Shown here piece by piece: positions 1-64,000 of a stretch of DNA of 64,000 bases. Made by a program: the position numbers and the translations under genes. Source of the DNA: a virus; IMG/VR virus record IMGVR_UViG_3300045988_076436. One strand, written 5' to 3'. The notes below the pieces were generated by a model. The model did not search any database and was not told the DNA's origin. It saw nothing but the letters and a program-made list of their open reading frames with translations. Position 1 is the first letter of the stretch. Each line of letters opens with the position of its first letter.

Positions 1-792
1 GTACACTACGCTGCAATTCTCGTCCGTTGAAGATTTGCTGATTGACTGGTATTGCGCGGTAATGCCCGATACGATGCCGCCAAACTCCAGCGCATCGTCC
101 ACATATCCAGGCAGATACTGCGAGGGTACTTGTCCGTTCTCGTCCAAAGGTGCAAGTCCATCTGCAGTTCCCTTGGTGTTCTTGAATGCGGTGAGGTCTT
201 TCTGCACACCGCTGATGCTGTTTGCCAGCTCGCTCTTGTTGTCGCTGACGGTTTTCTTCAGATTAGCAATGTCGGTCTGTGCCGTTCCCATCTGCGAGTT
301 GAGGGTGTTAAGGCTGTCCGTGTGCGAGGTCTGCGTGCTGCGCAGGCTCTTGATGTCCTCCTTGTTTTGGTTCACATCTACTTTCACGGCTTCGAGGTCT
401 GCAGTCATTTCCTCCACGGCCTCCATATACTCTGTGCTGTCCACGGTGGGGTTGCCTTTCAGCAATGGATTTCCGCTGCTGTCCACCTGCGCCACCCATG
501 TGCCGCCGTCTGCCACATAGAGCTGTCCCAAGTGGTCTGATGATGCGCTGCCCTCCACGGTCACCAGTGCCCACCAACCCTCGTGTGGGTTGGGGTATGC
601 CTCGCGCAGTTGCGCTGCGGTCTTGAACAGACCTTTGTTCGGTCCCTTGATGTTCTTGGCTTCAAGCCAACCCTCAACCGTCAGGTTGTGGCCTACGGTC
701 ATGGAGCCACGCACCGTACCCGAACCGCCCATGCTGACGTTGCGGCCTACGGCCACATCACCGTCTATCTGTTTTGTTGGTATTGAACTCAT
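1..792 (-). CDS. Tail-fibre-like structural protein, N-terminal 264 codons (gene runs off the window start)
   Basis: Absent from the ORF track because it has no stop in the window. My reverse-complement translation stays open for all 264 codons from ATG 792-790 (MSSIPTKQIDGDVAVGRNVSMGGSGTVRG...). The start overlaps the stop of 789..1424 (ATGA). The middle looks coiled-coil (DLEAVKVDVNQNKEDIKSLRS). LAPLDENGQVPSQYLPGYVDDALEF is a motif I recognise from phage fibre proteins. Confidence 0.7.
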   Translation of the reverse strand, partial: MSSIPTKQIDGDVAVGRNVSMGGSGTVRGSMTVGHNLTVEGWLEAKNIKGPNKGLFKTAAQLREAYPNPHEGWWALVTVEGSASSDHLGQLYVADGGTWVAQVDSSGNPLLKGNPTVDSTEYMEAVEEMTADLEAVKVDVNQNKEDIKSLRSTQTSHTDSLNTLNSQMGTAQTDIANLKKTVSDNKSELANSISGVQKDLTAFKNTKGTADGLAPLDENGQVPSQYLPGYVDDALEFGGIVSGITAQYQSISKSSTDENCSVVY

Positions 793-1424
793 TCCATTAT
801 TGATTTTGCCAAGGCGTTCAACTGCTCTGCTTTGACGGTCGCGCCAAAGGCGGTTAGTACTAATGCTGCCGTGGTATAGACTACGGCTGTGTAACAACGC
901 TCGGAGATGTCGATGCCGTCCTCATCGTCTATCTTGGGATAGGGTATGTAGGTGGCTCGCTTGACGTAAGCGTCCTCGCTGTTGCAGCTGAAGAACTCCA
1001 ACGCCTTGCCCTCGGCTCGGTTCACCACCGCGCACACTGGTTTCTGCACGCTGCCTCTCACGCCCTTGTATCTTGACGATTGCAGGTCATAGAGTGGGTC
1101 GTCCACCGAAATGGCATTGTAGCAAGTGCGCTCCCAGTCGCTCATGCGGAATGCTATCAACCGCATGAAGTCATCGGGGAGCAGCACCCAACCGCTGCCG
1201 TTGTCCTCCCAATACACGGCCTCGCCAAACTCGTGTCCCTCTTCCAAGAGATACACGGGAGCTGTGGTCTCAACCCTGCGCACGGCTTCCTCTATCTTCG
1301 AGCGTATCACTTCATTCAACGACAAGGTGTCAATATCCTCATCGCTGATGAGCTGCTCACTGGTCTTGTTCTCGTCTATGGCGATGCGAACATCTTGCTC
1401 CACGACTTCGATTTTGTACACCAT
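789..1424 (-). CDS. Hypothetical virion-module protein (211 aa)
   Basis: Clean ORF on the head-module strand, translationally coupled to the fibre-like gene downstream. No recognisable motif. A connector or adaptor role is only a positional guess. Confidence 0.6.
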   Translation of the reverse strand: MVYKIEVVEQDVRIAIDENKTSEQLISDEDIDTLSLNEVIRSKIEEAVRRVETTAPVYLLEEGHEFGEAVYWEDNGSGWVLLPDDFMRLIAFRMSDWERTCYNAISVDDPLYDLQSSRYKGVRGSVQKPVCAVVNRAEGKALEFFSCNSEDAYVKRATYIPYPKIDDEDGIDISERCYTAVVYTTAALVLTAFGATVKAEQLNALAKSIME

Positions 1425-1435
1425 ATCGTCATTCC

Positions 1436-2167
1436 TTACTTCTCGTTGACAAACGTGATTTTCACTCCGTAGGTCGCGCCAACGGCCTTGATGTCCTCAC
1501 GGTTGCGCATCGAGCCGGGCTTCACGCCAAAGTTCTTGAAGATGTAGTCCTTGGCCTCTTGGTTGTCGGTGAACTCCACCTCGGTCTTGCCCTCTGCCGT
1601 ATTGTCCTCGGCTGCGGTTTCTTCGCTTGTGGTGTCCTCTTCGGCCTCCTCTTCTGTGATGTCAGCCACCTCGTCCTCGATAGTTTCCGCATCTGCCTCG
1701 TCCGTTGGTGTTACAACACCTGCGTTTACCTCCTCTGTCGGCTCGTCTGCCGTTTCCTTGGTGTCAGCGTCCTCCGTCACAGGCGTAGTATGGCTTGAAA
1801 AGGCTTCAGTAGGCTTATTGTCAATCACAGCCTTTGCCGCAACCTTTGCCGTCCGTGTGCTCGGCTTGGCAGGGTTGCGCTCAATATGCAGCTCCTCGTC
1901 AAGCTCAATGGTGCTCACCACATGTATGCGGCCTTTCTTGAAATCGCTGCTGTTCTCTATCGCGTGCTGCACGATGAAGTCGCTTGTCGTGTACTGTGCA
2001 GGGTTCTGTCCCATGGCGGTAATGGAGCCGTCCGTGAACATTACTTTGAGTGTGGCTCTGCCTATCTTGATAATGGCTTGGTATTCCATCATGCCGTACA
2101 CTCCGTAGGTTATTCTCTTCTTTTTCATTTTTGTTGTCTGATTATTATAAATAAAGGCGGACGGCAT
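1436..2167 (-). CDS. Hypothetical head-associated protein with an acidic low-complexity C-terminal half (243 aa)
   Basis: ORF directly downstream of the putative capsid gene, with an alternative ATG at 2128. The C-terminal half is rich in E/D/T (EDADTKETADEPTEEV, EEEAEEDTTSEETAAED). Confidence 0.6.
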   Translation of the reverse strand: MPSAFIYNNQTTKMKKKRITYGVYGMMEYQAIIKIGRATLKVMFTDGSITAMGQNPAQYTTSDFIVQHAIENSSDFKKGRIHVVSTIELDEELHIERNPAKPSTRTAKVAAKAVIDNKPTEAFSSHTTPVTEDADTKETADEPTEEVNAGVVTPTDEADAETIEDEVADITEEEAEEDTTSEETAAEDNTAEGKTEVEFTDNQEAKDYIFKNFGVKPGSMRNREDIKAVGATYGVKITFVNEK

Positions 2168-2218
2168 TGCTACCTATCCGCCTCTATTGGTTGATGATTG
2201 GTTTAATTAAACTTCGGA

Positions 2219-3736
2219 TTACTCGGTGGCCATCACATCACCTGCATACTCCACCCATGCTGCGCTCTTGTACTGCCACATCTGGCCGCACACGGCTTCC
2301 GCGTTGATGGCAGGGCAGTCCTGCAACAGATAGTACACGCCACCCTCAACAGGGCTTTCGGGTGCTTCCGCGCTGTCCCAAAGGTGGATTTGCGTTGCGC
2401 TGGTGTTCTCGCTGTCACCCTCACCGTTGATCCAGATATGGCACGAGCCTTTGAGTGCGAGTGCGTCCCACACAAGCATCGACTCGCGTGTTGCCTCCTC
2501 GCCCTCCATGCGGTCTTTCGATGAGTGCTCGGCCGAGTACTGGTAGTGTACGAGGCGGTCGGGCGCAACGATGAACGCAGAGTTGCTCCACTTCAAGCGG
2601 TCAAGTGTCGGGTCGTGCTTGAACTCGATGTCTCCGAACACGGTGTGGAAGTTGGTCACTACCCAGCCTACAGGGTTGGTCTTGGTCGAAATCTGAATTT
2701 CCGGGTGCTTAGAGTAGTCGATGCACTGGATGTTCTCCAAGAAGTTCTTGCCTGCAAGGGCTATCACGCTCTTGGGCACGTCCTCGCCTGTAAAGGTCAT
2801 CTTCGCCAAGGCGATGATTTCCTCAATCGTCCACTTGCCTGTGTGCTGGATTTCCTTCTTCACTTGGTAGCGCACACCCTCGGTACAGTACACATACTGC
2901 ACTCCTGCCTTTTCGGTCTGCACCTTGAACTTGCCCTTGCGTCCTGCGTAGAGCGTGCGGTTGCCGCGCACCTTGAAGTTGGTGATGGCGGCCTCTGCAA
3001 TCACAGCCTTGCCGAATGGAATTTTCTTCTTCTGCGCCTCGTAGTAGTCAGATACAATCTGGTTCATGCCGCGCTTCTGAAGATACACCGTCTGTCCCTG
3101 TGGAACGATGAGGTCGGGGTCAACCTCTTTCTGCGTCTCGTAGAGGGCGTTGGAGAGGATGATGAATGTTGTGCCCTGCGGAATTTCGGGCGTAGTGCAA
3201 TACTCGTCCGTGCTGTTGGTCTTCGGACCGTTCACGGCTCTGCAGATGGGGTTGCCCGATGCAGGGTCGTGGCCTGTCACGAACAGCATGAGGTCTTTGC
3301 CCGGTGTCTTGGTCGTTCCGTCCTCGGCATAGCCGTCCACGCCCTTGGCGAGCAGCGTGCCGTAAGGTCTGGGAATTTCCGCATCGTTGGAGAGCAACGG
3401 CAGGATGAACTGCTTGGCTGTTCCTGCGGTCACCTTGGTTGTCGATGTCACGCTGGAGCGCGGCTCGTCAATCATGTAGTGCTCCACCTCGGGCGAATTC
3501 ACCTTTACTTTCTTCGCTTTCAGCATGAGCTGCATAAGCGGTGTGTCGTCACTCTTGAACTTGTAGAGTTCCTGGTCGAGGTCGCTCTGTACGAGGTTGC
3601 CCGGACCGACTCCGCCAGTCGCATCTGCCACTCCGCTGATGGTAGTGGGTGCTCCCGACACTTGGCTTGCTACACCGGCTGTGCCCGGTGTTGGGGTGAG
3701 ATTTTTACCACCTACTTGTACGGTTTCTCCGTCCAT
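2219..3736 (-). CDS. Putative major capsid protein (505 aa)
   Basis: Largest ORF of the head module, downstream of a scaffold-like gene. Its size is typical of HK97-fold capsid proteins and the first ~50 aa are G/A/T-rich. The call rests on size and gene order; no HMM was run. Confidence 0.6.
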   Translation of the reverse strand: MDGETVQVGGKNLTPTPGTAGVASQVSGAPTTISGVADATGGVGPGNLVQSDLDQELYKFKSDDTPLMQLMLKAKKVKVNSPEVEHYMIDEPRSSVTSTTKVTAGTAKQFILPLLSNDAEIPRPYGTLLAKGVDGYAEDGTTKTPGKDLMLFVTGHDPASGNPICRAVNGPKTNSTDEYCTTPEIPQGTTFIILSNALYETQKEVDPDLIVPQGQTVYLQKRGMNQIVSDYYEAQKKKIPFGKAVIAEAAITNFKVRGNRTLYAGRKGKFKVQTEKAGVQYVYCTEGVRYQVKKEIQHTGKWTIEEIIALAKMTFTGEDVPKSVIALAGKNFLENIQCIDYSKHPEIQISTKTNPVGWVVTNFHTVFGDIEFKHDPTLDRLKWSNSAFIVAPDRLVHYQYSAEHSSKDRMEGEEATRESMLVWDALALKGSCHIWINGEGDSENTSATQIHLWDSAEAPESPVEGGVYYLLQDCPAINAEAVCGQMWQYKSAAWVEYAGDVMATE

Positions 3737-3764
3737 GTCTTGAAATTTTAGTTTGTGAATAATG

Positions 3765-3935
3765 TTATTTGCTATCGGTCTGTGCGAGGTTGCCGGGGGC
3801 TATACCGCCTGTCGCGCTCGCGAGATTGCTTACTGATGCCATTGCGCCCGGCAATTGGGTGCAAAGTCCTGCGCTACCCTTGGTGGAGCGCAGCGTCTTT
3901 CCCTCCGGGGGAAACTTCACGACTTCTCCTTTCAT
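3765..3935 (-). CDS. Small ORF (56 aa) between the scaffold and capsid genes
   Basis: Below the ORF-track size cut-off. My translation is MKGEVVKFPPEGKTLRSTKGSAGLCTQLPGAMASVSNLASATGGIAPGNLAQTDSK. The ATG lies 3 nt after the scaffold stop. Its C-terminus resembles the capsid N-terminus (ATGGVGPGNLVQSD). Confidence 0.45.
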   Translation of the reverse strand: MKGEVVKFPPEGKTLRSTKGSAGLCTQLPGAMASVSNLASATGGIAPGNLAQTDSK

Positions 3936-3938
3936 GGG

Positions 3939-4679
3939 CTACATCGCTTCATTAGCAAGGTCAAATATGCTCTGTTGCTTCTTCTGCTGTGTGGGTGAGC
4001 CTCCGTTCTTTCCGTTGAGCGGTGCTGTGCCGTCTCCCTTGTCGCGCTTGCGCAGTCCCTCCACAATCTTGTCGTTTCGTCCTGCCACACGTCCCTCCTC
4101 GCCAGCGTTGGCTACATCGGCATCATGGTTGATGGCATTCACAAACAGCTCCAAGGTCTCGCGTGAGAACTTGCCCATCACTCCGTCCTTGACAACGGTG
4201 AGCATAGCATTGGCCACCTCGTCTATCTGCTCGTCTGTCATGCCGCGCTCCTCTTGGAACTGGCGCAGGGTCTCAAGCGTTGCGTCCATGTTCTTCTCAT
4301 ACTCTTCATCGAGCTGTTTCGACTTGGCCACACGCTCCACATACTCCTTGTTAGCCTCGGCTATCTTGTCCTGCATCTCGGGGTCGTCAAGCACGTCCTT
4401 GATGTCCACTCCGAAATTCTTCACAAGGCCGAGCACAGGGTCTTGGCCGTTGTGCATGTCGGCAAGAAACTGCGCACTCCTCGGGTCTGCGGCAAACATG
4501 TCGGACATGGCTTTCTCCCTGCCCTTGTAGCCGTCAAGGTCGTGCTCGTATTGGTCGTAATCATCGGAGATCTGACCATAGATTTCCTCATCGTCCTCGA
4601 ACTTCTTGTCGGGGTATTTCTTTCTCAGCCGCTCCAGCTGCTGGTCGCGTCTGCTCTTAACTCCATTGTTTTCAGCCAT
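3939..4679 (-). CDS. Putative scaffolding protein (246 aa)
   Basis: Highly charged, helix-prone sequence (DEEYEKNMDATLETLRQFQEERGMTDEQIDE) immediately upstream of the capsid gene. It is the first gene of the minus-strand head operon. Confidence 0.6.
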   Translation of the reverse strand: MAENNGVKSRRDQQLERLRKKYPDKKFEDDEEIYGQISDDYDQYEHDLDGYKGREKAMSDMFAADPRSAQFLADMHNGQDPVLGLVKNFGVDIKDVLDDPEMQDKIAEANKEYVERVAKSKQLDEEYEKNMDATLETLRQFQEERGMTDEQIDEVANAMLTVVKDGVMGKFSRETLELFVNAINHDADVANAGEEGRVAGRNDKIVEGLRKRDKGDGTAPLNGKNGGSPTQQKKQQSIFDLANEAM

Positions 4680-4716
4680 TATCTTAACTTTCTTATGATT
4701 GTGTAATATTCGTATG

Positions 4717-4724
4717 CAAAAATA
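4717..4724 (-). promoter_or_regulatory. Bacteroides-type -7 box (TATTTTTG) for the head operon
   Basis: The reverse complement of 4717-4724 is TATTTTTG, which matches TAnnTTTG. It lies 38 nt upstream of the scaffold ATG (4679). Confidence 0.5.
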
Positions 4725-4743
4725 GCCATATAAGAGGTGGACT

Positions 4744-4759
4744 GACTTTTAACTTTTGT
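4744..4759. promoter_or_regulatory. 16-bp element GACTTTTAACTTTTGT, copy 1 (copy 2 at 30554-30569)
   Basis: Exact 16-mer found in both divergent late-promoter regions, 65 and 62 nt upstream of the first minus-strand gene. Confidence 0.5.
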
Positions 4760-4772
4760 GAGTTGCGTTGAG

Positions 4773-4780
4773 TACCTTTG
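4773..4780 (+). promoter_or_regulatory. Bacteroides-type -7 box (TACCTTTG) for the terminase genes
   Basis: TACCTTTG matches TAnnTTTG and lies 24 nt upstream of ATG 4804. Confidence 0.55.
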
Positions 4781-4803
4781 TATAGAACAGAACCGTGATT
4801 TTT

Positions 4804-5253
4804 ATGAAATACTTTGGCAGCATATTGGATTTTACAAGGGAGCGCAATGCCGACCTTATGAGGGTGTACCGCGACAGACTTGCCGAGGCAAGCATCATCA
4901 TCATGCCTGTTATCTTTCAGTTGGTGGCCGACTCTCCAGCTTCGCGTTTCTGGGTGAGCGAGGAGCGCGCGGCCATTGTCATTTCCGCTATGGCGGCAGG
5001 AAAGCCCATGCCGCGAATGAGGAGCAACAAGCGTGAGATGTTCGAGGAGATTTACCGCAGATACCTCCTCATGCGTGAGGATTATCCCGACAAGTCGGTC
5101 TATGAGTTGGTTACGAAGATAGTCAATCAACCTGCGCCCAAGTTCTACCTCACGCCTCGCACGGTCGGGGAGTTTATTTACCGCATAAAGAATGGATGGT
5201 ATGACAACCAATACGATAGATACAGAGATTGCCGCACTGCTTGCGGAGAATGA
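4804..5253 (+). CDS. Putative small terminase / DNA-packaging accessory protein (149 aa)
   Basis: The ORF-track entry is 4795..5253. I prefer ATG 4804 (MKYFGSILDF...) because it lies downstream of the -7 box. The gene directly precedes and overlaps the large terminase. Function is inferred from position only. Confidence 0.5.
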   Translation: MKYFGSILDFTRERNADLMRVYRDRLAEASIIIMPVIFQLVADSPASRFWVSEERAAIVISAMAAGKPMPRMRSNKREMFEEIYRRYLLMREDYPDKSVYELVTKIVNQPAPKFYLTPRTVGEFIYRIKNGWYDNQYDRYRDCRTACGE

Positions 5254-7321
5254 CAGGCGCAATGAAATCATGTTCGCCAAGTTTGACCCTGTTACTGGTG
5301 AGGGGTCTATTGGTAAACGTGTCCGTGTCAGCATTGCCGACTTTGCCATTCCTGTTCAGTGGTTGCCTGTGGAGATGATGGATATTCCGCTTGTCAAGAA
5401 GTTGGTCAAGGCTGGCTCTATCGACAAGTTTCTCTCGTCCGTGATGCACGTTGAGCCGAATGACGATGACTTCATCAAGGTGTCGCGCACGCTCATACGC
5501 TTGCGCTACAAGCACGACTTTCCTTTTTGGACGGCTACGCTCGTCTATATCCACAACAAGGATGCAGGAAAGGACGTGCTTTTTCGTCTGTGGTATCCGC
5601 AGCGCATCCTCGTGTCGCGCTTTGAGGCGAAACGAAAGGCAGGATTACCTATCCGTCTTATTCTCTTGAAAGCGCGTCAGTGGGGCGGCTCCACGACTGT
5701 GCAGCTCTACATGGCATGGTTGCAGTTCTTCCACAAGAAAGGTCTCAACTCACTCATCATCGCCCACCAAGGCACGGCATCGGACGAAATCAAGGATATG
5801 TTCGACCTCATGATTAAGAAACACCCGGTGGAATTTCTTCACAAGTTGGGTGAGGTCTATTCGGAGAACGAGCCTAAGTTGGTCGGTGTCGGCAAGTCGG
5901 GTTCTACGTACCGTGTGCCACAACGAGACTGCAAGATTAAGGTGGGTACTGCCGAGCGTCCTAACGGTTGCCGTGGCGGTGCTTACTCGTTGGTGCATCT
6001 TTCCGAGGTAGGTCTGTGGAAAAAGACGGAGGGCAAGTCGCCCGAAGATATTGTGCGTTCCGCTTGCTCTGGTATTCTTGCACGACCTTACACAATGATT
6101 GTCATGGAAAGTACTGCCGATGGTGTTGGCACTTACTTTGATGCAGAATATACGGCCGCTGCTGACCCTACTGTCAAGTCACAGTTTGAGGCACTTTTTA
6201 TTTCTTGGTTTCAGATTGAGCATTACTCGCGTCCTTTCGACTCTGCCGAAGAACTACGCGCCTTTGCCAAATGGCTTTGGGAGAACCGCAACAATGCCTA
6301 CACTCCGTCCAATCGTGAGGAGAGTGGACGCTATCTGTGGTCGTTGTGGGAAAAGGGGGCTACACTGGAGGCTATCCATTGGTATATATACGAGCGTGCT
6401 GGTAAGAATGACTTTGCGGTGATGGCTGCGGAGTTTCCGTCTGACGATGTGGAGGCGTTTGTTCATGCAGGTACAATGGTGTTCGACAAGTATCTTGTCA
6501 AGCAGTTTGAGCCATATTGCCGCAAGCCTAAGTTTGTTGGCGAGGTCTATGCCGATGCCGACGAGGGCGAGGAGGCTCTTTCCAATCTCCGTTTCCGTGA
6601 GGACAGGCAGGGCTTACTTTCCATTTGGGCTATGCCCGAGAAGTTTGACGATTACGAGGTTACCGACCGCTACCTTACCGTGGTCGATGTGGGCGGACGC
6701 TCCAACAAGGCGGACTGGTCTGTCATCGTGGTGTTCGACCGTCTGAGCATGATTGACGGCAGTGAGCCTCCGTCTGTCGTGGCGCAGTGGTACGGCCATT
6801 GCGACATCGACCGCCTCGCATGGCGTGCCGCGCAGATTGCTGCTTTCTACAACGACTCGCTGTTGGTCATCGAGTCCAACACCTTGGAGACGCACGACAA
6901 GGAGCGACAGGTGGAGGGTGGCGACCAGTCGCAGTATATCCTCAATCAGATTTCAGACATCTATCCCAATCTCTACGCTCGCAAGCAGTCCGAGGACGAG
7001 ATACGCGAGGGTGCGCCTCGCAAGTATGGTTTCCACACGAATGTGGCCACCAAGCCGATGATTATCTCTACCTTGGTCAAGGTCATTCGCGAGCGTCTGT
7101 ATATCGAGCGCGATAAGCGGTGTCTTGACGAGTACGACACTTATGAGCGCAAGCCGAATGGCGCGTATGGTGCTATTGTCGGCAAGCATGACGACTTGCT
7201 TATGACGCGTGCCATCGGTCTGCACATCTGCTATCGCGAAATGGAGATGCCCGAATTTGTGCCTATCACAAACCGCACACTCCGAAAAGACAGAAGCCCC
7301 GTCTCCGAGGCTTCCATATAG
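5192..7321 (+). CDS. terL: Terminase large subunit (709 aa)
   Basis: The N-terminal ATPase region has a P-loop-like LLKARQWGGSTT. The C-terminal RNaseH-like nuclease carries acidic motifs VVDVGGRSNKADWSVIVVFD and GKHDDLLMTRAIGL. Size and position next to the portal fit. Later Met starts are possible. Confidence 0.85.
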   Translation: MDGMTTNTIDTEIAALLAENDRRNEIMFAKFDPVTGEGSIGKRVRVSIADFAIPVQWLPVEMMDIPLVKKLVKAGSIDKFLSSVMHVEPNDDDFIKVSRTLIRLRYKHDFPFWTATLVYIHNKDAGKDVLFRLWYPQRILVSRFEAKRKAGLPIRLILLKARQWGGSTTVQLYMAWLQFFHKKGLNSLIIAHQGTASDEIKDMFDLMIKKHPVEFLHKLGEVYSENEPKLVGVGKSGSTYRVPQRDCKIKVGTAERPNGCRGGAYSLVHLSEVGLWKKTEGKSPEDIVRSACSGILARPYTMIVMESTADGVGTYFDAEYTAAADPTVKSQFEALFISWFQIEHYSRPFDSAEELRAFAKWLWENRNNAYTPSNREESGRYLWSLWEKGATLEAIHWYIYERAGKNDFAVMAAEFPSDDVEAFVHAGTMVFDKYLVKQFEPYCRKPKFVGEVYADADEGEEALSNLRFREDRQGLLSIWAMPEKFDDYEVTDRYLTVVDVGGRSNKADWSVIVVFDRLSMIDGSEPPSVVAQWYGHCDIDRLAWRAAQIAAFYNDSLLVIESNTLETHDKERQVEGGDQSQYILNQISDIYPNLYARKQSEDEIREGAPRKYGFHTNVATKPMIISTLVKVIRERLYIERDKRCLDEYDTYERKPNGAYGAIVGKHDDLLMTRAIGLHICYREMEMPEFVPITNRTLRKDRSPVSEASI

Positions 7322-7332
7322 AATCAGTAAAG

Positions 7333-7384
7333 CCCCACAACGTCCCTTTGGCTTAGTCGCCTAAGGAGGCTTAGTGAGGCTTAT
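7333..7384. repeat. CCCCAC...GGCTTAG...GGCTTAGTGAGGC...TTAT element, copy 1 (copy 2 at 50951-50993)
   Basis: Lies in the 66-bp gap between the convergent terL and portal genes: CCCCAC 7333-7338, GGCTTAG 7350-7356, GGCTTAGTGAGGCTTAT 7368-7384, then a T6 run. The same architecture follows the 895-aa gene. Confidence 0.55.
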
Positions 7385-7387
7385 TTT

Positions 7388-9400
7388 TTATGTCGGTTGC
7401 ATCATCTGCTGTGCCTGGTTCACGGCTTGCATGTTCGCTCCCTGCTGAACCTGCTGTGCAAGTTCTGGCGACATTCCGTCCGGCACTTGCCCTTGCTCCA
7501 ACTGCTCCCTCTGCGACTTGATGCTCTGCAGCAACTCGTCTGCAAATGGGAAATCTCCGTGTTCAAGCAACTGCTCCACACTGATTGCCTTGGCTTGCCA
7601 CAACTGCATGAGCATGTCGTTGGTCAAGGCGCGGTAGGCTGGCGTGGCGGTGCTTTCCACAATGCTTAGGTCAAACTCCACATCGCGTATCTTCCGTGGA
7701 TCGTACTCCACGATGGTGGAGTTCTTTCCTGCAATGTTGAATACGCGCGGTGTGTCGTAGAACTGCTGTATGTTCTTCACGTCCTTGTACGCTCCGTCTC
7801 TGATGAATGCCGAGAACGTGTCGAGCAGGTCAAGCAGCGAGGTGGTGGCGTTCTGCGCCTGTTGGTTATACAGACTGGCTGACATGCCCGAATAGCCGGG
7901 CTTGCCCTGCAACGCTCCGTTCACGCCCGATATGTCCTCGAAGAACTTCAGCTGCATGTTCAGCAACTCCGAGATGCCTATCTGCGTGCAGTTGTTGGCT
8001 ATCTGCTGCGGCAGTGCCTGTCCTGCCTTGGGCTGCTTTATCATGATGATGCCGTTGAACCTTGCCCACTCGTCCGCAACATCTTCCATCGACATGCCCT
8101 TGGGCAGACATTCTTCCGGGAACAGCAGCACACCCTTGGCTGACGCTCGCATTATCCAGTCGTACATCGTTATCAAGCGGTTGGTGTACCGCTGCTGGTC
8201 TATCACGTTGCTCACAAACGAGTGTATCTCTCCGTCTATGAATGGGTATGCCTTGAACACATAGGGGTGGCTCTTGTGCTCGTAGGGTGTCTCGCCCTCT
8301 TCAAGTATGTCTCCGAATGGGGTGAGCATGTAGTAGTACCAGTATGAGTCCATGAACCACTCATAGCGGATAAGCGGCACATCGTCCTCGCTCATGCCCA
8401 ACTCTCGCGCCTGTTGCAGTCGCTTCTCATTCTCGTCAAGCACAAGTTCCTTGAAGTCCTCCATGTCCACCTTGAACACGTCTCCGTTGTTCACGTCATG
8501 GCAGCGCACTCTCTCCTTGCTTTCCTTGCGCCACACCTCAATTACCCTGCATCGGCTCTGGTCGTAGGGCACGAGGAAGTCGTAGTAGCCTTGCAGGGGA
8601 TAGCCGAAGTTGTCATACATGGCACTGAGATACGATTTGTCCTTGGCATACTTGTATATCTCGGCCAGTCGGTCGTAGTCGGCCTTGCTGTGGGCAAAGC
8701 GTCCGCACAAGTCCTCAAACGAGATGTCGTGTATCTCGCCCAAGCAACTGCAATCCCAACCTCTAAAGTCCCTCATGTTGTTGTCGATGAAGAAATTGTT
8801 GGGCTGCACATAGTCCGTCCAGCAGTCCAGCTTGTTTTCTCGCCAGCCGTACCACTTCCGCTGCACCACAAATCCCGATATGAGGAACTCTTCCATGCAC
8901 CTTGCGTTTATCTCGGTCATGCGGTTCAGCTGCATGTTGCATTGCAGCACGGTACTCATGGTTTCGCCATACCGTTGCTCGTCTCTGTCTCTTGCCGTGC
9001 AGGTCGGCTCTTTGGCTTGGCTGCGGTACACGCCAAGCACGGCTTGCACCATGCGTCTGATGAGGTTGTTCTTCAGCGGCACGTTGCCTTGTTTCTTGAT
9101 GAGTTCCTCTTCCTTCATCATCTTGCCGTTCACGCATACATAGTCATCCCACTGTCTACCGTAGGTGTAGTTTTTGTTCCTCTCACGGTCTCTGCGGAAT
9201 GTCTCCATCGCAAGCCAATACTGCTGTGCTTGCCACAACACCTCAAAGGCACGGTTATTGCCCATCGTGCGCCTTGCATGGCTCACGCTGTCCAATTCCT
9301 TTTGCGGCATCACACGGCTCATTCTATGTAGTTTCTTTGTTGCCATATTCATTGTGTAATTTGGGACGATGCAAAGGTAATCCCTTGCACCGTCCCTCAT
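7388..9400 (-). CDS. Putative portal protein (670 aa; alternative ATG at 9352)
   Basis: The size and the position beside the terminase, at the end of the virion-protein operon, fit a portal. The C-terminus is Q-rich. The assignment is by size and synteny rather than a diagnostic motif. Confidence 0.6.
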   Translation of the reverse strand: MRDGARDYLCIVPNYTMNMATKKLHRMSRVMPQKELDSVSHARRTMGNNRAFEVLWQAQQYWLAMETFRRDRERNKNYTYGRQWDDYVCVNGKMMKEEELIKKQGNVPLKNNLIRRMVQAVLGVYRSQAKEPTCTARDRDEQRYGETMSTVLQCNMQLNRMTEINARCMEEFLISGFVVQRKWYGWRENKLDCWTDYVQPNNFFIDNNMRDFRGWDCSCLGEIHDISFEDLCGRFAHSKADYDRLAEIYKYAKDKSYLSAMYDNFGYPLQGYYDFLVPYDQSRCRVIEVWRKESKERVRCHDVNNGDVFKVDMEDFKELVLDENEKRLQQARELGMSEDDVPLIRYEWFMDSYWYYYMLTPFGDILEEGETPYEHKSHPYVFKAYPFIDGEIHSFVSNVIDQQRYTNRLITMYDWIMRASAKGVLLFPEECLPKGMSMEDVADEWARFNGIIMIKQPKAGQALPQQIANNCTQIGISELLNMQLKFFEDISGVNGALQGKPGYSGMSASLYNQQAQNATTSLLDLLDTFSAFIRDGAYKDVKNIQQFYDTPRVFNIAGKNSTIVEYDPRKIRDVEFDLSIVESTATPAYRALTNDMLMQLWQAKAISVEQLLEHGDFPFADELLQSIKSQREQLEQGQVPDGMSPELAQQVQQGANMQAVNQAQQMMQPT

Positions 9401-9407
9401 TGTTTAA

Positions 9408-12400
9408 CTATTGTTGCTTTCCGTTCCTTATCTCATTCACGGCATCCACAAGTTCTTTCTTCTTCTCATTGAGTTCGGCTTCAAGTTCCTTACGTTCATC
9501 GTCCCTCAAAGTCTGGTCTTTCAACTCCTCGTTGATGTCGTCAATGTCACCCGAATACTCCTCGTAGGTTTCCAAGATGCGGTACTCTGGCGAGTTGTTC
9601 AGCCATGCTATCTTGTCGGCATAGTCAAACACTCCGTCTGCCGTATCGTTCTCGTAGTGGTTCAACCGGGTGCGCAACCGCTCGCTTTCGTTCTTTATTC
9701 TGAAATACTCGTTGTTGATTGCACGGTACTCTGTACGCTCGTCACCACTCTTGACAAGTCGGTTCAGCAACAGGAAACTGCGAGGGTCATACTCTCGGTC
9801 GCCAAAGACGGTTTCTCCCATCTTTGTGAGTTTGTCAACCGTTGACGATACTCCGCCAAAGACACCGTTCAGCAGGTATTCCACCTGCGCAGGGTTTATG
9901 TCAATCTTGCCGCTTGTATAGGCATCGCCACCAGTGGCTTCGTTCAGAGCCTTTGAGAGTCCTACCAAATATTTGTTGGCACTCTTGTACGCCTTAGTCC
10001 ATTCGGGCATTTCCTTGTTGAAAGGAGTGTCCTTGTATATCGGCATACCAGTCCATCCCTCGTTGGTCATTACTTCCGCAACAGGCTTGACGGCACTCGG
10101 AATGAAAGACTTGAAGCTGCCGCCTCCCTCCATGAAGTCGATAGGCAACATCTGGCTCACTTGACTTGCAATTTGATTGGCAAGTTCACCTGCGGTGTAG
10201 TGTTCCTTGCCGCTCATCGCGCTCACCATCAGCTCACCCATGCCATACATGGCTCTGTATTCCACAGGGAGAGGAATGCTTATCCACGACTCTTTCATGC
10301 CCGGTGTGCGGAATACGATATTGCTCCTGCGCACATATTCGGGCAAGTTATAGTAGTCGTTCTTGTTCTCATCGTCTCCATCATCACCGCCAATTCCTGC
10401 CATCAATGCACCGAGCAGGAACATTGTGGCGGCTCCTGCAACCGCTTTCTTCGGGTGTCGCTTTGCTTGCCGTCCGAAGTTGGTTGTGCCTTGTATGGCG
10501 GCATTCCAGAACACATAGAAACTGCGGCCAAGTCCCGAGGTGAATGCGGCTACATTGCCGACCTTTTTCTGACCATTCGCACCCATGAACTTTGCGCCAC
10601 TGCCTTTCTTGTTGAAATTCACGCTTATCTCCTTGGCATCATAGATGCTGCGGTCAATGGAGCGTTTCATCTGCCGTGAGGTCATAAAGGCGACAAAACG
10701 TGCGCAGTTCTCCACTGCCCGGTTGTACTCGTCAAGACGCTCACCCAACAAGTCCCAAGCCTTTCTGACTGGCATCTGTCCGCTGTTCTTCTTCAACTCA
10801 CGCTTGATGTCGTTCTTGCGCTGCTCAATGTCACGGATGTTGGCATAGCCTGTCTCACCGCCATTCATCATGAACTGGTGGAACATCTTTTCCGTATCAT
10901 CGTTCATGTCAAGTGTGCCATTGCGCAACTTGGCAAGGAGCGACTTCATCTTGGCAGGGTTCACCTTGGCAAAGTTCTTGTGGAAACGCCATGCGTAGTT
11001 TGGGCTTTCCTTTACCCATACCATTGTGTTGGCATAGAGCGCATCCCTTACAAAGTTCGACACCACGAAGTCGGGGTTTCGTGTGGTGTAGAATGCGGAC
11101 AACTGGCGGTTTATGGTTTCTCCCACACGCAGGATTGCACCGATTGCGCCCGATGTGTCATTGTCGGGGTTGGTCTGTCCGTTCAACGCTTGCGCGGCTC
11201 TCGGGTTGCCATTGATGGTGAGGATGATGTCCCTGCCGTTTCTTTTCACAAGCACTTGGTGCTGTCTGAGGTCGCGGCTCTCCAAGACTCTGTACGGAAA
11301 TTCGGGATTGTCCTTCTGTTTCTTGAAGTGCGCGGGGTCGTTATATGCGGCTTGCCGTATTGCGTCCTCGAAGTCACGCATCTTGCGCTCCACATCGCGA
11401 GGGCTGTCGTCCTCCTCAATGCGCTCCGTGCCTTGCAGGTCACCCGAGTTGATGGGTTGCCACTCGTCAGTCGCGTCATTGTGCCACAGCCACAAGTCGC
11501 TCACACTCACAAGGTCGCTCGGGTGGTTTAGCGCGAAGTTCAAGAATTTCTGCTTCACTAATGTATTGCGGTTGCCCTGCATTATCGCGCTCTCGGCCAT
11601 CGCCTCCATGTTGGCAAACGGGTCGTCGGCCTTGCTCTTGCGTCCCTTGGCGGTTTTGATGGGAGCGTTGAATGCGCTGTGCTTGTCAGAAAGATAGGCA
11701 TACGCCTCGTCACTCGTCTTGTCGTCAAAGCCACGCAACGGTATGTAGTTCTTGTACATTCCGCTGATGTCATTGTATGTGGCCTTGCTGATAAGTCCGC
11801 TCTCGTAGGTTTTCAGCAAGGTGGCATAGTTCACTGCGTTCACCTTGTCCCACAAGTCGTTTGTGGCGTGCCGTCCCTCGTAGTCCGTTACCATGCGCTG
11901 TGCCTCATTCTCCGCGTCCACAACATTGTCAGTACCTGTCAAGGCGGTAAGTCCTGCATAGTCGCGTCCTCGGTTCTCAAAGTATAACTCCTCCTCACGG
12001 TCGTGTTTGCGCTGCTTCACATCGTCAAGCGTGTCTGCCGCATCTTGATCGAGTGGGTCTATGGCTGCGGCTCGCTCAGCCTTGCGCAACTCTATCCTAA
12101 ACTCCTCACCAGCTTGCTTCTCGGCTGATCTGCGTGCCATTACCTCGTTACGCTCCAATCCGTGCTTAGCCATCATATAGTCAGTCAACTCAGCACGCTC
12201 GTCCGCTGTCTCAGCAAGTTTCGCCACCTCCTCAAGCATAGGTTTGAACAATGTCTGCGCAAATGCTGTACACTCTGCTTGGTTTACAGAAGAAAGGCGA
12301 TTTTCACCAAGATAGGCGTTCTCATATCCAGCTACGTCCTCTATGTAAGCCTTTTTGCCCTCTGCTTTGAGTATTGCGTCCATAGCCTCTTTCAGACCGA

Positions 12401-15400
12401 GCATACTATCTTGCAGAGCCTCCTGCGTCTGGTACATTCCACGGCTCACACGCTGCTCGTATATGTCACGTGCCATTGCCTTGTTGTACTCCACACTGTC
12501 GCCATCGCGGAACTTCATGCCCCCATCGGGGTCGGTCTCTGGACTATGGTTGTCCTTTGCAAGTCCTGTCTTGTCGTGATACTCGCCAGTATCAAGCAAA
12601 TCAGAAATACTTTCTGCAATGGCACTCAATGTTCCCGCAGGTGCTTTGCGAATATCCTCTTTGAAGTAAACATACTCGTTTGCAAACTTCCCATCTTCTG
12701 CATGAAATCTGTTAGGACTTCGTTTAGTCTTGATAACAATGCTTTCGACAGGCTCATCACCGACATTTGCTGCGTTGATGTTATGGTTGCTCACTCTGAT
12801 AGTAAACACCTTGCCATTGGGCGTTTCAAATGAGCCATACCCACTTCCAGTGCTGCCTCTTGTCAGACCAAGACTATTGCTTAAATCTGATATAAAGCCC
12901 TTGCTGTCAGTTGTATTCTTGTATGTTTTTGCAACATTTGCAAGTGCTTCTTTGGCTTTCTCACGTTTTTGCTGTACCTTTGCAGCGTGTTCAACATCAG
13001 TAGGCTCTAAGTGCTTAAGTGCTGCCTCATTGAGTTGGGCACTTTTTTTATGTCCATCACTGAACTTCGTCTCACCAAACCCTGTCTTTCTCCGCATTAC
13101 CTCGGTATCGGCTGCGTCAAACACATCGGGCTTACCTCCGTTCTTTTTGCGCTTGTATGCTTCGTGCAGGACAAACGCCCATTCCTTATCACCCCATTTC
13201 TTCTTGCCAGGGATTTTCAATCCGTCAAGCAACTTTTGAAGGGCTTTTTGGAGCATGGACTTCAACTTGCCCCAGAACGTAAGTTCCTCGGCACTCATCT
13301 TCTCAAAGCCTTTCTCACCGATGCGCCCTGCAAGGTCTGCTCCGTATTCCTCCGTGGCATCACGTTTGAACTGCTCGCGCTTCTTGCTTGCCTCGGCATG
13401 AGCCTCTGCCATGTCCGCATAGTAGGAGGCGTTGCTGTCCTCGCCATTGGCCTCATGCTCCTTGCGCTTCTTCTCGCGGAGTCTGTCCACCTCGGCATCG
13501 TACATCTTCTGCGCCATGCGGTCAATGCTGTTCCGTATCTCGTCTTTCGACACGCGGTAGAGTTCATCGAGCGCATTGTTCAGTTTCTCCTCTTCGGGGA
13601 ACAGCACACGCAGTCCGTCATGCCCCACAACCTCATGGATAAACGTGTTCTCCACATCTGCCATGTTTGCGTTGTTCGGCACAACAATGGTTACTTCACC
13701 AGTCAAAGGATTAAAGCTGCCTTTCATTCTGCGCTGGCGTGTACTCGGCAATGCGGCCACCTCCTCGTCCGTGCGGATAATGCGCACAGGTGTATGGAGC
13801 CGCTCTGCCAACTCGTTCACACGCTCGGCCATCGCATTGTTCATCGCCTCCTTGGGTTCGCCCACCCACTTGCCAGACATCTTGGCATTGATGCGTGCAA
13901 TGTCCTCGTTGGTCATGAATGGTGCGTGTCCCTCGCGTCCGGGGATAACATCACGGTTCTCCATATTCTGCCTGTCAAGTGCAAGGCTTTCTTCGGGAGT
14001 GAGTTCTTTACCGTCCAACTCAAAGCGGTAGCCCATCTTCTCCAACTCTCTGCGCACCTGCGGCACAAAGCGGTTGTAGTCGCGGTGGCTCTTCAATGCC
14101 TCACGCTTGCCGGGGTGTTTCTTCCAATATTCGTCAATGAGTTTGGCTTCCTCCTCGCGCGTGAGCACTTTGTCTATCTTGCTCCAGCGTGAGAGGTAGA
14201 GCGTGCGGCCGTTGTTCCACTGATGCGCTCCTGTGGGCAGTAGGGCATAGTCGGTATGGAATGGTTCGTCAATCTCCGATTTCGGAATGAGGCTGCGCAC
14301 CACAACAAGGTTCGGACGCTTGTACGCCTCGCCAAACTGGGTGTTAAGCGGTGTCTCGATGGCATGGTCATAGGGGTCGTATGCCGCCCACAAGCCTTTG
14401 TCCTCGGGGTTCTTCTTCAAGAAGTATTGCAGCTGTGCGTCCTTGGTCTTGGGTTTCACGAACTTCAATCCGTCATTTATCTGCAACTCTGTGGTTTTCT
14501 TGCCGTCCACCACGATGTAGCCGTTCTTGTTGAGTTCGTCCAACTTGCGCTGCTGCTCCTCGGTGAGTTCCACCTTTGGAGGTGCAGAATAGTTCCAACG
14601 TCTGCCTTCCAATGTTCTGCGCTCGCCTGTCTCGGCATCGGTAAATGCCATAGGTGAACCCAGTGCATCATCCTCAAAGGCTTGCACATTGCGATATACA
14701 GGCACAAGCTCGCTGTCGGGCAATGCCTCCAATTCCTGCGCCTTTGGATCATCGTCCTCAAGCAAACGGAACTTGGTCTTGTCTTCCGTTGTATCGTCCT
14801 CATCGTCTGTGACAATATCGGTTGCTGCCTCCACACTTGCGTCCATCTCGGCATACTTCTTTTCCTTTTCTGCCAACTCCTGTTTCATGGCCTCGGTGTA
14901 TTCCTCCAACTGACGCTCGGCTTCTTCGAGTTCCTTACCAAACTCAAACGGTTTGCCCTCACGTGCTTTCAGTTGTTCCAACTCTGATTTGCCACGTTTC
15001 GCCATGCGTGCGGCAATGTCAAAACGCTCTGCGAAGTCCTTACCTGTGATTACATTCTCGGTGATGTCCTCCACGGCATTGCGCAAGAGGGACTGCTTGA
15101 CAGGTATGTCGGTCAGTCCGAGTTCGGGGCATGAGTAGGTCATTTTGCGGTGTACCTCGGCAAAGAGCGAACCGCCATTGTTCACCGTTTCACGCGACAT
15201 CTCGGTCTTGACAACGAAGTCATAACCGCCCAACGACAGGGTGAGCGTGTTGGTCTGTGCCGAATTGCCGGGGTTCTCTTTCATGGCCTTTACCGCATCG
15301 AGGATTTTCTTGTTGTGTTCCTTGATGAAGTCTGCCATGCCGTCCACGGAAGTGAATTTCTGCTTGCCGATGGTTATGTCCGTAAACTTGCCACCAGGGA

Positions 15401-18400
15401 ATGCTTTCTGCACGGCAAGCAGATGGGCATTGGCTTCCTCGGCACGCTGCTCTGCCGTCTTTATCTTTCCCTCCAACTTGGGTTTGGCATTGTGGATATA
15501 GGTCTGGTCGGCCTCCCACTGCCTCCTGCGGCTCTCGTACTTGCGCACGTTCTTCTCCGCGTTGTTCTTCAGCAGGGCATACTCACTGCCCGAAAGCTGC
15601 GCCACGGTATCACCGAACACATCTTCTTCCTCTTCAAGCACACGGTTGTTCATGCTGTCCTGCATGAGGCGGTCGCCCTCCATCACGCTGTCGGCAATCG
15701 CTCCCTTGGTTTTGAGTCGCTGATAGGCGGTTACGTCAAGGCTGTCCTCCACACCAAAGCGAAGAACACGCACAGGCTTTCCCCATTTCTTGTGCAGGTT
15801 GCCTTGTCTGAGGATACGTCCGTTGCGCTGCGTGTAGTCCATCGGTCTGTTGGGCGCGTCAAGGTGGATAAGGGTGTGCAGACGCTCCTGAATGTTCACG
15901 CCTGTACCGAGGGTGGCGGTACTGCCGAGTACCACACGCACCTCGCCACGGTTCACCTTGTCGAAGATGTCAAGTTTCTGCTTTATCTTCATACCTGCTT
16001 TCATTACAACCACTTCATTGGCTGGCACACCCTGCTCAATGAGTTTCCGCTTGATGTCCTCATACAGGTTGAAACCGCTGCGCTTATTCTCGTAGTTGTC
16101 GGCAAATATGGCCACCGTTCCCTTGTAGTCGTTCGTTTCTTTCAGCGAGCGCAGAGTTTGGCGCACGGCCTCGTTGGTCTTGCTCCTTGGGTCATCCTCC
16201 GCATCCACCTGTACCAACCGTGCATCCACTGCCGCTCTTTGCGCTATGCCATACATGGTGAGGGGGATGCTGCTGTTCGCCTTTTTCTCCTTGCCGCTCA
16301 TTTCATCAAAGCGTTTGAGTTCATCGCGCACATACTTCATCACGCTGCGCAGGGCGCGTGTCTGTGGCAGATAGATGTCTTGTGCCTTGCCGCCCTCCAT
16401 TTCGGGTATTTTCTTCACCAACTCGGTTTGCTCCTTGGTCAGCGCAGTGTCTGAAACACTTGACCAGATACGCACCAGTTCGGGCATATTTGTATATCCT
16501 GCAAAACGGTTCACCTCCTCAAATCTGCCACTTGTCTTGAATTCGGGCATCTGCTGTATGTTGCCGAAGTTGCGCACGAAGTCGTCAAAGTAGTAGATAC
16601 CGTACTCCTTCATGGTGTCCTTTGGCATGAGGTAGCGCATGAAAGTCCATATCTCTGCGGCTGTGTTGCTGATAGGCGTACCAGTGGCGAAGATGACGTT
16701 ACGTCCGTTGTTCTTCTCCAACACGGCCTGTGTCTTTAGATACACGCCTTGCGACTTCTTGCTGTACGATGGGTCAACGCCTTTCACACCGTGCTGCATG
16801 GCTGTGGCAAATCCGAGGTGCTTGTATTCGTGCGCCTCGTCAATGAGCAGTGCGTCAATACCCATATCGTCAAAGTTCTCCACATCGTCCGTCCTGCGGT
16901 CGAGCATTTCCTGTGCCTTGACTGCCGCATTTTGCTTGGCTACGGCTTTCTTCTTCTCGTTGTTGGCGGTGCGCTTCTTCGATATGTCGTCCGACAATGC
17001 GGCCATTTCCGCTTGCAGGTCGGCCAACTCCTTTTCGGCTCGTCTCGTTATCGGGTCTCTGCCGCTGGTGTCTGCTTCACGCATCTGTTCAAGCACAAGC
17101 ATCTTCTCGTCTATCTTGTCTTGGATAAACTGCATCTGACGCTCATCGCTGTCGGGGATTTTATCCAACGTACTTTGTGGAATGATTACCATGTCCCAAT
17201 CATTGTACTTTATCTTGGCATAGAAATTCTTTCGTCCCTCCGCGTTGCGGTCATTATCATCAAGCACAAGCACCTTGGCATTGGGGTATAGTTCCTTGGC
17301 CGAGGCAGCAAACTGGCCTACGGTGGCGTTCTGTACCACAATCATAGGTTTGTGTGCCGTGCCGAGTCTGCGCATCTCCATAGCGGTGGAGATAAGGGTG
17401 AAGGTCTTGCCCGTGCCTACCTCATGGGCGAGCAACAGCGGCTGCATGGTGCCGCGCACGATGGCCTTGCCTTGGTGTGGGCGCATCTTGAACTTGTGGG
17501 TCGCGCCTCCGAAGTATTCGGGTACGAAGTCATCGGGGATGCTCATTGGCACATAGTTGTTGAAGCGGTCGTTATACTCTTGCTCCATGCGTGCCGACAA
17601 GTCCGCATCGCTCTGCATCTTCTGTCGTGCCCAGTCCTTGAAGTCCTGCCGTATCTCGTCTATCTTGGCGGCACACGCTGATGTGGCCTCGCGGTCGGTG
17701 ATGGTCTCCGTTGTGCCGTCATAGTGTTTCTCTGTGCGTGATACGACAATCGTTTTGTTCTGTATGGCGGCTCCGATGAGTTCATGTCCCATGACGGTTT
17801 TCTTCAGCATCTCGCTCACCACACCCATTGCACGGTTCTTCTCTCCGCTCACATCGTAGGACAGTTCTTTCATGAACCATGTGCCGCCAGCTGCCGTAAA
17901 CTGCACGTCTATGTCGGTGCGGTCTTTCACATACTCGTTATAGAGTTTGGGGTCAAGCCATGACGAGCCGAGCGTGAAGTCTATCAAGTGGGCAGGGATA
18001 TTCATCGGCACGACTTCCTGCAATGCCTTGATATTCTTGTCATACTCGCCATTCTCGTTGTTGGCCTCTGCCTGTTTCAGTTTCTCGCGCACATTACCGC
18101 TCAGATACTGATACGACACTTCCATCTGACGTGAGGTTGGGTCTTCAAAGCCAAGGCCGCTTTCGATGATTTCACGTTTCACCGCATCCTCGCCCATACC
18201 GAGCTGCCCGGCAATGTAGGGTACATCAATGCGTCCGTTCTTGAACATGCTCACAACAACTCCGTCCTTGACGTTTTCGGGATGCGGCTCGTTCTCTTTC
18301 TCCACGACACGGCCTTTCATCACGTCTGCCTTGTCGTAGGTCTTGACAACACCGCCCTTACCGTCTCCCTGCTCGTTGTACACTTCCAACGAGAACACGT

Positions 18401-21400
18401 TAGGATAGTCCACATCGTTGCGCAGCCATGCCAACTGGTTGTTCTTGGTGAAGTGGCCGTAGGTGTTCACAAAGTTGTCGTATGCCTTGTTGAGTTTGTC
18501 TATCAGCGGCCTAAGTCCTGCATCGCCCTCGTTCTCGGTCTGATACTTCATCACATCGGTCAAGGCGGTCTTGATGGCTGAATAGGCGGTGAAACACTCC
18601 TGCTTGGTGTGTCCCTTTATCTTCTTGTCGTTCACATCAAGCGGATAGTAGCCGCCAAAGCCAGCGGTTACGAGTTTGCCGTCTTTCAGATACATCTCGC
18701 CCAATCGCTTGCCGTCTGCCGAGGCATCATTTACATAAGATGTCTTGTGGCTGTCTGTGGTCTCCACACTGCCGCGTTCTTCTTCCTTGAACGACTGCAC
18801 GAAGTCCGTCAGCATCTTGCCTTGGTCTTTACCGCTTACCGGGTAGAGTCCCTTGCTCGTTGGTCTGAACGTGTCGCCCTCCTCAAAGGCAAAGCGCATT
18901 TCTCCTGCCATGTGGTCGGGGTACTCGATGAAATACTTGTTGTAGTCCATTGAGAGCGGCTTGGCCCTGCGTGCGCCTGGCTCTTGGTATTCTGCTGTGC
19001 GCTCTCCGCTGATGGTGCTTACGTCTATGGCGTTGGCAGACTTCTGACCGTTTACGCGCTTGCGGATAACGATGATGTCCGAGGTTACGGTAGTGCCGCC
19101 AAAGGTCTTGTTGTTCATGCGGAATGCTCCGATAAAGTCCGAACCTCCCTCGTTCACCACCCAGTCACGCAGTGCCTTGCTGTTGTCGAGTGTGCCGTTT
19201 GAGGATATGAAGATACCTAAACCGCCCTCGCGCAACTTGCGCACGTTCTTGGCAATGCAGAAGTCATGGATATTGTGGAACTTCTTTGAGAGGTCGCTGT
19301 CGCCTGTGGTATCGTTCACGCGCAACCCGGTAACGAATGGCACATTGGTGATGGCCAAGTCCACACTGCCGTTGGGTATGCGTGTCTGCTCAAAGCCTTG
19401 TATATCCACCTTGGCATCGGGATAGAGCAATGAGAGAATGCCGCCCGATGTGCCGTCTATCTCGATGGCGTGAATGTCGCTGCGCTCGCTCATGTCGGTA
19501 GGCATCTGGCCGAGGATATTGCCGATACCTGCCGAACCCTCCAAAATGTTGCCGCCCTTGAAACCGAGTTTTCCTGCAATGTCCCAAAGGGTATCGACAA
19601 CATAGGCAGGGGTGTAGTATGCGCTGTTGGCACTCATCACGGCTTGCTCGTAGGCTTCCTCACCAAGCAACTCGCGTATTTTCTTGTTGCGCTCACGCTG
19701 TTTCCAGTCGTAGCCTCCGTCACTGAAAGCGGCTCCAAGTCCGCCCCAACCGCTGAATTGTCTGAGCACACTCATCTGCTCGGAAGTGGCTGTCTCACCG
19801 CTCTCAAGTAATTCGTGTGCCAACTCAATGGCCTTGATATTGGCTTCTATGCGTCCACCTACTGATGTAGGGGCATGGTCTGCACCGCGTTCCGAATGGT
19901 TGTTGCGCGTGTTCTTAGGCTCTGTCAGTCCATGAAGTCCAGCGGACTCAGCCCGATTTGTGCCAGTGCCTTGTCCTCCTCGGCCGCCGTCAGGTCTTCC
20001 ACTTTCTTGTGCAGCAGCTTTGCGAGTCGCTCTTTCGCCTCTTCGTAGTCCTTGCTGTTGTCCACTATTGTCGGCTTGCACCCCTTGGGAGCGTACCGCA
20101 TCATCATTTCGTTGTAATCCATTTTCTTCTGTTTCATCGAACAGCCCGGCAAACAAGTTGCCCACCGTCTGCTCTGGTTTCACTTTCTTCTTCGATGTCT
20201 TTTTCTTCGTTGCTGGTTTTGGCTGCTCTGCCGATGCTGGAGTAGTGGTAGGCTCTGTTGTAGCCTTGGCTGCATTTTTCTCTCGCGCTTCCTTGGCAAT
20301 GCGCTCCGCCTTTTGGAAGATGTCCTCATTCTGCGGCTCTGCTTGCGTCTTGTGTCGCAACTGGTCGGGGTGAGCATTTACCCACATGACAGGTGCTTGG
20401 CCTGTGTCTATGCGTATGCCGTCCAACTCGTTAGGCTGTGCCACTACCGCATCATGCCATGTATTGCCATCTGAAGAATACTGCACCTTGTCGCCAACTT
20501 TGTATTCACCCTTTTTGACATCGCCACGCTCGGGGATATACTTGTATGTGGCACGCTGCACATTCTTCAGCAAGTCGTCATAGGTAACATCTTCTGCAAA
20601 CCACATGTTTTGTCCGTAGCGGTCATTACCGCTTGCGTTCGGGTTCTCCACACGGCACATGATACCTGTCACTTCAAGATTATCACCTCTTCTGTCTGTA
20701 TCGCCCTTATCGAAAGCTGGTTCAAGTTGGATATTCACATACAACTCCCTGCCCTCGGCCAACGGCAAGTGTATGGTTACATCGCCTCCTGCCGGGGCAA
20801 TGTTCGCTACTGCCAACGGCTTTGCCTTGCGGTTGCCTTTCTTGTCGGTCTTGTCGGAATGGGTAGCCTCGTACAGGTCAAGTCCGAGGTCGTCCACCAA
20901 CTGCCCGGCAAGTCTGGCGGCATCGTTCACTGCTTTCTTCTCGGCATTGCGCATATAACCGTATGCCTCGTTGAAGTCTTTCTCCACATGGTCGGCCTCA
21001 TAGTAGCCAAGCAGGGCAAGCTGTTCGTTCACCTCTTCGAGGCTGTCATCTACTCTCTCTGCGGCTGCGCTGAGTTCGTGTCTGTCGCTTGAAGTTCCTG
21101 CGAGAGTTTCTGCTTCGCTTGCAGTAGCCTCTGCTTTTTCTGCAACAGCAGCTGTATCTGCTTCTGTTTGCTTGTCATTTTCTTTTCGTTGCTCATTTCT
21201 TATTGCTTTGAGTTCGTTATTTGCTTTGTCGGCTGCGGTCTGTGCCTTGCCCTCCTCAACAATCATGTCGGCTTGGGCAAGCACATCGTGTTGCGGTTTG
21301 TCGAAGTTCTCCACATCAAAGGCTTTCACCTCCTCGTATGTGGTAAGGGCATATTTATCGTAACCGGGAACATACTCCAATCCACCATAGAAAGCCTTTA

Positions 21401-24400
21401 ACCACGGACGCACCTTGTCGCCAAGTGCCTTTACCATCATGGAGGCATAGTCACCGAATGACTCGTTGCCACGCTCCACCATTGCCATAGCCAGACGCTG
21501 ACCAACGGACATGAGTTTCTGACGCTGCTCTGCGGTCAGTTCTTCGGGATCACGGAACTTCAGCCCTGCATCGCCCTCGTCTGCACCAATGCCGAGAATA
21601 TCACGGATGTCATTCATCAATCCGTTCATTTCCTCGTCACTCACCTCATACTTAGGCTTTTCTGCCTCCTTGGTCGGCTGTTTGGGTTCTTCCTTGGTTG
21701 GCTCTGTCGGCTTTTGTTCTGTCACATCGGCCACCTCAACCTTGTTGGCAGGTTTCTTAGCTATGGTTTTCTTCCGTGTTGCAGGCTTCTTCGGCTCTAC
21801 GGCATCGCGCAACTCTTGTGCGGTCAGTGGCTGTGCGTCTGCCACGGCATCGGCATTGCCCACCATGTCTGCTGCTTTCTTCGCGTCCTCCTCACTGCGG
21901 AACATCCAGCCTCCGCTCTTGCGGTCTTTCCAACCGCGTGCAGGAGAAAAGCGTCCCTCGCCAAGTCTCTCCTTGGCAAATTCACTTACGGCACGCTCTT
22001 GGTCGGCTGTCAGTGCGCCATCAAACGTAAGCAGGGATACATCGCTCGCCTTACCTTTCTTATTAGTATAGGTGGTAGGAGTGATGGTATAAGCTGCATT
22101 GTCTGCATTTCCCGTTGTCGGTGCTGCCGTATCTTCCTTTGCAGGAGAACTTGCCACGGTCTCTTTCTTCACCCCGGCATACTCCGCAAACGGCTTGGTC
22201 TTGCGGTGGCTGCTGTCTATCCACTTCTCGAAATCTTCGAGGTTCGTTGTGGACACGATAATCCTGCGCCCATCTTCCCAACCTTTCTCATAGTTGGCCA
22301 GATAGTCGCTCTTCGCCTCGTCCATGTCGTTAAAGCCAAGCATCACCTTGTGCTCGTCAAACGTGCCATCGGGATTGTACTGGTCCACCACATACACCTT
22401 GCGCCCGTTCCAACCGTCAATATCATTGGAGAGGAACACATCTATGTGGTCTCCGTCCACGCCCACTGCACCACGAATGTAGCCGTAAGTGTTGTTCATC
22501 TTGCTTTCCCATTGTTTGCCGTTGGCATCCGTGCCTTTGCGCACACTGCCCTCTGGCTGCTCAATGGTAATGTCGAACGTGCCGACCTGCACATGACCTT
22601 TCTTGTAGTTGCCGGCCTCTTTCTGTGCCTCGGTGGGTTCGGTGTTCACATCGGCTGATGCGGTCTTTATCTTGGCTGACAACGGCTGCTCCGCTCCGTC
22701 AAGGTGTTTGACAACCTCTTGGAGGTCGCCAAACTGCTTGCCGTCCACCTCATAGTAAGTACCGGGATAGTTCTTGCTCTCGTCTGGAGCGTCCACTTTG
22801 ATTACTTCCTTGCCGTCAATGAGGAGTTTCTGCTTGTAGATGTCGCCATTTGCGCTTGGCTCTGTCCACTCCTCATCGGTTTCGGTAATGCGCTTGCGCA
22901 ATGCCTCTTCCTCTGCCTCGGCAAGTGTGTCAGTATTTGGTTCTTCTGCCTGTGGAGTATTATCCTGCTTGGCAGGTTCGGTCTCGGCTACTGCTGGCTG
23001 TTGAGGCTCTGCACTGCGTTGTACAGCATCCGCAGTTTGTTCAGTTGCCTCGTTTCCTCCACGCTGTTCTGCCTCGGCTTCTGCGGTGCGCTTGCGTTCT
23101 GCAATGGCTGCATCGACGAGGGCTTGTTGTTCTCTTGGTGTTGCATTTCTGAATAATTCATTTACGTCATTAAGTATTTGTTCCTTGGAACGTACATCGC
23201 CAGTAAACATATCCAACTGACCACCAGCTGGAGCTACTGCGGCACTATTATAGGTAGAGAGTACTTTGCGCAGGTCACTTGGCTTACCGCTGTTCAGTAT
23301 GTCGGCAAGCATCAATACCGTGCCGTCCGTCACTCGGCTGTCTCCGTATTCATCATCAAACAGACCTTGCTCCCTGCCGAATGGCGACACAGGCATTCCG
23401 TCCTTGAAGATGTCGGGGTGTGCGCTCTTGGCTCTTGCCACGAGGTCAACGGCTGCACCCAACTCATTGCTTAGGTCGTAGCCACTTTTGGCGAGTGTGC
23501 GGTTATGGGCTATCTCGTTCAAGCCCATAATGACCGACTGGCGCAATGTGGGTGTACTGATGATATGGCGCACGGCATCGGGCGAAGTCTGAAAGACCTT
23601 GCCTATAAGCGTGTTCTCGATAAGTTCCTTTCCTGCTGCCGACAACGAATTGCCTGTGCGCATTTCGGGCAGCTGCATCTCGTTGATGACTCCTGCACCG
23701 AGCAACTGACTGATAGCCGAAGATACTGCCTTGTCGTCTGCGTAGTAGTCTGAAAGGCGGTCAAAGCGGCTTATGTCATTGGTGATGCTCGTGAAAACAT
23801 TGTCGGGGACAATCTTGCCGAGTTTCACCGCGTGCTCTGGCTTGCTCTGTTTCTTCTGCTGTTCAGCGTTGAAACGTGCGAATGTGGTTGCATCGTAGGG
23901 CAGTTGCTCGTCCGGGACAAACACCACACGCGGATGTTTCATACCGTCTATCTGCTCGGGAGTGAAACCGTACATCTGTCCGAACTCGCGCAGATGGTCG
24001 ATATACGCCTTGTCTGTTCCCTGCTGAGCTGCAATGTCGCCCGACATGGTGCGGTTGTTGCCCGAAAGCACTACACCGTCCTTGCTCACGATGACAGGCG
24101 ACTGCAAGGCGCGGCTGTCGTAATTGTTGGCAATGTCCCTCACTATCCGCTGTGCGTCCGTGTCGCGCTTGTAGTCGCGGTCGTTCACGCTCTCTCCGTT
24201 CTCGTCAATGGGGAAACCCTCGGTCGGTTCAAAGGCGTTGTTGATGTCGTGGCTTGCTGACGCGGCTCCTGCCTCGGTGAGGACGTAATGCCCACGAATG
24301 GTAGAACCGTCCGCAAGGGTGAGTGCGTTGGGATTGCCCTCCACCTTGGCGGCACCGTTCCACTTGGCCTTTATCTTCGGGTTCACGGCATGAGTGCCTA

Positions 24401-27400
24401 CCTCGGCTTGCTCGGCAGCTTTCTGTGCCGCAATGCGTTTCTGCTCCCCGACCTGCGCCACGGCTGCATCGTGCATCTGCTTGTCGCGCTCACGTTGCTC
24501 TGCCTCACGCTGTTCACGAATTGCACGCTTACGCTCGTTCATAAGGGCGTAAATCCTCGACCATGCGCCCAGTGTCTCCTCTGCCTCCGCCACTTGTGCG
24601 TTGTACTGCTCCATGGCGGCATTGTAGTTGGCATCGGCCTCCTGCTGTGCCTTGACCATCGCCATAGGCGAACCTTTGAGGGACGGTGCTTTCTTGGTCG
24701 GCTGTTTCTTCTTCAGCGCATCGAGTGTCTTTTGCGCTTGCTCCACCTGCGCATTGACAATGGCGGTGGTGTTGGCCTCGTTGCCGCCTGTAACCTCGTT
24801 GAGCGCGTCAAGGGCAGTCTCCTTGTCGGCCTTCTCAAACATGGGTTCGCCAGTCTCCTCATTAAGAGGAACACGCTCCAGTGCAGTCGGCTGGCGGTTG
24901 GCCTCTTTCCACTGCACGCCTTGCGCTTCAAGTTGGTGCTGGGCAAGCTCATTTCCTCCACGCGCCATCTGTACAAGTTCTTCAGTTGTCGGAGAGGCAG
25001 GAGCAACAACATCATTGTCTTGCGGTGCGGAATTATCTGAAGCCTCCTCGGTCGCATCCGCATCTTCGGCATATTCTCTCGTCCATACCGGATTACCATC
25101 CGCATCATTAATGCTCTCGACCATATTCTCAAACTCCTCGACAGGGATAATCTGCACACGCTTTCCGTTTAACGGCTCGTCTGTGCGTATCTCTACACCG
25201 TCATCGCTGATATTCTGCACCTCGCCATGAACGTTTGCACCATCACCGTCAAGGAGTGTAAAGGTGTCATTCACGCCATATTGTACACCCTCGAGCGTTT
25301 TTTGTACACTTTCGCCATCATTCTGTACATTTTCATCCGATTTTGGTACGCTTTCACCATTTTCCATACCACCAAGCACGGCCTCATGCTCAGCTTGAAT
25401 GTTGGCATAAGCCTCGTCAAGTTCGGCTTGTGGGTCAATGGCATCACCGAGATTGAAGATTTGGTCGGGACTGGTAAACTTGTATTCGCCTGTCTCGGCA
25501 TCGCATATCACAATGCTTTGGTCGGAGTTCTGTGTGTCTATGCCTGTACCATCGGGAAGTACTGCGACATTACCTTTTACAATGTACACAGGCTTGTCGT
25601 CCACCTTCATGGTAGCTGGTTGCACCATGCCGTTGTCCTTGTGGGTGTGTCGCTCCACATTGGCGGCTACCTCCCTGCGCTTATTCTCCATCGCATCGTT
25701 GGACGCATCCTGCACACCGTCCATCGCTGCCTTGGCATTGATGTAGTAGAGTACCGCATTCTGCTGGTCTTCCGTCAGTTCGGGGTCGTTGGCCAATGCC
25801 CACGGATTATCCTGTATCTCGGCCATGCGCATTTCTGCGTCCGTGCCGAAAGCGTCCTCACATTCCTGCAAGGCTTCTTTCATGCGAATGGATATGGCAT
25901 CAATATCGGCTTTCGCGTCCGCGTCTCCTTGCTCCATTTTGTCCCACAACAGGCGAGACTGGTCGTAAACGGCTGAGGCTCCTGCCTCCTCGTCCGACAT
26001 GGGTTGCTCGGCTTCCTTGCTTTGCTCCGGGAACAACCGCTCTATGTAGTCCTGCACAGCAGCCTTTTCAGGGTCAGTACGCTTGCTCGGCTCTTTTTTG
26101 ATGGCCGCGTCCACATCTACGCCTGTCTCTTCCTTGATGGCTGCACGGATAGCCTCTGGACGTTCTGCGTCTGCCATGCCTCTGTTCTCTTCCATGAACT
26201 TGTCAATGGCATCGACCATCTGCCCATAGTTGGCGATTGCGTCCTTGTCGCCCTCCTTTGCAGCTTGGTAGTTGCGCTTGACGGTTTCGGGGTCAGCACC
26301 GGGGGCAACGGCTTCAACAGCTGCGTCCCACACCTTGTTGTCGGCTTTAGCCTCGGTGTAACGCTCACCTACATCAACGCTGTTGAGTTCGGCCTGTCGC
26401 ATGATTTTGTCCTGCTCCCTCTTGGCTGATGCCTCGTCTGCAAAGCGTCTGTTCGTTACGACCTCGCCATTGGCTGTAACGGACTTCACGAAGATATTGC
26501 CGTGTTCGTCCTTTTCGGTGGTGTACCCGGTAACAGTACCCATCGGCAACTGATGCCCGGTGAGGATATAATATGCCTTGGCTCTTGCGCTCTGGCTCAC
26601 ATTCGGGTCTTGCATGAGGCGTTCCATAGTCTCGTAACCGTCAAACTCGGGGTGTGTCTTGAGCCACTGCTTGCCCAAATCCTCAACCTCGGCTTCGGGA
26701 ATGTCAAAGTTCATTACCTTTCCGTCCGTGGTTGTCGGCTGTTTTGCCTTGGCTTTGGGCTGCTGTTTTGGTGTACGCGTGAAGAGTGCCGCAAGGTCGC
26801 CATAGCCGTACTTCTGCAACTCCTCGCGCTCTTCCTTGGTGAATACCATGTCGCGCGGACTTGCGTCCAACTGCTTACGCAACAATTCACCAAAACTCAT
26901 GCGGTTGTGATTGCGCTCCTGCATGGTCTTGGGGTTCTCGATAGGGCGCAACCCTGCAATAACCCTCGGAGCGGACTTCACCATGTGCTGACCCTTGAAA
27001 CCGAGCATCATCGCCATGTTGTCCGTCCACACGTCCCATGCACTGCGCTTATTGGGATTGCCATCTTCCAACTTGGAATTTTCAATCCATTCGGGAGTAG
27101 AGAAGATTGTCCCCTCGGCAACGGTTGATGTCGCAAGTTCTCCAAAACGGATACCTCCCTTACCATACACGTTTGATGTACTTTTTACCCATTTGTCGGC
27201 AACATTGCCCAACAATGGGGAGATAGTGCCAGTTACAGAGCCAAGGATAGTGCCTCGTCCTGTCGATTTCAAGATGTCCTCTGCCGAATATCCCTCATTC
27301 TCGCCTGTCTGCGGATTGATGTGTCCGCCATGCAGCCACTGGCTCTCGCCCTCCTTGATGCCCTCGTATGTGCCGAAGTTCAAGCCTCCACCAACCGAGC

Positions 27401-28754
27401 CAGCCACGACACGCCCTGCCAATGTGTTGCCGAACAACCGTGCACCCACATTGGTGGCTGCTTTCTTTGCAACAATGCGACCTCCTTCATTCAAGGCCAT
27501 CTTGCCGCCAAATGAGCCGATACCGCCCGAAATGTAGGTGGTAGGGTCGAAGAACATACCTGCTACCGTGCCGCCCACCTGCGCCCAGCGGTGGTTCTTG
27601 CCGTAGTCGCTCATGGCTCTCTCATACGCATCAAGGTCTCCAGTCGTTCCTGCCTCGCTCCGTGCCAATCCCTTGGTGATGGTGCGCAACAGGTTCATGT
27701 CGGCTGCGGTCTTGGCGAAGAACTCCAAGGTGCTCTTGGGCGTGTTCTTTGCCACGGCATACTTGTACACGGCATTGTCAGATAACTGACGAGCCATAGC
27801 CGATGCCGAGTTCTGCAACTGCTGTTCGCTTGCGGTTGGGTATTGCTTTTTCAACTGCTGATAGCAAGATGTGGTCATCTGCTTGCCGACACGTCCCCAC
27901 GCATTGTCCATCATCTTTTGCAGGTCAAAGCGTGTGAGGCGCGACACCTCATTCTTGTGCGAGTTGGTGGCTGCATCGACAATGTGCATCTCACGCCCTC
28001 CATGTAGCCACGGATTGCCACTGTACACTTCCTCCGCGTTCTTGTTGCGGTCGGCCGCATAATTCGCCTCAGCCTCTTTCCACAAGGCTGCAACAGCTGC
28101 ACTGGCTGGTTTCTGTGCCGCATCAACCTGCTGGTCGTTCATGTTAAGGCCAAGAGGCTTGCTTGTCTCCTGCCGAAAGCGCGTACTTTCCATGTCTGCC
28201 AACGCCTTGCTGCTATATCGGTTGCCTGTCGGTGTAATATAGGTCCGCTCGAACTTCTTTGTGCGAGGATTGTACTTTATACCACCTTTCTTTGTCTGAC
28301 CGAAGCCAAGCCCGAACCCATACTGCTTCATGTTCTTCATGCGCTCGTTGTTGTCGGCTATCATGGCTTGCGTCTGCTGCTGCATCTGCTGCACTTGGTC
28401 AATCATCGCCTGTCGCTGTGCCGGGGTGAGCGGCTTGTCTTTCTGCTGTGCAGGAGCCGCACTTGGCGCACTTGCAGGTTTCTGTTGCAGTGTTGCCGCC
28501 TGTGGCTTTTGCTGCTGAGGCTTGGGTGCAGGTGCGGTGTTTACCGCATGAAGTCCCAACCGTTTGCCAAACTCCTCATAGGTAGGACTATCAATGGCTC
28601 CGTCCGCTTTCAGTGCATTGTATAACTGCAAGCGGTTCTGATAGCCCTCCTTTCCGGGAGCAAGCATCTTACTGCGAAAATTCTCTCGGCTCTTGCTGAC
28701 TGCACCGTCTTTTTTCAGTGCGTCATAGAGTTGGTCTATTTTATCGTATGGCAT
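9408..28754 (-). CDS. Giant polyvalent virion/effector protein (6,448 aa): ParB-like nuclease, pyrophosphatase-like, N6-adenine DNA MTase, SNF2 helicase, HExxH metallopeptidase, membrane-like C-terminus
   Basis: Single uninterrupted frame. Motifs read directly: VLSGNNRTMSG (24039-24065, ParB-superfamily-like); GVDGDHIDVF (22444-22473, pyrophosphatase D-x-D-x-x-D signature-like); MTase motif I LEGSAGIG (19521-19544) and motif IV NVPF (19335-19346); helicase GTGKT (17403-17417), DEAH (16830-16841) and QRNGRILRQGN (15798-15830); HEVVGH (13620-13637); hydrophobic AGAATMFLLGALMAGIGG (~10384-10440). Confidence 0.85.
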   Translation of the reverse strand: MPYDKIDQLYDALKKDGAVSKSRENFRSKMLAPGKEGYQNRLQLYNALKADGAIDSPTYEEFGKRLGLHAVNTAPAPKPQQQKPQAATLQQKPASAPSAAPAQQKDKPLTPAQRQAMIDQVQQMQQQTQAMIADNNERMKNMKQYGFGLGFGQTKKGGIKYNPRTKKFERTYITPTGNRYSSKALADMESTRFRQETSKPLGLNMNDQQVDAAQKPASAAVAALWKEAEANYAADRNKNAEEVYSGNPWLHGGREMHIVDAATNSHKNEVSRLTRFDLQKMMDNAWGRVGKQMTTSCYQQLKKQYPTASEQQLQNSASAMARQLSDNAVYKYAVAKNTPKSTLEFFAKTAADMNLLRTITKGLARSEAGTTGDLDAYERAMSDYGKNHRWAQVGGTVAGMFFDPTTYISGGIGSFGGKMALNEGGRIVAKKAATNVGARLFGNTLAGRVVAGSVGGGLNFGTYEGIKEGESQWLHGGHINPQTGENEGYSAEDILKSTGRGTILGSVTGTISPLLGNVADKWVKSTSNVYGKGGIRFGELATSTVAEGTIFSTPEWIENSKLEDGNPNKRSAWDVWTDNMAMMLGFKGQHMVKSAPRVIAGLRPIENPKTMQERNHNRMSFGELLRKQLDASPRDMVFTKEEREELQKYGYGDLAALFTRTPKQQPKAKAKQPTTTDGKVMNFDIPEAEVEDLGKQWLKTHPEFDGYETMERLMQDPNVSQSARAKAYYILTGHQLPMGTVTGYTTEKDEHGNIFVKSVTANGEVVTNRRFADEASAKREQDKIMRQAELNSVDVGERYTEAKADNKVWDAAVEAVAPGADPETVKRNYQAAKEGDKDAIANYGQMVDAIDKFMEENRGMADAERPEAIRAAIKEETGVDVDAAIKKEPSKRTDPEKAAVQDYIERLFPEQSKEAEQPMSDEEAGASAVYDQSRLLWDKMEQGDADAKADIDAISIRMKEALQECEDAFGTDAEMRMAEIQDNPWALANDPELTEDQQNAVLYYINAKAAMDGVQDASNDAMENKRREVAANVERHTHKDNGMVQPATMKVDDKPVYIVKGNVAVLPDGTGIDTQNSDQSIVICDAETGEYKFTSPDQIFNLGDAIDPQAELDEAYANIQAEHEAVLGGMENGESVPKSDENVQNDGESVQKTLEGVQYGVNDTFTLLDGDGANVHGEVQNISDDGVEIRTDEPLNGKRVQIIPVEEFENMVESINDADGNPVWTREYAEDADATEEASDNSAPQDNDVVAPASPTTEELVQMARGGNELAQHQLEAQGVQWKEANRQPTALERVPLNEETGEPMFEKADKETALDALNEVTGGNEANTTAIVNAQVEQAQKTLDALKKKQPTKKAPSLKGSPMAMVKAQQEADANYNAAMEQYNAQVAEAEETLGAWSRIYALMNERKRAIREQREAEQRERDKQMHDAAVAQVGEQKRIAAQKAAEQAEVGTHAVNPKIKAKWNGAAKVEGNPNALTLADGSTIRGHYVLTEAGAASASHDINNAFEPTEGFPIDENGESVNDRDYKRDTDAQRIVRDIANNYDSRALQSPVIVSKDGVVLSGNNRTMSGDIAAQQGTDKAYIDHLREFGQMYGFTPEQIDGMKHPRVVFVPDEQLPYDATTFARFNAEQQKKQSKPEHAVKLGKIVPDNVFTSITNDISRFDRLSDYYADDKAVSSAISQLLGAGVINEMQLPEMRTGNSLSAAGKELIENTLIGKVFQTSPDAVRHIISTPTLRQSVIMGLNEIAHNRTLAKSGYDLSNELGAAVDLVARAKSAHPDIFKDGMPVSPFGREQGLFDDEYGDSRVTDGTVLMLADILNSGKPSDLRKVLSTYNSAAVAPAGGQLDMFTGDVRSKEQILNDVNELFRNATPREQQALVDAAIAERKRTAEAEAEQRGGNEATEQTADAVQRSAEPQQPAVAETEPAKQDNTPQAEEPNTDTLAEAEEEALRKRITETDEEWTEPSANGDIYKQKLLIDGKEVIKVDAPDESKNYPGTYYEVDGKQFGDLQEVVKHLDGAEQPLSAKIKTASADVNTEPTEAQKEAGNYKKGHVQVGTFDITIEQPEGSVRKGTDANGKQWESKMNNTYGYIRGAVGVDGDHIDVFLSNDIDGWNGRKVYVVDQYNPDGTFDEHKVMLGFNDMDEAKSDYLANYEKGWEDGRRIIVSTTNLEDFEKWIDSSHRKTKPFAEYAGVKKETVASSPAKEDTAAPTTGNADNAAYTITPTTYTNKKGKASDVSLLTFDGALTADQERAVSEFAKERLGEGRFSPARGWKDRKSGGWMFRSEEDAKKAADMVGNADAVADAQPLTAQELRDAVEPKKPATRKKTIAKKPANKVEVADVTEQKPTEPTKEEPKQPTKEAEKPKYEVSDEEMNGLMNDIRDILGIGADEGDAGLKFRDPEELTAEQRQKLMSVGQRLAMAMVERGNESFGDYASMMVKALGDKVRPWLKAFYGGLEYVPGYDKYALTTYEEVKAFDVENFDKPQHDVLAQADMIVEEGKAQTAADKANNELKAIRNEQRKENDKQTEADTAAVAEKAEATASEAETLAGTSSDRHELSAAAERVDDSLEEVNEQLALLGYYEADHVEKDFNEAYGYMRNAEKKAVNDAARLAGQLVDDLGLDLYEATHSDKTDKKGNRKAKPLAVANIAPAGGDVTIHLPLAEGRELYVNIQLEPAFDKGDTDRRGDNLEVTGIMCRVENPNASGNDRYGQNMWFAEDVTYDDLLKNVQRATYKYIPERGDVKKGEYKVGDKVQYSSDGNTWHDAVVAQPNELDGIRIDTGQAPVMWVNAHPDQLRHKTQAEPQNEDIFQKAERIAKEAREKNAAKATTEPTTTPASAEQPKPATKKKTSKKKVKPEQTVGNLFAGLFDETEENGLQRNDDAVRSQGVQADNSGQQQGLRRGERATRKAAAQESGRPDGGRGGQGTGTNRAESAGLHGLTEPKNTRNNHSERGADHAPTSVGGRIEANIKAIELAHELLESGETATSEQMSVLRQFSGWGGLGAAFSDGGYDWKQRERNKKIRELLGEEAYEQAVMSANSAYYTPAYVVDTLWDIAGKLGFKGGNILEGSAGIGNILGQMPTDMSERSDIHAIEIDGTSGGILSLLYPDAKVDIQGFEQTRIPNGSVDLAITNVPFVTGLRVNDTTGDSDLSKKFHNIHDFCIAKNVRKLREGGLGIFISSNGTLDNSKALRDWVVNEGGSDFIGAFRMNNKTFGGTTVTSDIIVIRKRVNGQKSANAIDVSTISGERTAEYQEPGARRAKPLSMDYNKYFIEYPDHMAGEMRFAFEEGDTFRPTSKGLYPVSGKDQGKMLTDFVQSFKEEERGSVETTDSHKTSYVNDASADGKRLGEMYLKDGKLVTAGFGGYYPLDVNDKKIKGHTKQECFTAYSAIKTALTDVMKYQTENEGDAGLRPLIDKLNKAYDNFVNTYGHFTKNNQLAWLRNDVDYPNVFSLEVYNEQGDGKGGVVKTYDKADVMKGRVVEKENEPHPENVKDGVVVSMFKNGRIDVPYIAGQLGMGEDAVKREIIESGLGFEDPTSRQMEVSYQYLSGNVREKLKQAEANNENGEYDKNIKALQEVVPMNIPAHLIDFTLGSSWLDPKLYNEYVKDRTDIDVQFTAAGGTWFMKELSYDVSGEKNRAMGVVSEMLKKTVMGHELIGAAIQNKTIVVSRTEKHYDGTTETITDREATSACAAKIDEIRQDFKDWARQKMQSDADLSARMEQEYNDRFNNYVPMSIPDDFVPEYFGGATHKFKMRPHQGKAIVRGTMQPLLLAHEVGTGKTFTLISTAMEMRRLGTAHKPMIVVQNATVGQFAASAKELYPNAKVLVLDDNDRNAEGRKNFYAKIKYNDWDMVIIPQSTLDKIPDSDERQMQFIQDKIDEKMLVLEQMREADTSGRDPITRRAEKELADLQAEMAALSDDISKKRTANNEKKKAVAKQNAAVKAQEMLDRRTDDVENFDDMGIDALLIDEAHEYKHLGFATAMQHGVKGVDPSYSKKSQGVYLKTQAVLEKNNGRNVIFATGTPISNTAAEIWTFMRYLMPKDTMKEYGIYYFDDFVRNFGNIQQMPEFKTSGRFEEVNRFAGYTNMPELVRIWSSVSDTALTKEQTELVKKIPEMEGGKAQDIYLPQTRALRSVMKYVRDELKRFDEMSGKEKKANSSIPLTMYGIAQRAAVDARLVQVDAEDDPRSKTNEAVRQTLRSLKETNDYKGTVAIFADNYENKRSGFNLYEDIKRKLIEQGVPANEVVVMKAGMKIKQKLDIFDKVNRGEVRVVLGSTATLGTGVNIQERLHTLIHLDAPNRPMDYTQRNGRILRQGNLHKKWGKPVRVLRFGVEDSLDVTAYQRLKTKGAIADSVMEGDRLMQDSMNNRVLEEEEDVFGDTVAQLSGSEYALLKNNAEKNVRKYESRRRQWEADQTYIHNAKPKLEGKIKTAEQRAEEANAHLLAVQKAFPGGKFTDITIGKQKFTSVDGMADFIKEHNKKILDAVKAMKENPGNSAQTNTLTLSLGGYDFVVKTEMSRETVNNGGSLFAEVHRKMTYSCPELGLTDIPVKQSLLRNAVEDITENVITGKDFAERFDIAARMAKRGKSELEQLKAREGKPFEFGKELEEAERQLEEYTEAMKQELAEKEKKYAEMDASVEAATDIVTDDEDDTTEDKTKFRLLEDDDPKAQELEALPDSELVPVYRNVQAFEDDALGSPMAFTDAETGERRTLEGRRWNYSAPPKVELTEEQQRKLDELNKNGYIVVDGKKTTELQINDGLKFVKPKTKDAQLQYFLKKNPEDKGLWAAYDPYDHAIETPLNTQFGEAYKRPNLVVVRSLIPKSEIDEPFHTDYALLPTGAHQWNNGRTLYLSRWSKIDKVLTREEEAKLIDEYWKKHPGKREALKSHRDYNRFVPQVRRELEKMGYRFELDGKELTPEESLALDRQNMENRDVIPGREGHAPFMTNEDIARINAKMSGKWVGEPKEAMNNAMAERVNELAERLHTPVRIIRTDEEVAALPSTRQRRMKGSFNPLTGEVTIVVPNNANMADVENTFIHEVVGHDGLRVLFPEEEKLNNALDELYRVSKDEIRNSIDRMAQKMYDAEVDRLREKKRKEHEANGEDSNASYYADMAEAHAEASKKREQFKRDATEEYGADLAGRIGEKGFEKMSAEELTFWGKLKSMLQKALQKLLDGLKIPGKKKWGDKEWAFVLHEAYKRKKNGGKPDVFDAADTEVMRRKTGFGETKFSDGHKKSAQLNEAALKHLEPTDVEHAAKVQQKREKAKEALANVAKTYKNTTDSKGFISDLSNSLGLTRGSTGSGYGSFETPNGKVFTIRVSNHNINAANVGDEPVESIVIKTKRSPNRFHAEDGKFANEYVYFKEDIRKAPAGTLSAIAESISDLLDTGEYHDKTGLAKDNHSPETDPDGGMKFRDGDSVEYNKAMARDIYEQRVSRGMYQTQEALQDSMLGLKEAMDAILKAEGKKAYIEDVAGYENAYLGENRLSSVNQAECTAFAQTLFKPMLEEVAKLAETADERAELTDYMMAKHGLERNEVMARRSAEKQAGEEFRIELRKAERAAAIDPLDQDAADTLDDVKQRKHDREEELYFENRGRDYAGLTALTGTDNVVDAENEAQRMVTDYEGRHATNDLWDKVNAVNYATLLKTYESGLISKATYNDISGMYKNYIPLRGFDDKTSDEAYAYLSDKHSAFNAPIKTAKGRKSKADDPFANMEAMAESAIMQGNRNTLVKQKFLNFALNHPSDLVSVSDLWLWHNDATDEWQPINSGDLQGTERIEEDDSPRDVERKMRDFEDAIRQAAYNDPAHFKKQKDNPEFPYRVLESRDLRQHQVLVKRNGRDIILTINGNPRAAQALNGQTNPDNDTSGAIGAILRVGETINRQLSAFYTTRNPDFVVSNFVRDALYANTMVWVKESPNYAWRFHKNFAKVNPAKMKSLLAKLRNGTLDMNDDTEKMFHQFMMNGGETGYANIRDIEQRKNDIKRELKKNSGQMPVRKAWDLLGERLDEYNRAVENCARFVAFMTSRQMKRSIDRSIYDAKEISVNFNKKGSGAKFMGANGQKKVGNVAAFTSGLGRSFYVFWNAAIQGTTNFGRQAKRHPKKAVAGAATMFLLGALMAGIGGDDGDDENKNDYYNLPEYVRRSNIVFRTPGMKESWISIPLPVEYRAMYGMGELMVSAMSGKEHYTAGELANQIASQVSQMLPIDFMEGGGSFKSFIPSAVKPVAEVMTNEGWTGMPIYKDTPFNKEMPEWTKAYKSANKYLVGLSKALNEATGGDAYTSGKIDINPAQVEYLLNGVFGGVSSTVDKLTKMGETVFGDREYDPRSFLLLNRLVKSGDERTEYRAINNEYFRIKNESERLRTRLNHYENDTADGVFDYADKIAWLNNSPEYRILETYEEYSGDIDDINEELKDQTLRDDERKELEAELNEKKKELVDAVNEIRNGKQQ
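19925..20137 (-). CDS. Candidate embedded +1-frame ORF (70 aa) inside the giant gene
   Basis: The ORF-track entry is 19925..20152; the first ATG is at 20137 (MKQKKMDYNEMMMRYAPKGCKPTIVDNSKDYEEAKERLAKLLHKKVEDLTAAEEDKALAQIGLSPLDFMD). It has non-repetitive composition and G/C-ending codons, while the host frame here is an R/G/Q-rich stretch using A/T-ending codons. Speculative. Confidence 0.3.
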   Translation of the reverse strand: MKQKKMDYNEMMMRYAPKGCKPTIVDNSKDYEEAKERLAKLLHKKVEDLTAAEEDKALAQIGLSPLDFMD

Positions 28755-28758
28755 ATCC

Positions 28759-29994
28759 TTATAATCCTAATGCTTTTGTATTCTTATATGATGACCCCTG
28801 CTGCGGTCTCGGTGCTGGTTTTGTGGCAGGTTTCGCCTGTGGCTGCGCTGCGGCAGGTTTCTTCCTAATTCCGGGATAGAACACCTTCTTTGATGTTGTC
28901 TTCTTAGTATTCTTCTTCTCGCCCGTAACTTTACCACGACGCACCACATCGCTGTCTGTGCTGTCCGTTGTGTCAACAGTCACGCTATCAAGTGTTCCAT
29001 GCTGGCGAGCCTTGGTAATAGCTTCGCTTTCGGTCTTGGCATAATGCATGTTTCCGTTCTCGTCCCACCACTGGAAACGTCCACGTGCATTAGTACGATG
29101 TTCTTCAGCCGAAGCGTAAGAGTTAACCGCTGATGCATGGCTTGCTTCTGCCGATGCAGCCGCTGCCTTGCTACGGTTTCTCTCCGTGTTTACCTTAGCC
29201 TTGTAGAGGTCAGGAGCATTGTCTGCTTCCGCCTTTGCGGTAATGCCTTCTTGCTCGGCTTTCGTGGCCTTTCCTGCTTGCTCACGCAGTTTGTCGGGTT
29301 GCAATGCAGCAAGCCAACCGTGCTCCTCCTGCTCTCGCTGTGCCTTTTCCCTAGCCAGTTTCCTACGCTCCTGCTCGGCCTCCATTTCGCGGAGTGTCTT
29401 GGCTCTGTCGTTCTGTAGGTCGCCTATTTTGAGGGAATACTGCAAATACTTGTCGGCATTGGCCTCACGCTCGGCTTTGAGTTTGTCGAGCTGCGCTTGC
29501 AGCGGTGTCTGCTGGCTCATGGTCTTGTGGTCGTACATGTTGGGCGCACCTCGTGTCGTGAAGTAGAGGTTGCTCAACGCCATCAGACCGTCACCAACGG
29601 CTGCGATTATCTTCTTCGACTTCTCCCTGCGCTCGCGTTTCTTGCGCTCCTCCTCGGTTTCGGGCTTGGTTTTGTTGGCCGCCTCCTGCAATGCCGCTAT
29701 CTGTTGGTCGTAGCCCATGACGGCATCGGCATTGTTCTGTGGCGACACGCCCAAGCCCTTGTCGGCAGGTGGGGCGACATCTGTCTGCGGTGTCGGCTTG
29801 CTCTCTGTCGGTGCAGGGGCGTTCTCTCCGCTGTGCTGCTCCGTCCATGCCTCCGTACCTTTCGGTGCAGGTTCGGGCTGTGGAGGCTGCTCCGTCCATG
29901 CTTGCGTACCTTTGGCAGGTGGAGTGGTGTTGTCCGCTCCGTCCTGCTCTGCAAGCCAGTCGGCACTGCCTTTAGGTGGATTTCCTGTGCTCAT
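28759..29994 (-). CDS. Hypothetical virion-operon protein (411 aa), P/Q/A-rich ends and a coiled-coil centre
   Basis: ORF 4 nt upstream of the giant gene. It contains a 17-aa tandem duplication (KGTQAWTEQPPQPEPAP / KGTEAWTEQHSGENAPAP) and a charged helical core (REMEAEQERRKLAREKAQREQEE). Confidence 0.6.
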   Translation of the reverse strand: MSTGNPPKGSADWLAEQDGADNTTPPAKGTQAWTEQPPQPEPAPKGTEAWTEQHSGENAPAPTESKPTPQTDVAPPADKGLGVSPQNNADAVMGYDQQIAALQEAANKTKPETEEERKKRERREKSKKIIAAVGDGLMALSNLYFTTRGAPNMYDHKTMSQQTPLQAQLDKLKAEREANADKYLQYSLKIGDLQNDRAKTLREMEAEQERRKLAREKAQREQEEHGWLAALQPDKLREQAGKATKAEQEGITAKAEADNAPDLYKAKVNTERNRSKAAAASAEASHASAVNSYASAEEHRTNARGRFQWWDENGNMHYAKTESEAITKARQHGTLDSVTVDTTDSTDSDVVRRGKVTGEKKNTKKTTSKKVFYPGIRKKPAAAQPQAKPATKPAPRPQQGSSYKNTKALGL

Positions 29995-30012
29995 ATTCGT
30001 TGTGCTTTAAGT

Positions 30013-30492
30013 TTAGAACGGCATGGACGATGCCGCGCTTGCCACACCCTGCACGGCTCCTGCAATGGCTTGTGCCTTGCCTTGCTCGATGGCGTTGAGC
30101 TGGTTCACATACTCATCGTCCTTGGCTCTGTACGTCTGTTCTATCTGGTCTTTGCGTGCGTCCGCATTGACGGCAATCTGCGATGTGGCGTCTGCCAAGG
30201 CTTGGTTGTTGGCGGCTTTGGCCGCTGCCATACTCTCGTCCGTGCCACCCATCACGGCTTGCGCTCCTGCCGCCTGTTGGTTGCGGTTCTTGATGCTCTG
30301 CTCCGTCTGGGTGAGTATCCTCTGCGCGTCAGCCCTCTGTGTGGCGTCCTCGTTATACCTGCGGTCATACCAGTCTTGGTTGGCCTTGCGCTGTGCCTCG
30401 ACATTCTTCTTCATGCGCTTCATCGCCTTGCTCGCGCTGATGCCACCGAAGATGCTTCCTGCGGCTCCTACCGCTGCTCCTATCAGTCCCAT
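30013..30492 (-). CDS. Hypothetical protein (159 aa) with a glycine-zipper-like N-terminus
   Basis: First gene of the long minus-strand operon. It starts MGLIGAAVGAAGSIFGGISA, followed by a Q/A-rich helical region. Confidence 0.6.
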   Translation of the reverse strand: MGLIGAAVGAAGSIFGGISASKAMKRMKKNVEAQRKANQDWYDRRYNEDATQRADAQRILTQTEQSIKNRNQQAAGAQAVMGGTDESMAAAKAANNQALADATSQIAVNADARKDQIEQTYRAKDDEYVNQLNAIEQGKAQAIAGAVQGVASAASSMPF

Positions 30493-30540
30493 AATCGTTT
30501 GTATTTCAAAAGTTATAATTCGTGCGCTAAATTAATAAGG

Positions 30541-30548
30541 TATCTTTG
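30541..30548 (+). promoter_or_regulatory. Bacteroides-type -7 box (TATCTTTG)
   Basis: TATCTTTG matches TAnnTTTG in the divergent region between 30492 (-) and 30631 (+). Confidence 0.4.
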
Positions 30549-30553
30549 CCCAC

Positions 30554-30569
30554 GACTTTTAACTTTTGT
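30554..30569. promoter_or_regulatory. 16-bp element GACTTTTAACTTTTGT, copy 2
   Basis: Exact repeat of 4744-4759. It lies 62 nt from both flanking start codons. Confidence 0.5.
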
Positions 30570-30630
30570 ATCACAAGGCCGTGGACGCTCCATCAACGCC
30601 CACGCCACAACAAGATAAGAAGAATAGAAC

Positions 30631-30969
30631 ATGAAAGGTATGAAAACAGGAGGGCGCAAGAAAGGCACGCCCAACAAGGAGAACCCTCTGAAAGGGTTTA
30701 TCCGCGCACATTCTTTGAGTTACTTCGAGCCTAAGAACGTCAAGTTCAACGGAAAAGCCACAATCATGTCCGACTTTGAACTTGACATGGCGGAACTCGC
30801 CCCGGACGACCGTGTGAATGCCGAACTGCGCTTGCTGGAGTTCCACACACCGAAGATGAAAGCCGTTGATGTGGATATGTCTGCCAAAATCAACGTCCGC
30901 ACCATCGAGGACAAACTTTCCGCCCTCTGTGGCGAGGACGCTGACGAAGATGATGACGAGGACGACTGA
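30631..30969 (+). CDS. Hypothetical protein (112 aa), basic N-terminus and poly-acidic C-terminus
   Basis: N-terminus MKGMKTGGRKKGTPNK; C-terminus GEDADEDDDEDD. A packaging or DNA-binding role is possible but unsupported. Confidence 0.55.
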   Translation: MKGMKTGGRKKGTPNKENPLKGFIRAHSLSYFEPKNVKFNGKATIMSDFELDMAELAPDDRVNAELRLLEFHTPKMKAVDVDMSAKINVRTIEDKLSALCGEDADEDDDEDD

Positions 30970-31082
30970 CCCCTCACCACACCTCACCGTCTATCACATC
31001 TACTTTTAGACCCGACTATTCGCGATTTTCACTCATAGTTTTAGCGACCCATCCGCGAGGACAGGCCGCTATTTTTATACCC

Positions 31083-31465
31083 AAACCTAACCTCAACAAA
31101 ACCTCAAAGCGCATTTTCAAAAACCTCAAAGAAACCCCAAGGGGTTTTATTTCAAAACCCTAACAAAACCCTATGGGGTTATTAAACAAAACCTCAAAGG
31201 GTTATAAAAACAGCATAAAAACGACCCTAATTTTAACCTCACTTTTTCTCCGTTTTCCTCTGACACCCTTAGAAAACTCGTTGAAAAAGGCTTATTCAAA
31301 CTAATCGGAAAGCGATAAAGAACGGAAAAGTACAGTAATTTTGTTTTACCCTTATATTCAATGGATTACAACATTTTCAAAACCTCAACAAAACCCTAAC
31401 AAAGCCCTATGGGGTTTCTGAAATGTAGAAAACTCGAAACCTCAACAAAACCTCAAAGGGTTTTC
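31083..31465 (+). repeat. Iteron-like array: seven exact AACCTCAA units plus two longer imperfect direct-repeat blocks
   Basis: AACCTCAA occurs at 31089, 31100, 31122, 31190, 31381, 31438 and 31449, all in the same orientation. AACCTCAACAAAACCTCAAAG is repeated exactly (31089-31109 and 31438-31458). AAAACCCTAACAAA(A/G)CCCTATGGGGTT is repeated with one mismatch. CGCGCGCG (31467-31474) and an A+T-rich stretch follow. Confidence 0.6.
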
Positions 31466-31691
31466 TCGCGCGCGTAACGATGACAATATATAGAATATGG
31501 AATAAGGATAAGGAATATATATTTACTCCTAACGTCGTAAATATAGACGACGACAACGACAAAAAACGACTTCGGATTTTGATTTTCTTTTTTTTGTTTT
31601 GGAGAAAAGTAGAGAAGAAAAGTTGGGGCGAAAAGAAAGCCCGACCTTGCGGAGTTGCAAAGCCGGGCGTGTCGCAAAAGATAAATGGTAG

Positions 31692-31943
31692 TTGAAGTTC
31701 TTGTTTGATACCTTTGCCGTGAATTCAAATTACGAAAACATTGCCATGCTTTTGCAGAATGGCACGTCTGTGAAAATTTATGCGGACAATTTCTCCGTTT
31801 CAAACATTAGACTGCTGGCACAAACTGCTGTCAAGCATGGAGCGGTATTGCATCTTGTTGTCAATCCCGACAACATTCTTGCAGACAACCTCAAGCTCAT
31901 TTCGCAGGATGGACGCAAAAACATCTTTGTTGAGTTTGTCTAA
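31692..31943 (+). CDS. Hypothetical small protein (83 aa from TTG, or 65 aa from ATG 31746)
   Basis: Non-repetitive sequence (SVKIYADNFSVSNIRLLAQTAVKHGAVLHLVVNPDN). A TACCTTTG box at ~31710 would favour the ATG 31746 start. The gene ends tail-to-tail with the integrase. Confidence 0.35.
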   Translation: MKFLFDTFAVNSNYENIAMLLQNGTSVKIYADNFSVSNIRLLAQTAVKHGAVLHLVVNPDNILADNLKLISQDGRKNIFVEFV

Positions 31944-33433
31944 AACCCTTTACCCTTAGTTCTTTCGTACACCGCTTCTCTGTCGGTGTCCACGTTCTTG
32001 ATGCGGAACTGCACGGCACACCTGTCCGGGATAGTGTCGGGCAGTTTCGCTGCAAGTCGGACAATCACCTCATCAATGTTGCTGAAACCAATGTCGCTCA
32101 CCTCGGCCAACACCTCACCACGGAAGTACGCCCTTGCATAAATCATGTACTTTGGCGCAATACGGAACATCGTGTCCTTGCGTTCTTCCACATCGTGCGC
32201 CAAGCCCTGCTTGCTCTTTGCCGTGCTGAAGAAGATGAAGTCAATCACTTTTGCGTTCAGTTCCCATGCAGGGGAGAAGTCCAGCTTGATGTAGCCGCGC
32301 GTGATGGTGCGTCCGTGCGAGTGGTTCATGGCAAAAGCCACCTCGTCAATGGTCGCTCCGCAGTCGTTCTGCGCCACCGTTCCCCAAGTATGGCGGAATG
32401 TGTACGCCCTGTATTGCTTTTCCTTGGGTATGCCCAGACTCCTGCAAATCTGCTTGATGCCGTTGTTCACACCTGCACAGAACGAGTCGCTGTCGCAAAA
32501 ACGCTTGTGGAAACGGAACAGGTAAGGGTCGTTAGGCTCTGCCAAGTATTTCTCCACCAACGGCTGTATCACTGGCTCAACCCTCATTTCGATGTACGCA
32601 TCATCGGTGCGCGTCTTTTTCGTCTTGGCTCTGTTGTAGCACAAGCAGCCGTTTCGGTAGTTCTCTTTCCGCATCTCGAAAAGGTCAACCGTGTTGATAC
32701 CTGCAAGGCAAAGTATCATCTTCGACACGTCACGCCCAATCTCGGGCAATGGATCAATCATTTTCGTCTCGGGCAATGGGGCAGCGAAGAACACGCGGCA
32801 CTCCTCTGGGCTGATGGCAATCTTTGCCGTGCGGTCAGCCTGTGGTATCTTCACCTTGCCCCAAGGGTTCGTCTTGATGCGGATAACTCCGTTGTCGTAG
32901 TCGTTGTATTCCGCCACGGCAGCACGGAACACCTGCCTCATGCATACCGGGTACATCTCCTTTGCCCTGTGCGTCTGTTCCAACGACTGCACCCACAGGT
33001 TCACGAAAGTGGAGGTGAGTTGCCCGAACATCACCCTCGTTGTCACTGCAAACCGCTCCATGTGCTGGAGTGCCAGCTTGTAGTTCTTCGCATTCCTCAA
33101 CTGTCCGTTGTCAATCATGCGGTTTATGTGCAGGTGCGCATAGTCCGAAAAGCACAAGTCCTCGTCCTCCTTGGTCACATACTCGATTATCTGCTTGACC
33201 GTCCACTTTGAACTATCCACACGGTTGAGCAGTTCTGTGAAACGGAGTATGCGCCTCATGCAATACTCGTTCACGAAAGGGTCGGTGATGTCATTGTTCT
33301 TGTCGAGATAGTCTTTCGTAACAACCTTGTCGGTCTTGATGTATCCGGGCTTGCGGTTCTGCATCACCCGAATGTACACTTGGAAGAAACCGTCTTTGCG
33401 CGGTCTCCTGGTTACTGGTTTGAACATTGCCAT
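31940..33433 (-). CDS. int: Tyrosine recombinase / phage integrase with an unusual C-terminal extension
   Basis: The catalytic region reads AYTFRHTWGTVAQN...AFAMNHSHGRTITRGYIKLD (R...HxxR...Y pattern). About 115 residues follow the Tyr. I chose ATG 33433 (MAMFKPVTRRPRKDGFF), not the TTG at 33460 listed in the ORF track. Confidence 0.85.
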   Translation of the reverse strand: MAMFKPVTRRPRKDGFFQVYIRVMQNRKPGYIKTDKVVTKDYLDKNNDITDPFVNEYCMRRILRFTELLNRVDSSKWTVKQIIEYVTKEDEDLCFSDYAHLHINRMIDNGQLRNAKNYKLALQHMERFAVTTRVMFGQLTSTFVNLWVQSLEQTHRAKEMYPVCMRQVFRAAVAEYNDYDNGVIRIKTNPWGKVKIPQADRTAKIAISPEECRVFFAAPLPETKMIDPLPEIGRDVSKMILCLAGINTVDLFEMRKENYRNGCLCYNRAKTKKTRTDDAYIEMRVEPVIQPLVEKYLAEPNDPYLFRFHKRFCDSDSFCAGVNNGIKQICRSLGIPKEKQYRAYTFRHTWGTVAQNDCGATIDEVAFAMNHSHGRTITRGYIKLDFSPAWELNAKVIDFIFFSTAKSKQGLAHDVEERKDTMFRIAPKYMIYARAYFRGEVLAEVSDIGFSNIDEVIVRLAAKLPDTIPDRCAVQFRIKNVDTDREAVYERTKGKGF

Positions 33434-33467
33434 TGTCTCTGTATTTTTTTTGTTATTCAAAAATCAT

Positions 33468-33718
33468 GTGTAAGCATTGGTAAGCGCATCATGCCGATTT
33501 GGTGTAAGTTTTGGTAAGCAAACCCTGCACATTCTGCACGATAATCATGCAGAATGTGCAGACCCCCTAAAAACAACTTAGGCGGCAAGCCTCTTTATTG
33601 TCAGAGACTTACCGCCTAACTCGTTAGTTACGAGGGCTTATCGTGTTATTCCTCAACCGCAGCCTGCGCAGCAGTTCGTACCCTCTTATTTTGAGGGCTT
33701 ATCGGAATATTGGTAAGC
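33468..33718. promoter_or_regulatory. attP-like structured non-coding region upstream of int
   Basis: G(G)TAAG(C/T) direct repeats at 33468, 33478, 33502, 33512 and 33711. A perfect 14-bp inverted repeat CTGCACATTCTGCA-N9-TGCAGAATGTGCAG (33525-33561). An imperfect 42-nt hairpin (33578-33619). A CTCGT/ACGAG hairpin (33620-33634). GAGGGCTTATCG direct repeats (33632 and 33693). Confidence 0.45.
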
Positions 33719-33869
33719 CTTACACTATGGCATGGCAAATTCCTCTGCTTTTATATCTTTTCTTGTTCGTCTAATTTTATATTTTCGCTACTCTTGTCGT
33801 CATCGTTAAATACCAAAATAAGCCATTTCTTTGCCCCTCTGACGGATTTTCTATACTCCGATGAGGGTT

Positions 33870-34241
33870 TTATTGTTTTGAAGAAATAACGCCCTCCAAA
33901 CGCTTTATTTCGCGCTTTGCCTCAACAAGCAGGTCGTAGAGTTCCACCGACCGCTCCGTGGCGAAGTATTCTGCCCAATCCCGAAACGTGTAGCACAAAT
34001 CCGTTATGCCATCATCATAGCCCATGCTGTCCCACCAGTCGGATAATTCCGCAAAGACTTCTGGAGGGTTCGTGCCGAGTGCGTCCACAACTTCGGTCGG
34101 ATATTGCTCGATGAGCATCATCTTCCAATTCTCCAAATCCGTATCTGGGTTCTCATGGAGAATGTTCCATGCAGCTTCTTTCAGTTCGGCATTGAATTCG
34201 TCCTCCGTGCAACCACCATTCCAAAACTTAAAATCGTTCAT
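33870..34241 (-). CDS. Hypothetical strongly acidic protein (123 aa)
   Basis: D/E/W-rich ORF (EDEFNAELKEAAWNILHENPDTDLENW...SDWWDSMGYDDGITD) lying between the attP-like region and the repressor operon. Confidence 0.6.
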   Translation of the reverse strand: MNDFKFWNGGCTEDEFNAELKEAAWNILHENPDTDLENWKMMLIEQYPTEVVDALGTNPPEVFAELSDWWDSMGYDDGITDLCYTFRDWAEYFATERSVELYDLLVEAKREIKRLEGVISSKQ

Positions 34242-34469
34242 AATTCTATTTCTGCTAACTTTGTCCGCATGAAGAATTTACTCAAACACATACGGAATTG
34301 GCATTATCGCAGATTGTACACACGGTTGGTCTTTGCTTATCTGAAGCACGAAAGTACCAGTTGCGGTGCGTACAATTATGCAGAAGATGCATTCAAGGCA
34401 ATCACTGGTCGTTGGTATTATGAAATTCGCGACGAGTGATGTCCTTATGCCTTTCTCCGTCTTTTACTA

Positions 34470-35051
34470 CTACTTTATTTTCTTACGCAATAGTTCCAAC
34501 ATTTTATTGAAATCATCTGTTCTCATTGTTGTTGGCACAAGTTCCAAAGTGCGAATGTTGTCTTCTGCCTTTTCTTTATCGTAAGGAATTGCGTCATCCC
34601 ATATTGCAAGAAAATTTCTAATTGCAGACTCCATCATTTGATATGCTTTTAATTCAGAACACATTTCAATCTCAAAAATTCGATAAGTAATGGAAGCGTA
34701 ATAGTCAAGACTTTCACCTGCCAACTTATCAGAATATCTGATAGCAAAGAAATCTGCGAGTCCATGATTTGTATGCATCAAATTATATTTAGATTGCCGT
34801 AACATTTCTTCTTTTGCACTTACGGTCTGTTCCTTAATTTTTTCCAATTTTATGGCATTGTATATTTGCCACCCAATGAGCACTGCGGTTGGTATAGAAA
34901 TAACAGTAGCAATGCTAACTAATAAAGCAGAGTCAAAATCAATTGTAAATGGATTGTTTCTTACTGAACAACCTAAAGCAATTCCAGAAAGTATTAATGC
35001 AACCCCAGAAATGCCCATATTGATTTTTTGCCACACGTTCACGTCTTTCAT
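34470..35051 (-). CDS. Membrane protein (193 aa, two predicted TM helices plus a helical C-domain) co-transcribed with the repressor
   Basis: Hydrophobic segments ISGVALILSGIALGC and LLVSIATVISIPTAVLIGW. The start overlaps the repressor stop (ATGA). The locus is visibly more A+T-rich than its flanks. Confidence 0.7.
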   Translation of the reverse strand: MKDVNVWQKINMGISGVALILSGIALGCSVRNNPFTIDFDSALLVSIATVISIPTAVLIGWQIYNAIKLEKIKEQTVSAKEEMLRQSKYNLMHTNHGLADFFAIRYSDKLAGESLDYYASITYRIFEIEMCSELKAYQMMESAIRNFLAIWDDAIPYDKEKAEDNIRTLELVPTTMRTDDFNKMLELLRKKIK

Positions 35052-35410
35052 TTGCTCAACACTTGAATAACCTTATCCTTTAATCCCATTTTGATGAACT
35101 CATCGGGAGTAACATCAAGTTCAACCACAACTTTAGTGGACTTTCTCTGATTGTCCAATAAAGTTTGAAGCCGCTTAATTTCTTTCTCATAGATATTCAA
35201 GTTCTCATCGTTGACATCATTGTCAGCACCAAAGAACACGCTTGGACTAACCCCAAGTACATTAGAAAGGCTTTCAATCGTAGAAATCTTAATGTCAGCA
35301 CCATTCAGCGCATTATCAAGCGTAGTTCTCGAAATCTTAGCCATCTCAGCAATCTGAGCCTTGCCCATTTTACTTTTCTCGACAAGCGAGTTTAATAGAC
35401 TGAAATCCAT
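35048..35410 (-). CDS. XRE/cI-like HTH repressor (120 aa)
   Basis: HTH GKAQIAEMAKISRTTLDNALNGADIKISTIESLSNVLGV, with a C-terminal coiled-coil-like region. It is divergent from the early operon, the classical immunity-region layout. Confidence 0.75.
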   Translation of the reverse strand: MDFSLLNSLVEKSKMGKAQIAEMAKISRTTLDNALNGADIKISTIESLSNVLGVSPSVFFGADNDVNDENLNIYEKEIKRLQTLLDNQRKSTKVVVELDVTPDEFIKMGLKDKVIQVLSK

Positions 35411-35533
35411 ATACTTACAAATTTTACGTTCATTAAACTTTAATTTTCTTCAAAAATAATGCCCAATAAACTTGTATATTTGTCCATTAAACACTACCTT
35501 TGCACAATAAAGTTATAAATAAATATCGAAACA
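35411..35533. promoter_or_regulatory. Divergent immunity-region promoters with CATTAAAC operator-like repeats
   Basis: Minus-strand -7 box TATTTTTG (reverse complement of 35452-35459). Plus-strand -7 box TACCTTTG (35496-35503). CATTAAAC at 35432-35439 and 35486-35493, the second just upstream of the plus-strand -7 box. Confidence 0.5.
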
Positions 35534-35740
35534 ATGAACGAAACATCTAAAAATCAGCGCAAAAAGTCTCTGCTCGGGCAACTTTCAAACCTTGCAGTTG
35601 GCGAAGAACTGACAGTACCTGTTAGCCGTTCCAGCTATCTCAAATCAATCTGCGTCAGTTTCGGCTTGCAATGGGACAAGAAATTTTCAACATCGACAAA
35701 CCGCGAACAGCGCACAATCACAGCAACAAGAATTTTATAA
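35534..35740 (+). CDS. Hypothetical first early-operon protein (68 aa), in the Cro position
   Basis: Position opposite the repressor. I could not see a clear HTH. Confidence 0.5.
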   Translation: MNETSKNQRKKSLLGQLSNLAVGEELTVPVSRSSYLKSICVSFGLQWDKKFSTSTNREQRTITATRIL

Positions 35741-35753
35741 CGCTTACACTACA

Positions 35754-35999
35754 ATGAGAAAATCAATCATCACCTCCGTACTCCTCCTTGCAAGCCTCAT
35801 CAGCTGCAACACCACAACCCAATTGTCTAACGAGGAACTCGACCGCATCAGTTGGTCGGCATTCTGCAAGGACTTCGGCTATAACGAACTGGCCGACCGC
35901 AACAACGAGCAAGCCATCAACGACTATCTCGATGCTTGGCGCGGCTCCGTGTCCGAAAAAGAGGCATTTGCAAAACTCGGTATCACGCAAAGCTACTAA
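35754..35999 (+). CDS. Small lipoprotein (81 aa)
   Basis: Signal peptide plus lipobox: MRKSIITSVLLLASLISC. Confidence 0.65.
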   Translation: MRKSIITSVLLLASLISCNTTTQLSNEELDRISWSAFCKDFGYNELADRNNEQAINDYLDAWRGSVSEKEAFAKLGITQSY

Positions 36000-36002
36000 G
36001 CC

Positions 36003-36137
36003 ATGCCCAACCAGTTCTGCAAATCCTGCAAGCAGTCATACAACGCCCTCAACGGCTGTTACTGCACGCTGCTCAATCGTTATGTCGAGCACGCAAACAC
36101 CCCTCCATGTTCAACCCCTAAAACAGAAAAGAAATGA
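36003..36137 (+). CDS. Cys-rich mini-protein (44 aa)
   Basis: Below the ORF-track cut-off. My translation is MPNQFCKSCKQSYNALNGCYCTLLNRYVEHANTPPCSTPKTEKK (CxxC...CxC...C). Its stop overlaps the next ATG (ATGA). Confidence 0.5.
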   Translation: MPNQFCKSCKQSYNALNGCYCTLLNRYVEHANTPPCSTPKTEKK

Positions 36138-36370
36138 AAAAAGCAATCTCAATTTTCCGCATTGCCATTCTCGCCCTCATGGGCAGTGTTGGCGTACTCT
36201 TCCTCCTCGGTGAGGAACAGGACGAAGCACCCTTCACGTTCTTCCTGCACTTCCTTTTCGACAAAGTGTTTGCCTTTGCCATGCTTGCGGCCATGGTATA
36301 TCTTGCAGCCCGGTGGATAGATAAAGACAAATGGCTCAAAGCCATTGTAGAATGGTGTTGCGCTGATTAA
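36134..36370 (+). CDS. Small membrane protein (78 aa, two hydrophobic helices)
   Basis: Hydrophobic helices IFRIAILALMGSVGVLFLL and FAFAMLAAMVYLAA. Translationally coupled on both sides. Confidence 0.6.
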   Translation: MKKAISIFRIAILALMGSVGVLFLLGEEQDEAPFTFFLHFLFDKVFAFAMLAAMVYLAARWIDKDKWLKAIVEWCCAD

Positions 36371-36642
36371 TGGACTACCTCAACTTCTCTGACATGTGCG
36401 TCAAGTATTCTACATTCCTCGATGATGTGGCCGCAAGGGTCGTGCATCTGCTCAAGCAGGATGCCAACGACCCGGAGTTCATCAGCCAGAACAAAGCATT
36501 TGAAATGTTCGGGCGCGGAAATGTGGAGCGTTGGCGCAAGCAGGGAAAGGTAACAGCCTACAAGCGTCCGGGCAAGGTCGAATACCGAACAGCCGACCTG
36601 CGGCTCTTGCAGCGGATACAGCAAGATTATCTTGGCAAGTAG
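36370..36642 (+). CDS. Putative excisionase-like / HTH DNA-binding protein (90 aa)
   Basis: ISQNKAFEMFGRGNVERWRKQGKVTAYKRPGKVEY resembles Xis/MerR-type winged HTH domains. Confidence 0.45.
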   Translation: MDYLNFSDMCVKYSTFLDDVAARVVHLLKQDANDPEFISQNKAFEMFGRGNVERWRKQGKVTAYKRPGKVEYRTADLRLLQRIQQDYLGK

Positions 36643-36774
36643 CCTCAACTGCCGCAGATAGCGTGCTAATCGGATAGGTACGAACGATAAAGCGTAGGAC
36701 ATTAGGTAGGTTCAACTCCTCCCTGCGGCTCCAAAACTGAATAAAAATTTAATCACATTCAATTTCATACAACT

Positions 36775-37782
36775 ATGAGTCAAATAGAAATTACAGTCAA
36801 GCTGCTCAACGAATTGCAGCCGACAGAAATCGTCCGCAACGACAACGTGCGCGACAAGTTCATTCAGATTTACGATGCCATGTGGTCGCAGTCCACTGGC
36901 GTGTCGGGCGAAGCTGCCTACGAGAAAGAGGCTCGCAACTTCAACCGTCTGCTTTCCGAGAAAGAGGACGTGCGCAAGAAATGCAGCCATTTTTCCCTCT
37001 TCACCTCGTTTCTTGATGTGGCTATCTCTGGCCTCACCCTCGACCCCGGCACCAAGGCGCAAGCCTACCTCCTCGCACGCTCCATCGCTGTTGACTCCTA
37101 TGTGGACGACCACGGACAGAAGAAGAACCGCTACGAGACGCAGTGCGTCCTCACCGTCAGCGGCTATGGCGAGTTGGTGTTTCGCGCTCGTTGCGGTCAG
37201 ATACGCCATGCCGACAACCCTGTCATCGTCTATGAGGAGGACAGCTTTGAGTTTGGCGAGCGCAACGGACAGAAGTTCGTCAATTACACCTGCCGTCTCC
37301 CTCACCAGTCCGGGCGTATCGTGGCTTGTTTCATGAAGATTACACGTGCCGATGGCTCTGCCGACTATGCCGTCATGCAGCCCGAAGATTGGGCGCGGCT
37401 CTCCAACTACTCCGCTCGTCAGAACTCAAAGTTCAACTATCAGACCAAGCAGTGGGAGAACGGCAAGCCCAACGCCCTCTACACCGCACAGGGCGGACAG
37501 ATAGACCCCGGCTTTCTCGTTGCCAAGTGTATCAAGCACGCTTTCAAGACTTATCCCAAGGCGCGTATCGGCCATGCCACACAGTTGGAGTCACAGCAGG
37601 TTGACGAGACAGAAATCTCTGACGACATCTACGGCATCACCGACAATGGCGAACAGGTAGATACTGCCACAGGCGAGATTATTACCGACCGTCAGCCCGA
37701 ACAATCCTTTGCTCCTGCCGACAACACAGCGGCTGGCGTAACCGTTGATCCTGCGGCAAATGATGATGACGACACTTTCTAA
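36775..37782 (+). CDS. recT: RecT-family single-strand annealing protein (335 aa)
   Basis: The RecT-like core (FLDVAISGLTLDPGTKAQAYLL...TVSGYGELVFRARCGQI) is followed by an acidic tail. It lies in a module with a PD-(D/E)XK exonuclease. Confidence 0.7.
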   Translation: MSQIEITVKLLNELQPTEIVRNDNVRDKFIQIYDAMWSQSTGVSGEAAYEKEARNFNRLLSEKEDVRKKCSHFSLFTSFLDVAISGLTLDPGTKAQAYLLARSIAVDSYVDDHGQKKNRYETQCVLTVSGYGELVFRARCGQIRHADNPVIVYEEDSFEFGERNGQKFVNYTCRLPHQSGRIVACFMKITRADGSADYAVMQPEDWARLSNYSARQNSKFNYQTKQWENGKPNALYTAQGGQIDPGFLVAKCIKHAFKTYPKARIGHATQLESQQVDETEISDDIYGITDNGEQVDTATGEIITDRQPEQSFAPADNTAAGVTVDPAANDDDDTF

Positions 37783-37801
37783 TCCCTAACAACCGACAAC
37801 T

Positions 37802-39028
37802 ATGAGTGAACAAGCAACAAATACCGATTTGACCATCGTGCGCAAGGAGAACGTGCAGATGATAGCGCAGACTGCGCCCGAGGTGTACAAGAACAACACC
37901 ATTTCTTGCCAGAAGTGTACCGACTTCGGCAAGCGGCTCCTCGCCCAAATCAAGGAGCACGGCATGACTGACGAACTGGATATGCAGTGCGCCACCTACA
38001 TCAACAAGGCTCGCAACACGGTGAAGAAGATGAACACCAGCCGTTCTGCCATCACTAAAATCTTTGACCAGATACGCTCGGAGTTCACAGGCATGGAGAA
38101 TGCCATCGACCCCACCAAGACCAACTCTGTCCCTTACCAGATACAACAGGCTCGCAATGTCTACGCTGCACAGAAACGTGCCGAGGAGGAGCGCAAGCGC
38201 AGGGAGGAGATGCTGCGCCAACAGCGTGAGCAAGCCCTCGCTCGCTACAAGGCTGACGTGGAGGACGACTACAAGCGGTCATTCAACACCCACACCACCA
38301 ATGCCATCAACTCCCTTACCGAACTTAACGCTGCCATCACGCTCGACAACTACGAGGCGCAGTGCAAGGCTATCAAGCAGTTTCCTGTCAAGCTGCCCGA
38401 TGATTGGGCTGCAAAGACTCCCTCCAATGTCCGCATTCCTGCCGAACTTGCCGACATGCAGGACAAACTCCGTGAGGTGCGCACATCTATCGCCCTCAAA
38501 CTCATGGAGCAGTTTGCCAAGCAGTACGAGTTTGAGGTGGGCGACTACCGCGACAACATTCTCGACACACTACCGTCCAAGAAAACCGAATTGGAGCGTA
38601 TGCAGAAAGCCAATGAGGAAGAAAAGGCTCGCATGGCTGCTGAACTGAAAGCGCGTGATGAGGCCGAGGCAAAACGCATTGAGGCTGAACGCAAGCGCAA
38701 GGAGGAGGAAGAGACGGCAAAGAAGAAGATGCAGCAGGAAGCGGCCGAAGTGGGCAACCTCTTTGGACAACAGGCCATCGTTACCCCTGCCGGGTATCAG
38801 CCCAAGACTTCCGTCAAGAAACGTCTTGTGTTCCACGATGCGCAGGGTGTCCTCGCTGCCTTGTCTCTTTGGTGGTCAAAGGAGGGACAATACCAGTCTG
38901 TCGAAGACCTTTCCAAGGTGTTCAAGAAACAGATTACCTACTGCGAGAAACTCGCAAACGACAAAGACCACCCCGAATTTATCAGTTCAACATCTGTCTC
39001 TTACGAGAACGAAGTTAAAGCAAAGTAA
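37802..39028 (+). CDS. Hypothetical coiled-coil protein of the recombination module (408 aa)
   Basis: Long charged helical regions (KRAEEERKRREEMLRQQREQALARYK; EAKRIEAERKRKEEEETAKKKMQQE). No catalytic motif seen. Confidence 0.6.
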   Translation: MSEQATNTDLTIVRKENVQMIAQTAPEVYKNNTISCQKCTDFGKRLLAQIKEHGMTDELDMQCATYINKARNTVKKMNTSRSAITKIFDQIRSEFTGMENAIDPTKTNSVPYQIQQARNVYAAQKRAEEERKRREEMLRQQREQALARYKADVEDDYKRSFNTHTTNAINSLTELNAAITLDNYEAQCKAIKQFPVKLPDDWAAKTPSNVRIPAELADMQDKLREVRTSIALKLMEQFAKQYEFEVGDYRDNILDTLPSKKTELERMQKANEEEKARMAAELKARDEAEAKRIEAERKRKEEEETAKKKMQQEAAEVGNLFGQQAIVTPAGYQPKTSVKKRLVFHDAQGVLAALSLWWSKEGQYQSVEDLSKVFKKQITYCEKLANDKDHPEFISSTSVSYENEVKAK

Positions 39029-39034
39029 ACGATT

Positions 39035-39346
39035 ATGTACGAAAGTGGATATTACCCGGCTGGCGCGGAGTACGACCCTCGCGCCCCATGGAATGAGCGT
39101 GAGCCTACAATGATTGAGTGTGCGGCTTGTGGCGGCAAAGGCTATCACTGGCACGCCTACGACTTTGAGGCCGACCGCGAAACGGAATGTACCGAGGAAA
39201 CGTGGGAGTTGCTCCCCGAAACGGAAGAGGAGGCCATTGCCAAGCGCATGCACTTCATCAAGGGCGAAAAGGAGACCTGCGAGGTGTGCAATGGTGAGGG
39301 CGAAGTGGAATATGAACCCGATTACGATGATTATGACGAAGATTAA
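39035..39346 (+). CDS. Acidic zinc-ribbon protein (103 aa) with two DnaJ-type CxxCxGxG motifs
   Basis: CAACGGKG and CEVCNGEG, then a C-terminal EYEPDYDDYDED. Confidence 0.6.
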   Translation: MYESGYYPAGAEYDPRAPWNEREPTMIECAACGGKGYHWHAYDFEADRETECTEETWELLPETEEEAIAKRMHFIKGEKETCEVCNGEGEVEYEPDYDDYDED

Positions 39347-40010
39347 GCCTATCATCAACCCGGACGAATACTATCAGCGCAGTGAGGTCAGCAATTCTGA
39401 CCTTACTGAACTGAAGAACCAGCTCCACCCACACATGCAGTATGGCGACCGTGAGGCGGCATTCCGCTTTGGCTCTATCGTGGATGCCATCATCACCGAA
39501 CCCTCGCGTGTGGACTTCCTCCACATGACGATTGATGGTGAGCAATGCTCCGAGGAGGAGTTTCTCCACGCTCGCGAAATGCAGCGTGCGCTCCGTGCCG
39601 AGGCTCGCAGAGACCCATTCCTTGCCAAGGTGCTGGAGTTGTCCGAGACGCAGTGCTTTATGGTCAACAAGCAGCAGCCTTTCGACAATGGCGGTTTCCA
39701 TTTCACGCTCGACACGCGCTGCAAGTGGGACTGGTGGCTACCGTCCTGTCATTTCGGTGGCGACCTAAAGACCACATTCGCCTCCACACAGGCTGAGTTC
39801 GACAACGCTGTCGATTTCTTCGATTGGGACAGGTCGCGTGCCTGGTACATGGACATAGCCCATTCCGACCGCGATTTCATCTATGCCATCAGCAAGAAGA
39901 ACTGCCGCATCTTCAAGAAGTTCATCAAGCGTGGCGATGATACTTATCTCCGTGGTTTCGACAAGTACAACGAACTTGCTTTCCAGTATTGGGCTTTCTC
40001 TCTCGCATAA
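39333..40010 (+). CDS. PD-(D/E)XK-family exonuclease (225 aa), partner of RecT
   Basis: The ORF-track entry starts at 39114, but the sequence before MTKIKPIINPDEYYQRSE is junk-like. ATG 39333 overlaps the previous gene. The ...RCKWDWWLPSCHFGGDLKTT motif is D-x-K type, as in RecE/DUF3799-like nucleases. Confidence 0.6.
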   Translation: MTKIKPIINPDEYYQRSEVSNSDLTELKNQLHPHMQYGDREAAFRFGSIVDAIITEPSRVDFLHMTIDGEQCSEEEFLHAREMQRALRAEARRDPFLAKVLELSETQCFMVNKQQPFDNGGFHFTLDTRCKWDWWLPSCHFGGDLKTTFASTQAEFDNAVDFFDWDRSRAWYMDIAHSDRDFIYAISKKNCRIFKKFIKRGDDTYLRGFDKYNELAFQYWAFSLA

Positions 40011-40029
40011 TCACATAAAGAACAAAGTT

Positions 40030-40290
40030 ATGACAAAGATACTTTCACCGACCGCACAAATCAATCTGCTCAAACGCCTCAGACGTATGTGTCCCTTTGC
40101 CGTCTGGTCGGGACAATACGGCTACACCTGTGGCGGCATGAAGAATGGTGTGCGCTCGTCCTCTGGTATGGGGGCGCAGACAAAGGAGGCTCGCCACTGC
40201 CATTTGAATTGCATTTACCTGCGCAAGGCTGCGTTTCGCAATGGCTACGACATCACACTATCAACCCACAAACTCAATGCGTATGGCTGA
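40030..40290 (+). CDS. Hypothetical protein (86 aa)
   Basis: MTKILSPTAQINLLKRLRRMCPF... Its stop overlaps the helicase start (ATGGCTGA). Confidence 0.45.
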   Translation: MTKILSPTAQINLLKRLRRMCPFAVWSGQYGYTCGGMKNGVRSSSGMGAQTKEARHCHLNCIYLRKAAFRNGYDITLSTHKLNAYG

Positions 40291-41746
40291 AACACTCCAA
40301 CATCACCTCCGTGTCGAACCCTACGACTACCAAAAGGAGGGCATTCTTGCCGGGCTGCGCTGGCATCGTTTCCTCATCGGTGACGAGCCGGGGCTTGGCA
40401 AGACGCTCCAAAGCATCGGTGTCGTGGATTGTGCCAACGCTTACCCCTGCTTGGTCATTTGTCCGTCCTCGCTCAAAATCAACTGGCAGCGTGAGTTCGA
40501 GAAGTTTACCGACAAGCACGCTCTTGTGCTCGACAACTCCGTGCTTACCACATGGCCGTACCTCCTCAAAATGGGTATGCAGCAGGTGACCATCGTCAAT
40601 TACGAGTCCCTGCGCAAGTATTTCGTGTGGGACATCAAGGGCGGCTCGCGTGGCGGTTTCCGCTTGAAAGATGTTGTGTTTACTCCCGACATCAAGTTGT
40701 TCAAGTCTATCATCATTGACGAGAGTCACCGTGTCAAAGACCCGTCCGCACAGCAGACCATCTTTGCGCGTGGCATTGCCGAGGGAAAGGAATACCGCAT
40801 CTTGCTGTCTGGTACGCCTGTGGTCAATCGCCCTGCCGACCTCATCGCGCAGCTCTCCATCATGGGACGCTTGCCCGAGTTCGGCGGACGATCCAAGTTC
40901 CTTGCCGAGTATGGCGGTGGAGAGATTACTAAGGAGAGGCGCAACAAGGAGGAGGAAGATGCTCCGCGCAACCTCGAGCGGCTCTCTGCCGAACTCTACT
41001 CGCGCTGCATGATACGCCGCGAAAAGGCTAAGGTGCTTACACAGCTGCCCGACAAGACGCGCACCGACCTCATCGTGGATATTTCCAACCGTGACGAGTA
41101 TATGCTTGCAGAACACGACCTTGCCGAATACCTGCGCCAGTACACCGAGTGCGACGACCTCGATATTCGCAGGAAGATGCGCATGGAGGCTTTGGTCAAG
41201 TTCATGACGCTGCGCTCGCTCTCTGCCAAAGGCAAGGTGAAACAGGCTATCGACTTCACGCGCACATTCCTCGCCAACGGCAAGCCGCTCATTCTCTTCT
41301 GCTCCCTGCATGAGATTGTGGACGAGATTAAGAAAGCGTTCCCCAAGGCGGTCTCCGTTACTGGGCGCGACTCCATGATGATGAAACAGGCGGCTGTCGA
41401 TGCTTTCCAGTCGGGCAAGGCGCAACTCATCATCTGTTCCATCAAGGCGGCTGGCGTGGGTCTCACGCTCACGGCATCTTCCAACGTGGCTTTCGTTGAG
41501 TTTCCATGGACTTATGCCGACTGCTGCCAGTGCGAAGACCGTGCCCACCGCATCGGGCAAAAGGACAACGTTACGTGCTACTACCTGCTTGGCCGCTCCA
41601 CCATCGACAGCACGCTCTATTCCATCATCCACAAGAAGAAGTCCATCGCCAACCAGATAATGGCCACCGATGACGACATTCCGCAAGATGAAATGTACTT
41701 CGATGAACTTGCAAGTCTGTTCCTCAATCCTGTGCAAGATGGCTGA
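40283..41746 (+). CDS. SNF2/RAD54-family helicase (487 aa)
   Basis: YQKEGI...GDEPGLGKTLQSI (motif I), IIIDESHRVKD (motif II), LLSGTPVVNRPADL (motif III), C-terminal QCEDRAHRIGQ (motif VI). Start chosen at the ATG coupled to the upstream stop. Confidence 0.85.
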   Translation: MAETLQHHLRVEPYDYQKEGILAGLRWHRFLIGDEPGLGKTLQSIGVVDCANAYPCLVICPSSLKINWQREFEKFTDKHALVLDNSVLTTWPYLLKMGMQQVTIVNYESLRKYFVWDIKGGSRGGFRLKDVVFTPDIKLFKSIIIDESHRVKDPSAQQTIFARGIAEGKEYRILLSGTPVVNRPADLIAQLSIMGRLPEFGGRSKFLAEYGGGEITKERRNKEEEDAPRNLERLSAELYSRCMIRREKAKVLTQLPDKTRTDLIVDISNRDEYMLAEHDLAEYLRQYTECDDLDIRRKMRMEALVKFMTLRSLSAKGKVKQAIDFTRTFLANGKPLILFCSLHEIVDEIKKAFPKAVSVTGRDSMMMKQAAVDAFQSGKAQLIICSIKAAGVGLTLTASSNVAFVEFPWTYADCCQCEDRAHRIGQKDNVTCYYLLGRSTIDSTLYSIIHKKKSIANQIMATDDDIPQDEMYFDELASLFLNPVQDG

Positions 41747-41903
41747 CCTCTGCAAGACCGACCTGCAAAAGGTCATTTCCTACCTCGATGAGGCTGCGAA
41801 GATTTACGATGCGCTGCCCATGCAGAAGTGCAAGTGCCGCGCTTACATGATAACTCAATTAACAAACAAATTAAAATCAAAACTCAATCATGACAAAAAA
41901 TGA
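41739..41903 (+). CDS. Hypothetical small protein (54 aa)
   Basis: MADLCKTDLQKVISYLDEAAKIYDALPMQKCKCRAYM... It shows the same ATGGCTGA start/stop overlap as at 40283. Confidence 0.4.
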   Translation: MADLCKTDLQKVISYLDEAAKIYDALPMQKCKCRAYMITQLTNKLKSKLNHDKK

Positions 41904-42189
41904 ATTGGCAAAGGAGGTTGCGGTTTCCGAGAAACTCCACCTCTCCACTACGTTCCAAGCCGTTGACGGCATTCTCCGTGTCATCAAGCAGACACTCGCC
42001 AAGGGTGAGCCTGTTATCATCCGTGGTTTCGGCACGTTCCAACCCACCGAGTGCAAGGAGCGTCCTGCACGCGATTTCAAGACTGGCAAGCCTGTCGTTA
42101 TCCCGGCACACAAGTCCGCAAAGTTCCGTGTGAGCAAGGACTTCATCAAGTTTCTCAACGCTGAAGCAGGAAAGGAGGCTACCGTATGA
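41890..42189 (+). CDS. HU/IHF-family DNA-binding protein (99 aa)
   Basis: MTKNELAKEVA...VIIRGFGTFQPTECKERPARDFKTGKPVVIPAHKSAKFRVSK is the classic HU fold signature (RGFG.F....R.ARNP.TGE...IPA...FK). Confidence 0.85.
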   Translation: MTKNELAKEVAVSEKLHLSTTFQAVDGILRVIKQTLAKGEPVIIRGFGTFQPTECKERPARDFKTGKPVVIPAHKSAKFRVSKDFIKFLNAEAGKEATV

Positions 42190-42632
42190 TGCTCTATGAA
42201 TGTGGTGTCCGCTACGAGCGGACTATGGAGAACGGCATGACAAAGAAAGTCACCGAGCTGTACCTTGTCGATGCACTTTCCTTTGCCGAGGCTGAGGGAC
42301 GCATCACAAATGAGATGGAGCCGTACATTTCGGGCGACTTCGATGTGGTTACTATCAAGCGCACCAACATTTCCGAGATTGTAGAGGGGCTGTCCACTGC
42401 CGACAAATGGTTCAAGGCTAAACTCATGTACATCACCATTGACGAGAAAACAGGCAAGGAGAAGAAACAAGCGGTTCACTTCATCGTCCGTGCCTCCGAC
42501 ATCAACAACGCCCACATCTGTGTTGTCGAGCACATGAAAGGTTCTGTGATGGACTACGAGATTGCCACGCTTGACGAAACCAAGATTATGGATTTGTTCC
42601 GCTACAAGGTTAATACAAGCGACAATGGCTAA
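42186..42632 (+). CDS. Hypothetical protein (148 aa), resembles DUF4494-type Bacteroidota phage proteins
   Basis: MMLYECGVRYERTMENGMTKKVTELYLVDALSFAEAEGRI... The family is recalled from memory and not verified. Confidence 0.55.
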   Translation: MMLYECGVRYERTMENGMTKKVTELYLVDALSFAEAEGRITNEMEPYISGDFDVVTIKRTNISEIVEGLSTADKWFKAKLMYITIDEKTGKEKKQAVHFIVRASDINNAHICVVEHMKGSVMDYEIATLDETKIMDLFRYKVNTSDNG

Positions 42633-43008
42633 GTTTTCTTCATTTGCTTTCCAAGGCCGGAATAAGTACGGCAACGAGCGTGTGGGCGGTCATGCCTCCA
42701 AAAAAGAGCACTACCGCGCTGCCCAGCTCCGCCTCATGGAGCGTGCCGGACTTATCTCCGACCTGCGGGAGCAGGTGTCCTACGAGTTGATACCTGCCCA
42801 GTATGGCGAGTGTGGCAAGGATTTCAAGGGGCGCGACACGCGCGTTCTCCTCGAGCGTCCCTGCCGTTATGTTGCCGATTTCGTCTATACCGACCGCGCG
42901 ACAGGGCAGACCGTTGTCGAGGACACGAAAGGCGTTCGCACTAAAGAATATATCATCAAGCGGAAACTCATGCTCCACGTTCATGGCATCCGCATAAAAG
43001 AGGTTTGA
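42625..43008 (+). CDS. DUF1064-like PD-(D/E)XK endonuclease (127 aa)
   Basis: ATG 42625 (MAKFSSFAFQGRNKYGN...). YVADFVYTDRATGQTVVEDTKG matches the D...E-x-K pattern of DUF1064 resolvase-like nucleases. Confidence 0.55.
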   Translation: MAKFSSFAFQGRNKYGNERVGGHASKKEHYRAAQLRLMERAGLISDLREQVSYELIPAQYGECGKDFKGRDTRVLLERPCRYVADFVYTDRATGQTVVEDTKGVRTKEYIIKRKLMLHVHGIRIKEV

Positions 43009-43010
43009 TT

Positions 43011-43604
43011 ATGGCACGAGACAGTTTTGTTTTCTATCGCAGTTTCTTTGAGGCTATCAGCCTTATGCCGCCAGAAGTACAGACAGAGGTCTATCCTGCG
43101 CTTGTTGAGTATGCGCTTAACGGCAAAGAGCCGAAAGGACTTACCGACATCGCCAAGGGCGTGTTCATTCTCATCAAGCCCAACATTGATGCAAGCATCA
43201 CACGCTATGAGAATGGGAAGAAATGTGCCAAATACGGCAAACTTGGCGGTCGCCCTGCTAAAGAACGCAAGACTGCCTCATCTGCCGAGCTGCCGTCCAA
43301 TCCCGAATACACCTTGTCATTTGAGGAAGAGATTGAACAGATGCGTTCCGACCGCTCTTGGAATGAGCCTGTCTGCATGAAGTTCCACCTCTCTGCCGAC
43401 GACCTCTCCAAGCGGCTGTCCGATTTTCTCACCCATTGCAAGAGTGAGTATGTGGGCAAGTCTCATTCCGACATCAACGATGCCAAGCGTCATTTCTGCT
43501 CATGGATGCGCAAGGCTTACGCGCCTGTCGAGCATGACAGCGATGCGGAGCTGCCGCCTCCCTCGTATGAGTTCAACGGTGGCTTTGGCGGTCAGGACAT
43601 TTAA
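43011..43604 (+). CDS. Hypothetical replication-module protein (197 aa)
   Basis: MARDSFVFYRSFFEAISLMPPEVQTEVYPALVEYALNG is an N-terminal domain common upstream of phage helicase-loader genes. Function not established. Confidence 0.55.
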   Translation: MARDSFVFYRSFFEAISLMPPEVQTEVYPALVEYALNGKEPKGLTDIAKGVFILIKPNIDASITRYENGKKCAKYGKLGGRPAKERKTASSAELPSNPEYTLSFEEEIEQMRSDRSWNEPVCMKFHLSADDLSKRLSDFLTHCKSEYVGKSHSDINDAKRHFCSWMRKAYAPVEHDSDAELPPPSYEFNGGFGGQDI

Positions 43605-43616
43605 TCTGTATGAGTT

Positions 43617-44474
43617 ATGAACAATAAGCCATATCCCAAGACTCTCGTCACCGAACTTGCCAAGTTCGGCAAGCGGCCTACTGGCGATGCCGAATGGGAC
43701 GCTTGCATCTTGCAGGCGTGCCGCAACAATCGCAAGAGTGCTCCTACATGGCTGTCGCTCCACGATGCTGCCCTGCGGTTTCGCGAGGAGGCGGAGAAAG
43801 TGCGTAAGCAAGCCTACAATCTTGCCGACCCCGATGTGTATTCAGCACACAGCGCATTCGTCATGCACATTGCCAACAACATTGTGCTTGCTCCGCAAAG
43901 GCGCAAGTTCATCGTTGACGACAACAACCGTGATGTGCTGCGTTTCCTGCTTTACTATTTCAACAACTGCCCTCTGGCAGAGGAGGTCTTTCCCGGTCGT
44001 GGCTACAAGCTGCACAAGAGCATCCTCATACAGGGCGGTGTCGGTGTGGGCAAGACGCTCCTCATGCAAATCTTCAGCGAGTATCTCCAGCGCACCAACA
44101 ACCCTCGTTTCTTCTGGAACTTGTCGGTCACTCAGATGGTCAACTACTACACCATTCACAACAACCTCGACCGTTTCACCTACAACGAGGAGGAGTGCCG
44201 TGGTTTCAAGTGCAACCCTCAGAACGTGTGCCTCAACGACATCGGCATACAAGACCGCACATTCTTCGGCATGGACACTGGTCTCCTCACAGATGAGTTC
44301 CTGCACGCTCGCAACGAGATTTGGACGCAGTACGGCAAGTTTGCCCACCTCACCACAAACCTCGACAACAACGAACTTCAAAAGCGTTTCAAGCGCAATG
44401 ACGGTTTCGGCCGTCTCGTTGACCGTTTCAAAACTTACAACGTAATACCCCTTATGGGAAAGAGTAGAAGATAA
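43617..44474 (+). CDS. DnaC/IstB-like AAA+ ATPase (285 aa), putative helicase loader
   Basis: Walker A ILIQGGVGVGKTLL; Walker B-like VCLNDIG. Confidence 0.65.
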   Translation: MNNKPYPKTLVTELAKFGKRPTGDAEWDACILQACRNNRKSAPTWLSLHDAALRFREEAEKVRKQAYNLADPDVYSAHSAFVMHIANNIVLAPQRRKFIVDDNNRDVLRFLLYYFNNCPLAEEVFPGRGYKLHKSILIQGGVGVGKTLLMQIFSEYLQRTNNPRFFWNLSVTQMVNYYTIHNNLDRFTYNEEECRGFKCNPQNVCLNDIGIQDRTFFGMDTGLLTDEFLHARNEIWTQYGKFAHLTTNLDNNELQKRFKRNDGFGRLVDRFKTYNVIPLMGKSRR

Positions 44475-44475
44475 T

Positions 44476-44643
44476 ATGGACGCAAAATCATTTTTCATGC
44501 TTGTGCGTGAAATGCGTACTGTGCAAAAAGAATATTTCCGCCTCCGTTCACATGAGGCATTGACTAAGAGTGTGGAGTTGGAACGGAAAGTTGATACAGA
44601 AATTCACAGAGTGGAGGACATCCTTGGACTTGACTCTCTATAA
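44476..44643 (+). CDS. Small ORF (55 aa)
   Basis: Below the track cut-off. My translation is MDAKSFFMLVREMRTVQKEYFRLRSHEALTKSVELERKVDTEIHRVEDILGLDSL. It starts 2 nt after the previous stop. Confidence 0.45.
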   Translation: MDAKSFFMLVREMRTVQKEYFRLRSHEALTKSVELERKVDTEIHRVEDILGLDSL

Positions 44644-44654
44644 AAATGTAGAAT

Positions 44655-45020
44655 ATGAAATACAGACATAGAACAACTGGAGAAATAATCAATGTTCTCC
44701 GACATAACGAGAGAGGCGATTTTGCCGAATGTACAGACAACAACGGCAAAGTGTATGGTTTGCAAGCAAACCTGTTCAGAGATTATGAGCAGGTCATTGA
44801 GGACAAAACCATCAATTGGGAGCAGCGTAGATACGAAATTGCCAAAGCAATGCTCCCTGCAATCTATATGGACGATGGCAATGCACAACGTGCAGACCAC
44901 TCGCCAATCAATGGCTTTGAGTACAAAACGCCACAAGGCTGTGCAAAAGAGGCAGTCAGTTTGGCTGATGCACTAATCAACGAACTTCAAAAGAAAGGAG
45001 CAAGCAATGAGAACAATTGA
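44655..45020 (+). CDS. Hypothetical protein (121 aa)
   Basis: Clean ORF in an A+T-richer run of small genes. Confidence 0.55.
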   Translation: MKYRHRTTGEIINVLRHNERGDFAECTDNNGKVYGLQANLFRDYEQVIEDKTINWEQRRYEIAKAMLPAIYMDDGNAQRADHSPINGFEYKTPQGCAKEAVSLADALINELQKKGASNENN

Positions 45021-45393
45021 TTTTCGTGGTAAAGCCGTAGGCAGTGGCCGCTGGATACATGGTGATTTGGTTTGGAATGGTCGCACTCCTGCCATTTTTG
45101 AAGATGCCAATCAAGAAAATGGTTGCATCACCGTAAAGGAAAGCACGCTCGGCATGAACACCGGGCTGAAAGACAAGCACGGCCACGAAATATACAATGG
45201 CGACATTCTCGCCCATGGAGCAAACATCATCGGTCATGTGGTCGATGGCGTGCGTGGCTACTGCTTTGATGTGGTCTATATAACGCCAGAAGGAGAAAAA
45301 TCATGTCCACTTTTCGAAATGGTTACCAACTTTAACGATAAGTTGGAGATTGTCGGAAACATACATGATAAAGGAAATGGAGGTGCAGTATGA
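45007..45393 (+). CDS. YopX-family protein (128 aa)
   Basis: FRGK...WIHGDL...GLKDKHGHEIYNGDIL...EIVGNIHD matches the YopX pattern. Confidence 0.7.
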   Translation: MRTIDFRGKAVGSGRWIHGDLVWNGRTPAIFEDANQENGCITVKESTLGMNTGLKDKHGHEIYNGDILAHGANIIGHVVDGVRGYCFDVVYITPEGEKSCPLFEMVTNFNDKLEIVGNIHDKGNGGAV

Positions 45394-45587
45394 ATAATGT
45401 AATTCCGAAACTCTCGGTCTTGTTAAGATTACTACTTGTTGCTCCTATTTACATTGTTGCTCTCGTTCTGTTTGTTCCATACGGAATATTCAGAGGTCTT
45501 ACAGAGTCTGACATAATCCGAGATTACTTAGACCTGTTTGATGAGTTCCTTGGTAAAATATACTTTCACTATTTCAAGAAAAAGTAA
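45390..45587 (+). CDS. Small membrane protein (65 aa)
   Basis: Hydrophobic LSVLLRLLLVAPIYIVALVLFVPYGIF. Confidence 0.5.
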   Translation: MNNVIPKLSVLLRLLLVAPIYIVALVLFVPYGIFRGLTESDIIRDYLDLFDEFLGKIYFHYFKKK

Positions 45588-45590
45588 AAG

Positions 45591-45863
45591 ATGCGTTCCC
45601 GACAAGCAAGAAAAATCTTCAAGGCATATTACAGCCCTAAGAAGAACTATTGGAATAAATACCAAGGTTTTACTCTTGGAACGTGCTTTATTTGTTTCGC
45701 TTACAAAAACCCACGTTTGCTTCATGCTCTGAATATAGCATACAAATATGAGAAGCGGTATGTGCCAATACCAACAAAACCAAGAGCAATACAAGGTACA
45801 ACTTCCATACGTCATCCCCAATATGGCCTTTGGGCTATTTTGGAAAGCAAGAATAATATTTAA
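45591..45863 (+). CDS. Hypothetical basic protein (90 aa)
   Basis: ORF in the series of tightly packed small genes. Confidence 0.45.
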   Translation: MRSRQARKIFKAYYSPKKNYWNKYQGFTLGTCFICFAYKNPRLLHALNIAYKYEKRYVPIPTKPRAIQGTTSIRHPQYGLWAILESKNNI

Positions 45864-45875
45864 TCAACAAAGACA

Positions 45876-46316
45876 ATGAAAACTTACATCGGAACAAAAC
45901 AGGTAAAGGCCGAACCTATGGACGAATTGGCCGCAGTTGAGAAAGGCTACGCTCGTAAGAACGAGGACAGCCACGAATGGCGGCAGGGCTACCACGTTCA
46001 GTACGCCAACCCGGACGGTAGCACCTACGACTCATGGTCTCCCAAGGACGTGTTTGAGCGTTCGTACAACGTGTGTGATGAGGAACAGATTGCAATGGTA
46101 TGTTTTCCTCTGACAAATCGAAGCATCAACAAGGCTGTATCGCTCCTAACTATTGGAGGTGCAGATGACAAGACTTTGGAAGAGGTCGCAGCCAAGATGG
46201 AGGATTTGAAAAAGAAAGGGTTTGCAATTGTGCCCTCAAAAATATACAACACTGGCGATGAGGGACAGCAATTTGAAATGATGGTGCCATTATTAGCATT
46301 AGGCATCAGCTTGTAA
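45876..46316 (+). CDS. Hypothetical protein (146 aa)
   Basis: MKTYIGTKQVKAEPM...GYHVQYANPDGSTYDSWSPKDVFERSY. The N-terminal domain recurs in many phages; function unknown. Confidence 0.55.
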   Translation: MKTYIGTKQVKAEPMDELAAVEKGYARKNEDSHEWRQGYHVQYANPDGSTYDSWSPKDVFERSYNVCDEEQIAMVCFPLTNRSINKAVSLLTIGGADDKTLEEVAAKMEDLKKKGFAIVPSKIYNTGDEGQQFEMMVPLLALGISL

Positions 46317-46318
46317 GT

Positions 46319-46495
46319 ATGCGCCAACCCAAACGCAGGGCTAACCTGCTCTACAAACTCCGTAGGAGAGGTATCCGATGCGACACCAAGCAGCGTTGCA
46401 TCTACCTCCCCTATATGGAGTCTCCTAAGAAGTATCCACAAATACCACGGCTCTGCCGTGAGTTCCACTTCTATGTTCAATTCATCATCACATGA
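46319..46495 (+). CDS. Small arginine-rich ORF (58 aa)
   Basis: Below the track cut-off. MRQPKRRANLLYKLRRRGIRCDTKQRCIYLPYMESPKKYPQIPRLCREFHFYVQFIIT. The stop overlaps the MTase ATG. Its rare Arg codons make it uncertain. Confidence 0.35.
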   Translation: MRQPKRRANLLYKLRRRGIRCDTKQRCIYLPYMESPKKYPQIPRLCREFHFYVQFIIT

Positions 46496-47848
46496 GCAAC
46501 AATACAATCCGTGTCTTTGAAGCCTTTGCAGGTTACGGCTCGCAGTCTATCGCCCTCCAACGGCTTGCCAACGATTTTGCCGACTTCCGCTTTACGGTGG
46601 TCGGCATTTCCGAGATTGACAAGCACGCCATCGCTGCCTACCGTGCCATTCATGGCGACCATGCCCCCAACTTCGGAGACATCATGCACATTGACTGGCT
46701 GCAAGTTCCCGACTTCGACCTGCTCACATACTCTTTTCCATGTCAAGATATATCCTCGGCTGGCCGTCAGCGTGGCTTTGCGCAGGGTAGCGGCACGCGC
46801 TCTTCCTGTCTGTGGGCTTGTGCCGACGCTATCTCTGCCAAGCATCCCAAGTGGCTGCTCATGGAGAATGTCAAGGCTCTCACACAAAGGAAGTTTGCCA
46901 AGGACTTCTACAAGTGGCGCGAATGGCTTTCCGACCAAGGCTATACAAGTTACTTCCAAGTCCTCAATGCCAAGGAGTACGGCATACCGCAAAACCGTGA
47001 GCGTGTCTTTATGGTGTCCTGCCTGGGCGAACACCCTCGTTTCTTCTTTCCCAAGACGTTCCCTTTGGAGTACCGACTGAAAGATATTCTTGAGGACAAT
47101 GTGGACGAGAGTTATTACTTGAAGCCTCAGCAGGTGGAGAGTATCATCAGGCATTGCGAGCGCAAGGTGGCAGAGGGGTGCGGTTTCAAGGTAAACTTCC
47201 AGTCGCCCGATGACATCAGCGGTGCAATCAAGACCAAGGAGGGGCAACGTGAATACGACACCTACATCAAGGAGCCGCTCAACACCGATATGCAGGGCAA
47301 CTCTCGCACCATCACTGCCCATTACCATAAGTTGGGCTACACCGACTTTTCAAGCGACCTCTGTCCGCATACTGGTGTCATGGAGTATTCGCCTCTCTTC
47401 TTGGGCTACACTCGCGACCACAAGGGCAAGGTGGTGTCCCACAACCTAAAGGACATCAGCAACACAATTGTCGCATCCAACCATGGGCGCAATGGCAGCT
47501 CAGCGCAGTATCTCGTAGAGCCGATGATTTACAGCAGTCCTCACGGGTTTAATTTCGGGGGGGGGTAAAAATTTAGCACCTACCGTAACTTCTTCCGCCT
47601 ATGCCGACAATAACTTTCTCGTCAAGGACTTCCGCATCCGCAAACTCACGCCTCGCGAGTGTTTCCGTCTTATGGACGTGGCCGACTCCGACATCGACAA
47701 GATACAGCAAGCGGGCATTTCCAAGACGCAGCAGTACAAACTCGCTGGCAACTCAATCGTGGTCTCCTGCCTCTACCATGTGTTCCGCAAGATGTTCATC
47801 GACCATTCCAACGAACAGAAAGGATATGTGCAGCTCTCACTCTTCTAA
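46492..47848 (+). pseudogene. dcm: DNA (cytosine-5)-methyltransferase interrupted by a frameshift in a G9 tract (47557-47565)
   Basis: Frame 1 (46492..47568) carries motifs I FAGYG, IV FPCQDIS, VI ENVKAL and VIII QNRERVF, and stops at TAA right after the G9 tract. The next frame continues ...KNLAPTVTSSAYADNNFLVKDFRIRKLTPRECFRLMD...YKLAGNSIVV (motifs IX and X) to the stop at 47846-47848. Removing one G restores a single ORF. Confidence 0.8.
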
Positions 47849-47878
47849 ACTTAAAACATCAACAATGTCTCAACTTTA

Positions 47879-47886
47879 TATCTTTG
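47879..47886 (+). promoter_or_regulatory. Bacteroides-type -7 box (TATCTTTG) only 4 nt before ATG 47891
   Basis: TATCTTTG, then CAAC, then ATG. Confidence 0.4.
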
Positions 47887-47890
47887 CAAC

Positions 47891-48259
47891 ATGATAAAAC
47901 TTTTGGAACGTACACGCCGCCCCGACATCACATTCTGCCGCAATGGACGCATATTCATCACGGCAAGGGTGGTGCGTCTCCTCTCGCTCCAGCCGGGTGA
48001 CAGCATCAACATTGCTTTTCATCTTGGCGAGTGCTACCTGCTGGCATCCCGACATGAGAATGCCATCGGTCGCCACATCGCCCAATGTTACCCCACGAAG
48101 AAAGGCTCACGCAACTATTGCGCCAACTCCGTAATGCTCTGTCGGCTCATGCTCGATAACTGCCGCATCCGTGAGCAGCGTGCCTCTTTCATGGTGGGCA
48201 AGGAGGAAATGCGGAATGGTGAAGTGTACCTCCCCATAATCTATAAAATGCCGTTATGA
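47891..48259 (+). CDS. Hypothetical protein (122 aa), possible AbrB/SpoVT-like N-terminus
   Basis: RNGRIFITARVVRLLSLQPGDSINI resembles swapped-hairpin DNA-binding domains. This is a weak call. Confidence 0.5.
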   Translation: MIKLLERTRRPDITFCRNGRIFITARVVRLLSLQPGDSINIAFHLGECYLLASRHENAIGRHIAQCYPTKKGSRNYCANSVMLCRLMLDNCRIREQRASFMVGKEEMRNGEVYLPIIYKMPL

Positions 48260-50943
48260 ACCAAGAAATCAAATACAGCGGATTTTCTGCCGTGCCGTCC
48301 GACTACGAATGTTCTGACGGCTCTCTTGCCGTGTCCATCAACCTGCTGCCCGAAGATGGTGCTTTGCAGCCAGTCCTGCCTCCGTCTGTTGAGGTACAGC
48401 TTGCTGCCGAAACAGGCAGTTGCGTGTACATTCACGAGACGTCAAGTTTCACACATTACATAGTGGCCAATGGCAACACTTATAGTTGGTTCGACAAAGG
48501 AAAGCCAGATACGATTGTCTCTATTGGCAATGTTTCCAGTTGCATAAAGATTACATCAGTTGGCAATACGCTAATTTTTCTTACCGGGAATGGTATGCAA
48601 TACTACCTGTGGAAAGGCGGCTCCACAGGCTACCTGTATCTTGGCTCGCATATTCCAGAATGTCCGCTGTCATTTGGTTTGCAGGGAGAATTAGTCCGCA
48701 CAGACGAGTTCTCTATCAGTTTCAACGGCATCAGCGAGGGCGACATTTGGAAAGAGTTTTCTGACGACAACAAGACTAAGATAACAGACCAAGTATTGGC
48801 CAAGGTCAATAAGTTCATCGCAGAGGAGAGCACCAATAAGGGACGGTTCATCTATCCGTTCTTTGTCCGTTATGCCTATCGCCTGTATGACGGCACACTG
48901 ACTATGCACTCCGCACCCATTCTAATGATTGCATCTTCCGACCTCTCACCACAGGTTTTTTGGAACCATATCAAGGGTAAGGGGTCTTACAAAGATGCTA
49001 CGATGCGTGTTGTCGGCATGGTGCATAAGTTGGATTATGCGGTTATTGAACAGTCCTACATAGACAATCTCTCCAATTGGAAAGACATTGTGCGCTCCGT
49101 TGATATTTTTTGTTCTAAGCCTATCTACACCTACGACCAGAACGGAAAGTGTGAACGGTTTGCACAATCATCCGACATTGACTCTTATTGTGTGTGCAAG
49201 CATACCAATCAAGCAGCATCTACCACTACATATCCATTGCGCTATCAAAAGCATACGTTCAACAAACTTTATGCGTTCACTTTCGACCCTACAAACCTCA
49301 CTTATCCTGCCGGGCGTTTGATTTTGCCGCGTAGGTCGGTTGATGCTGTAAAGGAGGACATCAAATCTACATCGCAGTTTTACCTGCTCGAAAGCATAAA
49401 GATTGAGGCACTCACCACCACACGCACATTGCTCAACATCGAAGAGGATTATCTTCAGTCATTGGTAACTCGCGAGGTTATGACTGACGATTATGACAGC
49501 CACGACACGCTCATTCCTCGCTATGCGTTTGCCTACAACTCACGCCTCAACATTGCGAACATGAAGAAAATGTTGTTTGCTGGCTACAATGCGGCATCTG
49601 TATTTTGTTATACAGATGGATATGTCGTCAATTGGAATGATGACCACATGACCCCTACATACTTTGACGACAAAGCTGCCTATTCTGTATACATTTACAT
49701 CAAGCAGGACGGCAGGGATATTATTGTAAGAGGGGATGCATATCAAATGGGCAACTATGATGCTCCAATGCTGTTCATATTCTATCCGAATGTCAATGCT
49801 TACAAGGCTGTTATTGTTAAGTGGTTCGTTTGGGGTATGCCATACGAGGTGCAACTTGAACAGCATGGTTTCCTTAATGGTTCATTCTATTTTGGCGGTT
49901 GGGACAATCCCGAACAGAAAGGTTCTGTTCCAACGGTATCAAATATTGTCGACCGTATGATTGACGTACCCAACAAAATCTACACCTCCGAAGTCAACAA
50001 CCCTTTCTATTTCCCTCTTCTCGGCATCAACACCGTTGGTACAGGCGAGATAAAGGGCATCTGTTCCGCAGCCAAGGCTCTCTCGCAAGGTCAGTTCGGC
50101 CAGTTCCCTCTCTACGCTTTCACCACCGAGGGCGTATGGGCGTTGGAGGTGTCAAGCACAGGCACTTACTCCGCTCGCCAACCCATCACGCGCGATGTCT
50201 GCATCAATCCCGATGGCATCACACAACTCGACTCTGCCGTTCTCTTCCCAACCGACCGGGGCATCATGCTCATCAGCGGCTCGCAGACGCAGTGCATATC
50301 CGAGGCTATCAATTCCGAATATCCCTTTGACGCTACGCAGTTGCCGGGCTTCACTAAGCTGCACGCCATGCTCGGCCATGAGCCAGCCACCGACAAGTGC
50401 TTGCCAACACTGCCTTTCACGGAGTTCCTCAAAAAGTGTCAGATGATTTACGACTATGTACATCAGCGTGTCATCGTCTATGCGCCCTCCATCACTTACG
50501 CTTATGTGTATTCGCTCAAGACGCAGCAGTGGGGCATGATATTCTCTCGCATTGCCTCGCACCTCAACTCCTATCCCGATGCGCTGGCGGTGGACGCAGA
50601 CAATGCCGTCCTCAACTTCTCCGTGCCAAAGGCGGAGGCTGTCAAGTGCCTCTACACTACGCGCCCTCTCAAACTCGAAGCGGCCAATGTCCTCAAAACC
50701 ATCGACTGCATCATTCAGCGTGGTTTCTTCTGCAAAGGCAATGTCGCCACGGCTCTGTATGGCTCGCGCGATTTGGTCAACTGGCATTTGGTATGGTCAA
50801 GCAAAGACCACTATCTGCGCGGTTTTCGTGGATCACCCTACAAGTATTTCCGCATTGCAGGTGTCGCCACCCTCAATGCCGATGAAAATATCTTCGGTGC
50901 GTCCGTGCAGTTCACTCCACGACAGAACAACCAGCCACGCTGA
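48256..50943 (+). CDS. Large hypothetical structural protein (895 aa)
   Basis: Long clean ORF with beta-rich composition and no enzymatic motif. A tail or baseplate role is inferred from size only. Confidence 0.65.
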   Translation: MNQEIKYSGFSAVPSDYECSDGSLAVSINLLPEDGALQPVLPPSVEVQLAAETGSCVYIHETSSFTHYIVANGNTYSWFDKGKPDTIVSIGNVSSCIKITSVGNTLIFLTGNGMQYYLWKGGSTGYLYLGSHIPECPLSFGLQGELVRTDEFSISFNGISEGDIWKEFSDDNKTKITDQVLAKVNKFIAEESTNKGRFIYPFFVRYAYRLYDGTLTMHSAPILMIASSDLSPQVFWNHIKGKGSYKDATMRVVGMVHKLDYAVIEQSYIDNLSNWKDIVRSVDIFCSKPIYTYDQNGKCERFAQSSDIDSYCVCKHTNQAASTTTYPLRYQKHTFNKLYAFTFDPTNLTYPAGRLILPRRSVDAVKEDIKSTSQFYLLESIKIEALTTTRTLLNIEEDYLQSLVTREVMTDDYDSHDTLIPRYAFAYNSRLNIANMKKMLFAGYNAASVFCYTDGYVVNWNDDHMTPTYFDDKAAYSVYIYIKQDGRDIIVRGDAYQMGNYDAPMLFIFYPNVNAYKAVIVKWFVWGMPYEVQLEQHGFLNGSFYFGGWDNPEQKGSVPTVSNIVDRMIDVPNKIYTSEVNNPFYFPLLGINTVGTGEIKGICSAAKALSQGQFGQFPLYAFTTEGVWALEVSSTGTYSARQPITRDVCINPDGITQLDSAVLFPTDRGIMLISGSQTQCISEAINSEYPFDATQLPGFTKLHAMLGHEPATDKCLPTLPFTEFLKKCQMIYDYVHQRVIVYAPSITYAYVYSLKTQQWGMIFSRIASHLNSYPDALAVDADNAVLNFSVPKAEAVKCLYTTRPLKLEAANVLKTIDCIIQRGFFCKGNVATALYGSRDLVNWHLVWSSKDHYLRGFRGSPYKYFRIAGVATLNADENIFGASVQFTPRQNNQPR

Positions 50944-50950
50944 CAACCGT

Positions 50951-50993
50951 CCCCACGGCTTAGAAAGGCTTAGTGAGGCACAGCAAGGCTTAT
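50951..50993. repeat. CCCCAC-GGCTTAG-GGCTTAGTGAGGC-GGCTTAT element, copy 2
   Basis: CCCCAC 50951-50956, GGCTTAG 50957-50963, AAGGCTTAGTGAGGC 50965-50979, AAGGCTTAT 50985-50993. It starts 8 nt after the stop of the 895-aa gene. Confidence 0.55.
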
Positions 50994-51047
50994 CAAGATA
51001 TTATTAGGTTAGTTTTTAGGTCAAGATTGTTTTTTAGGTAACACTTA

Positions 51048-51089
51048 AAGAGCCGGGATGCGTGATGCACCTCGGCTCTTGTCTTTCTT
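51048..51089 (+). terminator. Hairpin plus T-rich tail at a convergent junction
   Basis: AAGAGCCGGG (51048-51057) pairs with CCTCGGCTCTT (51070-80). That gives an 8-bp perfect stem plus 2 bp across a bulge, followed by GTCTTTCTT. Confidence 0.5.
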
Positions 51090-51615
51090 ATTCTATCCAG
51101 TGCTGCTTGATGCGTGTCCGTGCCAAGCGGCTCTGAATGGCGGTTCTTATCTCTGTCTCGGCCTCCGCTGCCTTGGCAAGCCATGTCTCGCTCTTGGCAG
51201 GGTTCGTGATGCTTAGCCAGTCGGCCACACCTCTGCACACTAAGTATTCGTGTATCAGCCTCTCCACCAATGTGAGCGTGGTCTGCGAGAATGTGGTCGG
51301 CACGTTCATCACGATTACATACTGTTGCCGCTCTTTCAGCGTGTCGTCAAAGTCCGTGTTCTCTATCTCTTTCTTCGCCCACGGATAGAGCAGCTCACGG
51401 CACATCGACACGCCCAAGTCTATCACCCTTGTCATGCGGTCCACATTGCCGTCCTCGCCCACATCGGCCACCATGTGCTTGGCGTGTTCCGTCTCGGCTG
51501 GCATCACATGGCTCTCCACATAGGCGTAGTTCTTGATGTCGTACAGCAGTTGGTCGCGCTTGAATGTGAGGGTTACTTTTAGTGTCCCTCCGTCATTTTC
51601 CACACAGCAACTCAT
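51088..51615 (-). CDS. Structural-module paralogue A (175 aa)
   Basis: Shares an N-terminal LLYDI motif with B, and a C-terminal pattern P..F.......V...IH.YL....IA.W....N...A with paralogues B and C. Confidence 0.6.
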   Translation of the reverse strand: MSCCVENDGGTLKVTLTFKRDQLLYDIKNYAYVESHVMPAETEHAKHMVADVGEDGNVDRMTRVIDLGVSMCRELLYPWAKKEIENTDFDDTLKERQQYVIVMNVPTTFSQTTLTLVERLIHEYLVCRGVADWLSITNPAKSETWLAKAAEAETEIRTAIQSRLARTRIKQHWIE

Positions 51616-51628
51616 AGGCTTCTCCTCC

Positions 51629-52135
51629 TTAGTCCGCAGGACGCTTCGGGCGGCTCCGCTTGCTCACGGCTTGCTGTATGCTCACAAGGCTCTTCTGTGC
51701 GAGTGCCACATACTGCTCCGCGTCTGCCTTGTTTGTCACCATGTACCACTCCGCAATGGCGGTGTTCTTCAGATAGTCGTGTATGGCCTCGCCAACGCCT
51801 GTCGTGGCGGCCTCATTGAAGTTGCTTGGCATCTGGAGTTTCAGCAACAGGTCGTCGCTGCCGTCATAGTGGCTGTTGTCGGTCGATGTACCATCCTCAT
51901 CAAGGTATTCAGCAAGTTCGGTCTTTACCTCGGCAAAGCCTTTCTTGATAGAGCGCAGTATCTTCTCGCGGTTCTCCTCGTCCTCCGAGGCGAACATGCT
52001 GGCCACTTCCTTGTGGTTCTCCTTGTTCTGTATCGTGCGTCCGCGAAGAAAGGTCTCGTTCATGATGTCGTACAGCAGCCAGTCTATCTTGATGGTTGCT
52101 GTTACCTCTTTCTTTGCACCTAATGTTTCTGACAT
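51629..52135 (-). CDS. Structural-module paralogue B (168 aa)
   Basis: ...MPSNFNEAATTGVGEAIHDYLKNTAIAEWYMVTNKADAEQYVALAQ...KRSRPKRPAD. Confidence 0.6.
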   Translation of the reverse strand: MSETLGAKKEVTATIKIDWLLYDIMNETFLRGRTIQNKENHKEVASMFASEDEENREKILRSIKKGFAEVKTELAEYLDEDGTSTDNSHYDGSDDLLLKLQMPSNFNEAATTGVGEAIHDYLKNTAIAEWYMVTNKADAEQYVALAQKSLVSIQQAVSKRSRPKRPAD

Positions 52136-52155
52136 ATTCTGTTTCTTTTTGTTGG

Positions 52156-52692
52156 TTAATCACTTGGGCGTGTCGGTTTCTTCCTGCTGTACAGCAGTCG
52201 TTCCGCTCCGTCCATCATTTCTCCTGCTTGGTTGAAGTAGTCGGTGGCCTCGCCCTTATTGGCCAACTTGAACCATTGGCCGATGATTGATGTGATGAAG
52301 AAGTTGCGCAGGGCTGACTGCACATTGCTTGTCAGTTCCTTGTCAAACGACTTGCTCACTTCCAGCACTGCTTCGTATGCGGTCCTCATGATGACAGGCT
52401 TGATTGGCAGACCTATGTTAGGTTGTGCCAAATCCTTTGTACCCCATATATCGGTGGACACCTGTACATCTTTGGTCGTTCCCGACACAAGCATTTCTTT
52501 CAGTCGCTCGTTGGTGGCAAGCACCGACTCTTCCCAAAATCTGCCAAGGTCGCTCAGCTCGTTGTCGGTGGCGAGTATGCGGTCTCGCGCTTTCTCGTCT
52601 CCGTCTATGAGTTTCGCACCTGTGTAGTCCGTGGCTTTTGCCACTTCCTCATACACATCGTCCTTGAATACTTGTATGGTTATCGTCTCCAT
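52156..52692 (-). CDS. Structural-module paralogue C (178 aa)
   Basis: The ORF-track entry extends to 52788, but the upstream part is H/R-rich junk. ATG 52692 (METITIQVFKDD...) abuts the stop of the upstream gene. C-terminus ...SRKKPTRPSD, as in B. Confidence 0.6.
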   Translation of the reverse strand: METITIQVFKDDVYEEVAKATDYTGAKLIDGDEKARDRILATDNELSDLGRFWEESVLATNERLKEMLVSGTTKDVQVSTDIWGTKDLAQPNIGLPIKPVIMRTAYEAVLEVSKSFDKELTSNVQSALRNFFITSIIGQWFKLANKGEATDYFNQAGEMMDGAERLLYSRKKPTRPSD

Positions 52693-53249
52693 CAGAATGA
52701 AATGATTGAATAAGTTAATCCTATGCCCACATACGGCTGCATTCCTTTCGTGCCTATGCCGTACCCGGTCGTTATGCCTATGTGCCACCGCTTAGGGGGC
52801 TGCTTCTCCTTGATGGTTACCACCTCATGCAGCGGATACACAAAGATGCTGTCGAGCCGTGCGTGTACGCCACTGACGTATGCCTTGTAGTCCGCGCTCT
52901 CATACACGCTCTGCATGATGGGCAGCTCTATTGTCGCGCTGTCCGAACCGTTGGCGGCAATGCCTTTTGCATAACCCTTTGCCGTGTCGGTGTCGGCTCT
53001 GATGGGTGGCAGTGCTGCATCGCCCATCTTGATGCAGTCCGTTGGCACTCTCACCTCGGCAGTTCCGACTGGCTGCTCGCTGGTGTACTTAGGTTCTCCC
53101 GGCACGTCTCTTACCGTGTCGCGCTTTATGATGGTGTCGGTTTGGATCACGATGTTGTGGCCGTTCCCTGCCTTGGGTTCGGGGTAGAGCAGTGCCACAA
53201 GCAGGAGCGTGAGCAACACGCCTCCTACAAAACTCAATGCGTGTTTCAT
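52692..53249 (-). CDS. Lysis-cassette membrane-anchored protein (185 aa), spanin-like position
   Basis: ATG 53249 overlaps the amidase stop (ATGA). The N-terminal TM segment is ALSFVGGVLLTLLLVALLY. The C-terminus is G/Y/I-rich (GITTGYGIGTKGMQPYVGIGLTYSIISF). Confidence 0.55.
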   Translation of the reverse strand: MKHALSFVGGVLLTLLLVALLYPEPKAGNGHNIVIQTDTIIKRDTVRDVPGEPKYTSEQPVGTAEVRVPTDCIKMGDAALPPIRADTDTAKGYAKGIAANGSDSATIELPIMQSVYESADYKAYVSGVHARLDSIFVYPLHEVVTIKEKQPPKRWHIGITTGYGIGTKGMQPYVGIGLTYSIISF

Positions 53250-53899
53250 GCTTTCGTGTGTTTGATGTAGTCCGTAATGCCTTTGTAGTGCAACTGCACG
53301 ATGCTCCGCACGCCCTCCTCGCTCAACAGATATTCCACGTCTGCCTTGTTGTCTTGGAAGAGGTTCTCCGTCAGCACGGCTGCGCACTTGGTATGCAGCA
53401 GTATGTAGAAGCGTGCCTCATAGTCGGGGTCTTTGTCGCTCCAGTCGGCACGCATGGGTTTCTGCTTGCTGTCGTAGTCGCCCTTGGCCTTGTGCACGTC
53501 AAAGCTGCCGATGTAGTCTTTCAGGCTTTCCTCGGCTGCGTTCCACAGGTCGGTGGCAAGCAGGTCGGCACTCGTCTGGCCGGGCGAGGTATATACGCAC
53601 CAGCCTCCTGCGCTCTTCCACTGGCCGTCAGCTCCTGCGGCATTGTGGTGTATCGACACGAGGAGCACGTTCTTCGCTCCGTACTTGTCGCAGTACTTGT
53701 TGGCTCGCTTGCATCGCTCGGCAAGCGACACATCGGTCTCTTCGGGTACGAGCAGGTGTGCCTCCACTCCGTTGCTCAGTAGGGTGTTCACCAACCTGCG
53801 TGCTATCTCTCTCGCTTTCTTGTATTCGCGCAACCGCTTGTCGGGGCTGCACTTGCCCGGTGTGTTCTCACCGTGGCCGTTGTCAATCAACACTATCAT
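53246..53899 (-). CDS. N-acetylmuramoyl-L-alanine amidase endolysin (217 aa)
   Basis: IVLIDNGHGENTPGK...LLVSIHHNA...AAVLTENLFQDN matches the Amidase_3 zinc-ligand pattern (H...E...H...E). Confidence 0.8.
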   Translation of the reverse strand: MIVLIDNGHGENTPGKCSPDKRLREYKKAREIARRLVNTLLSNGVEAHLLVPEETDVSLAERCKRANKYCDKYGAKNVLLVSIHHNAAGADGQWKSAGGWCVYTSPGQTSADLLATDLWNAAEESLKDYIGSFDVHKAKGDYDSKQKPMRADWSDKDPDYEARFYILLHTKCAAVLTENLFQDNKADVEYLLSEEGVRSIVQLHYKGITDYIKHTKA

Positions 53900-54404
53900 C
53901 TTTCTCTTCTTTTAGTTTGTTAAGGTTCACGTCAAAGTGTCTTGCCGTCTTGTCCACCATCACTTGCTGCAATGCTTTCCAAAAGCGGTGCTCTGCCTCT
54001 GGTCGGCAGCTGCTCTCGTTCTCCAGTATCGACCATGCCTGTTCAAAGCATATCACGCCTGTAAGGATATACGACAACGGCACTTGCATGTGTATGAACA
54101 CCCAATGCTCCGCCAAGTATGCCAGCACTATCAGCCACAACCGCTTGGGTATGGTCTGTTTCACCACCTTGCCAAAAGCGAATGAGGTAAACTTTGCTTT
54201 CTTCCTGTCGGTCTTTTCGGGATAGGCTGCGTGTACGCGCTTGTCGAGCTTGAAAGCGGTGTATGCGTCATACAATATAAAGATGATGGCTACCGCTATC
54301 AAGGGGAATGTCGGTCTGAATTCTGCCACAAGCCAGCCTACCATGCCGCCCACGGCCATGGCCGCGAACTTCCAAAGTTTGAATACTACTGCCATACTGC
54401 CCAT
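53883..54404 (-). CDS. Holin (about 173 aa; start uncertain)
   Basis: Multiple TM helices plus ...FEQAWSILENES, typical of LL-H/phage_holin_4-type holins. It lies immediately upstream of the amidase. The track ORF extends to 54476. Confidence 0.65.
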   Translation of the reverse strand: MGSMAVVFKLWKFAAMAVGGMVGWLVAEFRPTFPLIAVAIIFILYDAYTAFKLDKRVHAAYPEKTDRKKAKFTSFAFGKVVKQTIPKRLWLIVLAYLAEHWVFIHMQVPLSYILTGVICFEQAWSILENESSCRPEAEHRFWKALQQVMVDKTARHFDVNLNKLKEEKDDSVD

Positions 54405-54625
54405 CTTATTAAGCGTCCTACAACTACTCCTGCCACCGTGCAGCCGAAGTCTATCCAATCCCACTTGCCGCCCCACAACTCATCTTTGAGTTCCAAGGCT
54501 GCGGCTACGCCCACTCCTGCATACGCTGCGCAATAGGTGCTGTTCGCTCCAAGTCCTATCACCACACCGCCAACAAAGTGCTTGTATCGGTTGCTCGCTC
54601 CGAGCCATTTGATAATCTTCTTCAT
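54386..54625 (-). CDS. Small membrane protein (79 aa), first gene of the lysis cassette
   Basis: FVGGVVIGLGANSTYCAAYAGVGVAAAL and FGCTVAGVVVG hydrophobic segments. Confidence 0.55.
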   Translation of the reverse strand: MKKIIKWLGASNRYKHFVGGVVIGLGANSTYCAAYAGVGVAAALELKDELWGGKWDWIDFGCTVAGVVVGRLIRWAVWQ

Positions 54626-54648
54626 GTCAATAAGAATTTAGTTCATGG

Positions 54649-54656
54649 CAAATTTA
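54649..54656 (-). promoter_or_regulatory. Bacteroides-type -7 box (TAAATTTG) for the lysis cassette
   Basis: The reverse complement of 54649-54656 is TAAATTTG, 24 nt upstream of ATG 54625. Confidence 0.45.
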
Positions 54657-54699
54657 CTTACAGGCATGGTTCTTTCCCTTTTATCTGTTGTGGCACACT

Positions 54700-54731
54700 A
54701 AAAAAGGGACACAAGATTGCTCCTGCGTCCC
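54700..54731 (-). terminator. Weak hairpin plus T6 after the 157-aa gene
   Basis: The minus strand reads GGGAC-N16-GTCCC followed by TTTTTT. The stem is only 5 bp. Confidence 0.35.
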
Positions 54732-54752
54732 TCTGATAGGTTCTCGTTTCCC

Positions 54753-55226
54753 TTACTGGAGGTCAAACACGCTCCAGTCTATGTTGTCTTTTTCTTTCCA
54801 ACCGTCCATGATGGCGTTGAGAATGTAGGCTGATGCCTCCTTGCTGAACTTGATGAAGTCCTCTCTTGTCTCAAAGGTGTAGTACACTGGCGTTGCGTCC
54901 GCCTCCTCGTTGAGTTTCAGCGTGAGCGGATAGGCTATGCTCTCGTTGTTTTCCAAAGATGCGTAGTTGCGCTGCTTCTCGTCCGACAGCCATACCTTGA
55001 TGCCGTCATACTCAAAGCGGTTCACAATCTTGTCCTTGGTCTCTGCGTCTATCGTGTCTCTGACAAGCTGCTTTATCTCGTCCATCGTGGGCTTGCGGCT
55101 GAACGTGTGGCGGTATTCATAGTTGCCGTCCTCGGTCTCGTAATAGCCGAAGTAGAGCAGCCATTTGTTCTTGCCTATGCGTTGCAGTCCATCTTGCCGT
55201 TGGGTTGTGCCGTATATCTTCTCCAT
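54753..55226 (-). CDS. Hypothetical protein (157 aa) downstream of the RT
   Basis: Clean ORF with no motif recognised. Confidence 0.6.
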   Translation of the reverse strand: MEKIYGTTQRQDGLQRIGKNKWLLYFGYYETEDGNYEYRHTFSRKPTMDEIKQLVRDTIDAETKDKIVNRFEYDGIKVWLSDEKQRNYASLENNESIAYPLTLKLNEEADATPVYYTFETREDFIKFSKEASAYILNAIMDGWKEKDNIDWSVFDLQ

Positions 55227-55301
55227 GTCGTTATGAATTTGTTACGCTGCAAAGATACACCGACACACCGCACATCGCCTTTTATCTTTAGTGAGCTGCC
55301 A

Positions 55302-56792
55302 TTAAGTGAAGTTATACTTGCGCTTGCTGCCGTCAAACACCTCACACTTGATGATGGTCTCGAATGGAAAGCCGTCCTCTATGTCGCTTATCTGGTCAAG
55401 TATGCCTTTCATCTCCAACGAGGCGGTGAAGAACTTGCCCCATTCCGAGTTGGCTGGATTGCGGAATGACACCAAATAGCGGTCTTCGCCCTCTTTTGTG
55501 TCTATGCCTGTCTCAAAGTCGTGAATTTCTATCGGTATGTTCACGATGTCACCGAGGCGTGTCACCTTGCCGGGAAAGCGTTTCTTGCCGTCAGCAGGTG
55601 TATAGGTTACGCCCATTTCTGAAAACTTCTTCATGTGTTTACCTGTTAATGTATAATATAGATGTTTACAATCTGCGTGGCAAGCCATTCCCTTGAATGA
55701 CCCTATTATCTGTTGCCGCCTCTTGCGCGACTTTATCTTGGCGAGTTTCCGTGCAGCGTTCACCTTGGTACGCTTTCTCAGCAGGGAGTAGTCCCCATAA
55801 TCAACAAAGCCGAGTGCGTCCATTCCTGCACTGATGGGTGCAACTTTCTCACTCGGCTTTATTATCAGATTGTAGGGTTTGCATAGTCTATGCAGGGTGT
55901 CCCTGTGTTTCCACAACTCTTTCTTGTTGTCTCCAAGTATGTATATGTCGTCACAAAAGCGGTTGTAGTTGTCTTTTCCACATTCCTCTATCATGGCATG
56001 GTCTATGTCGTTGTGGTACAGGTTGCCGAAAAACTGCGAGGAGCGTAGTCCCTTGCTGATGCCTACGTTGTCATTCGGGTGCAGAGCCTTTACAAAGTCT
56101 ATGAGTATGGGCAGCAGCACTGGGTCGGCAATGTAGCGTTTTATTATCTCTATCAGTCGGTCATGCAGTATGTGGTCGTAGTAACCTTTGTAGTCGCTTT
56201 GATAGTAGTATATGAGTTTCGGATTGTTCCGCCTTGCCTCCTGCATCTTGTGATACAATCCGTGTGGCCCTCTTCCCTCTATCGAGGCTGCGGTGTTCTC
56301 TATCAGTATGGGCGCAAGGTGTTTTTCCACTATCTCCATGATGGCGTTGCTGCCCACACGCTCTATGACGGACGGTGCTTGCACGGTTCTTATCTTCGGG
56401 CCGTCTGCCGTCTCAAACGATTTAAGGTGCTTGATGCGGAATGTGCCGTTGGCTATCTGTGCCTTTAGCATGGCGATGATGTCCGCCTTGCGTTTCATGT
56501 AGCGCACCATGCGTGGCGTGCATTCCACTCCGTCTATAACAATATTCTCCCTCCACCGTAGGCCGTTGCGAGTATCTGCGTTGTGCAGGTTCGACATGAC
56601 GCGCTTGAACGAGCGTTCCATGTTCTCGTCCGCTATGATTTCGGGGATAAGGTCTAATAACGGAAAACAGATAGAAGTCTTTTCTTCTACCTGCCCCAAT
56701 AGTTCTTCCAATGTATTGACAGCCTTCCTGTCCTGTGGGGAGATACTTGCGCACTCCCCACATGTGGTTAATGTCGTGTTCCGGCTTTCCAT
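55302..56792 (-). CDS. DGR-type reverse transcriptase with an extra C-terminal domain (496 aa from ATG 56792; track ORF from GTG 56855)
   Basis: RT motifs: YYYQSDYKGYYDHI (catalytic Asp), GISKGLRSSQFFGNLY (the GxxxSQ hallmark of DGR RTs, cf. Bordetella IGNLTSQFFANVY) and RFCDDIYILG (xxDD). It lies adjacent to the TR. Confidence 0.9.
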   Translation of the reverse strand: MESRNTTLTTCGECASISPQDRKAVNTLEELLGQVEEKTSICFPLLDLIPEIIADENMERSFKRVMSNLHNADTRNGLRWRENIVIDGVECTPRMVRYMKRKADIIAMLKAQIANGTFRIKHLKSFETADGPKIRTVQAPSVIERVGSNAIMEIVEKHLAPILIENTAASIEGRGPHGLYHKMQEARRNNPKLIYYYQSDYKGYYDHILHDRLIEIIKRYIADPVLLPILIDFVKALHPNDNVGISKGLRSSQFFGNLYHNDIDHAMIEECGKDNYNRFCDDIYILGDNKKELWKHRDTLHRLCKPYNLIIKPSEKVAPISAGMDALGFVDYGDYSLLRKRTKVNAARKLAKIKSRKRRQQIIGSFKGMACHADCKHLYYTLTGKHMKKFSEMGVTYTPADGKKRFPGKVTRLGDIVNIPIEIHDFETGIDTKEGEDRYLVSFRNPANSEWGKFFTASLEMKGILDQISDIEDGFPFETIIKCEVFDGSKRKYNFT

Positions 56793-56886
56793 ATTTATAT
56801 GCTGTTGCCGAGGCTCTAATCCCTCGGAGTATGTTTGTGGCAATCCTCGTGCCACGTCAGAGACCTCCGATTAAACTTAACCAAGA

Positions 56887-57002
56887 GAATTTCAGCCGCC
56901 CACCGTAGTTCGTGTTCGAGTTCGAAGAAGCGTTGTTCGCGTTCGCATAGGCGAGACCGCTGTTCGCATTCGAGTTGTTGCCAGACCGCAGAACACAGCG
57001 GC
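56887..57002 (-). repeat. DGR template repeat (TR)
   Basis: 116 bp homologous to 57842-57957. In coding orientation it is AAC-rich: ...GGC AAC AAC TCG AAT GCG AAC AGC...AAC GCG AAC AAC...AAC TCG AAC ACG AAC TAC GGT GGG CGG CTG AAA TTC. Confidence 0.9.
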
Positions 57003-57033
57003 GCGTGGGATTTTCTGCCTTTTGTTCCTTTGC

Positions 57034-57336
57034 TTACATAATCGGACGCACTATGTCCACTTTCAGACCAAGCGCATCAATGATGCGGAAGAACATGCCG
57101 ACACCCGGCTCTATCACGCCTTTCTCTATGCGTGAGATATAGGTTTTGTCTGTTCCCACTTTCTTGGCAAGGTCTGATTGCGTCATGTGCTCTTGCTTTC
57201 TTGCGTCAAGGATTATCTGACCTACACAATAGTTGGTTGCCTCCTTTCTGAACGCTTCTCTTTCTGCAGTTCCTACTGCGCCATACTTGGCATCAAGAAT
57301 GGCATCGAAACTGCTAATGTCATTTCTTTGCTGCAT
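57034..57336 (-). CDS. XRE-family HTH antitoxin, HigA-like (100 aa)
   Basis: HMTQSDLAKKVGTDKTYISRIEKGVIEPGVGMFFRIIDALG. ATG 57336 overlaps the toxin 3' end by 17 nt. Confidence 0.75.
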   Translation of the reverse strand: MQQRNDISSFDAILDAKYGAVGTAEREAFRKEATNYCVGQIILDARKQEHMTQSDLAKKVGTDKTYISRIEKGVIEPGVGMFFRIIDALGLKVDIVRPIM

Positions 57337-57655
57337 AATATTCCTTTTTAAGTTCAAGTGCTTTCTCTATCTCCTTTGAGGGCGTCTTTTGGGTTTTCTT
57401 CTGAAAGCCGTTGAACAGCATCACGATGTTGCCCTCATCAAAGATGAAGAATGCACGGTATATATTCCCATTGTAACTGGCTCTAATCTCATAGAGTCCG
57501 TCCTTGATGAACTTCACAAATTTCTCACTCACTCTCTCCTGCATCTTCAGCACATCAAGCACATAGTCTATCTTCTTCTGTGCGCCCATTTCCAAAGAGC
57601 GGTAGAACGTGAGGAAGTAGTCTTTGTAAAGTAATATCTTCCTCTCTGAATTCAT
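57320..57655 (-). CDS. RelE/HigB-superfamily toxin, Gp49 (DUF891)-like (111 aa)
   Basis: ...FIKDGLYEIRASYNGNIYRAFFIFDEGNIVMLFNGFQKKTQKTPSKEIEKALELKKEY matches the Gp49/HigB-type pattern (LYELR...R.FY.F..g..ivll.gF.KKtqKTP..EI..A). The toxin-first order matches higBA. Confidence 0.75.
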   Translation of the reverse strand: MNSERKILLYKDYFLTFYRSLEMGAQKKIDYVLDVLKMQERVSEKFVKFIKDGLYEIRASYNGNIYRAFFIFDEGNIVMLFNGFQKKTQKTPSKEIEKALELKKEYYAAKK

Positions 57656-57659
57656 GCTG

Positions 57660-57667
57660 CAAAGGTA
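57660..57667 (-). promoter_or_regulatory. Bacteroides-type -7 box (TACCTTTG) 4 nt before the toxin ATG
   Basis: The reverse complement of 57660-57667 is TACCTTTG. It is the only such box I found between the VR and the RT. Confidence 0.45.
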
Positions 57668-57720
57668 ATACTTAAAGTTGATATATCCTACAACTTTTGC
57701 AATTATTTTGCATCACTCAT

Positions 57721-57740
57721 AAAAAACTCGCTTACGCGAG
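57721..57740 (-). terminator. Rho-independent-type terminator after the DGR target gene
   Basis: The minus strand reads CTCGC-GTAA-GCGAG followed by TTTTTT. Confidence 0.5.
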
Positions 57741-57749
57741 AAAGCAGGG

Positions 57750-57784
57750 AGAGGGAGCAGCCTCCTATCGTCGGCTCTCCCTCT
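57750..57784 (-). other. Strong GC-rich hairpin 58 nt downstream of the VR
   Basis: 12 bp with one bulge: 57750-57762 pairs with 57773-57784 (AGAGGGAG(C)AGCC / GGCTCTCCCTCT), with a 10-nt loop. Confidence 0.55.
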
Positions 57785-57814
57785 GACGCTTTTTTCGTGG
57801 CTGCGCTTGCCGCT

Positions 57815-60800
57815 TTATCCGACTATTACGAATTTGCCGCGGAAGGCCAGCCGCCCACCGAAGCCCGTGAGCGAGAACGAAGAAGCGAAGTTCGCGACCG
57901 CAAAGGCGAGACCGCTGTTCGCATTCGAGACGCCGCCAGACCGCAGAACACAGCGGCCTCTGCTGCCGGGAAACCACAAACCTGCCGCATAGTGGGTGGT
58001 GTACTTGCTCGTGTCGGTCTGATGCACCTTGCTTGGCAAGATGTCGCACTTCGCTCCATGCACCACTCTCACAACGCAGTTGCCGTTAGAGTTCACACTC
58101 TGCACCACACGCTCGGTTTTCTTCACCGGGTCATAGATGTGGAATTTGTAGTCTATGGGGTCATCGTTGGTCTCCACACAGCGGTTCTTGTAGAACGTCT
58201 CGTAGCTCTGCACGTTTCCTGCTATGTAGTCCATCCATTCCGAGTCGCAGCCCACATAGTGTTTGAGTCCCATGATGGAGTTCATTGCGTTGCCCACATA
58301 CGAGGTGTCGGCCATACCTATGTTGTCGAGGCTGTTCAGCGTGGCATCGTGTGCGCCATTGCCAACAACAGACTGCTCGTTGGTCGTGCCGTGGGTCGCC
58401 CACCACAGGTTGCTGATTTCCTTGTGCTGCTCGTAGTCTTGGAGCTGGTAGCCCTCTCCGCGCATGTGCGCACTGTTTTGGAAGTCCTTTGCCGTGTAGT
58501 GTATCGTCCCGGTCGGTGTCTCTGTCGGGTTGCCGTCAGTGTCGTATGCCCATTCTGCCGAGGTCTGCGAAGTGCCGTCTCCCTTGCGTGAGCGCACCGC
58601 GCCCGATATGCTCCTTGGTCGTTTCAGTCCGTCTATGGTGATGGGGTATGTTCCCAAGAGGCTGTCGTTCTCGCCAACGGTGTGCTCCGTCCATTCGGGT
58701 TCTATGGCCTCTATATGCTCGCTATCAACGGCAAGACACAGGCTGTCCTCTATGTCGCGGTACGAGGTGAAGTACATCCACTTCGCTCCGCCAGGCACAT
58801 CGCAGAACACGTAGTTGCCTATCGAGAAGTCGAAGTAGGTGTGGCTCACCATCATGTTGAACTTGCCTACTATCTGTCCGTTCTCGTCCGTGAACACGGC
58901 TCCGAGCCTTGCGTGGTTCAGTCCCGGCCATCTCACCTGCTTCATGCCCTCCACGTCCATGCGGTAGGCGTTCACGTTGGCAGCGGTGGTGATGATGTTC
59001 TCGTCTATCACCGTGCCTACCTCTGCCTCGTCAGCATACACGCCTGTGTTCTCCGCATAGAGCAGTGCCGATAGCATGGCCTCGCGCTTGTTGTTCACGG
59101 TGGATAGCGGCTCGTTCTCCGTGGTCGAATAGACGATGTACTTCTGTTGGTTCTTGTAGTCGTTCACGCCCTTGTACCAGTGGTGGGGCAGATGGTGGAA
59201 GATGTCAAAGCCCTCTCCTGCGCTATCGCCCACATCGAAACTCTCGCCTGTGGCAAGATAGTTGAAGTCGCTGTCGCTCAGTTGCACGCCCTCCATCTGT
59301 TTGAGTTTGGAGTTGTAGGTACACTTGTAGGCGTGGGTCTCCTGCAATATCTTCAGTGTGTGTCCGCTCGCCACAAAGGTCTTGTCGTAGTCCGAACCTG
59401 TCTTGTTTTCGGGGTTGCTGTATCGCTCACAGAAGTCTCCGCTCACGATGTCGTCTATCTTCACCACCGAGAACTGCGAGTTGATGACGGTCAGTTTCGG
59501 GAAGTATTTCTGCAATGCCTCCACCTCGCTGTCCTCCACAAGTTCTGTCAGTATCCATCGGCCGATGATGCCGCTGCACTGCCCGGTCTCATCGTAGGTG
59601 CTGCCGTTCGCGTCTATGCCCACGGCTTCGCTCTGCATGATGCCGCGCAGCATCTCCACGCTGGCGGTGGCGTTCACGCCCGGTATGCGCACGCTCTTCA
59701 GCTGTCCTGCCGTGGTTATCTGCCGCAGCAGGGTCATGGTGTCGATGTGCGGACACTCGTCAAGGAACATTTTCTTCACGTTCGTCATTCCTGCTATGGT
59801 CAGTCCGCCAGGATAGGTCAGCTTGGGCAGGTTCTTGAAGTAGAGCGTGGTCATGGTGGCTGGCAGTTCAAGGGTCTCTATCGGGGCTGTCTCGGCAAGG
59901 TCTATGCTCGACAGTTGCGAACCGCTCGCCAACACCTCTTTCAGTCTCGGGCAGTACGAGGCGATGATGCTTGTTACCTTGGTGTTGCGTGCGTCTATGC
60001 GTCTGAGGAAACTCTTGTTGCCCATGTTGAGCTGCGTGATTGCTCCGCTTTCCTCGGCTGGCGTGTAGTCCGCTCCGCCAAGTATCAGTTCTTGCAGCAT
60101 CGTGCAGTTCGAGATGTCCCAACCCTCGGCTTTCGGGGTGCAGCCGCTGATGTCAAGACTGGCAAGGCGTGTCGCTCCGAACACGTAGAGCATCGTTCCT
60201 GCGCCTGTGGCGGTCATGCCGCTCTTCAGCGTGTAGCTTTCTCCTGCTTTCAGATAGCAGCTGTCCACACAAGCGTCCGCACGGTCCACTCCTAATCCGA
60301 AGAAGCCGTCCTGCACTGCCGTTATCTTGATGCTGATGTCCGTACCCACGGCACGCATCTTGAACGGATTAGTGTACAGCTCGCCCACTTGGTAGTAGCC
60401 GTCACGGTAGGCAAAGCGTTTCTCAAACGTCACGGGCAAGTCCTCATATCGCAATCCGTGTACGGCATAGTAGTAGTTTGCACCTGCCTTGGAGTTCTCG
60501 ATGTACTTGCGCTCTCCGTCAAACGAGCTGGTTATCTTCGCCCACTTCGCTATGCGGTCGGTGATCCAGAGTTTCTTGCAGCCGTCTGCGGAGAATATCT
60601 TGATGCCGTCTGCCTCCGCGCTGCGCATATCGCCCGCTATGTCGTGCAGCGTGATGGTGGTCTTGCCCTCATCTTCAAGCCAGAACTTGTCAGCTGCATA
60701 ACCTTGCTTGAACATTACAGAATTCCAACCTTGGTAATAATGCTTAGTGTCTGTCACGCTGTCCAAATCCCATGGCACAGTAATACCGCAGTCATTGTCA

Positions 60801-63800
60801 GCAAGCCAACAACAGTCTCCGTCATACCAATGGTTGAAGTAGGCGCGTATGCTGCCGTTGATGTCAAGATAGAACGAAATCATCATGTTCTTGCTTCGTT
60901 GGTCAACAGCAAGCACATAATCAGTACCTATAATGTAACAACCCGTAGAACGAACGTTGGCATAAAGGTAGAGTTCCTCGCAGAACTTTTTCAATCGGTT
61001 CTCCTTTGTTCCTGCCACGCTCTTGCCGTGCAGGGTGATGTTTCCGTCTGCCTCGGTACGGTCTTGCGAGCATTGCTGTGTCCATAGCAGCCACTTGTAT
61101 AGGTTGTACGGCACTTTCTTTCCCTTGGCGTAGAGGTCGTTCAAGTCGTCATCGTCGGGGTATCGGCTCTCGTAGTAGCCGAGCCACACGGGTTCGCCTG
61201 TCGATTGGTCTATGCGCATGAGGTCGTCCACGCTGTTCACGCCTTGCAGCCAACAGAACGAGTCGTATTTCAAGTACTCAAAGCACTCTACCGGGTTCAG
61301 CACCCTGCCTGTCACGCCCCATTTCTTGGTGCTCGTGTCATACTGCATCTTGCCTGTGGTGTCTTTCCACTTGCCTCCGCTGTATTTCACATACTTGTAG
61401 TCGTTCGTCAGGTACACCGTTCCCCAGTCGTAGTTGTTCACATCGTCTGCCAGCACCTCGGCAAGGCTCTTGTCCACTTCCGTGGGGTCGGCTGTGGCGG
61501 TGGTCTCCTGCATCGTGCCTGTGCCGTCATTCTCCAAGAAGATGTGCTTCTCTCCGCAGTTTTCGCTCAGCATGTAGATGTTCGAGGCTATCAGCTCTTC
61601 GCTCTTCGCCAAGGTCTGCACCTTGAAGATGTTGAGGTCTTGGTTTTTCTCGGCCACGAGTTCCACAAAGTCGCCATAGTTCAAGCAGTCGCTGTTGTAG
61701 CCGCTCACTTTCTCGAAGCCGAAGAACGATGGGTTGCCCTTGTCCACGTTGAAGTTGGCCTTGGCATGGAAGTAGGCGTAGGTCTCGTTGGTCGCGTCCA
61801 CGCTCTGCTGGTCGGTGCGGAATAGGGCGCACGTCACGCTGTCGATGCTGGTGTTCATCGTGTCGCCTCCGTTGTAGGCATTCTGCGCTGGGGTCATGTA
61901 GTCCGCTCCCATGGCTCGCTGGGTCTTGTTCATCAGCTCCATGGTCGCTCCGTTGTTCGCGCCTGTCGAGTCGGAGTAGTCCACCTTGATGGTGATGGTC
62001 TTTACCCACAAGCCTCCGTCTATCACCTGCACTTGGCTCTTCGCGGCCATCTTCTTGGCCTTTTGGAACTTGGCCAGTGCCACTGGGTCGTTCTTGAAGT
62101 CCTCCTCTGTGTGGAGCATCTCTATCTTGCAGCCTTTGAACTTGCCTTTCTTGTTCTTCACGGGCCGCAGCGATGAGGTCGTGCCTTGGTTTGTGGTCGG
62201 CACGTTGTACACCTTGCAGTCCTGCCATGGCCTGTCGGGGAAACGGATTACCCAGTCAAAGTATGCCTTGGTCTTTTTGTCTCCGTCCAGCTTGTCGAGG
62301 TAGCCGGGGTAGCTCTGCTCGATGTCGGGGGTGTCGGCATTCTTCAGCAGGGTCACGCAGCATAGTCCTGCGTTCATGCACGCTTGCATGGTCGGCCTGT
62401 CCTTGGTTGTTCCCTCTGCGGTCTGCGAGGCCATCACTTGGTTCTTCTCGTACTCCGTCAGCATGGCTGCGGTGTCTTTCTGTCCCACCAAGTAGTTGTT
62501 GAATGCCTGTCGGTAGTTGTAGTAGGTGGCCCAGCCGATGGCACGGTACAGGTAGATGTCGGCTTTCGTGCCGTCAAACTTTATCTGCATGTCGTTGTGG
62601 GCAAACTTCCCGGCATTGTAATAGGTGGCTGCGGCCTCGTCTCCGTTCACATATATCTTGATGGAGCCTATGCCGCTGTATGGGGCTATGCTGGTCGGCT
62701 CTATCACAATGTCGAAACGTGTCTCCTTGTCAGTGGCATACAGGGCTACGGCTGTCTGCTGTGCGCCCAAGTCATCGGGGTTGGCTGCGGTTGCTCCATC
62801 ACAGGTGAACACGAGTTTCTCGCCTGTCAAGTAGAAGCCGAGCTGGTTGTCGCCCAGGCAGTCGATGATGCGTGCCGTGCGGTCTTCCACATTTTTCACC
62901 TTTACCGTGAAACTCAGTGCCATGCCGTTCTGTTCGATGCTGGTGTTGGCGAATGGCTTGAACGAGCACACGGCTTTCATGTCCTCGGCTATGCGGAGTG
63001 CCATGCGTCCCTTGTCGTTCTCCGTGCCGTAGGTGGGCGTGCCGTAGGTGTCCTTGACAAATCCGTTGCTCGACCAGTTGCAGTTCTCAACGGTGATTTC
63101 CACTCCTCCGTCCTTGATGGTCTTGTCGGTCTCTCCGTTGCTGCGTGAGTCCATCGTGATGTTGAACTCGCGCATGGTAGTCACTTCCTCCACATCTACA
63201 AGCGAGCCATCAACAATGAATGTGGCGGTTTCTGATGCGCTGTCTCCGCACGTCACTTTCACCGACACGCTCTTTGTGCCGTCATGCACGCTCTCCTGCA
63301 CTTGCTTGGTGAACGTGTTGGTCTGTCCCCGGTAGGCCACAGTGGTGGTCTCCTGCGCTCCGTCATACCACACCACGGCTTGCGGCTCGTCCGTGTCGGC
63401 TGCATACACGGCATAGTCCACCTCGATGTTCTCATAGAGTTTTCTCTTGCCTTGCAGCTGCTCGGTGTACCAGCGCATGCCCACTATCGGGGTGTTGTTG
63501 CCGCTCTCCACCACCATGACGGCAGTGTGGAGGTAGTTGCCCACCACGCCCGAACCTACATCTTCTCCGTGTATGCGCAGGGGGTATGCGCCATGTGTCA
63601 GTGTCTCGCCCAAGCAGCTCTTCGGGTCTATGGTGATGGAGTGCGAGTAGGTGTCGAGAACTACGCTTGTGCCGAGTGTCTGCCACTCTCCGTTTATGTA
63701 TATCTCGGTTACTACCTTGATGCCTTTGTCCGATGCGTTGTTGGCAAACTTGTACATCGGTATGCTCTTGGCGGCTCCTCCTGCGGCAAGGGCGGTGCTT

Positions 63801-63997
63801 GCCGTGTAGTTGAGGGTCTGCACACTGCTGATGGTAACATCTACACCGCTCACGTTGATGTTCCTGCTGCCTGTGTTTCCTGCATCATCATAGGCGATAA
63901 GTTGGAAACGCTTGGTGGTGGCGGTTACGAAGTAGCTGCTCACGTCCATTTCGAAGTCGTAGGTGTCTCCGCTTGCCGATGACGCTCTGTTGAACAT
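57815..63997 (-). CDS. DGR target: very large receptor-binding/tail-fibre-type protein (at least 2,060 aa; may continue beyond the window) with a C-terminal variable lectin-like domain
   Basis: The VR encodes the last ~45 residues (...CVLRSGGVSNANSGLAFAVANFASSFSLTGFGGRLAFRGKFVIVG), resembling CLec-fold DGR variable proteins. There is an internal leucine-rich-repeat-like block (~59650-60180). The ATG at 63997 may be internal, since the 3 nt upstream are still open. Confidence 0.8.
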   Translation of the reverse strand: MFNRASSASGDTYDFEMDVSSYFVTATTKRFQLIAYDDAGNTGSRNINVSGVDVTISSVQTLNYTASTALAAGGAAKSIPMYKFANNASDKGIKVVTEIYINGEWQTLGTSVVLDTYSHSITIDPKSCLGETLTHGAYPLRIHGEDVGSGVVGNYLHTAVMVVESGNNTPIVGMRWYTEQLQGKRKLYENIEVDYAVYAADTDEPQAVVWYDGAQETTTVAYRGQTNTFTKQVQESVHDGTKSVSVKVTCGDSASETATFIVDGSLVDVEEVTTMREFNITMDSRSNGETDKTIKDGGVEITVENCNWSSNGFVKDTYGTPTYGTENDKGRMALRIAEDMKAVCSFKPFANTSIEQNGMALSFTVKVKNVEDRTARIIDCLGDNQLGFYLTGEKLVFTCDGATAANPDDLGAQQTAVALYATDKETRFDIVIEPTSIAPYSGIGSIKIYVNGDEAAATYYNAGKFAHNDMQIKFDGTKADIYLYRAIGWATYYNYRQAFNNYLVGQKDTAAMLTEYEKNQVMASQTAEGTTKDRPTMQACMNAGLCCVTLLKNADTPDIEQSYPGYLDKLDGDKKTKAYFDWVIRFPDRPWQDCKVYNVPTTNQGTTSSLRPVKNKKGKFKGCKIEMLHTEEDFKNDPVALAKFQKAKKMAAKSQVQVIDGGLWVKTITIKVDYSDSTGANNGATMELMNKTQRAMGADYMTPAQNAYNGGDTMNTSIDSVTCALFRTDQQSVDATNETYAYFHAKANFNVDKGNPSFFGFEKVSGYNSDCLNYGDFVELVAEKNQDLNIFKVQTLAKSEELIASNIYMLSENCGEKHIFLENDGTGTMQETTATADPTEVDKSLAEVLADDVNNYDWGTVYLTNDYKYVKYSGGKWKDTTGKMQYDTSTKKWGVTGRVLNPVECFEYLKYDSFCWLQGVNSVDDLMRIDQSTGEPVWLGYYESRYPDDDDLNDLYAKGKKVPYNLYKWLLWTQQCSQDRTEADGNITLHGKSVAGTKENRLKKFCEELYLYANVRSTGCYIIGTDYVLAVDQRSKNMMISFYLDINGSIRAYFNHWYDGDCCWLADNDCGITVPWDLDSVTDTKHYYQGWNSVMFKQGYAADKFWLEDEGKTTITLHDIAGDMRSAEADGIKIFSADGCKKLWITDRIAKWAKITSSFDGERKYIENSKAGANYYYAVHGLRYEDLPVTFEKRFAYRDGYYQVGELYTNPFKMRAVGTDISIKITAVQDGFFGLGVDRADACVDSCYLKAGESYTLKSGMTATGAGTMLYVFGATRLASLDISGCTPKAEGWDISNCTMLQELILGGADYTPAEESGAITQLNMGNKSFLRRIDARNTKVTSIIASYCPRLKEVLASGSQLSSIDLAETAPIETLELPATMTTLYFKNLPKLTYPGGLTIAGMTNVKKMFLDECPHIDTMTLLRQITTAGQLKSVRIPGVNATASVEMLRGIMQSEAVGIDANGSTYDETGQCSGIIGRWILTELVEDSEVEALQKYFPKLTVINSQFSVVKIDDIVSGDFCERYSNPENKTGSDYDKTFVASGHTLKILQETHAYKCTYNSKLKQMEGVQLSDSDFNYLATGESFDVGDSAGEGFDIFHHLPHHWYKGVNDYKNQQKYIVYSTTENEPLSTVNNKREAMLSALLYAENTGVYADEAEVGTVIDENIITTAANVNAYRMDVEGMKQVRWPGLNHARLGAVFTDENGQIVGKFNMMVSHTYFDFSIGNYVFCDVPGGAKWMYFTSYRDIEDSLCLAVDSEHIEAIEPEWTEHTVGENDSLLGTYPITIDGLKRPRSISGAVRSRKGDGTSQTSAEWAYDTDGNPTETPTGTIHYTAKDFQNSAHMRGEGYQLQDYEQHKEISNLWWATHGTTNEQSVVGNGAHDATLNSLDNIGMADTSYVGNAMNSIMGLKHYVGCDSEWMDYIAGNVQSYETFYKNRCVETNDDPIDYKFHIYDPVKKTERVVQSVNSNGNCVVRVVHGAKCDILPSKVHQTDTSKYTTHYAAGLWFPGSRGRCVLRSGGVSNANSGLAFAVANFASSFSLTGFGGRLAFRGKFVIVG
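57842..57957 (-). repeat. DGR variable repeat (VR)
   Basis: Offset exactly 955 bp from the TR. There are 19 mismatches, every one at a plus-strand T of the TR (A in coding sense). They affect 10 codons (7 AAC, TAT, TAC, AAA). Confidence 0.9.
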
Positions 63998-64000
63998 GAA

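Follow-up and report, generated by a model that had tools for sequence, protein, structure and literature searches.

The window, which is the whole 64,000-nucleotide stretch of the virus record IMGVR_UViG_3300045988_076436, contains a DGR locus with all genes on the minus strand. Along this strand the locus is organized into a target gene with its VR, a hairpin with a terminator, a toxin gene, an antitoxin gene, a junction of 31 nucleotides, a TR, and a reverse transcriptase (RT) gene. The target gene (57815..63997, minus strand), recognized from the ORF list and from homologues, encodes a giant protein that resembles tail fibres and ends in the VR. Its ORF is cut by the end of the window and comprises 2060 amino acids here, as opposed to ~2740 in relatives; full-length homologues have 2740–2853 amino acids. 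The counterpart in BS-TP4, gp14, is named as the DGR target in the BS-TP4 paper.

The VR (57841..57957, minus strand) includes the 3′ IMH-like end GGTGGGCGGCTG GCC TTC, and the TR (56886..57002, minus strand), which is rich in AAC codons, was delimited by the TR/VR alignment. The core repeats (TR 56893-57002, VR 57848-57957) are 85% identical, and all mismatches between them are at TR adenines. When a constant AAA/GCC difference is taken in, the homology reaches as far as 56886 and 57841. The gap between the VR and the TR is 845 nucleotides long. In near-identical phages the differences in the VR are confined to TR adenines, and the VR varies at A positions at the population level. The RT gene lies beside a TR and a VR whose differences are at TR adenines, and the VR is at the 3′ end of the target ORF; this arrangement identifies the locus as a DGR.

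Past the target stop codon, an imperfect hairpin (57737-57797) is followed by an intrinsic terminator (57740-57721) formed by CTCGCGTAAGCGAG and a T-run; together they occupy 57721..57797 on the minus strand, as determined by folding and alignment. The hairpin has a minimum free energy of -40.1 kcal/mol (z = -2.8), and 0/200 shuffled sequences folded as well. The alignment of relatives shows it conserved, including one compensatory change from G-C to A-T. The hairpin and terminator mark the end of the target transcript, as the original prediction had stated, and the hairpin is likely the DGR target-recognition hairpin.

RT gene, RT-3 RNA and acidic accessory gene

The RT ORF (55302..56855, minus strand) matches RVT_1 and phrog_1423 (E=2e-89), and its product is 40% identical to the RT of Hankyphage. 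The likely start is the ATG at 56792, as annotated in BS-TP4, and the first codons overlap an RT-3 RNA (Rfam RF03068; 56727..56872, minus strand; 61.7 bits, E=2.9e-13). The RT-3 RNA is positioned directly 3′ of the TR, overlapping the beginning of the RT ORF, and occupies the same place in relatives that lack the toxin–antitoxin (TA) pair, BS-TP4, Hankyphage (146.6 bits), and BT-TP2. It presumably makes up the portion of the DGR RNA termed the "spacer"; a search for literature tying RT-3 RNA to DGRs found none.

Directly downstream of the RT gene is an ORF (54753..55226, minus strand) for a small acidic, DUF4376-related protein of 157 amino acids with a pI of 4.8, the homologues of which carry PF14301. 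An acidic ORF follows the RT gene in 78/78 loci that reach this point, and also in Hankyphage and BT-TP2. The AF2 model of the protein has an alpha/beta structure (pLDDT 93), and its comparison with PDB folds gave no match. The possibility that this ORF is a hidden Avd was rejected, because the protein is acidic and its alpha/beta model is without a PDB match. The Lineage 3 DGRs of Wu et al. (2018, PMC5758913) lack avd, and CH1, a protein of 160–169 amino acids with a pI of 4.7, was found only in avd-less Bacteroides DGRs in the same study. We infer that the 157-amino-acid protein fits the published CH1 accessory, by its size, pI, position, and the description of the host, and not by sequence.

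No Avd-like ORF had been seen in the cassette, and the Pfam scan of the 217 window ORFs of 75–260 amino acids agrees with this, as none matched the Avd family (PF05635). The order of target, TR, RT, and acidic ORF is common to Hankyphage, BT-TP2, and all relatives. Like the DGR of Hankyphage (Bacteroides phage p00) and the avd-less Lineage 3a / Architecture E (CH1) DGRs of Wu et al., that of the window has a giant target with a C-terminal VR, a TR of ~117 nucleotides, an RT-3 RNA after the TR, an acidic ORF of ~160 amino acids after the RT gene, and no avd. With the RT-3 RNA between TR and RT, the acidic post-RT ORF, the lack of avd, and the Bacteroidales affiliation, the locus is, by its sequence features, a member of the avd-less Hankyphage-type lineage, whether the TA pair is present or not. 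However, Hankyphage and the other deep relatives have only ~170–250 nucleotides between VR and TR and contain no TA pair; in Hankyphage a promoter box is kept ~36 nucleotides before the TR. The phage backbones also differ, with ~64 kb for the window and 43 kb for the Mu-like Hankyphage. The DGR in the window is thus of the Hankyphage type and belongs to a temperate phage of Bacteroidales with a genome of ~64 kb; the host within this order is probably Prevotella.

Toxin and antitoxin genes between VR and TR

The toxin gene (57320..57655, minus strand) encodes a protein of 111 amino acids with a pI of 9.5, which is of the Gp49/HigB type within the RelE/ParE superfamily. It matches Pfam Gp49 (PF05973) with E=7e-23 and 80.9 bits (curated cut-off 23.9), the HigB structure 6af3 in the PDB (E=5.6e-5), and TIGR02683. 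The AF2 model, which is of only moderate confidence (pLDDT 66.6), shows the topology a-a-b4-a; among known folds it fits the HigB1 structures 7nbu/7awk best (E=0.02), with RelE also matched. The antitoxin gene (57034..57336, minus strand) encodes a HigA-like XRE-family HTH protein of 100 amino acids, which matches HTH_3 (E=6e-14) and HipB/XRE antitoxins in the PDB. Comparison of alleles indicates that the N-terminal ~40 amino acids of the antitoxin co-vary with the toxin, and that the C-terminal HTH is conserved. The two ORFs overlap by 17 nucleotides with the toxin gene first, whereas TA operons usually begin with the antitoxin gene; this layout is common to 41 loci.

The agreement of Pfam, PDB, and fold matches bears out the earlier assignment of the pair as HigB/HigA-like, and on the evidence of these matches it is a genuine HigB/HigA-type type II TA module. 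Both genes are intact in 41/42 loci, and dN/dS is 0.02–0.18 for the toxin and 0.02–0.21 for the antitoxin, which shows purifying selection. Toxins of HigBA-like modules arrest growth through ribosome-dependent cleavage of mRNA, and the antitoxin neutralises them. Intactness, the overall dN/dS range of 0.02–0.21, and a conserved candidate operator palindrome indicate that the pair is probably functional. HigB2/HigA2-type modules, including copies in phages and integrons, are similar in that they form toxin-first overlapping operons with a RelE-superfamily toxin, an HTH antitoxin that co-varies at the N-terminus, and a palindrome overlapping the promoter. These modules are also mobile and patchily distributed, and have chromosomal copies. 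In contrast to them, the pair in the window sits in the 5′ part of a TR-RT unit, lacks its own terminator, and apparently gives a leaderless mRNA.

In the DGR of BPP-1 (mtd-avd-TR-brt), as in the window, a small basic ORF on the same strand is located between VR and TR, immediately upstream of the TR and probably co-transcribed with TR and RT. In both DGRs mutagenesis is specific to adenines, the VR has a GC-rich end of the IMH-like kind, and a hairpin follows it. It could be asked whether the toxin or antitoxin replaces Avd as the RT cofactor, since the position equals that of avd in BPP-1, and the toxin, with 111 amino acids and a pI of 9.5, resembles Avd, with 128 amino acids and a mean pI of 9.5. 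However, the intervening gene of BPP-1 encodes Avd, a pentameric four-helix bundle, whereas both proteins of the window are high-confidence members of the Gp49/RelE and XRE-HTH families. In agreement with the earlier reading that neither ORF is Avd-like, the toxin model is alpha/beta and RelE-like rather than a four-helix bundle, and the antitoxin is an HTH protein. Furthermore, 30 relatives without the TA pair diversify their VRs equally well, with the variation directed to adenines, and the same TA pair is found in chromosomes without any RT. The replacement of Avd by either protein is thus effectively refuted, and position, size, and pI alone are not enough to call a small basic ORF Avd when it lies between VR and TR. 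The statement that the pair lies where avd normally lies does not hold except by analogy to BPP-1, because the lineage is without avd, and the gap of relatives without the TA pair consists of a terminator and a promoter.

Probable promoter displacement and transcription of TR and RT

A putative -7 promoter box of the Bacteroidetes type, TACCTTTG (57660..57667, minus strand), matches the TAnnTTTG consensus and is positioned 4 nucleotides ahead of the toxin ATG, as it is in 38 TA-bearing loci. With so short a distance, the mRNA would have no leader or almost none. The box is the sole minus-strand TAnnTTTG from 55257 to the end of the window. In the whole window 28 such motifs were found versus 24 expected, so that only the position is informative, and the promoter is assigned by the position of the consensus motif only; a sigma-70-type promoter scan is uninformative for Bacteroidetes. 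Between the -33 and -7 regions is the inverted repeat AAAGTTG-N10-CAACTTT (57674..57697, minus strand), which is a candidate HigA operator. It is kept in all cassettes of the W, L015, L012, and L049 types, which have almost identical antitoxin HTH domains. In BS-TP4 both the antitoxin and the palindrome are different.

Each of the related loci has one TAnnTTTG box. In 30/30 TA-less loci it is located 28–47 nucleotides upstream of the TR, at a distance from the TR that is fixed across 11 diverged lineages; the box of Hankyphage is at -36. In the TA-bearing loci (n=38) the box is at -662 to -669 from the TR. The TR-proximal box is absent from all 39 TA-bearing relatives scanned, in which the box is found only before the toxin gene. 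The junction between the antitoxin stop codon and the TR (57003..57033, minus strand), analysed by alignment and by scans for motifs and terminators, contains neither a promoter box nor a terminator, and its last ~18 nucleotides (GGCAGAAAATCCCAC...) are common to the TA-less relatives. In BS-TP4 the corresponding spacing is about 20 nucleotides. The sole box before the toxin gene and the 31-nucleotide distance had both been noted correctly at the outset.

Judged from these alignments, the cassette took the place of the native TR-RT promoter. The TA promoter very probably supplies the transcription of TR and RT, and read-through from it into the TR-RT unit is the best inference from the sequence. 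The part of the original prediction that concerned the promoter is supported by the positions of the box in the 30 TA-less and 39 TA-bearing loci.

The best explanation, to which we assign a probability of about 60%, is that an accessory TA cassette resides in the promoter slot of an avd-less DGR and drives TR and RT. The short slot that separates the target terminator from the TR normally houses only the TR-RT promoter, and is here filled by a mobile type II TA cassette of ~720 bp. This cassette comprises the genes of the HigB2/Gp49-like toxin and of the XRE antitoxin resembling HigA, a promoter of its own, and a palindromic candidate operator. As the native promoter is displaced and transcription would meet no terminator ahead of the TR, the TR RNA, the RT-3 RNA, and the RT would most likely be made as the 3′ part of an autoregulated higBA transcript, reminiscent of the single avd-TR-brt operon of BPP-1. 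Transcription would start at the TA promoter and be repressed by the antitoxin, and the TA pair may benefit the lysogen by prophage stabilisation or defence.

The cassette resembles phage morons in its atypical composition, its own promoter, its position after a terminator, its presence/absence polymorphism, and, as far as the RNA-seq of prophage Sombra is concerned, expression from a prophage. It is possible that it is an independent bicistronic moron, the transcript of which ends before the TR, with TR and RT being transcribed from an unrecognised promoter in the 3′ part of the antitoxin gene or by read-through from the late operon. A weak terminator-like hairpin is present within the antitoxin ORF (57109-57097), and Bacteroidetes promoters can depart from TAnnTTTG. 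According to Wu et al. (PMC5758913), co-transcription of TR and RT with neighbouring genes is not obligatory. However, a moron has both its own promoter and its own terminator, and no terminator was found from the antitoxin stop codon to the TR; the cassette replaces the promoter of the downstream unit and is not insulated from it. The strong hairpin and terminator separate the target gene from the cassette, and only 31 nucleotides (about 20 in BS-TP4) are left between the antitoxin stop codon and the TR. In the W, L012, and L051 alleles, the 330 nucleotides that precede the TR contain no site with <=1 mismatch, and a relaxed motif search upstream of the TR in other alleles found nothing conserved. 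The consensus box of the TA-less relatives indicates the use of a canonical promoter, which is missing here. The independent moron is therefore improbable.

Co-expression of HigB and RT also argues against separate transcription. In the prophage Sombra of B. thetaiotaomicron Bt_806, HigB, RT, and a hypothetical gene are co-expressed in the lysogen (bioRxiv 10.64898/2026.06.25.734096). This is the set of genes expected for higB-higA-TR-RT-CH1, although the likeness is one of description and not of sequence. The authors of the study do not mention a DGR, TR, or VR, and suggest an anti-phage role. The original claim that the arrangement is undescribed stands in so far as our literature search found no report of a TA pair within a DGR, and the toxin goes unmentioned in the paper on BS-TP4; it is qualified by the HigB/RT co-expression in this 2026 preprint, in which the link to a DGR is absent.

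Variation, exchange and relics of the cassette

Among 80 related loci, the TA pair is in the slot at 41, and 30 have an intact VR and TR without it. All deep lineages (~50% RT identity) lack the pair, which is patchily present within the crown group. Sporadic presence together with a normal avd elsewhere had been set out in advance as evidence against the original prediction; the presence is sporadic, and no avd was found among the window ORFs. The mismatches of the VR are on TR adenines in 93/95 cases in TA-bearing loci and in 122/122 cases in TA-less loci, which indicates that the pair is dispensable for mutagenesis. As read from this variation, the DGR is active in both states.

The G+C content is 0.42–0.45 over 57050–57800, compared with 0.51–0.59 in the flanks. 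Together with the presence/absence polymorphism, this dip supports the view that the pair is an A+T-rich segment that was inserted or is exchangeable. The cassette stands in place of a 34-bp or 115-bp segment of the TA-less loci, in which the TAnnTTTG box is located. These segments were considered as TA remnants and rejected as such, since they have no homology to the cassette; the two states are therefore alternative cassettes and not simple deletions. At the same site, toxin identity between alleles ranges from 100% to 35%, versus 74–96% for the flanking RT. The cassette thus appears to be an optional, exchangeable accessory module rather than a component of the DGR, and we hold this to be probable.

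A 90%-identical TA pair is also located in bacterial chromosomal contexts, where the copies have no RT and are followed by a decayed TR downstream of the antitoxin gene. The decayed TR indicates that the chromosomal copies derive from a phage DGR, and they were rejected as the source of the phage cassette. The relics are also not retro-copies of a TA-TR transcript, because they include the operator and promoter, which sit upstream of any transcript start. Deletions by recombination between TR and VR occurred at two related loci, BKO1-TP3 and L058, which are merged. BKO1-TP3 was rejected as a TA-less ancestral state, as its single merged TR/VR copy is the result of such a deletion.

These observations bear on a closer relationship, in which the TA pair is functionally integrated into the DGR, so that derepression switches on retrohoming, or the pair serves as an addiction or anti-deletion module, or both. 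In the addiction variant, for example, lysogens that lose the VR-TR interval by recombination of the repeats would be killed. The window-type and BS-TP4-type cassettes, which are only 35% identical and have different operators, occupy exactly the same slot, and the one promoter that can be recognised ahead of the TR is under the control of the cassette. TR-VR deletions do happen, as in the two merged loci, and fragments of TA and TR outlast the loss of the remaining DGR. TA cassettes are known to stabilise arrays with many repeats, for instance the superintegron of Vibrio. However, the 30 relatives and all deep lineages have an active DGR without the pair, the slot is the one intergenic gap of the DGR, the repeated use of which may only reflect tolerance to insertion, and the merged loci are only two and may have arisen from either TA state. 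Functional integration is therefore possible but unlikely. The same low expectation applies to the stricter form, in which the higBA cassette would have captured the control of the DGR, with TR and RT made only from an antitoxin-repressed leaderless mRNA, and would select against the collapse of the repeats. If this were true, the hypermutation of the tail fibre in the lysogen would be set by the state of the TA pair and derepressed when stress degrades the antitoxin. A cassette between direct repeats of ~117 bp would then disfavour the collapse of the DGR through recombination, and this would account for both the two unrelated cassettes in one slot and the persistence of the chromosomal relics of TA and TR.

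The explanation of an accessory cassette in the promoter slot bears on how DGRs are controlled. Little is known of how DGR mutagenesis is regulated, and nothing in the case of the avd-less DGRs of Bacteroidales phages, which abound in the human gut. The related loci constitute a natural experiment, in which the same TR-RT unit is preceded in some close relatives by a promoter alone and in others by a TA operon that would be autoregulated. A coupling of retrohoming to TA derepression, or a role of the pair in DGR addiction, as the original prediction put forward, is speculation. If the TA promoter drives the TR RNA, the co-expression of HigB and RT in Sombra would be explained, and a circuit that responds to stress would be linked to the activity of the DGR in lysogens.

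Layout of the DGR and identity of the toxin–antitoxin pair

The genes of the diversity-generating retroelement (DGR) and of the toxin–antitoxin (TA) pair are all on the minus strand in the ORF list of the window. A giant ORF (57815-63997), of which only the 3′ part is present because the window end cuts it and which is about 2740 aa long in relatives, contains the variable repeat (VR, 57848-57957) and is followed by an imperfect hairpin with CTCGCGTAAGCGAG plus a T-run terminator (57797-57721; fold MFE −40.1 kcal/mol, z = −2.8). A TACCTTTG box of the TAnnTTTG type (57667-57660) is positioned 4 nt ahead of the ATG of the 111-aa toxin ORF (57655-57320), the first of the pair, which overlaps by 17 nt with the 100-aa antitoxin ORF (57336-57034). 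A junction of 31 nt separates the antitoxin ORF from the template repeat (TR, 57002-56886). Directly 3′ of the TR is an RT-3 RNA (Rfam RF03068, 56872-56727, 61.7 bits), and the reverse transcriptase (RT) ORF (56855-55302) is succeeded by an acidic 157-aa ORF (55226-54753). The TR and VR are 85% identical, with a TR adenine at every mismatch. The G+C content of the TA pair is 0.42–0.45, whereas that of either flank is 0.51–0.59. The original prediction was right in every checkable detail of layout, ORFs, repeats, and composition. Elsewhere in the window, an uninterrupted ORF of 6448 aa (9408-28754, minus strand) takes up about 30% of the ~64-kb phage genome.

The proposal that the two ORFs encode a HigB/HigA-like pair is borne out by database matches. 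The 111-aa ORF matches Pfam Gp49 (PF05973) across the full domain (E=7e-23), and the 100-aa ORF matches HTH_3 (E=6e-14); their NCBIfam labels are RelE/ParE-family toxin and TA antitoxin-type HTH, respectively. In PDB sequence searches, the toxin matches a single entry, a HigB (6af3, E=5.6e-5), and the antitoxin matches HipB/XRE antitoxins. AF2 predicts for the toxin, with moderate confidence (pLDDT 66.6), the helix-helix-four-strand-helix topology of RelE/HigB. The best fold matches of the model are M. tuberculosis HigB1 (probability 1.00, TM 0.46), and RelE is also among the matches. A four-helix bundle of the type of the DGR accessory protein Avd is ruled out for both proteins, the toxin being a Gp49 protein with a RelE/HigB-like model and the antitoxin an HTH protein. 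Since the size and charge of this HigB-type toxin (111 aa, pI 9.5) are Avd-like, those criteria are unsafe by themselves. Of 42 loci, 41 retain both TA genes intact, and purifying selection acts on the two genes (dN/dS 0.02–0.21). The C-terminal two-thirds of the toxin (57320-57655) are similar to the C-terminal part of 'NsnC' in PADLOC (E=1e-12), indicating that the same toxin domain is in use in a candidate anti-phage system.

Occurrence of the TA pair in an avd-less DGR lineage

RT-based scans of viral and genome collections provided 78 further loci, to which those of phages BS-TP4 and BKO1-TP3 were added. The TA pair is positioned between the VR and TR in 41 loci, including the window, whereas 30 loci with both repeats lack it and have VR-TR gaps of 161–354 nt, mostly 161–241 nt. 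Two loci contain one merged TR/VR copy, and the remaining loci are truncated. All lineages of about 50% RT identity are without the pair, and in the patchy crown group TA-bearing and TA-less subclades are nested in each other in both directions. Homology between TA-bearing and TA-less loci ends just past the target hairpin and terminator and restarts about 18 nt ahead of the TR, so that a cassette of about 720 bp stands in for an unrelated segment of 115 bp or 34 bp. This replacement, the presence or absence of the pair among relatives, and its A+T-rich composition uphold the claim that it is an insertion, one that is both optional and exchangeable.

The cassette alleles comprise the window type, a 92–94% type, an 81% type from a phage with just 63% RT identity, a type with a diverged toxin from phages with 96% RT identity, and the BS-TP4 type, with only 35% and 32% identity. 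In the diverged-toxin type (loci L012-L014, L056, and L075), strong divergence affects the toxin (65–68% identical) and the N-terminal ~40 aa of the antitoxin, but antitoxin residues 41–100, which form the HTH domain, do not differ from those of the window type. The pattern suggests either recombination with a breakpoint within the antitoxin gene or a neutralising segment that has co-evolved with the toxin.

In comparisons of near-identical phages, TR adenines are the site of 93 of 95 VR mismatches in TA-bearing loci and of all 122 in TA-less loci. The almost complete restriction of variation to adenines in both states indicates that the DGR is active with and without the pair, which is therefore not needed for mutagenesis. 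In two loci with 99–100% identical RTs (L007 and L009), the 'TR' at 5854-5970 itself has A-to-N substitutions, and in L009 it hardly differs from the VR. The explanation is either an assembly chimera or gene conversion of the TR by the VR, a process that would remove adenines from the template. BKO1-TP3 (L002, PQ571269; 9733-9842) and L058 (5847-5963) have a single hybrid TR/VR copy. Recombination between the repeats removed the VR-TR interval along with the 3′ end of the target and any TA present, so that an isolated phage carries a defunct DGR.

The window RT shares 73–74% identity with the RTs of BS-TP4 and BKO1-TP3, both Bacteroides phages, and 40% with that of Hankyphage p00, in which target-VR, ~250 nt, TR, and RT are followed by an acidic 161-aa ORF. 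In BT-TP2 (34% RT identity) the order is target-RT-DUF4376. The 157-aa ORF (pI 4.8) is directly 3′ of the RT in all related loci extending that far, and three distinct phage backbones conserve it in that position. DUF4376 is present in its distant homologues; its predicted alpha/beta fold is confident (pLDDT 93), and a PDB fold search with the model gave no match. A TATCTTTG box at 55250-55257 may supply the ORF with its own promoter. By description, the gene fits CH1, which encodes 160–169 aa with a pI of 4.7, is confined to avd-less DGRs of Architecture E1, Lineage 3a, and is limited to Bacteroides and relatives (Wu et al., PMC5758913). The 157-aa protein is thus a candidate Avd-independent DGR cofactor, 'CH1'. 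According to the same study, avd is present in only 74% of DGRs, and ORFs nested among DGR components were already known (Wu et al., PMC5758913).

An RT-3 RNA also directly follows the TR in BS-TP4, BT-TP2, Hankyphage (146.6 bits), and TA-less relatives, which suggests that it is the DGR 'spacer' RNA of the avd-less lineage. In the window, the RNA extends over the initial ~43 codons of the RT ORF, the start of which is ambiguous (GTG 56855, ATG 56792, TTG 56711 or 56699). The C-terminal ~110 aa of the RT (residues 408–517, 55302-55631) match a PHROG family of their own (phrog_19665), whose ~105-aa members may derive from split or frameshifted RT genes of other phages. Across relatives, the constant parts are the target with VR, hairpin and terminator, promoter, TR, RT-3 RNA, RT, and the CH1-like gene. 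This DGR family is without avd whether or not the TA pair is present, and the framing of the pair as an Avd replacement was therefore wrong. The alternative of a sporadic insertion with a normal avd elsewhere holds in its first part (41 loci with and 30 without the pair) and fails in its second, as a Pfam scan of all 217 window ORFs of 75–260 aa found no Avd family.

Promoter of the TR-RT unit

A scan of the RT strand, from the VR end to 200 nt into the TR, found exactly one TAnnTTTG motif per locus, and two in BS-TP4. All 30 TA-less loci have the box 28–47 nt ahead of the TR, with different 'nn' bases among about 11 diverged lineages, and Hankyphage has it at −36. In contrast, in 38 TA-bearing loci it is 662–669 nt upstream of the TR, 4 nt ahead of the toxin ATG, and both BS-TP4 boxes are also far from the TR (−758 and −716). 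A TR-proximal box is absent from every TA-bearing locus scanned; a search tolerating one mismatch found no site in the 330 nt next to the TR for three TA alleles and no conserved site for the others. The motif is not enriched across the whole window, and the evidence is therefore the position of the box, not its count. No terminator was found between the antitoxin stop and the TR. These observations indicate that the slot always holds the TR-RT promoter, either bare or accompanied by a TA operon. The proposal that the TA pair supplies this promoter is thus supported by comparison of loci, not by experiment.

The most economical reading of the sequences is that transcription from the TA promoter would continue into the TR, RT-3, and RT. 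It would resemble BPP-1, in which avd-TR-brt is a single transcription unit. A Bacteroides −7 box is a few nucleotides upstream of the start site, so that the toxin mRNA would be leaderless. The box adjoins a conserved inverted repeat, AAAGTTG-N10-CAACTTT (57674-57697), which is a candidate HigA operator; BS-TP4 has a different antitoxin and a different palindrome.

Relics and significance of the cassette

The toxin has 3409 relatives among proteins. A 92%-identical cluster (554 contigs) has the same DGR context, whereas a 90%-identical cluster (755 contigs) is from bacterial chromosomal neighbourhoods in which the RT is absent, with SusR/amylase or other genes on one side and epimerase, UDP-glucose dehydrogenase, and HisIE on the other. 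The chromosomal loci are homologous at the nucleotide level to window 57667-56888, from the promoter through the antitoxin into a decayed but complete TR. This orphan TR indicates that the chromosomal copies descend from the phage DGR module. In the metagenomic bacterial contigs that carry these chromosomal loci (L082-L091, about 3870-4760 in each), a decayed orphan TR is directly 3′ of the antitoxin, RT and target are not nearby, and part of the promoter region is duplicated, a 63-nt insert being present as well. A relic on a Bacteroidaceae MAG contig (L080, 5161-6084) contains the TA pair and the TR with a portion of the RT-3 RNA, corresponding to window 57696-56772, in a foreign context beside DNA 74% similar to window 33177-33672. 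The chromosomal copies and this relic show that TA and TR fragments outlast the remainder of the element. Such persistence fits an addiction module, and a role for the DGR is not thereby proven.

It is unlikely that hypermutation is functionally coupled to TA regulation or that the pair protects against TR-VR collapse. The arrangement as such is not described in the searchable literature or in the BS-TP4 paper. The nearest published description is of co-expression of HigB with an RT and a hypothetical gene in Sombra, a prophage of B. thetaiotaomicron Bt_806, by authors who do not mention a DGR (bioRxiv 10.64898/2026.06.25.734096); the likeness is in the genes reported. The arrangement is a DGR of the Hankyphage/CH1 type with a moron-like higBA cassette, both of kinds already known.
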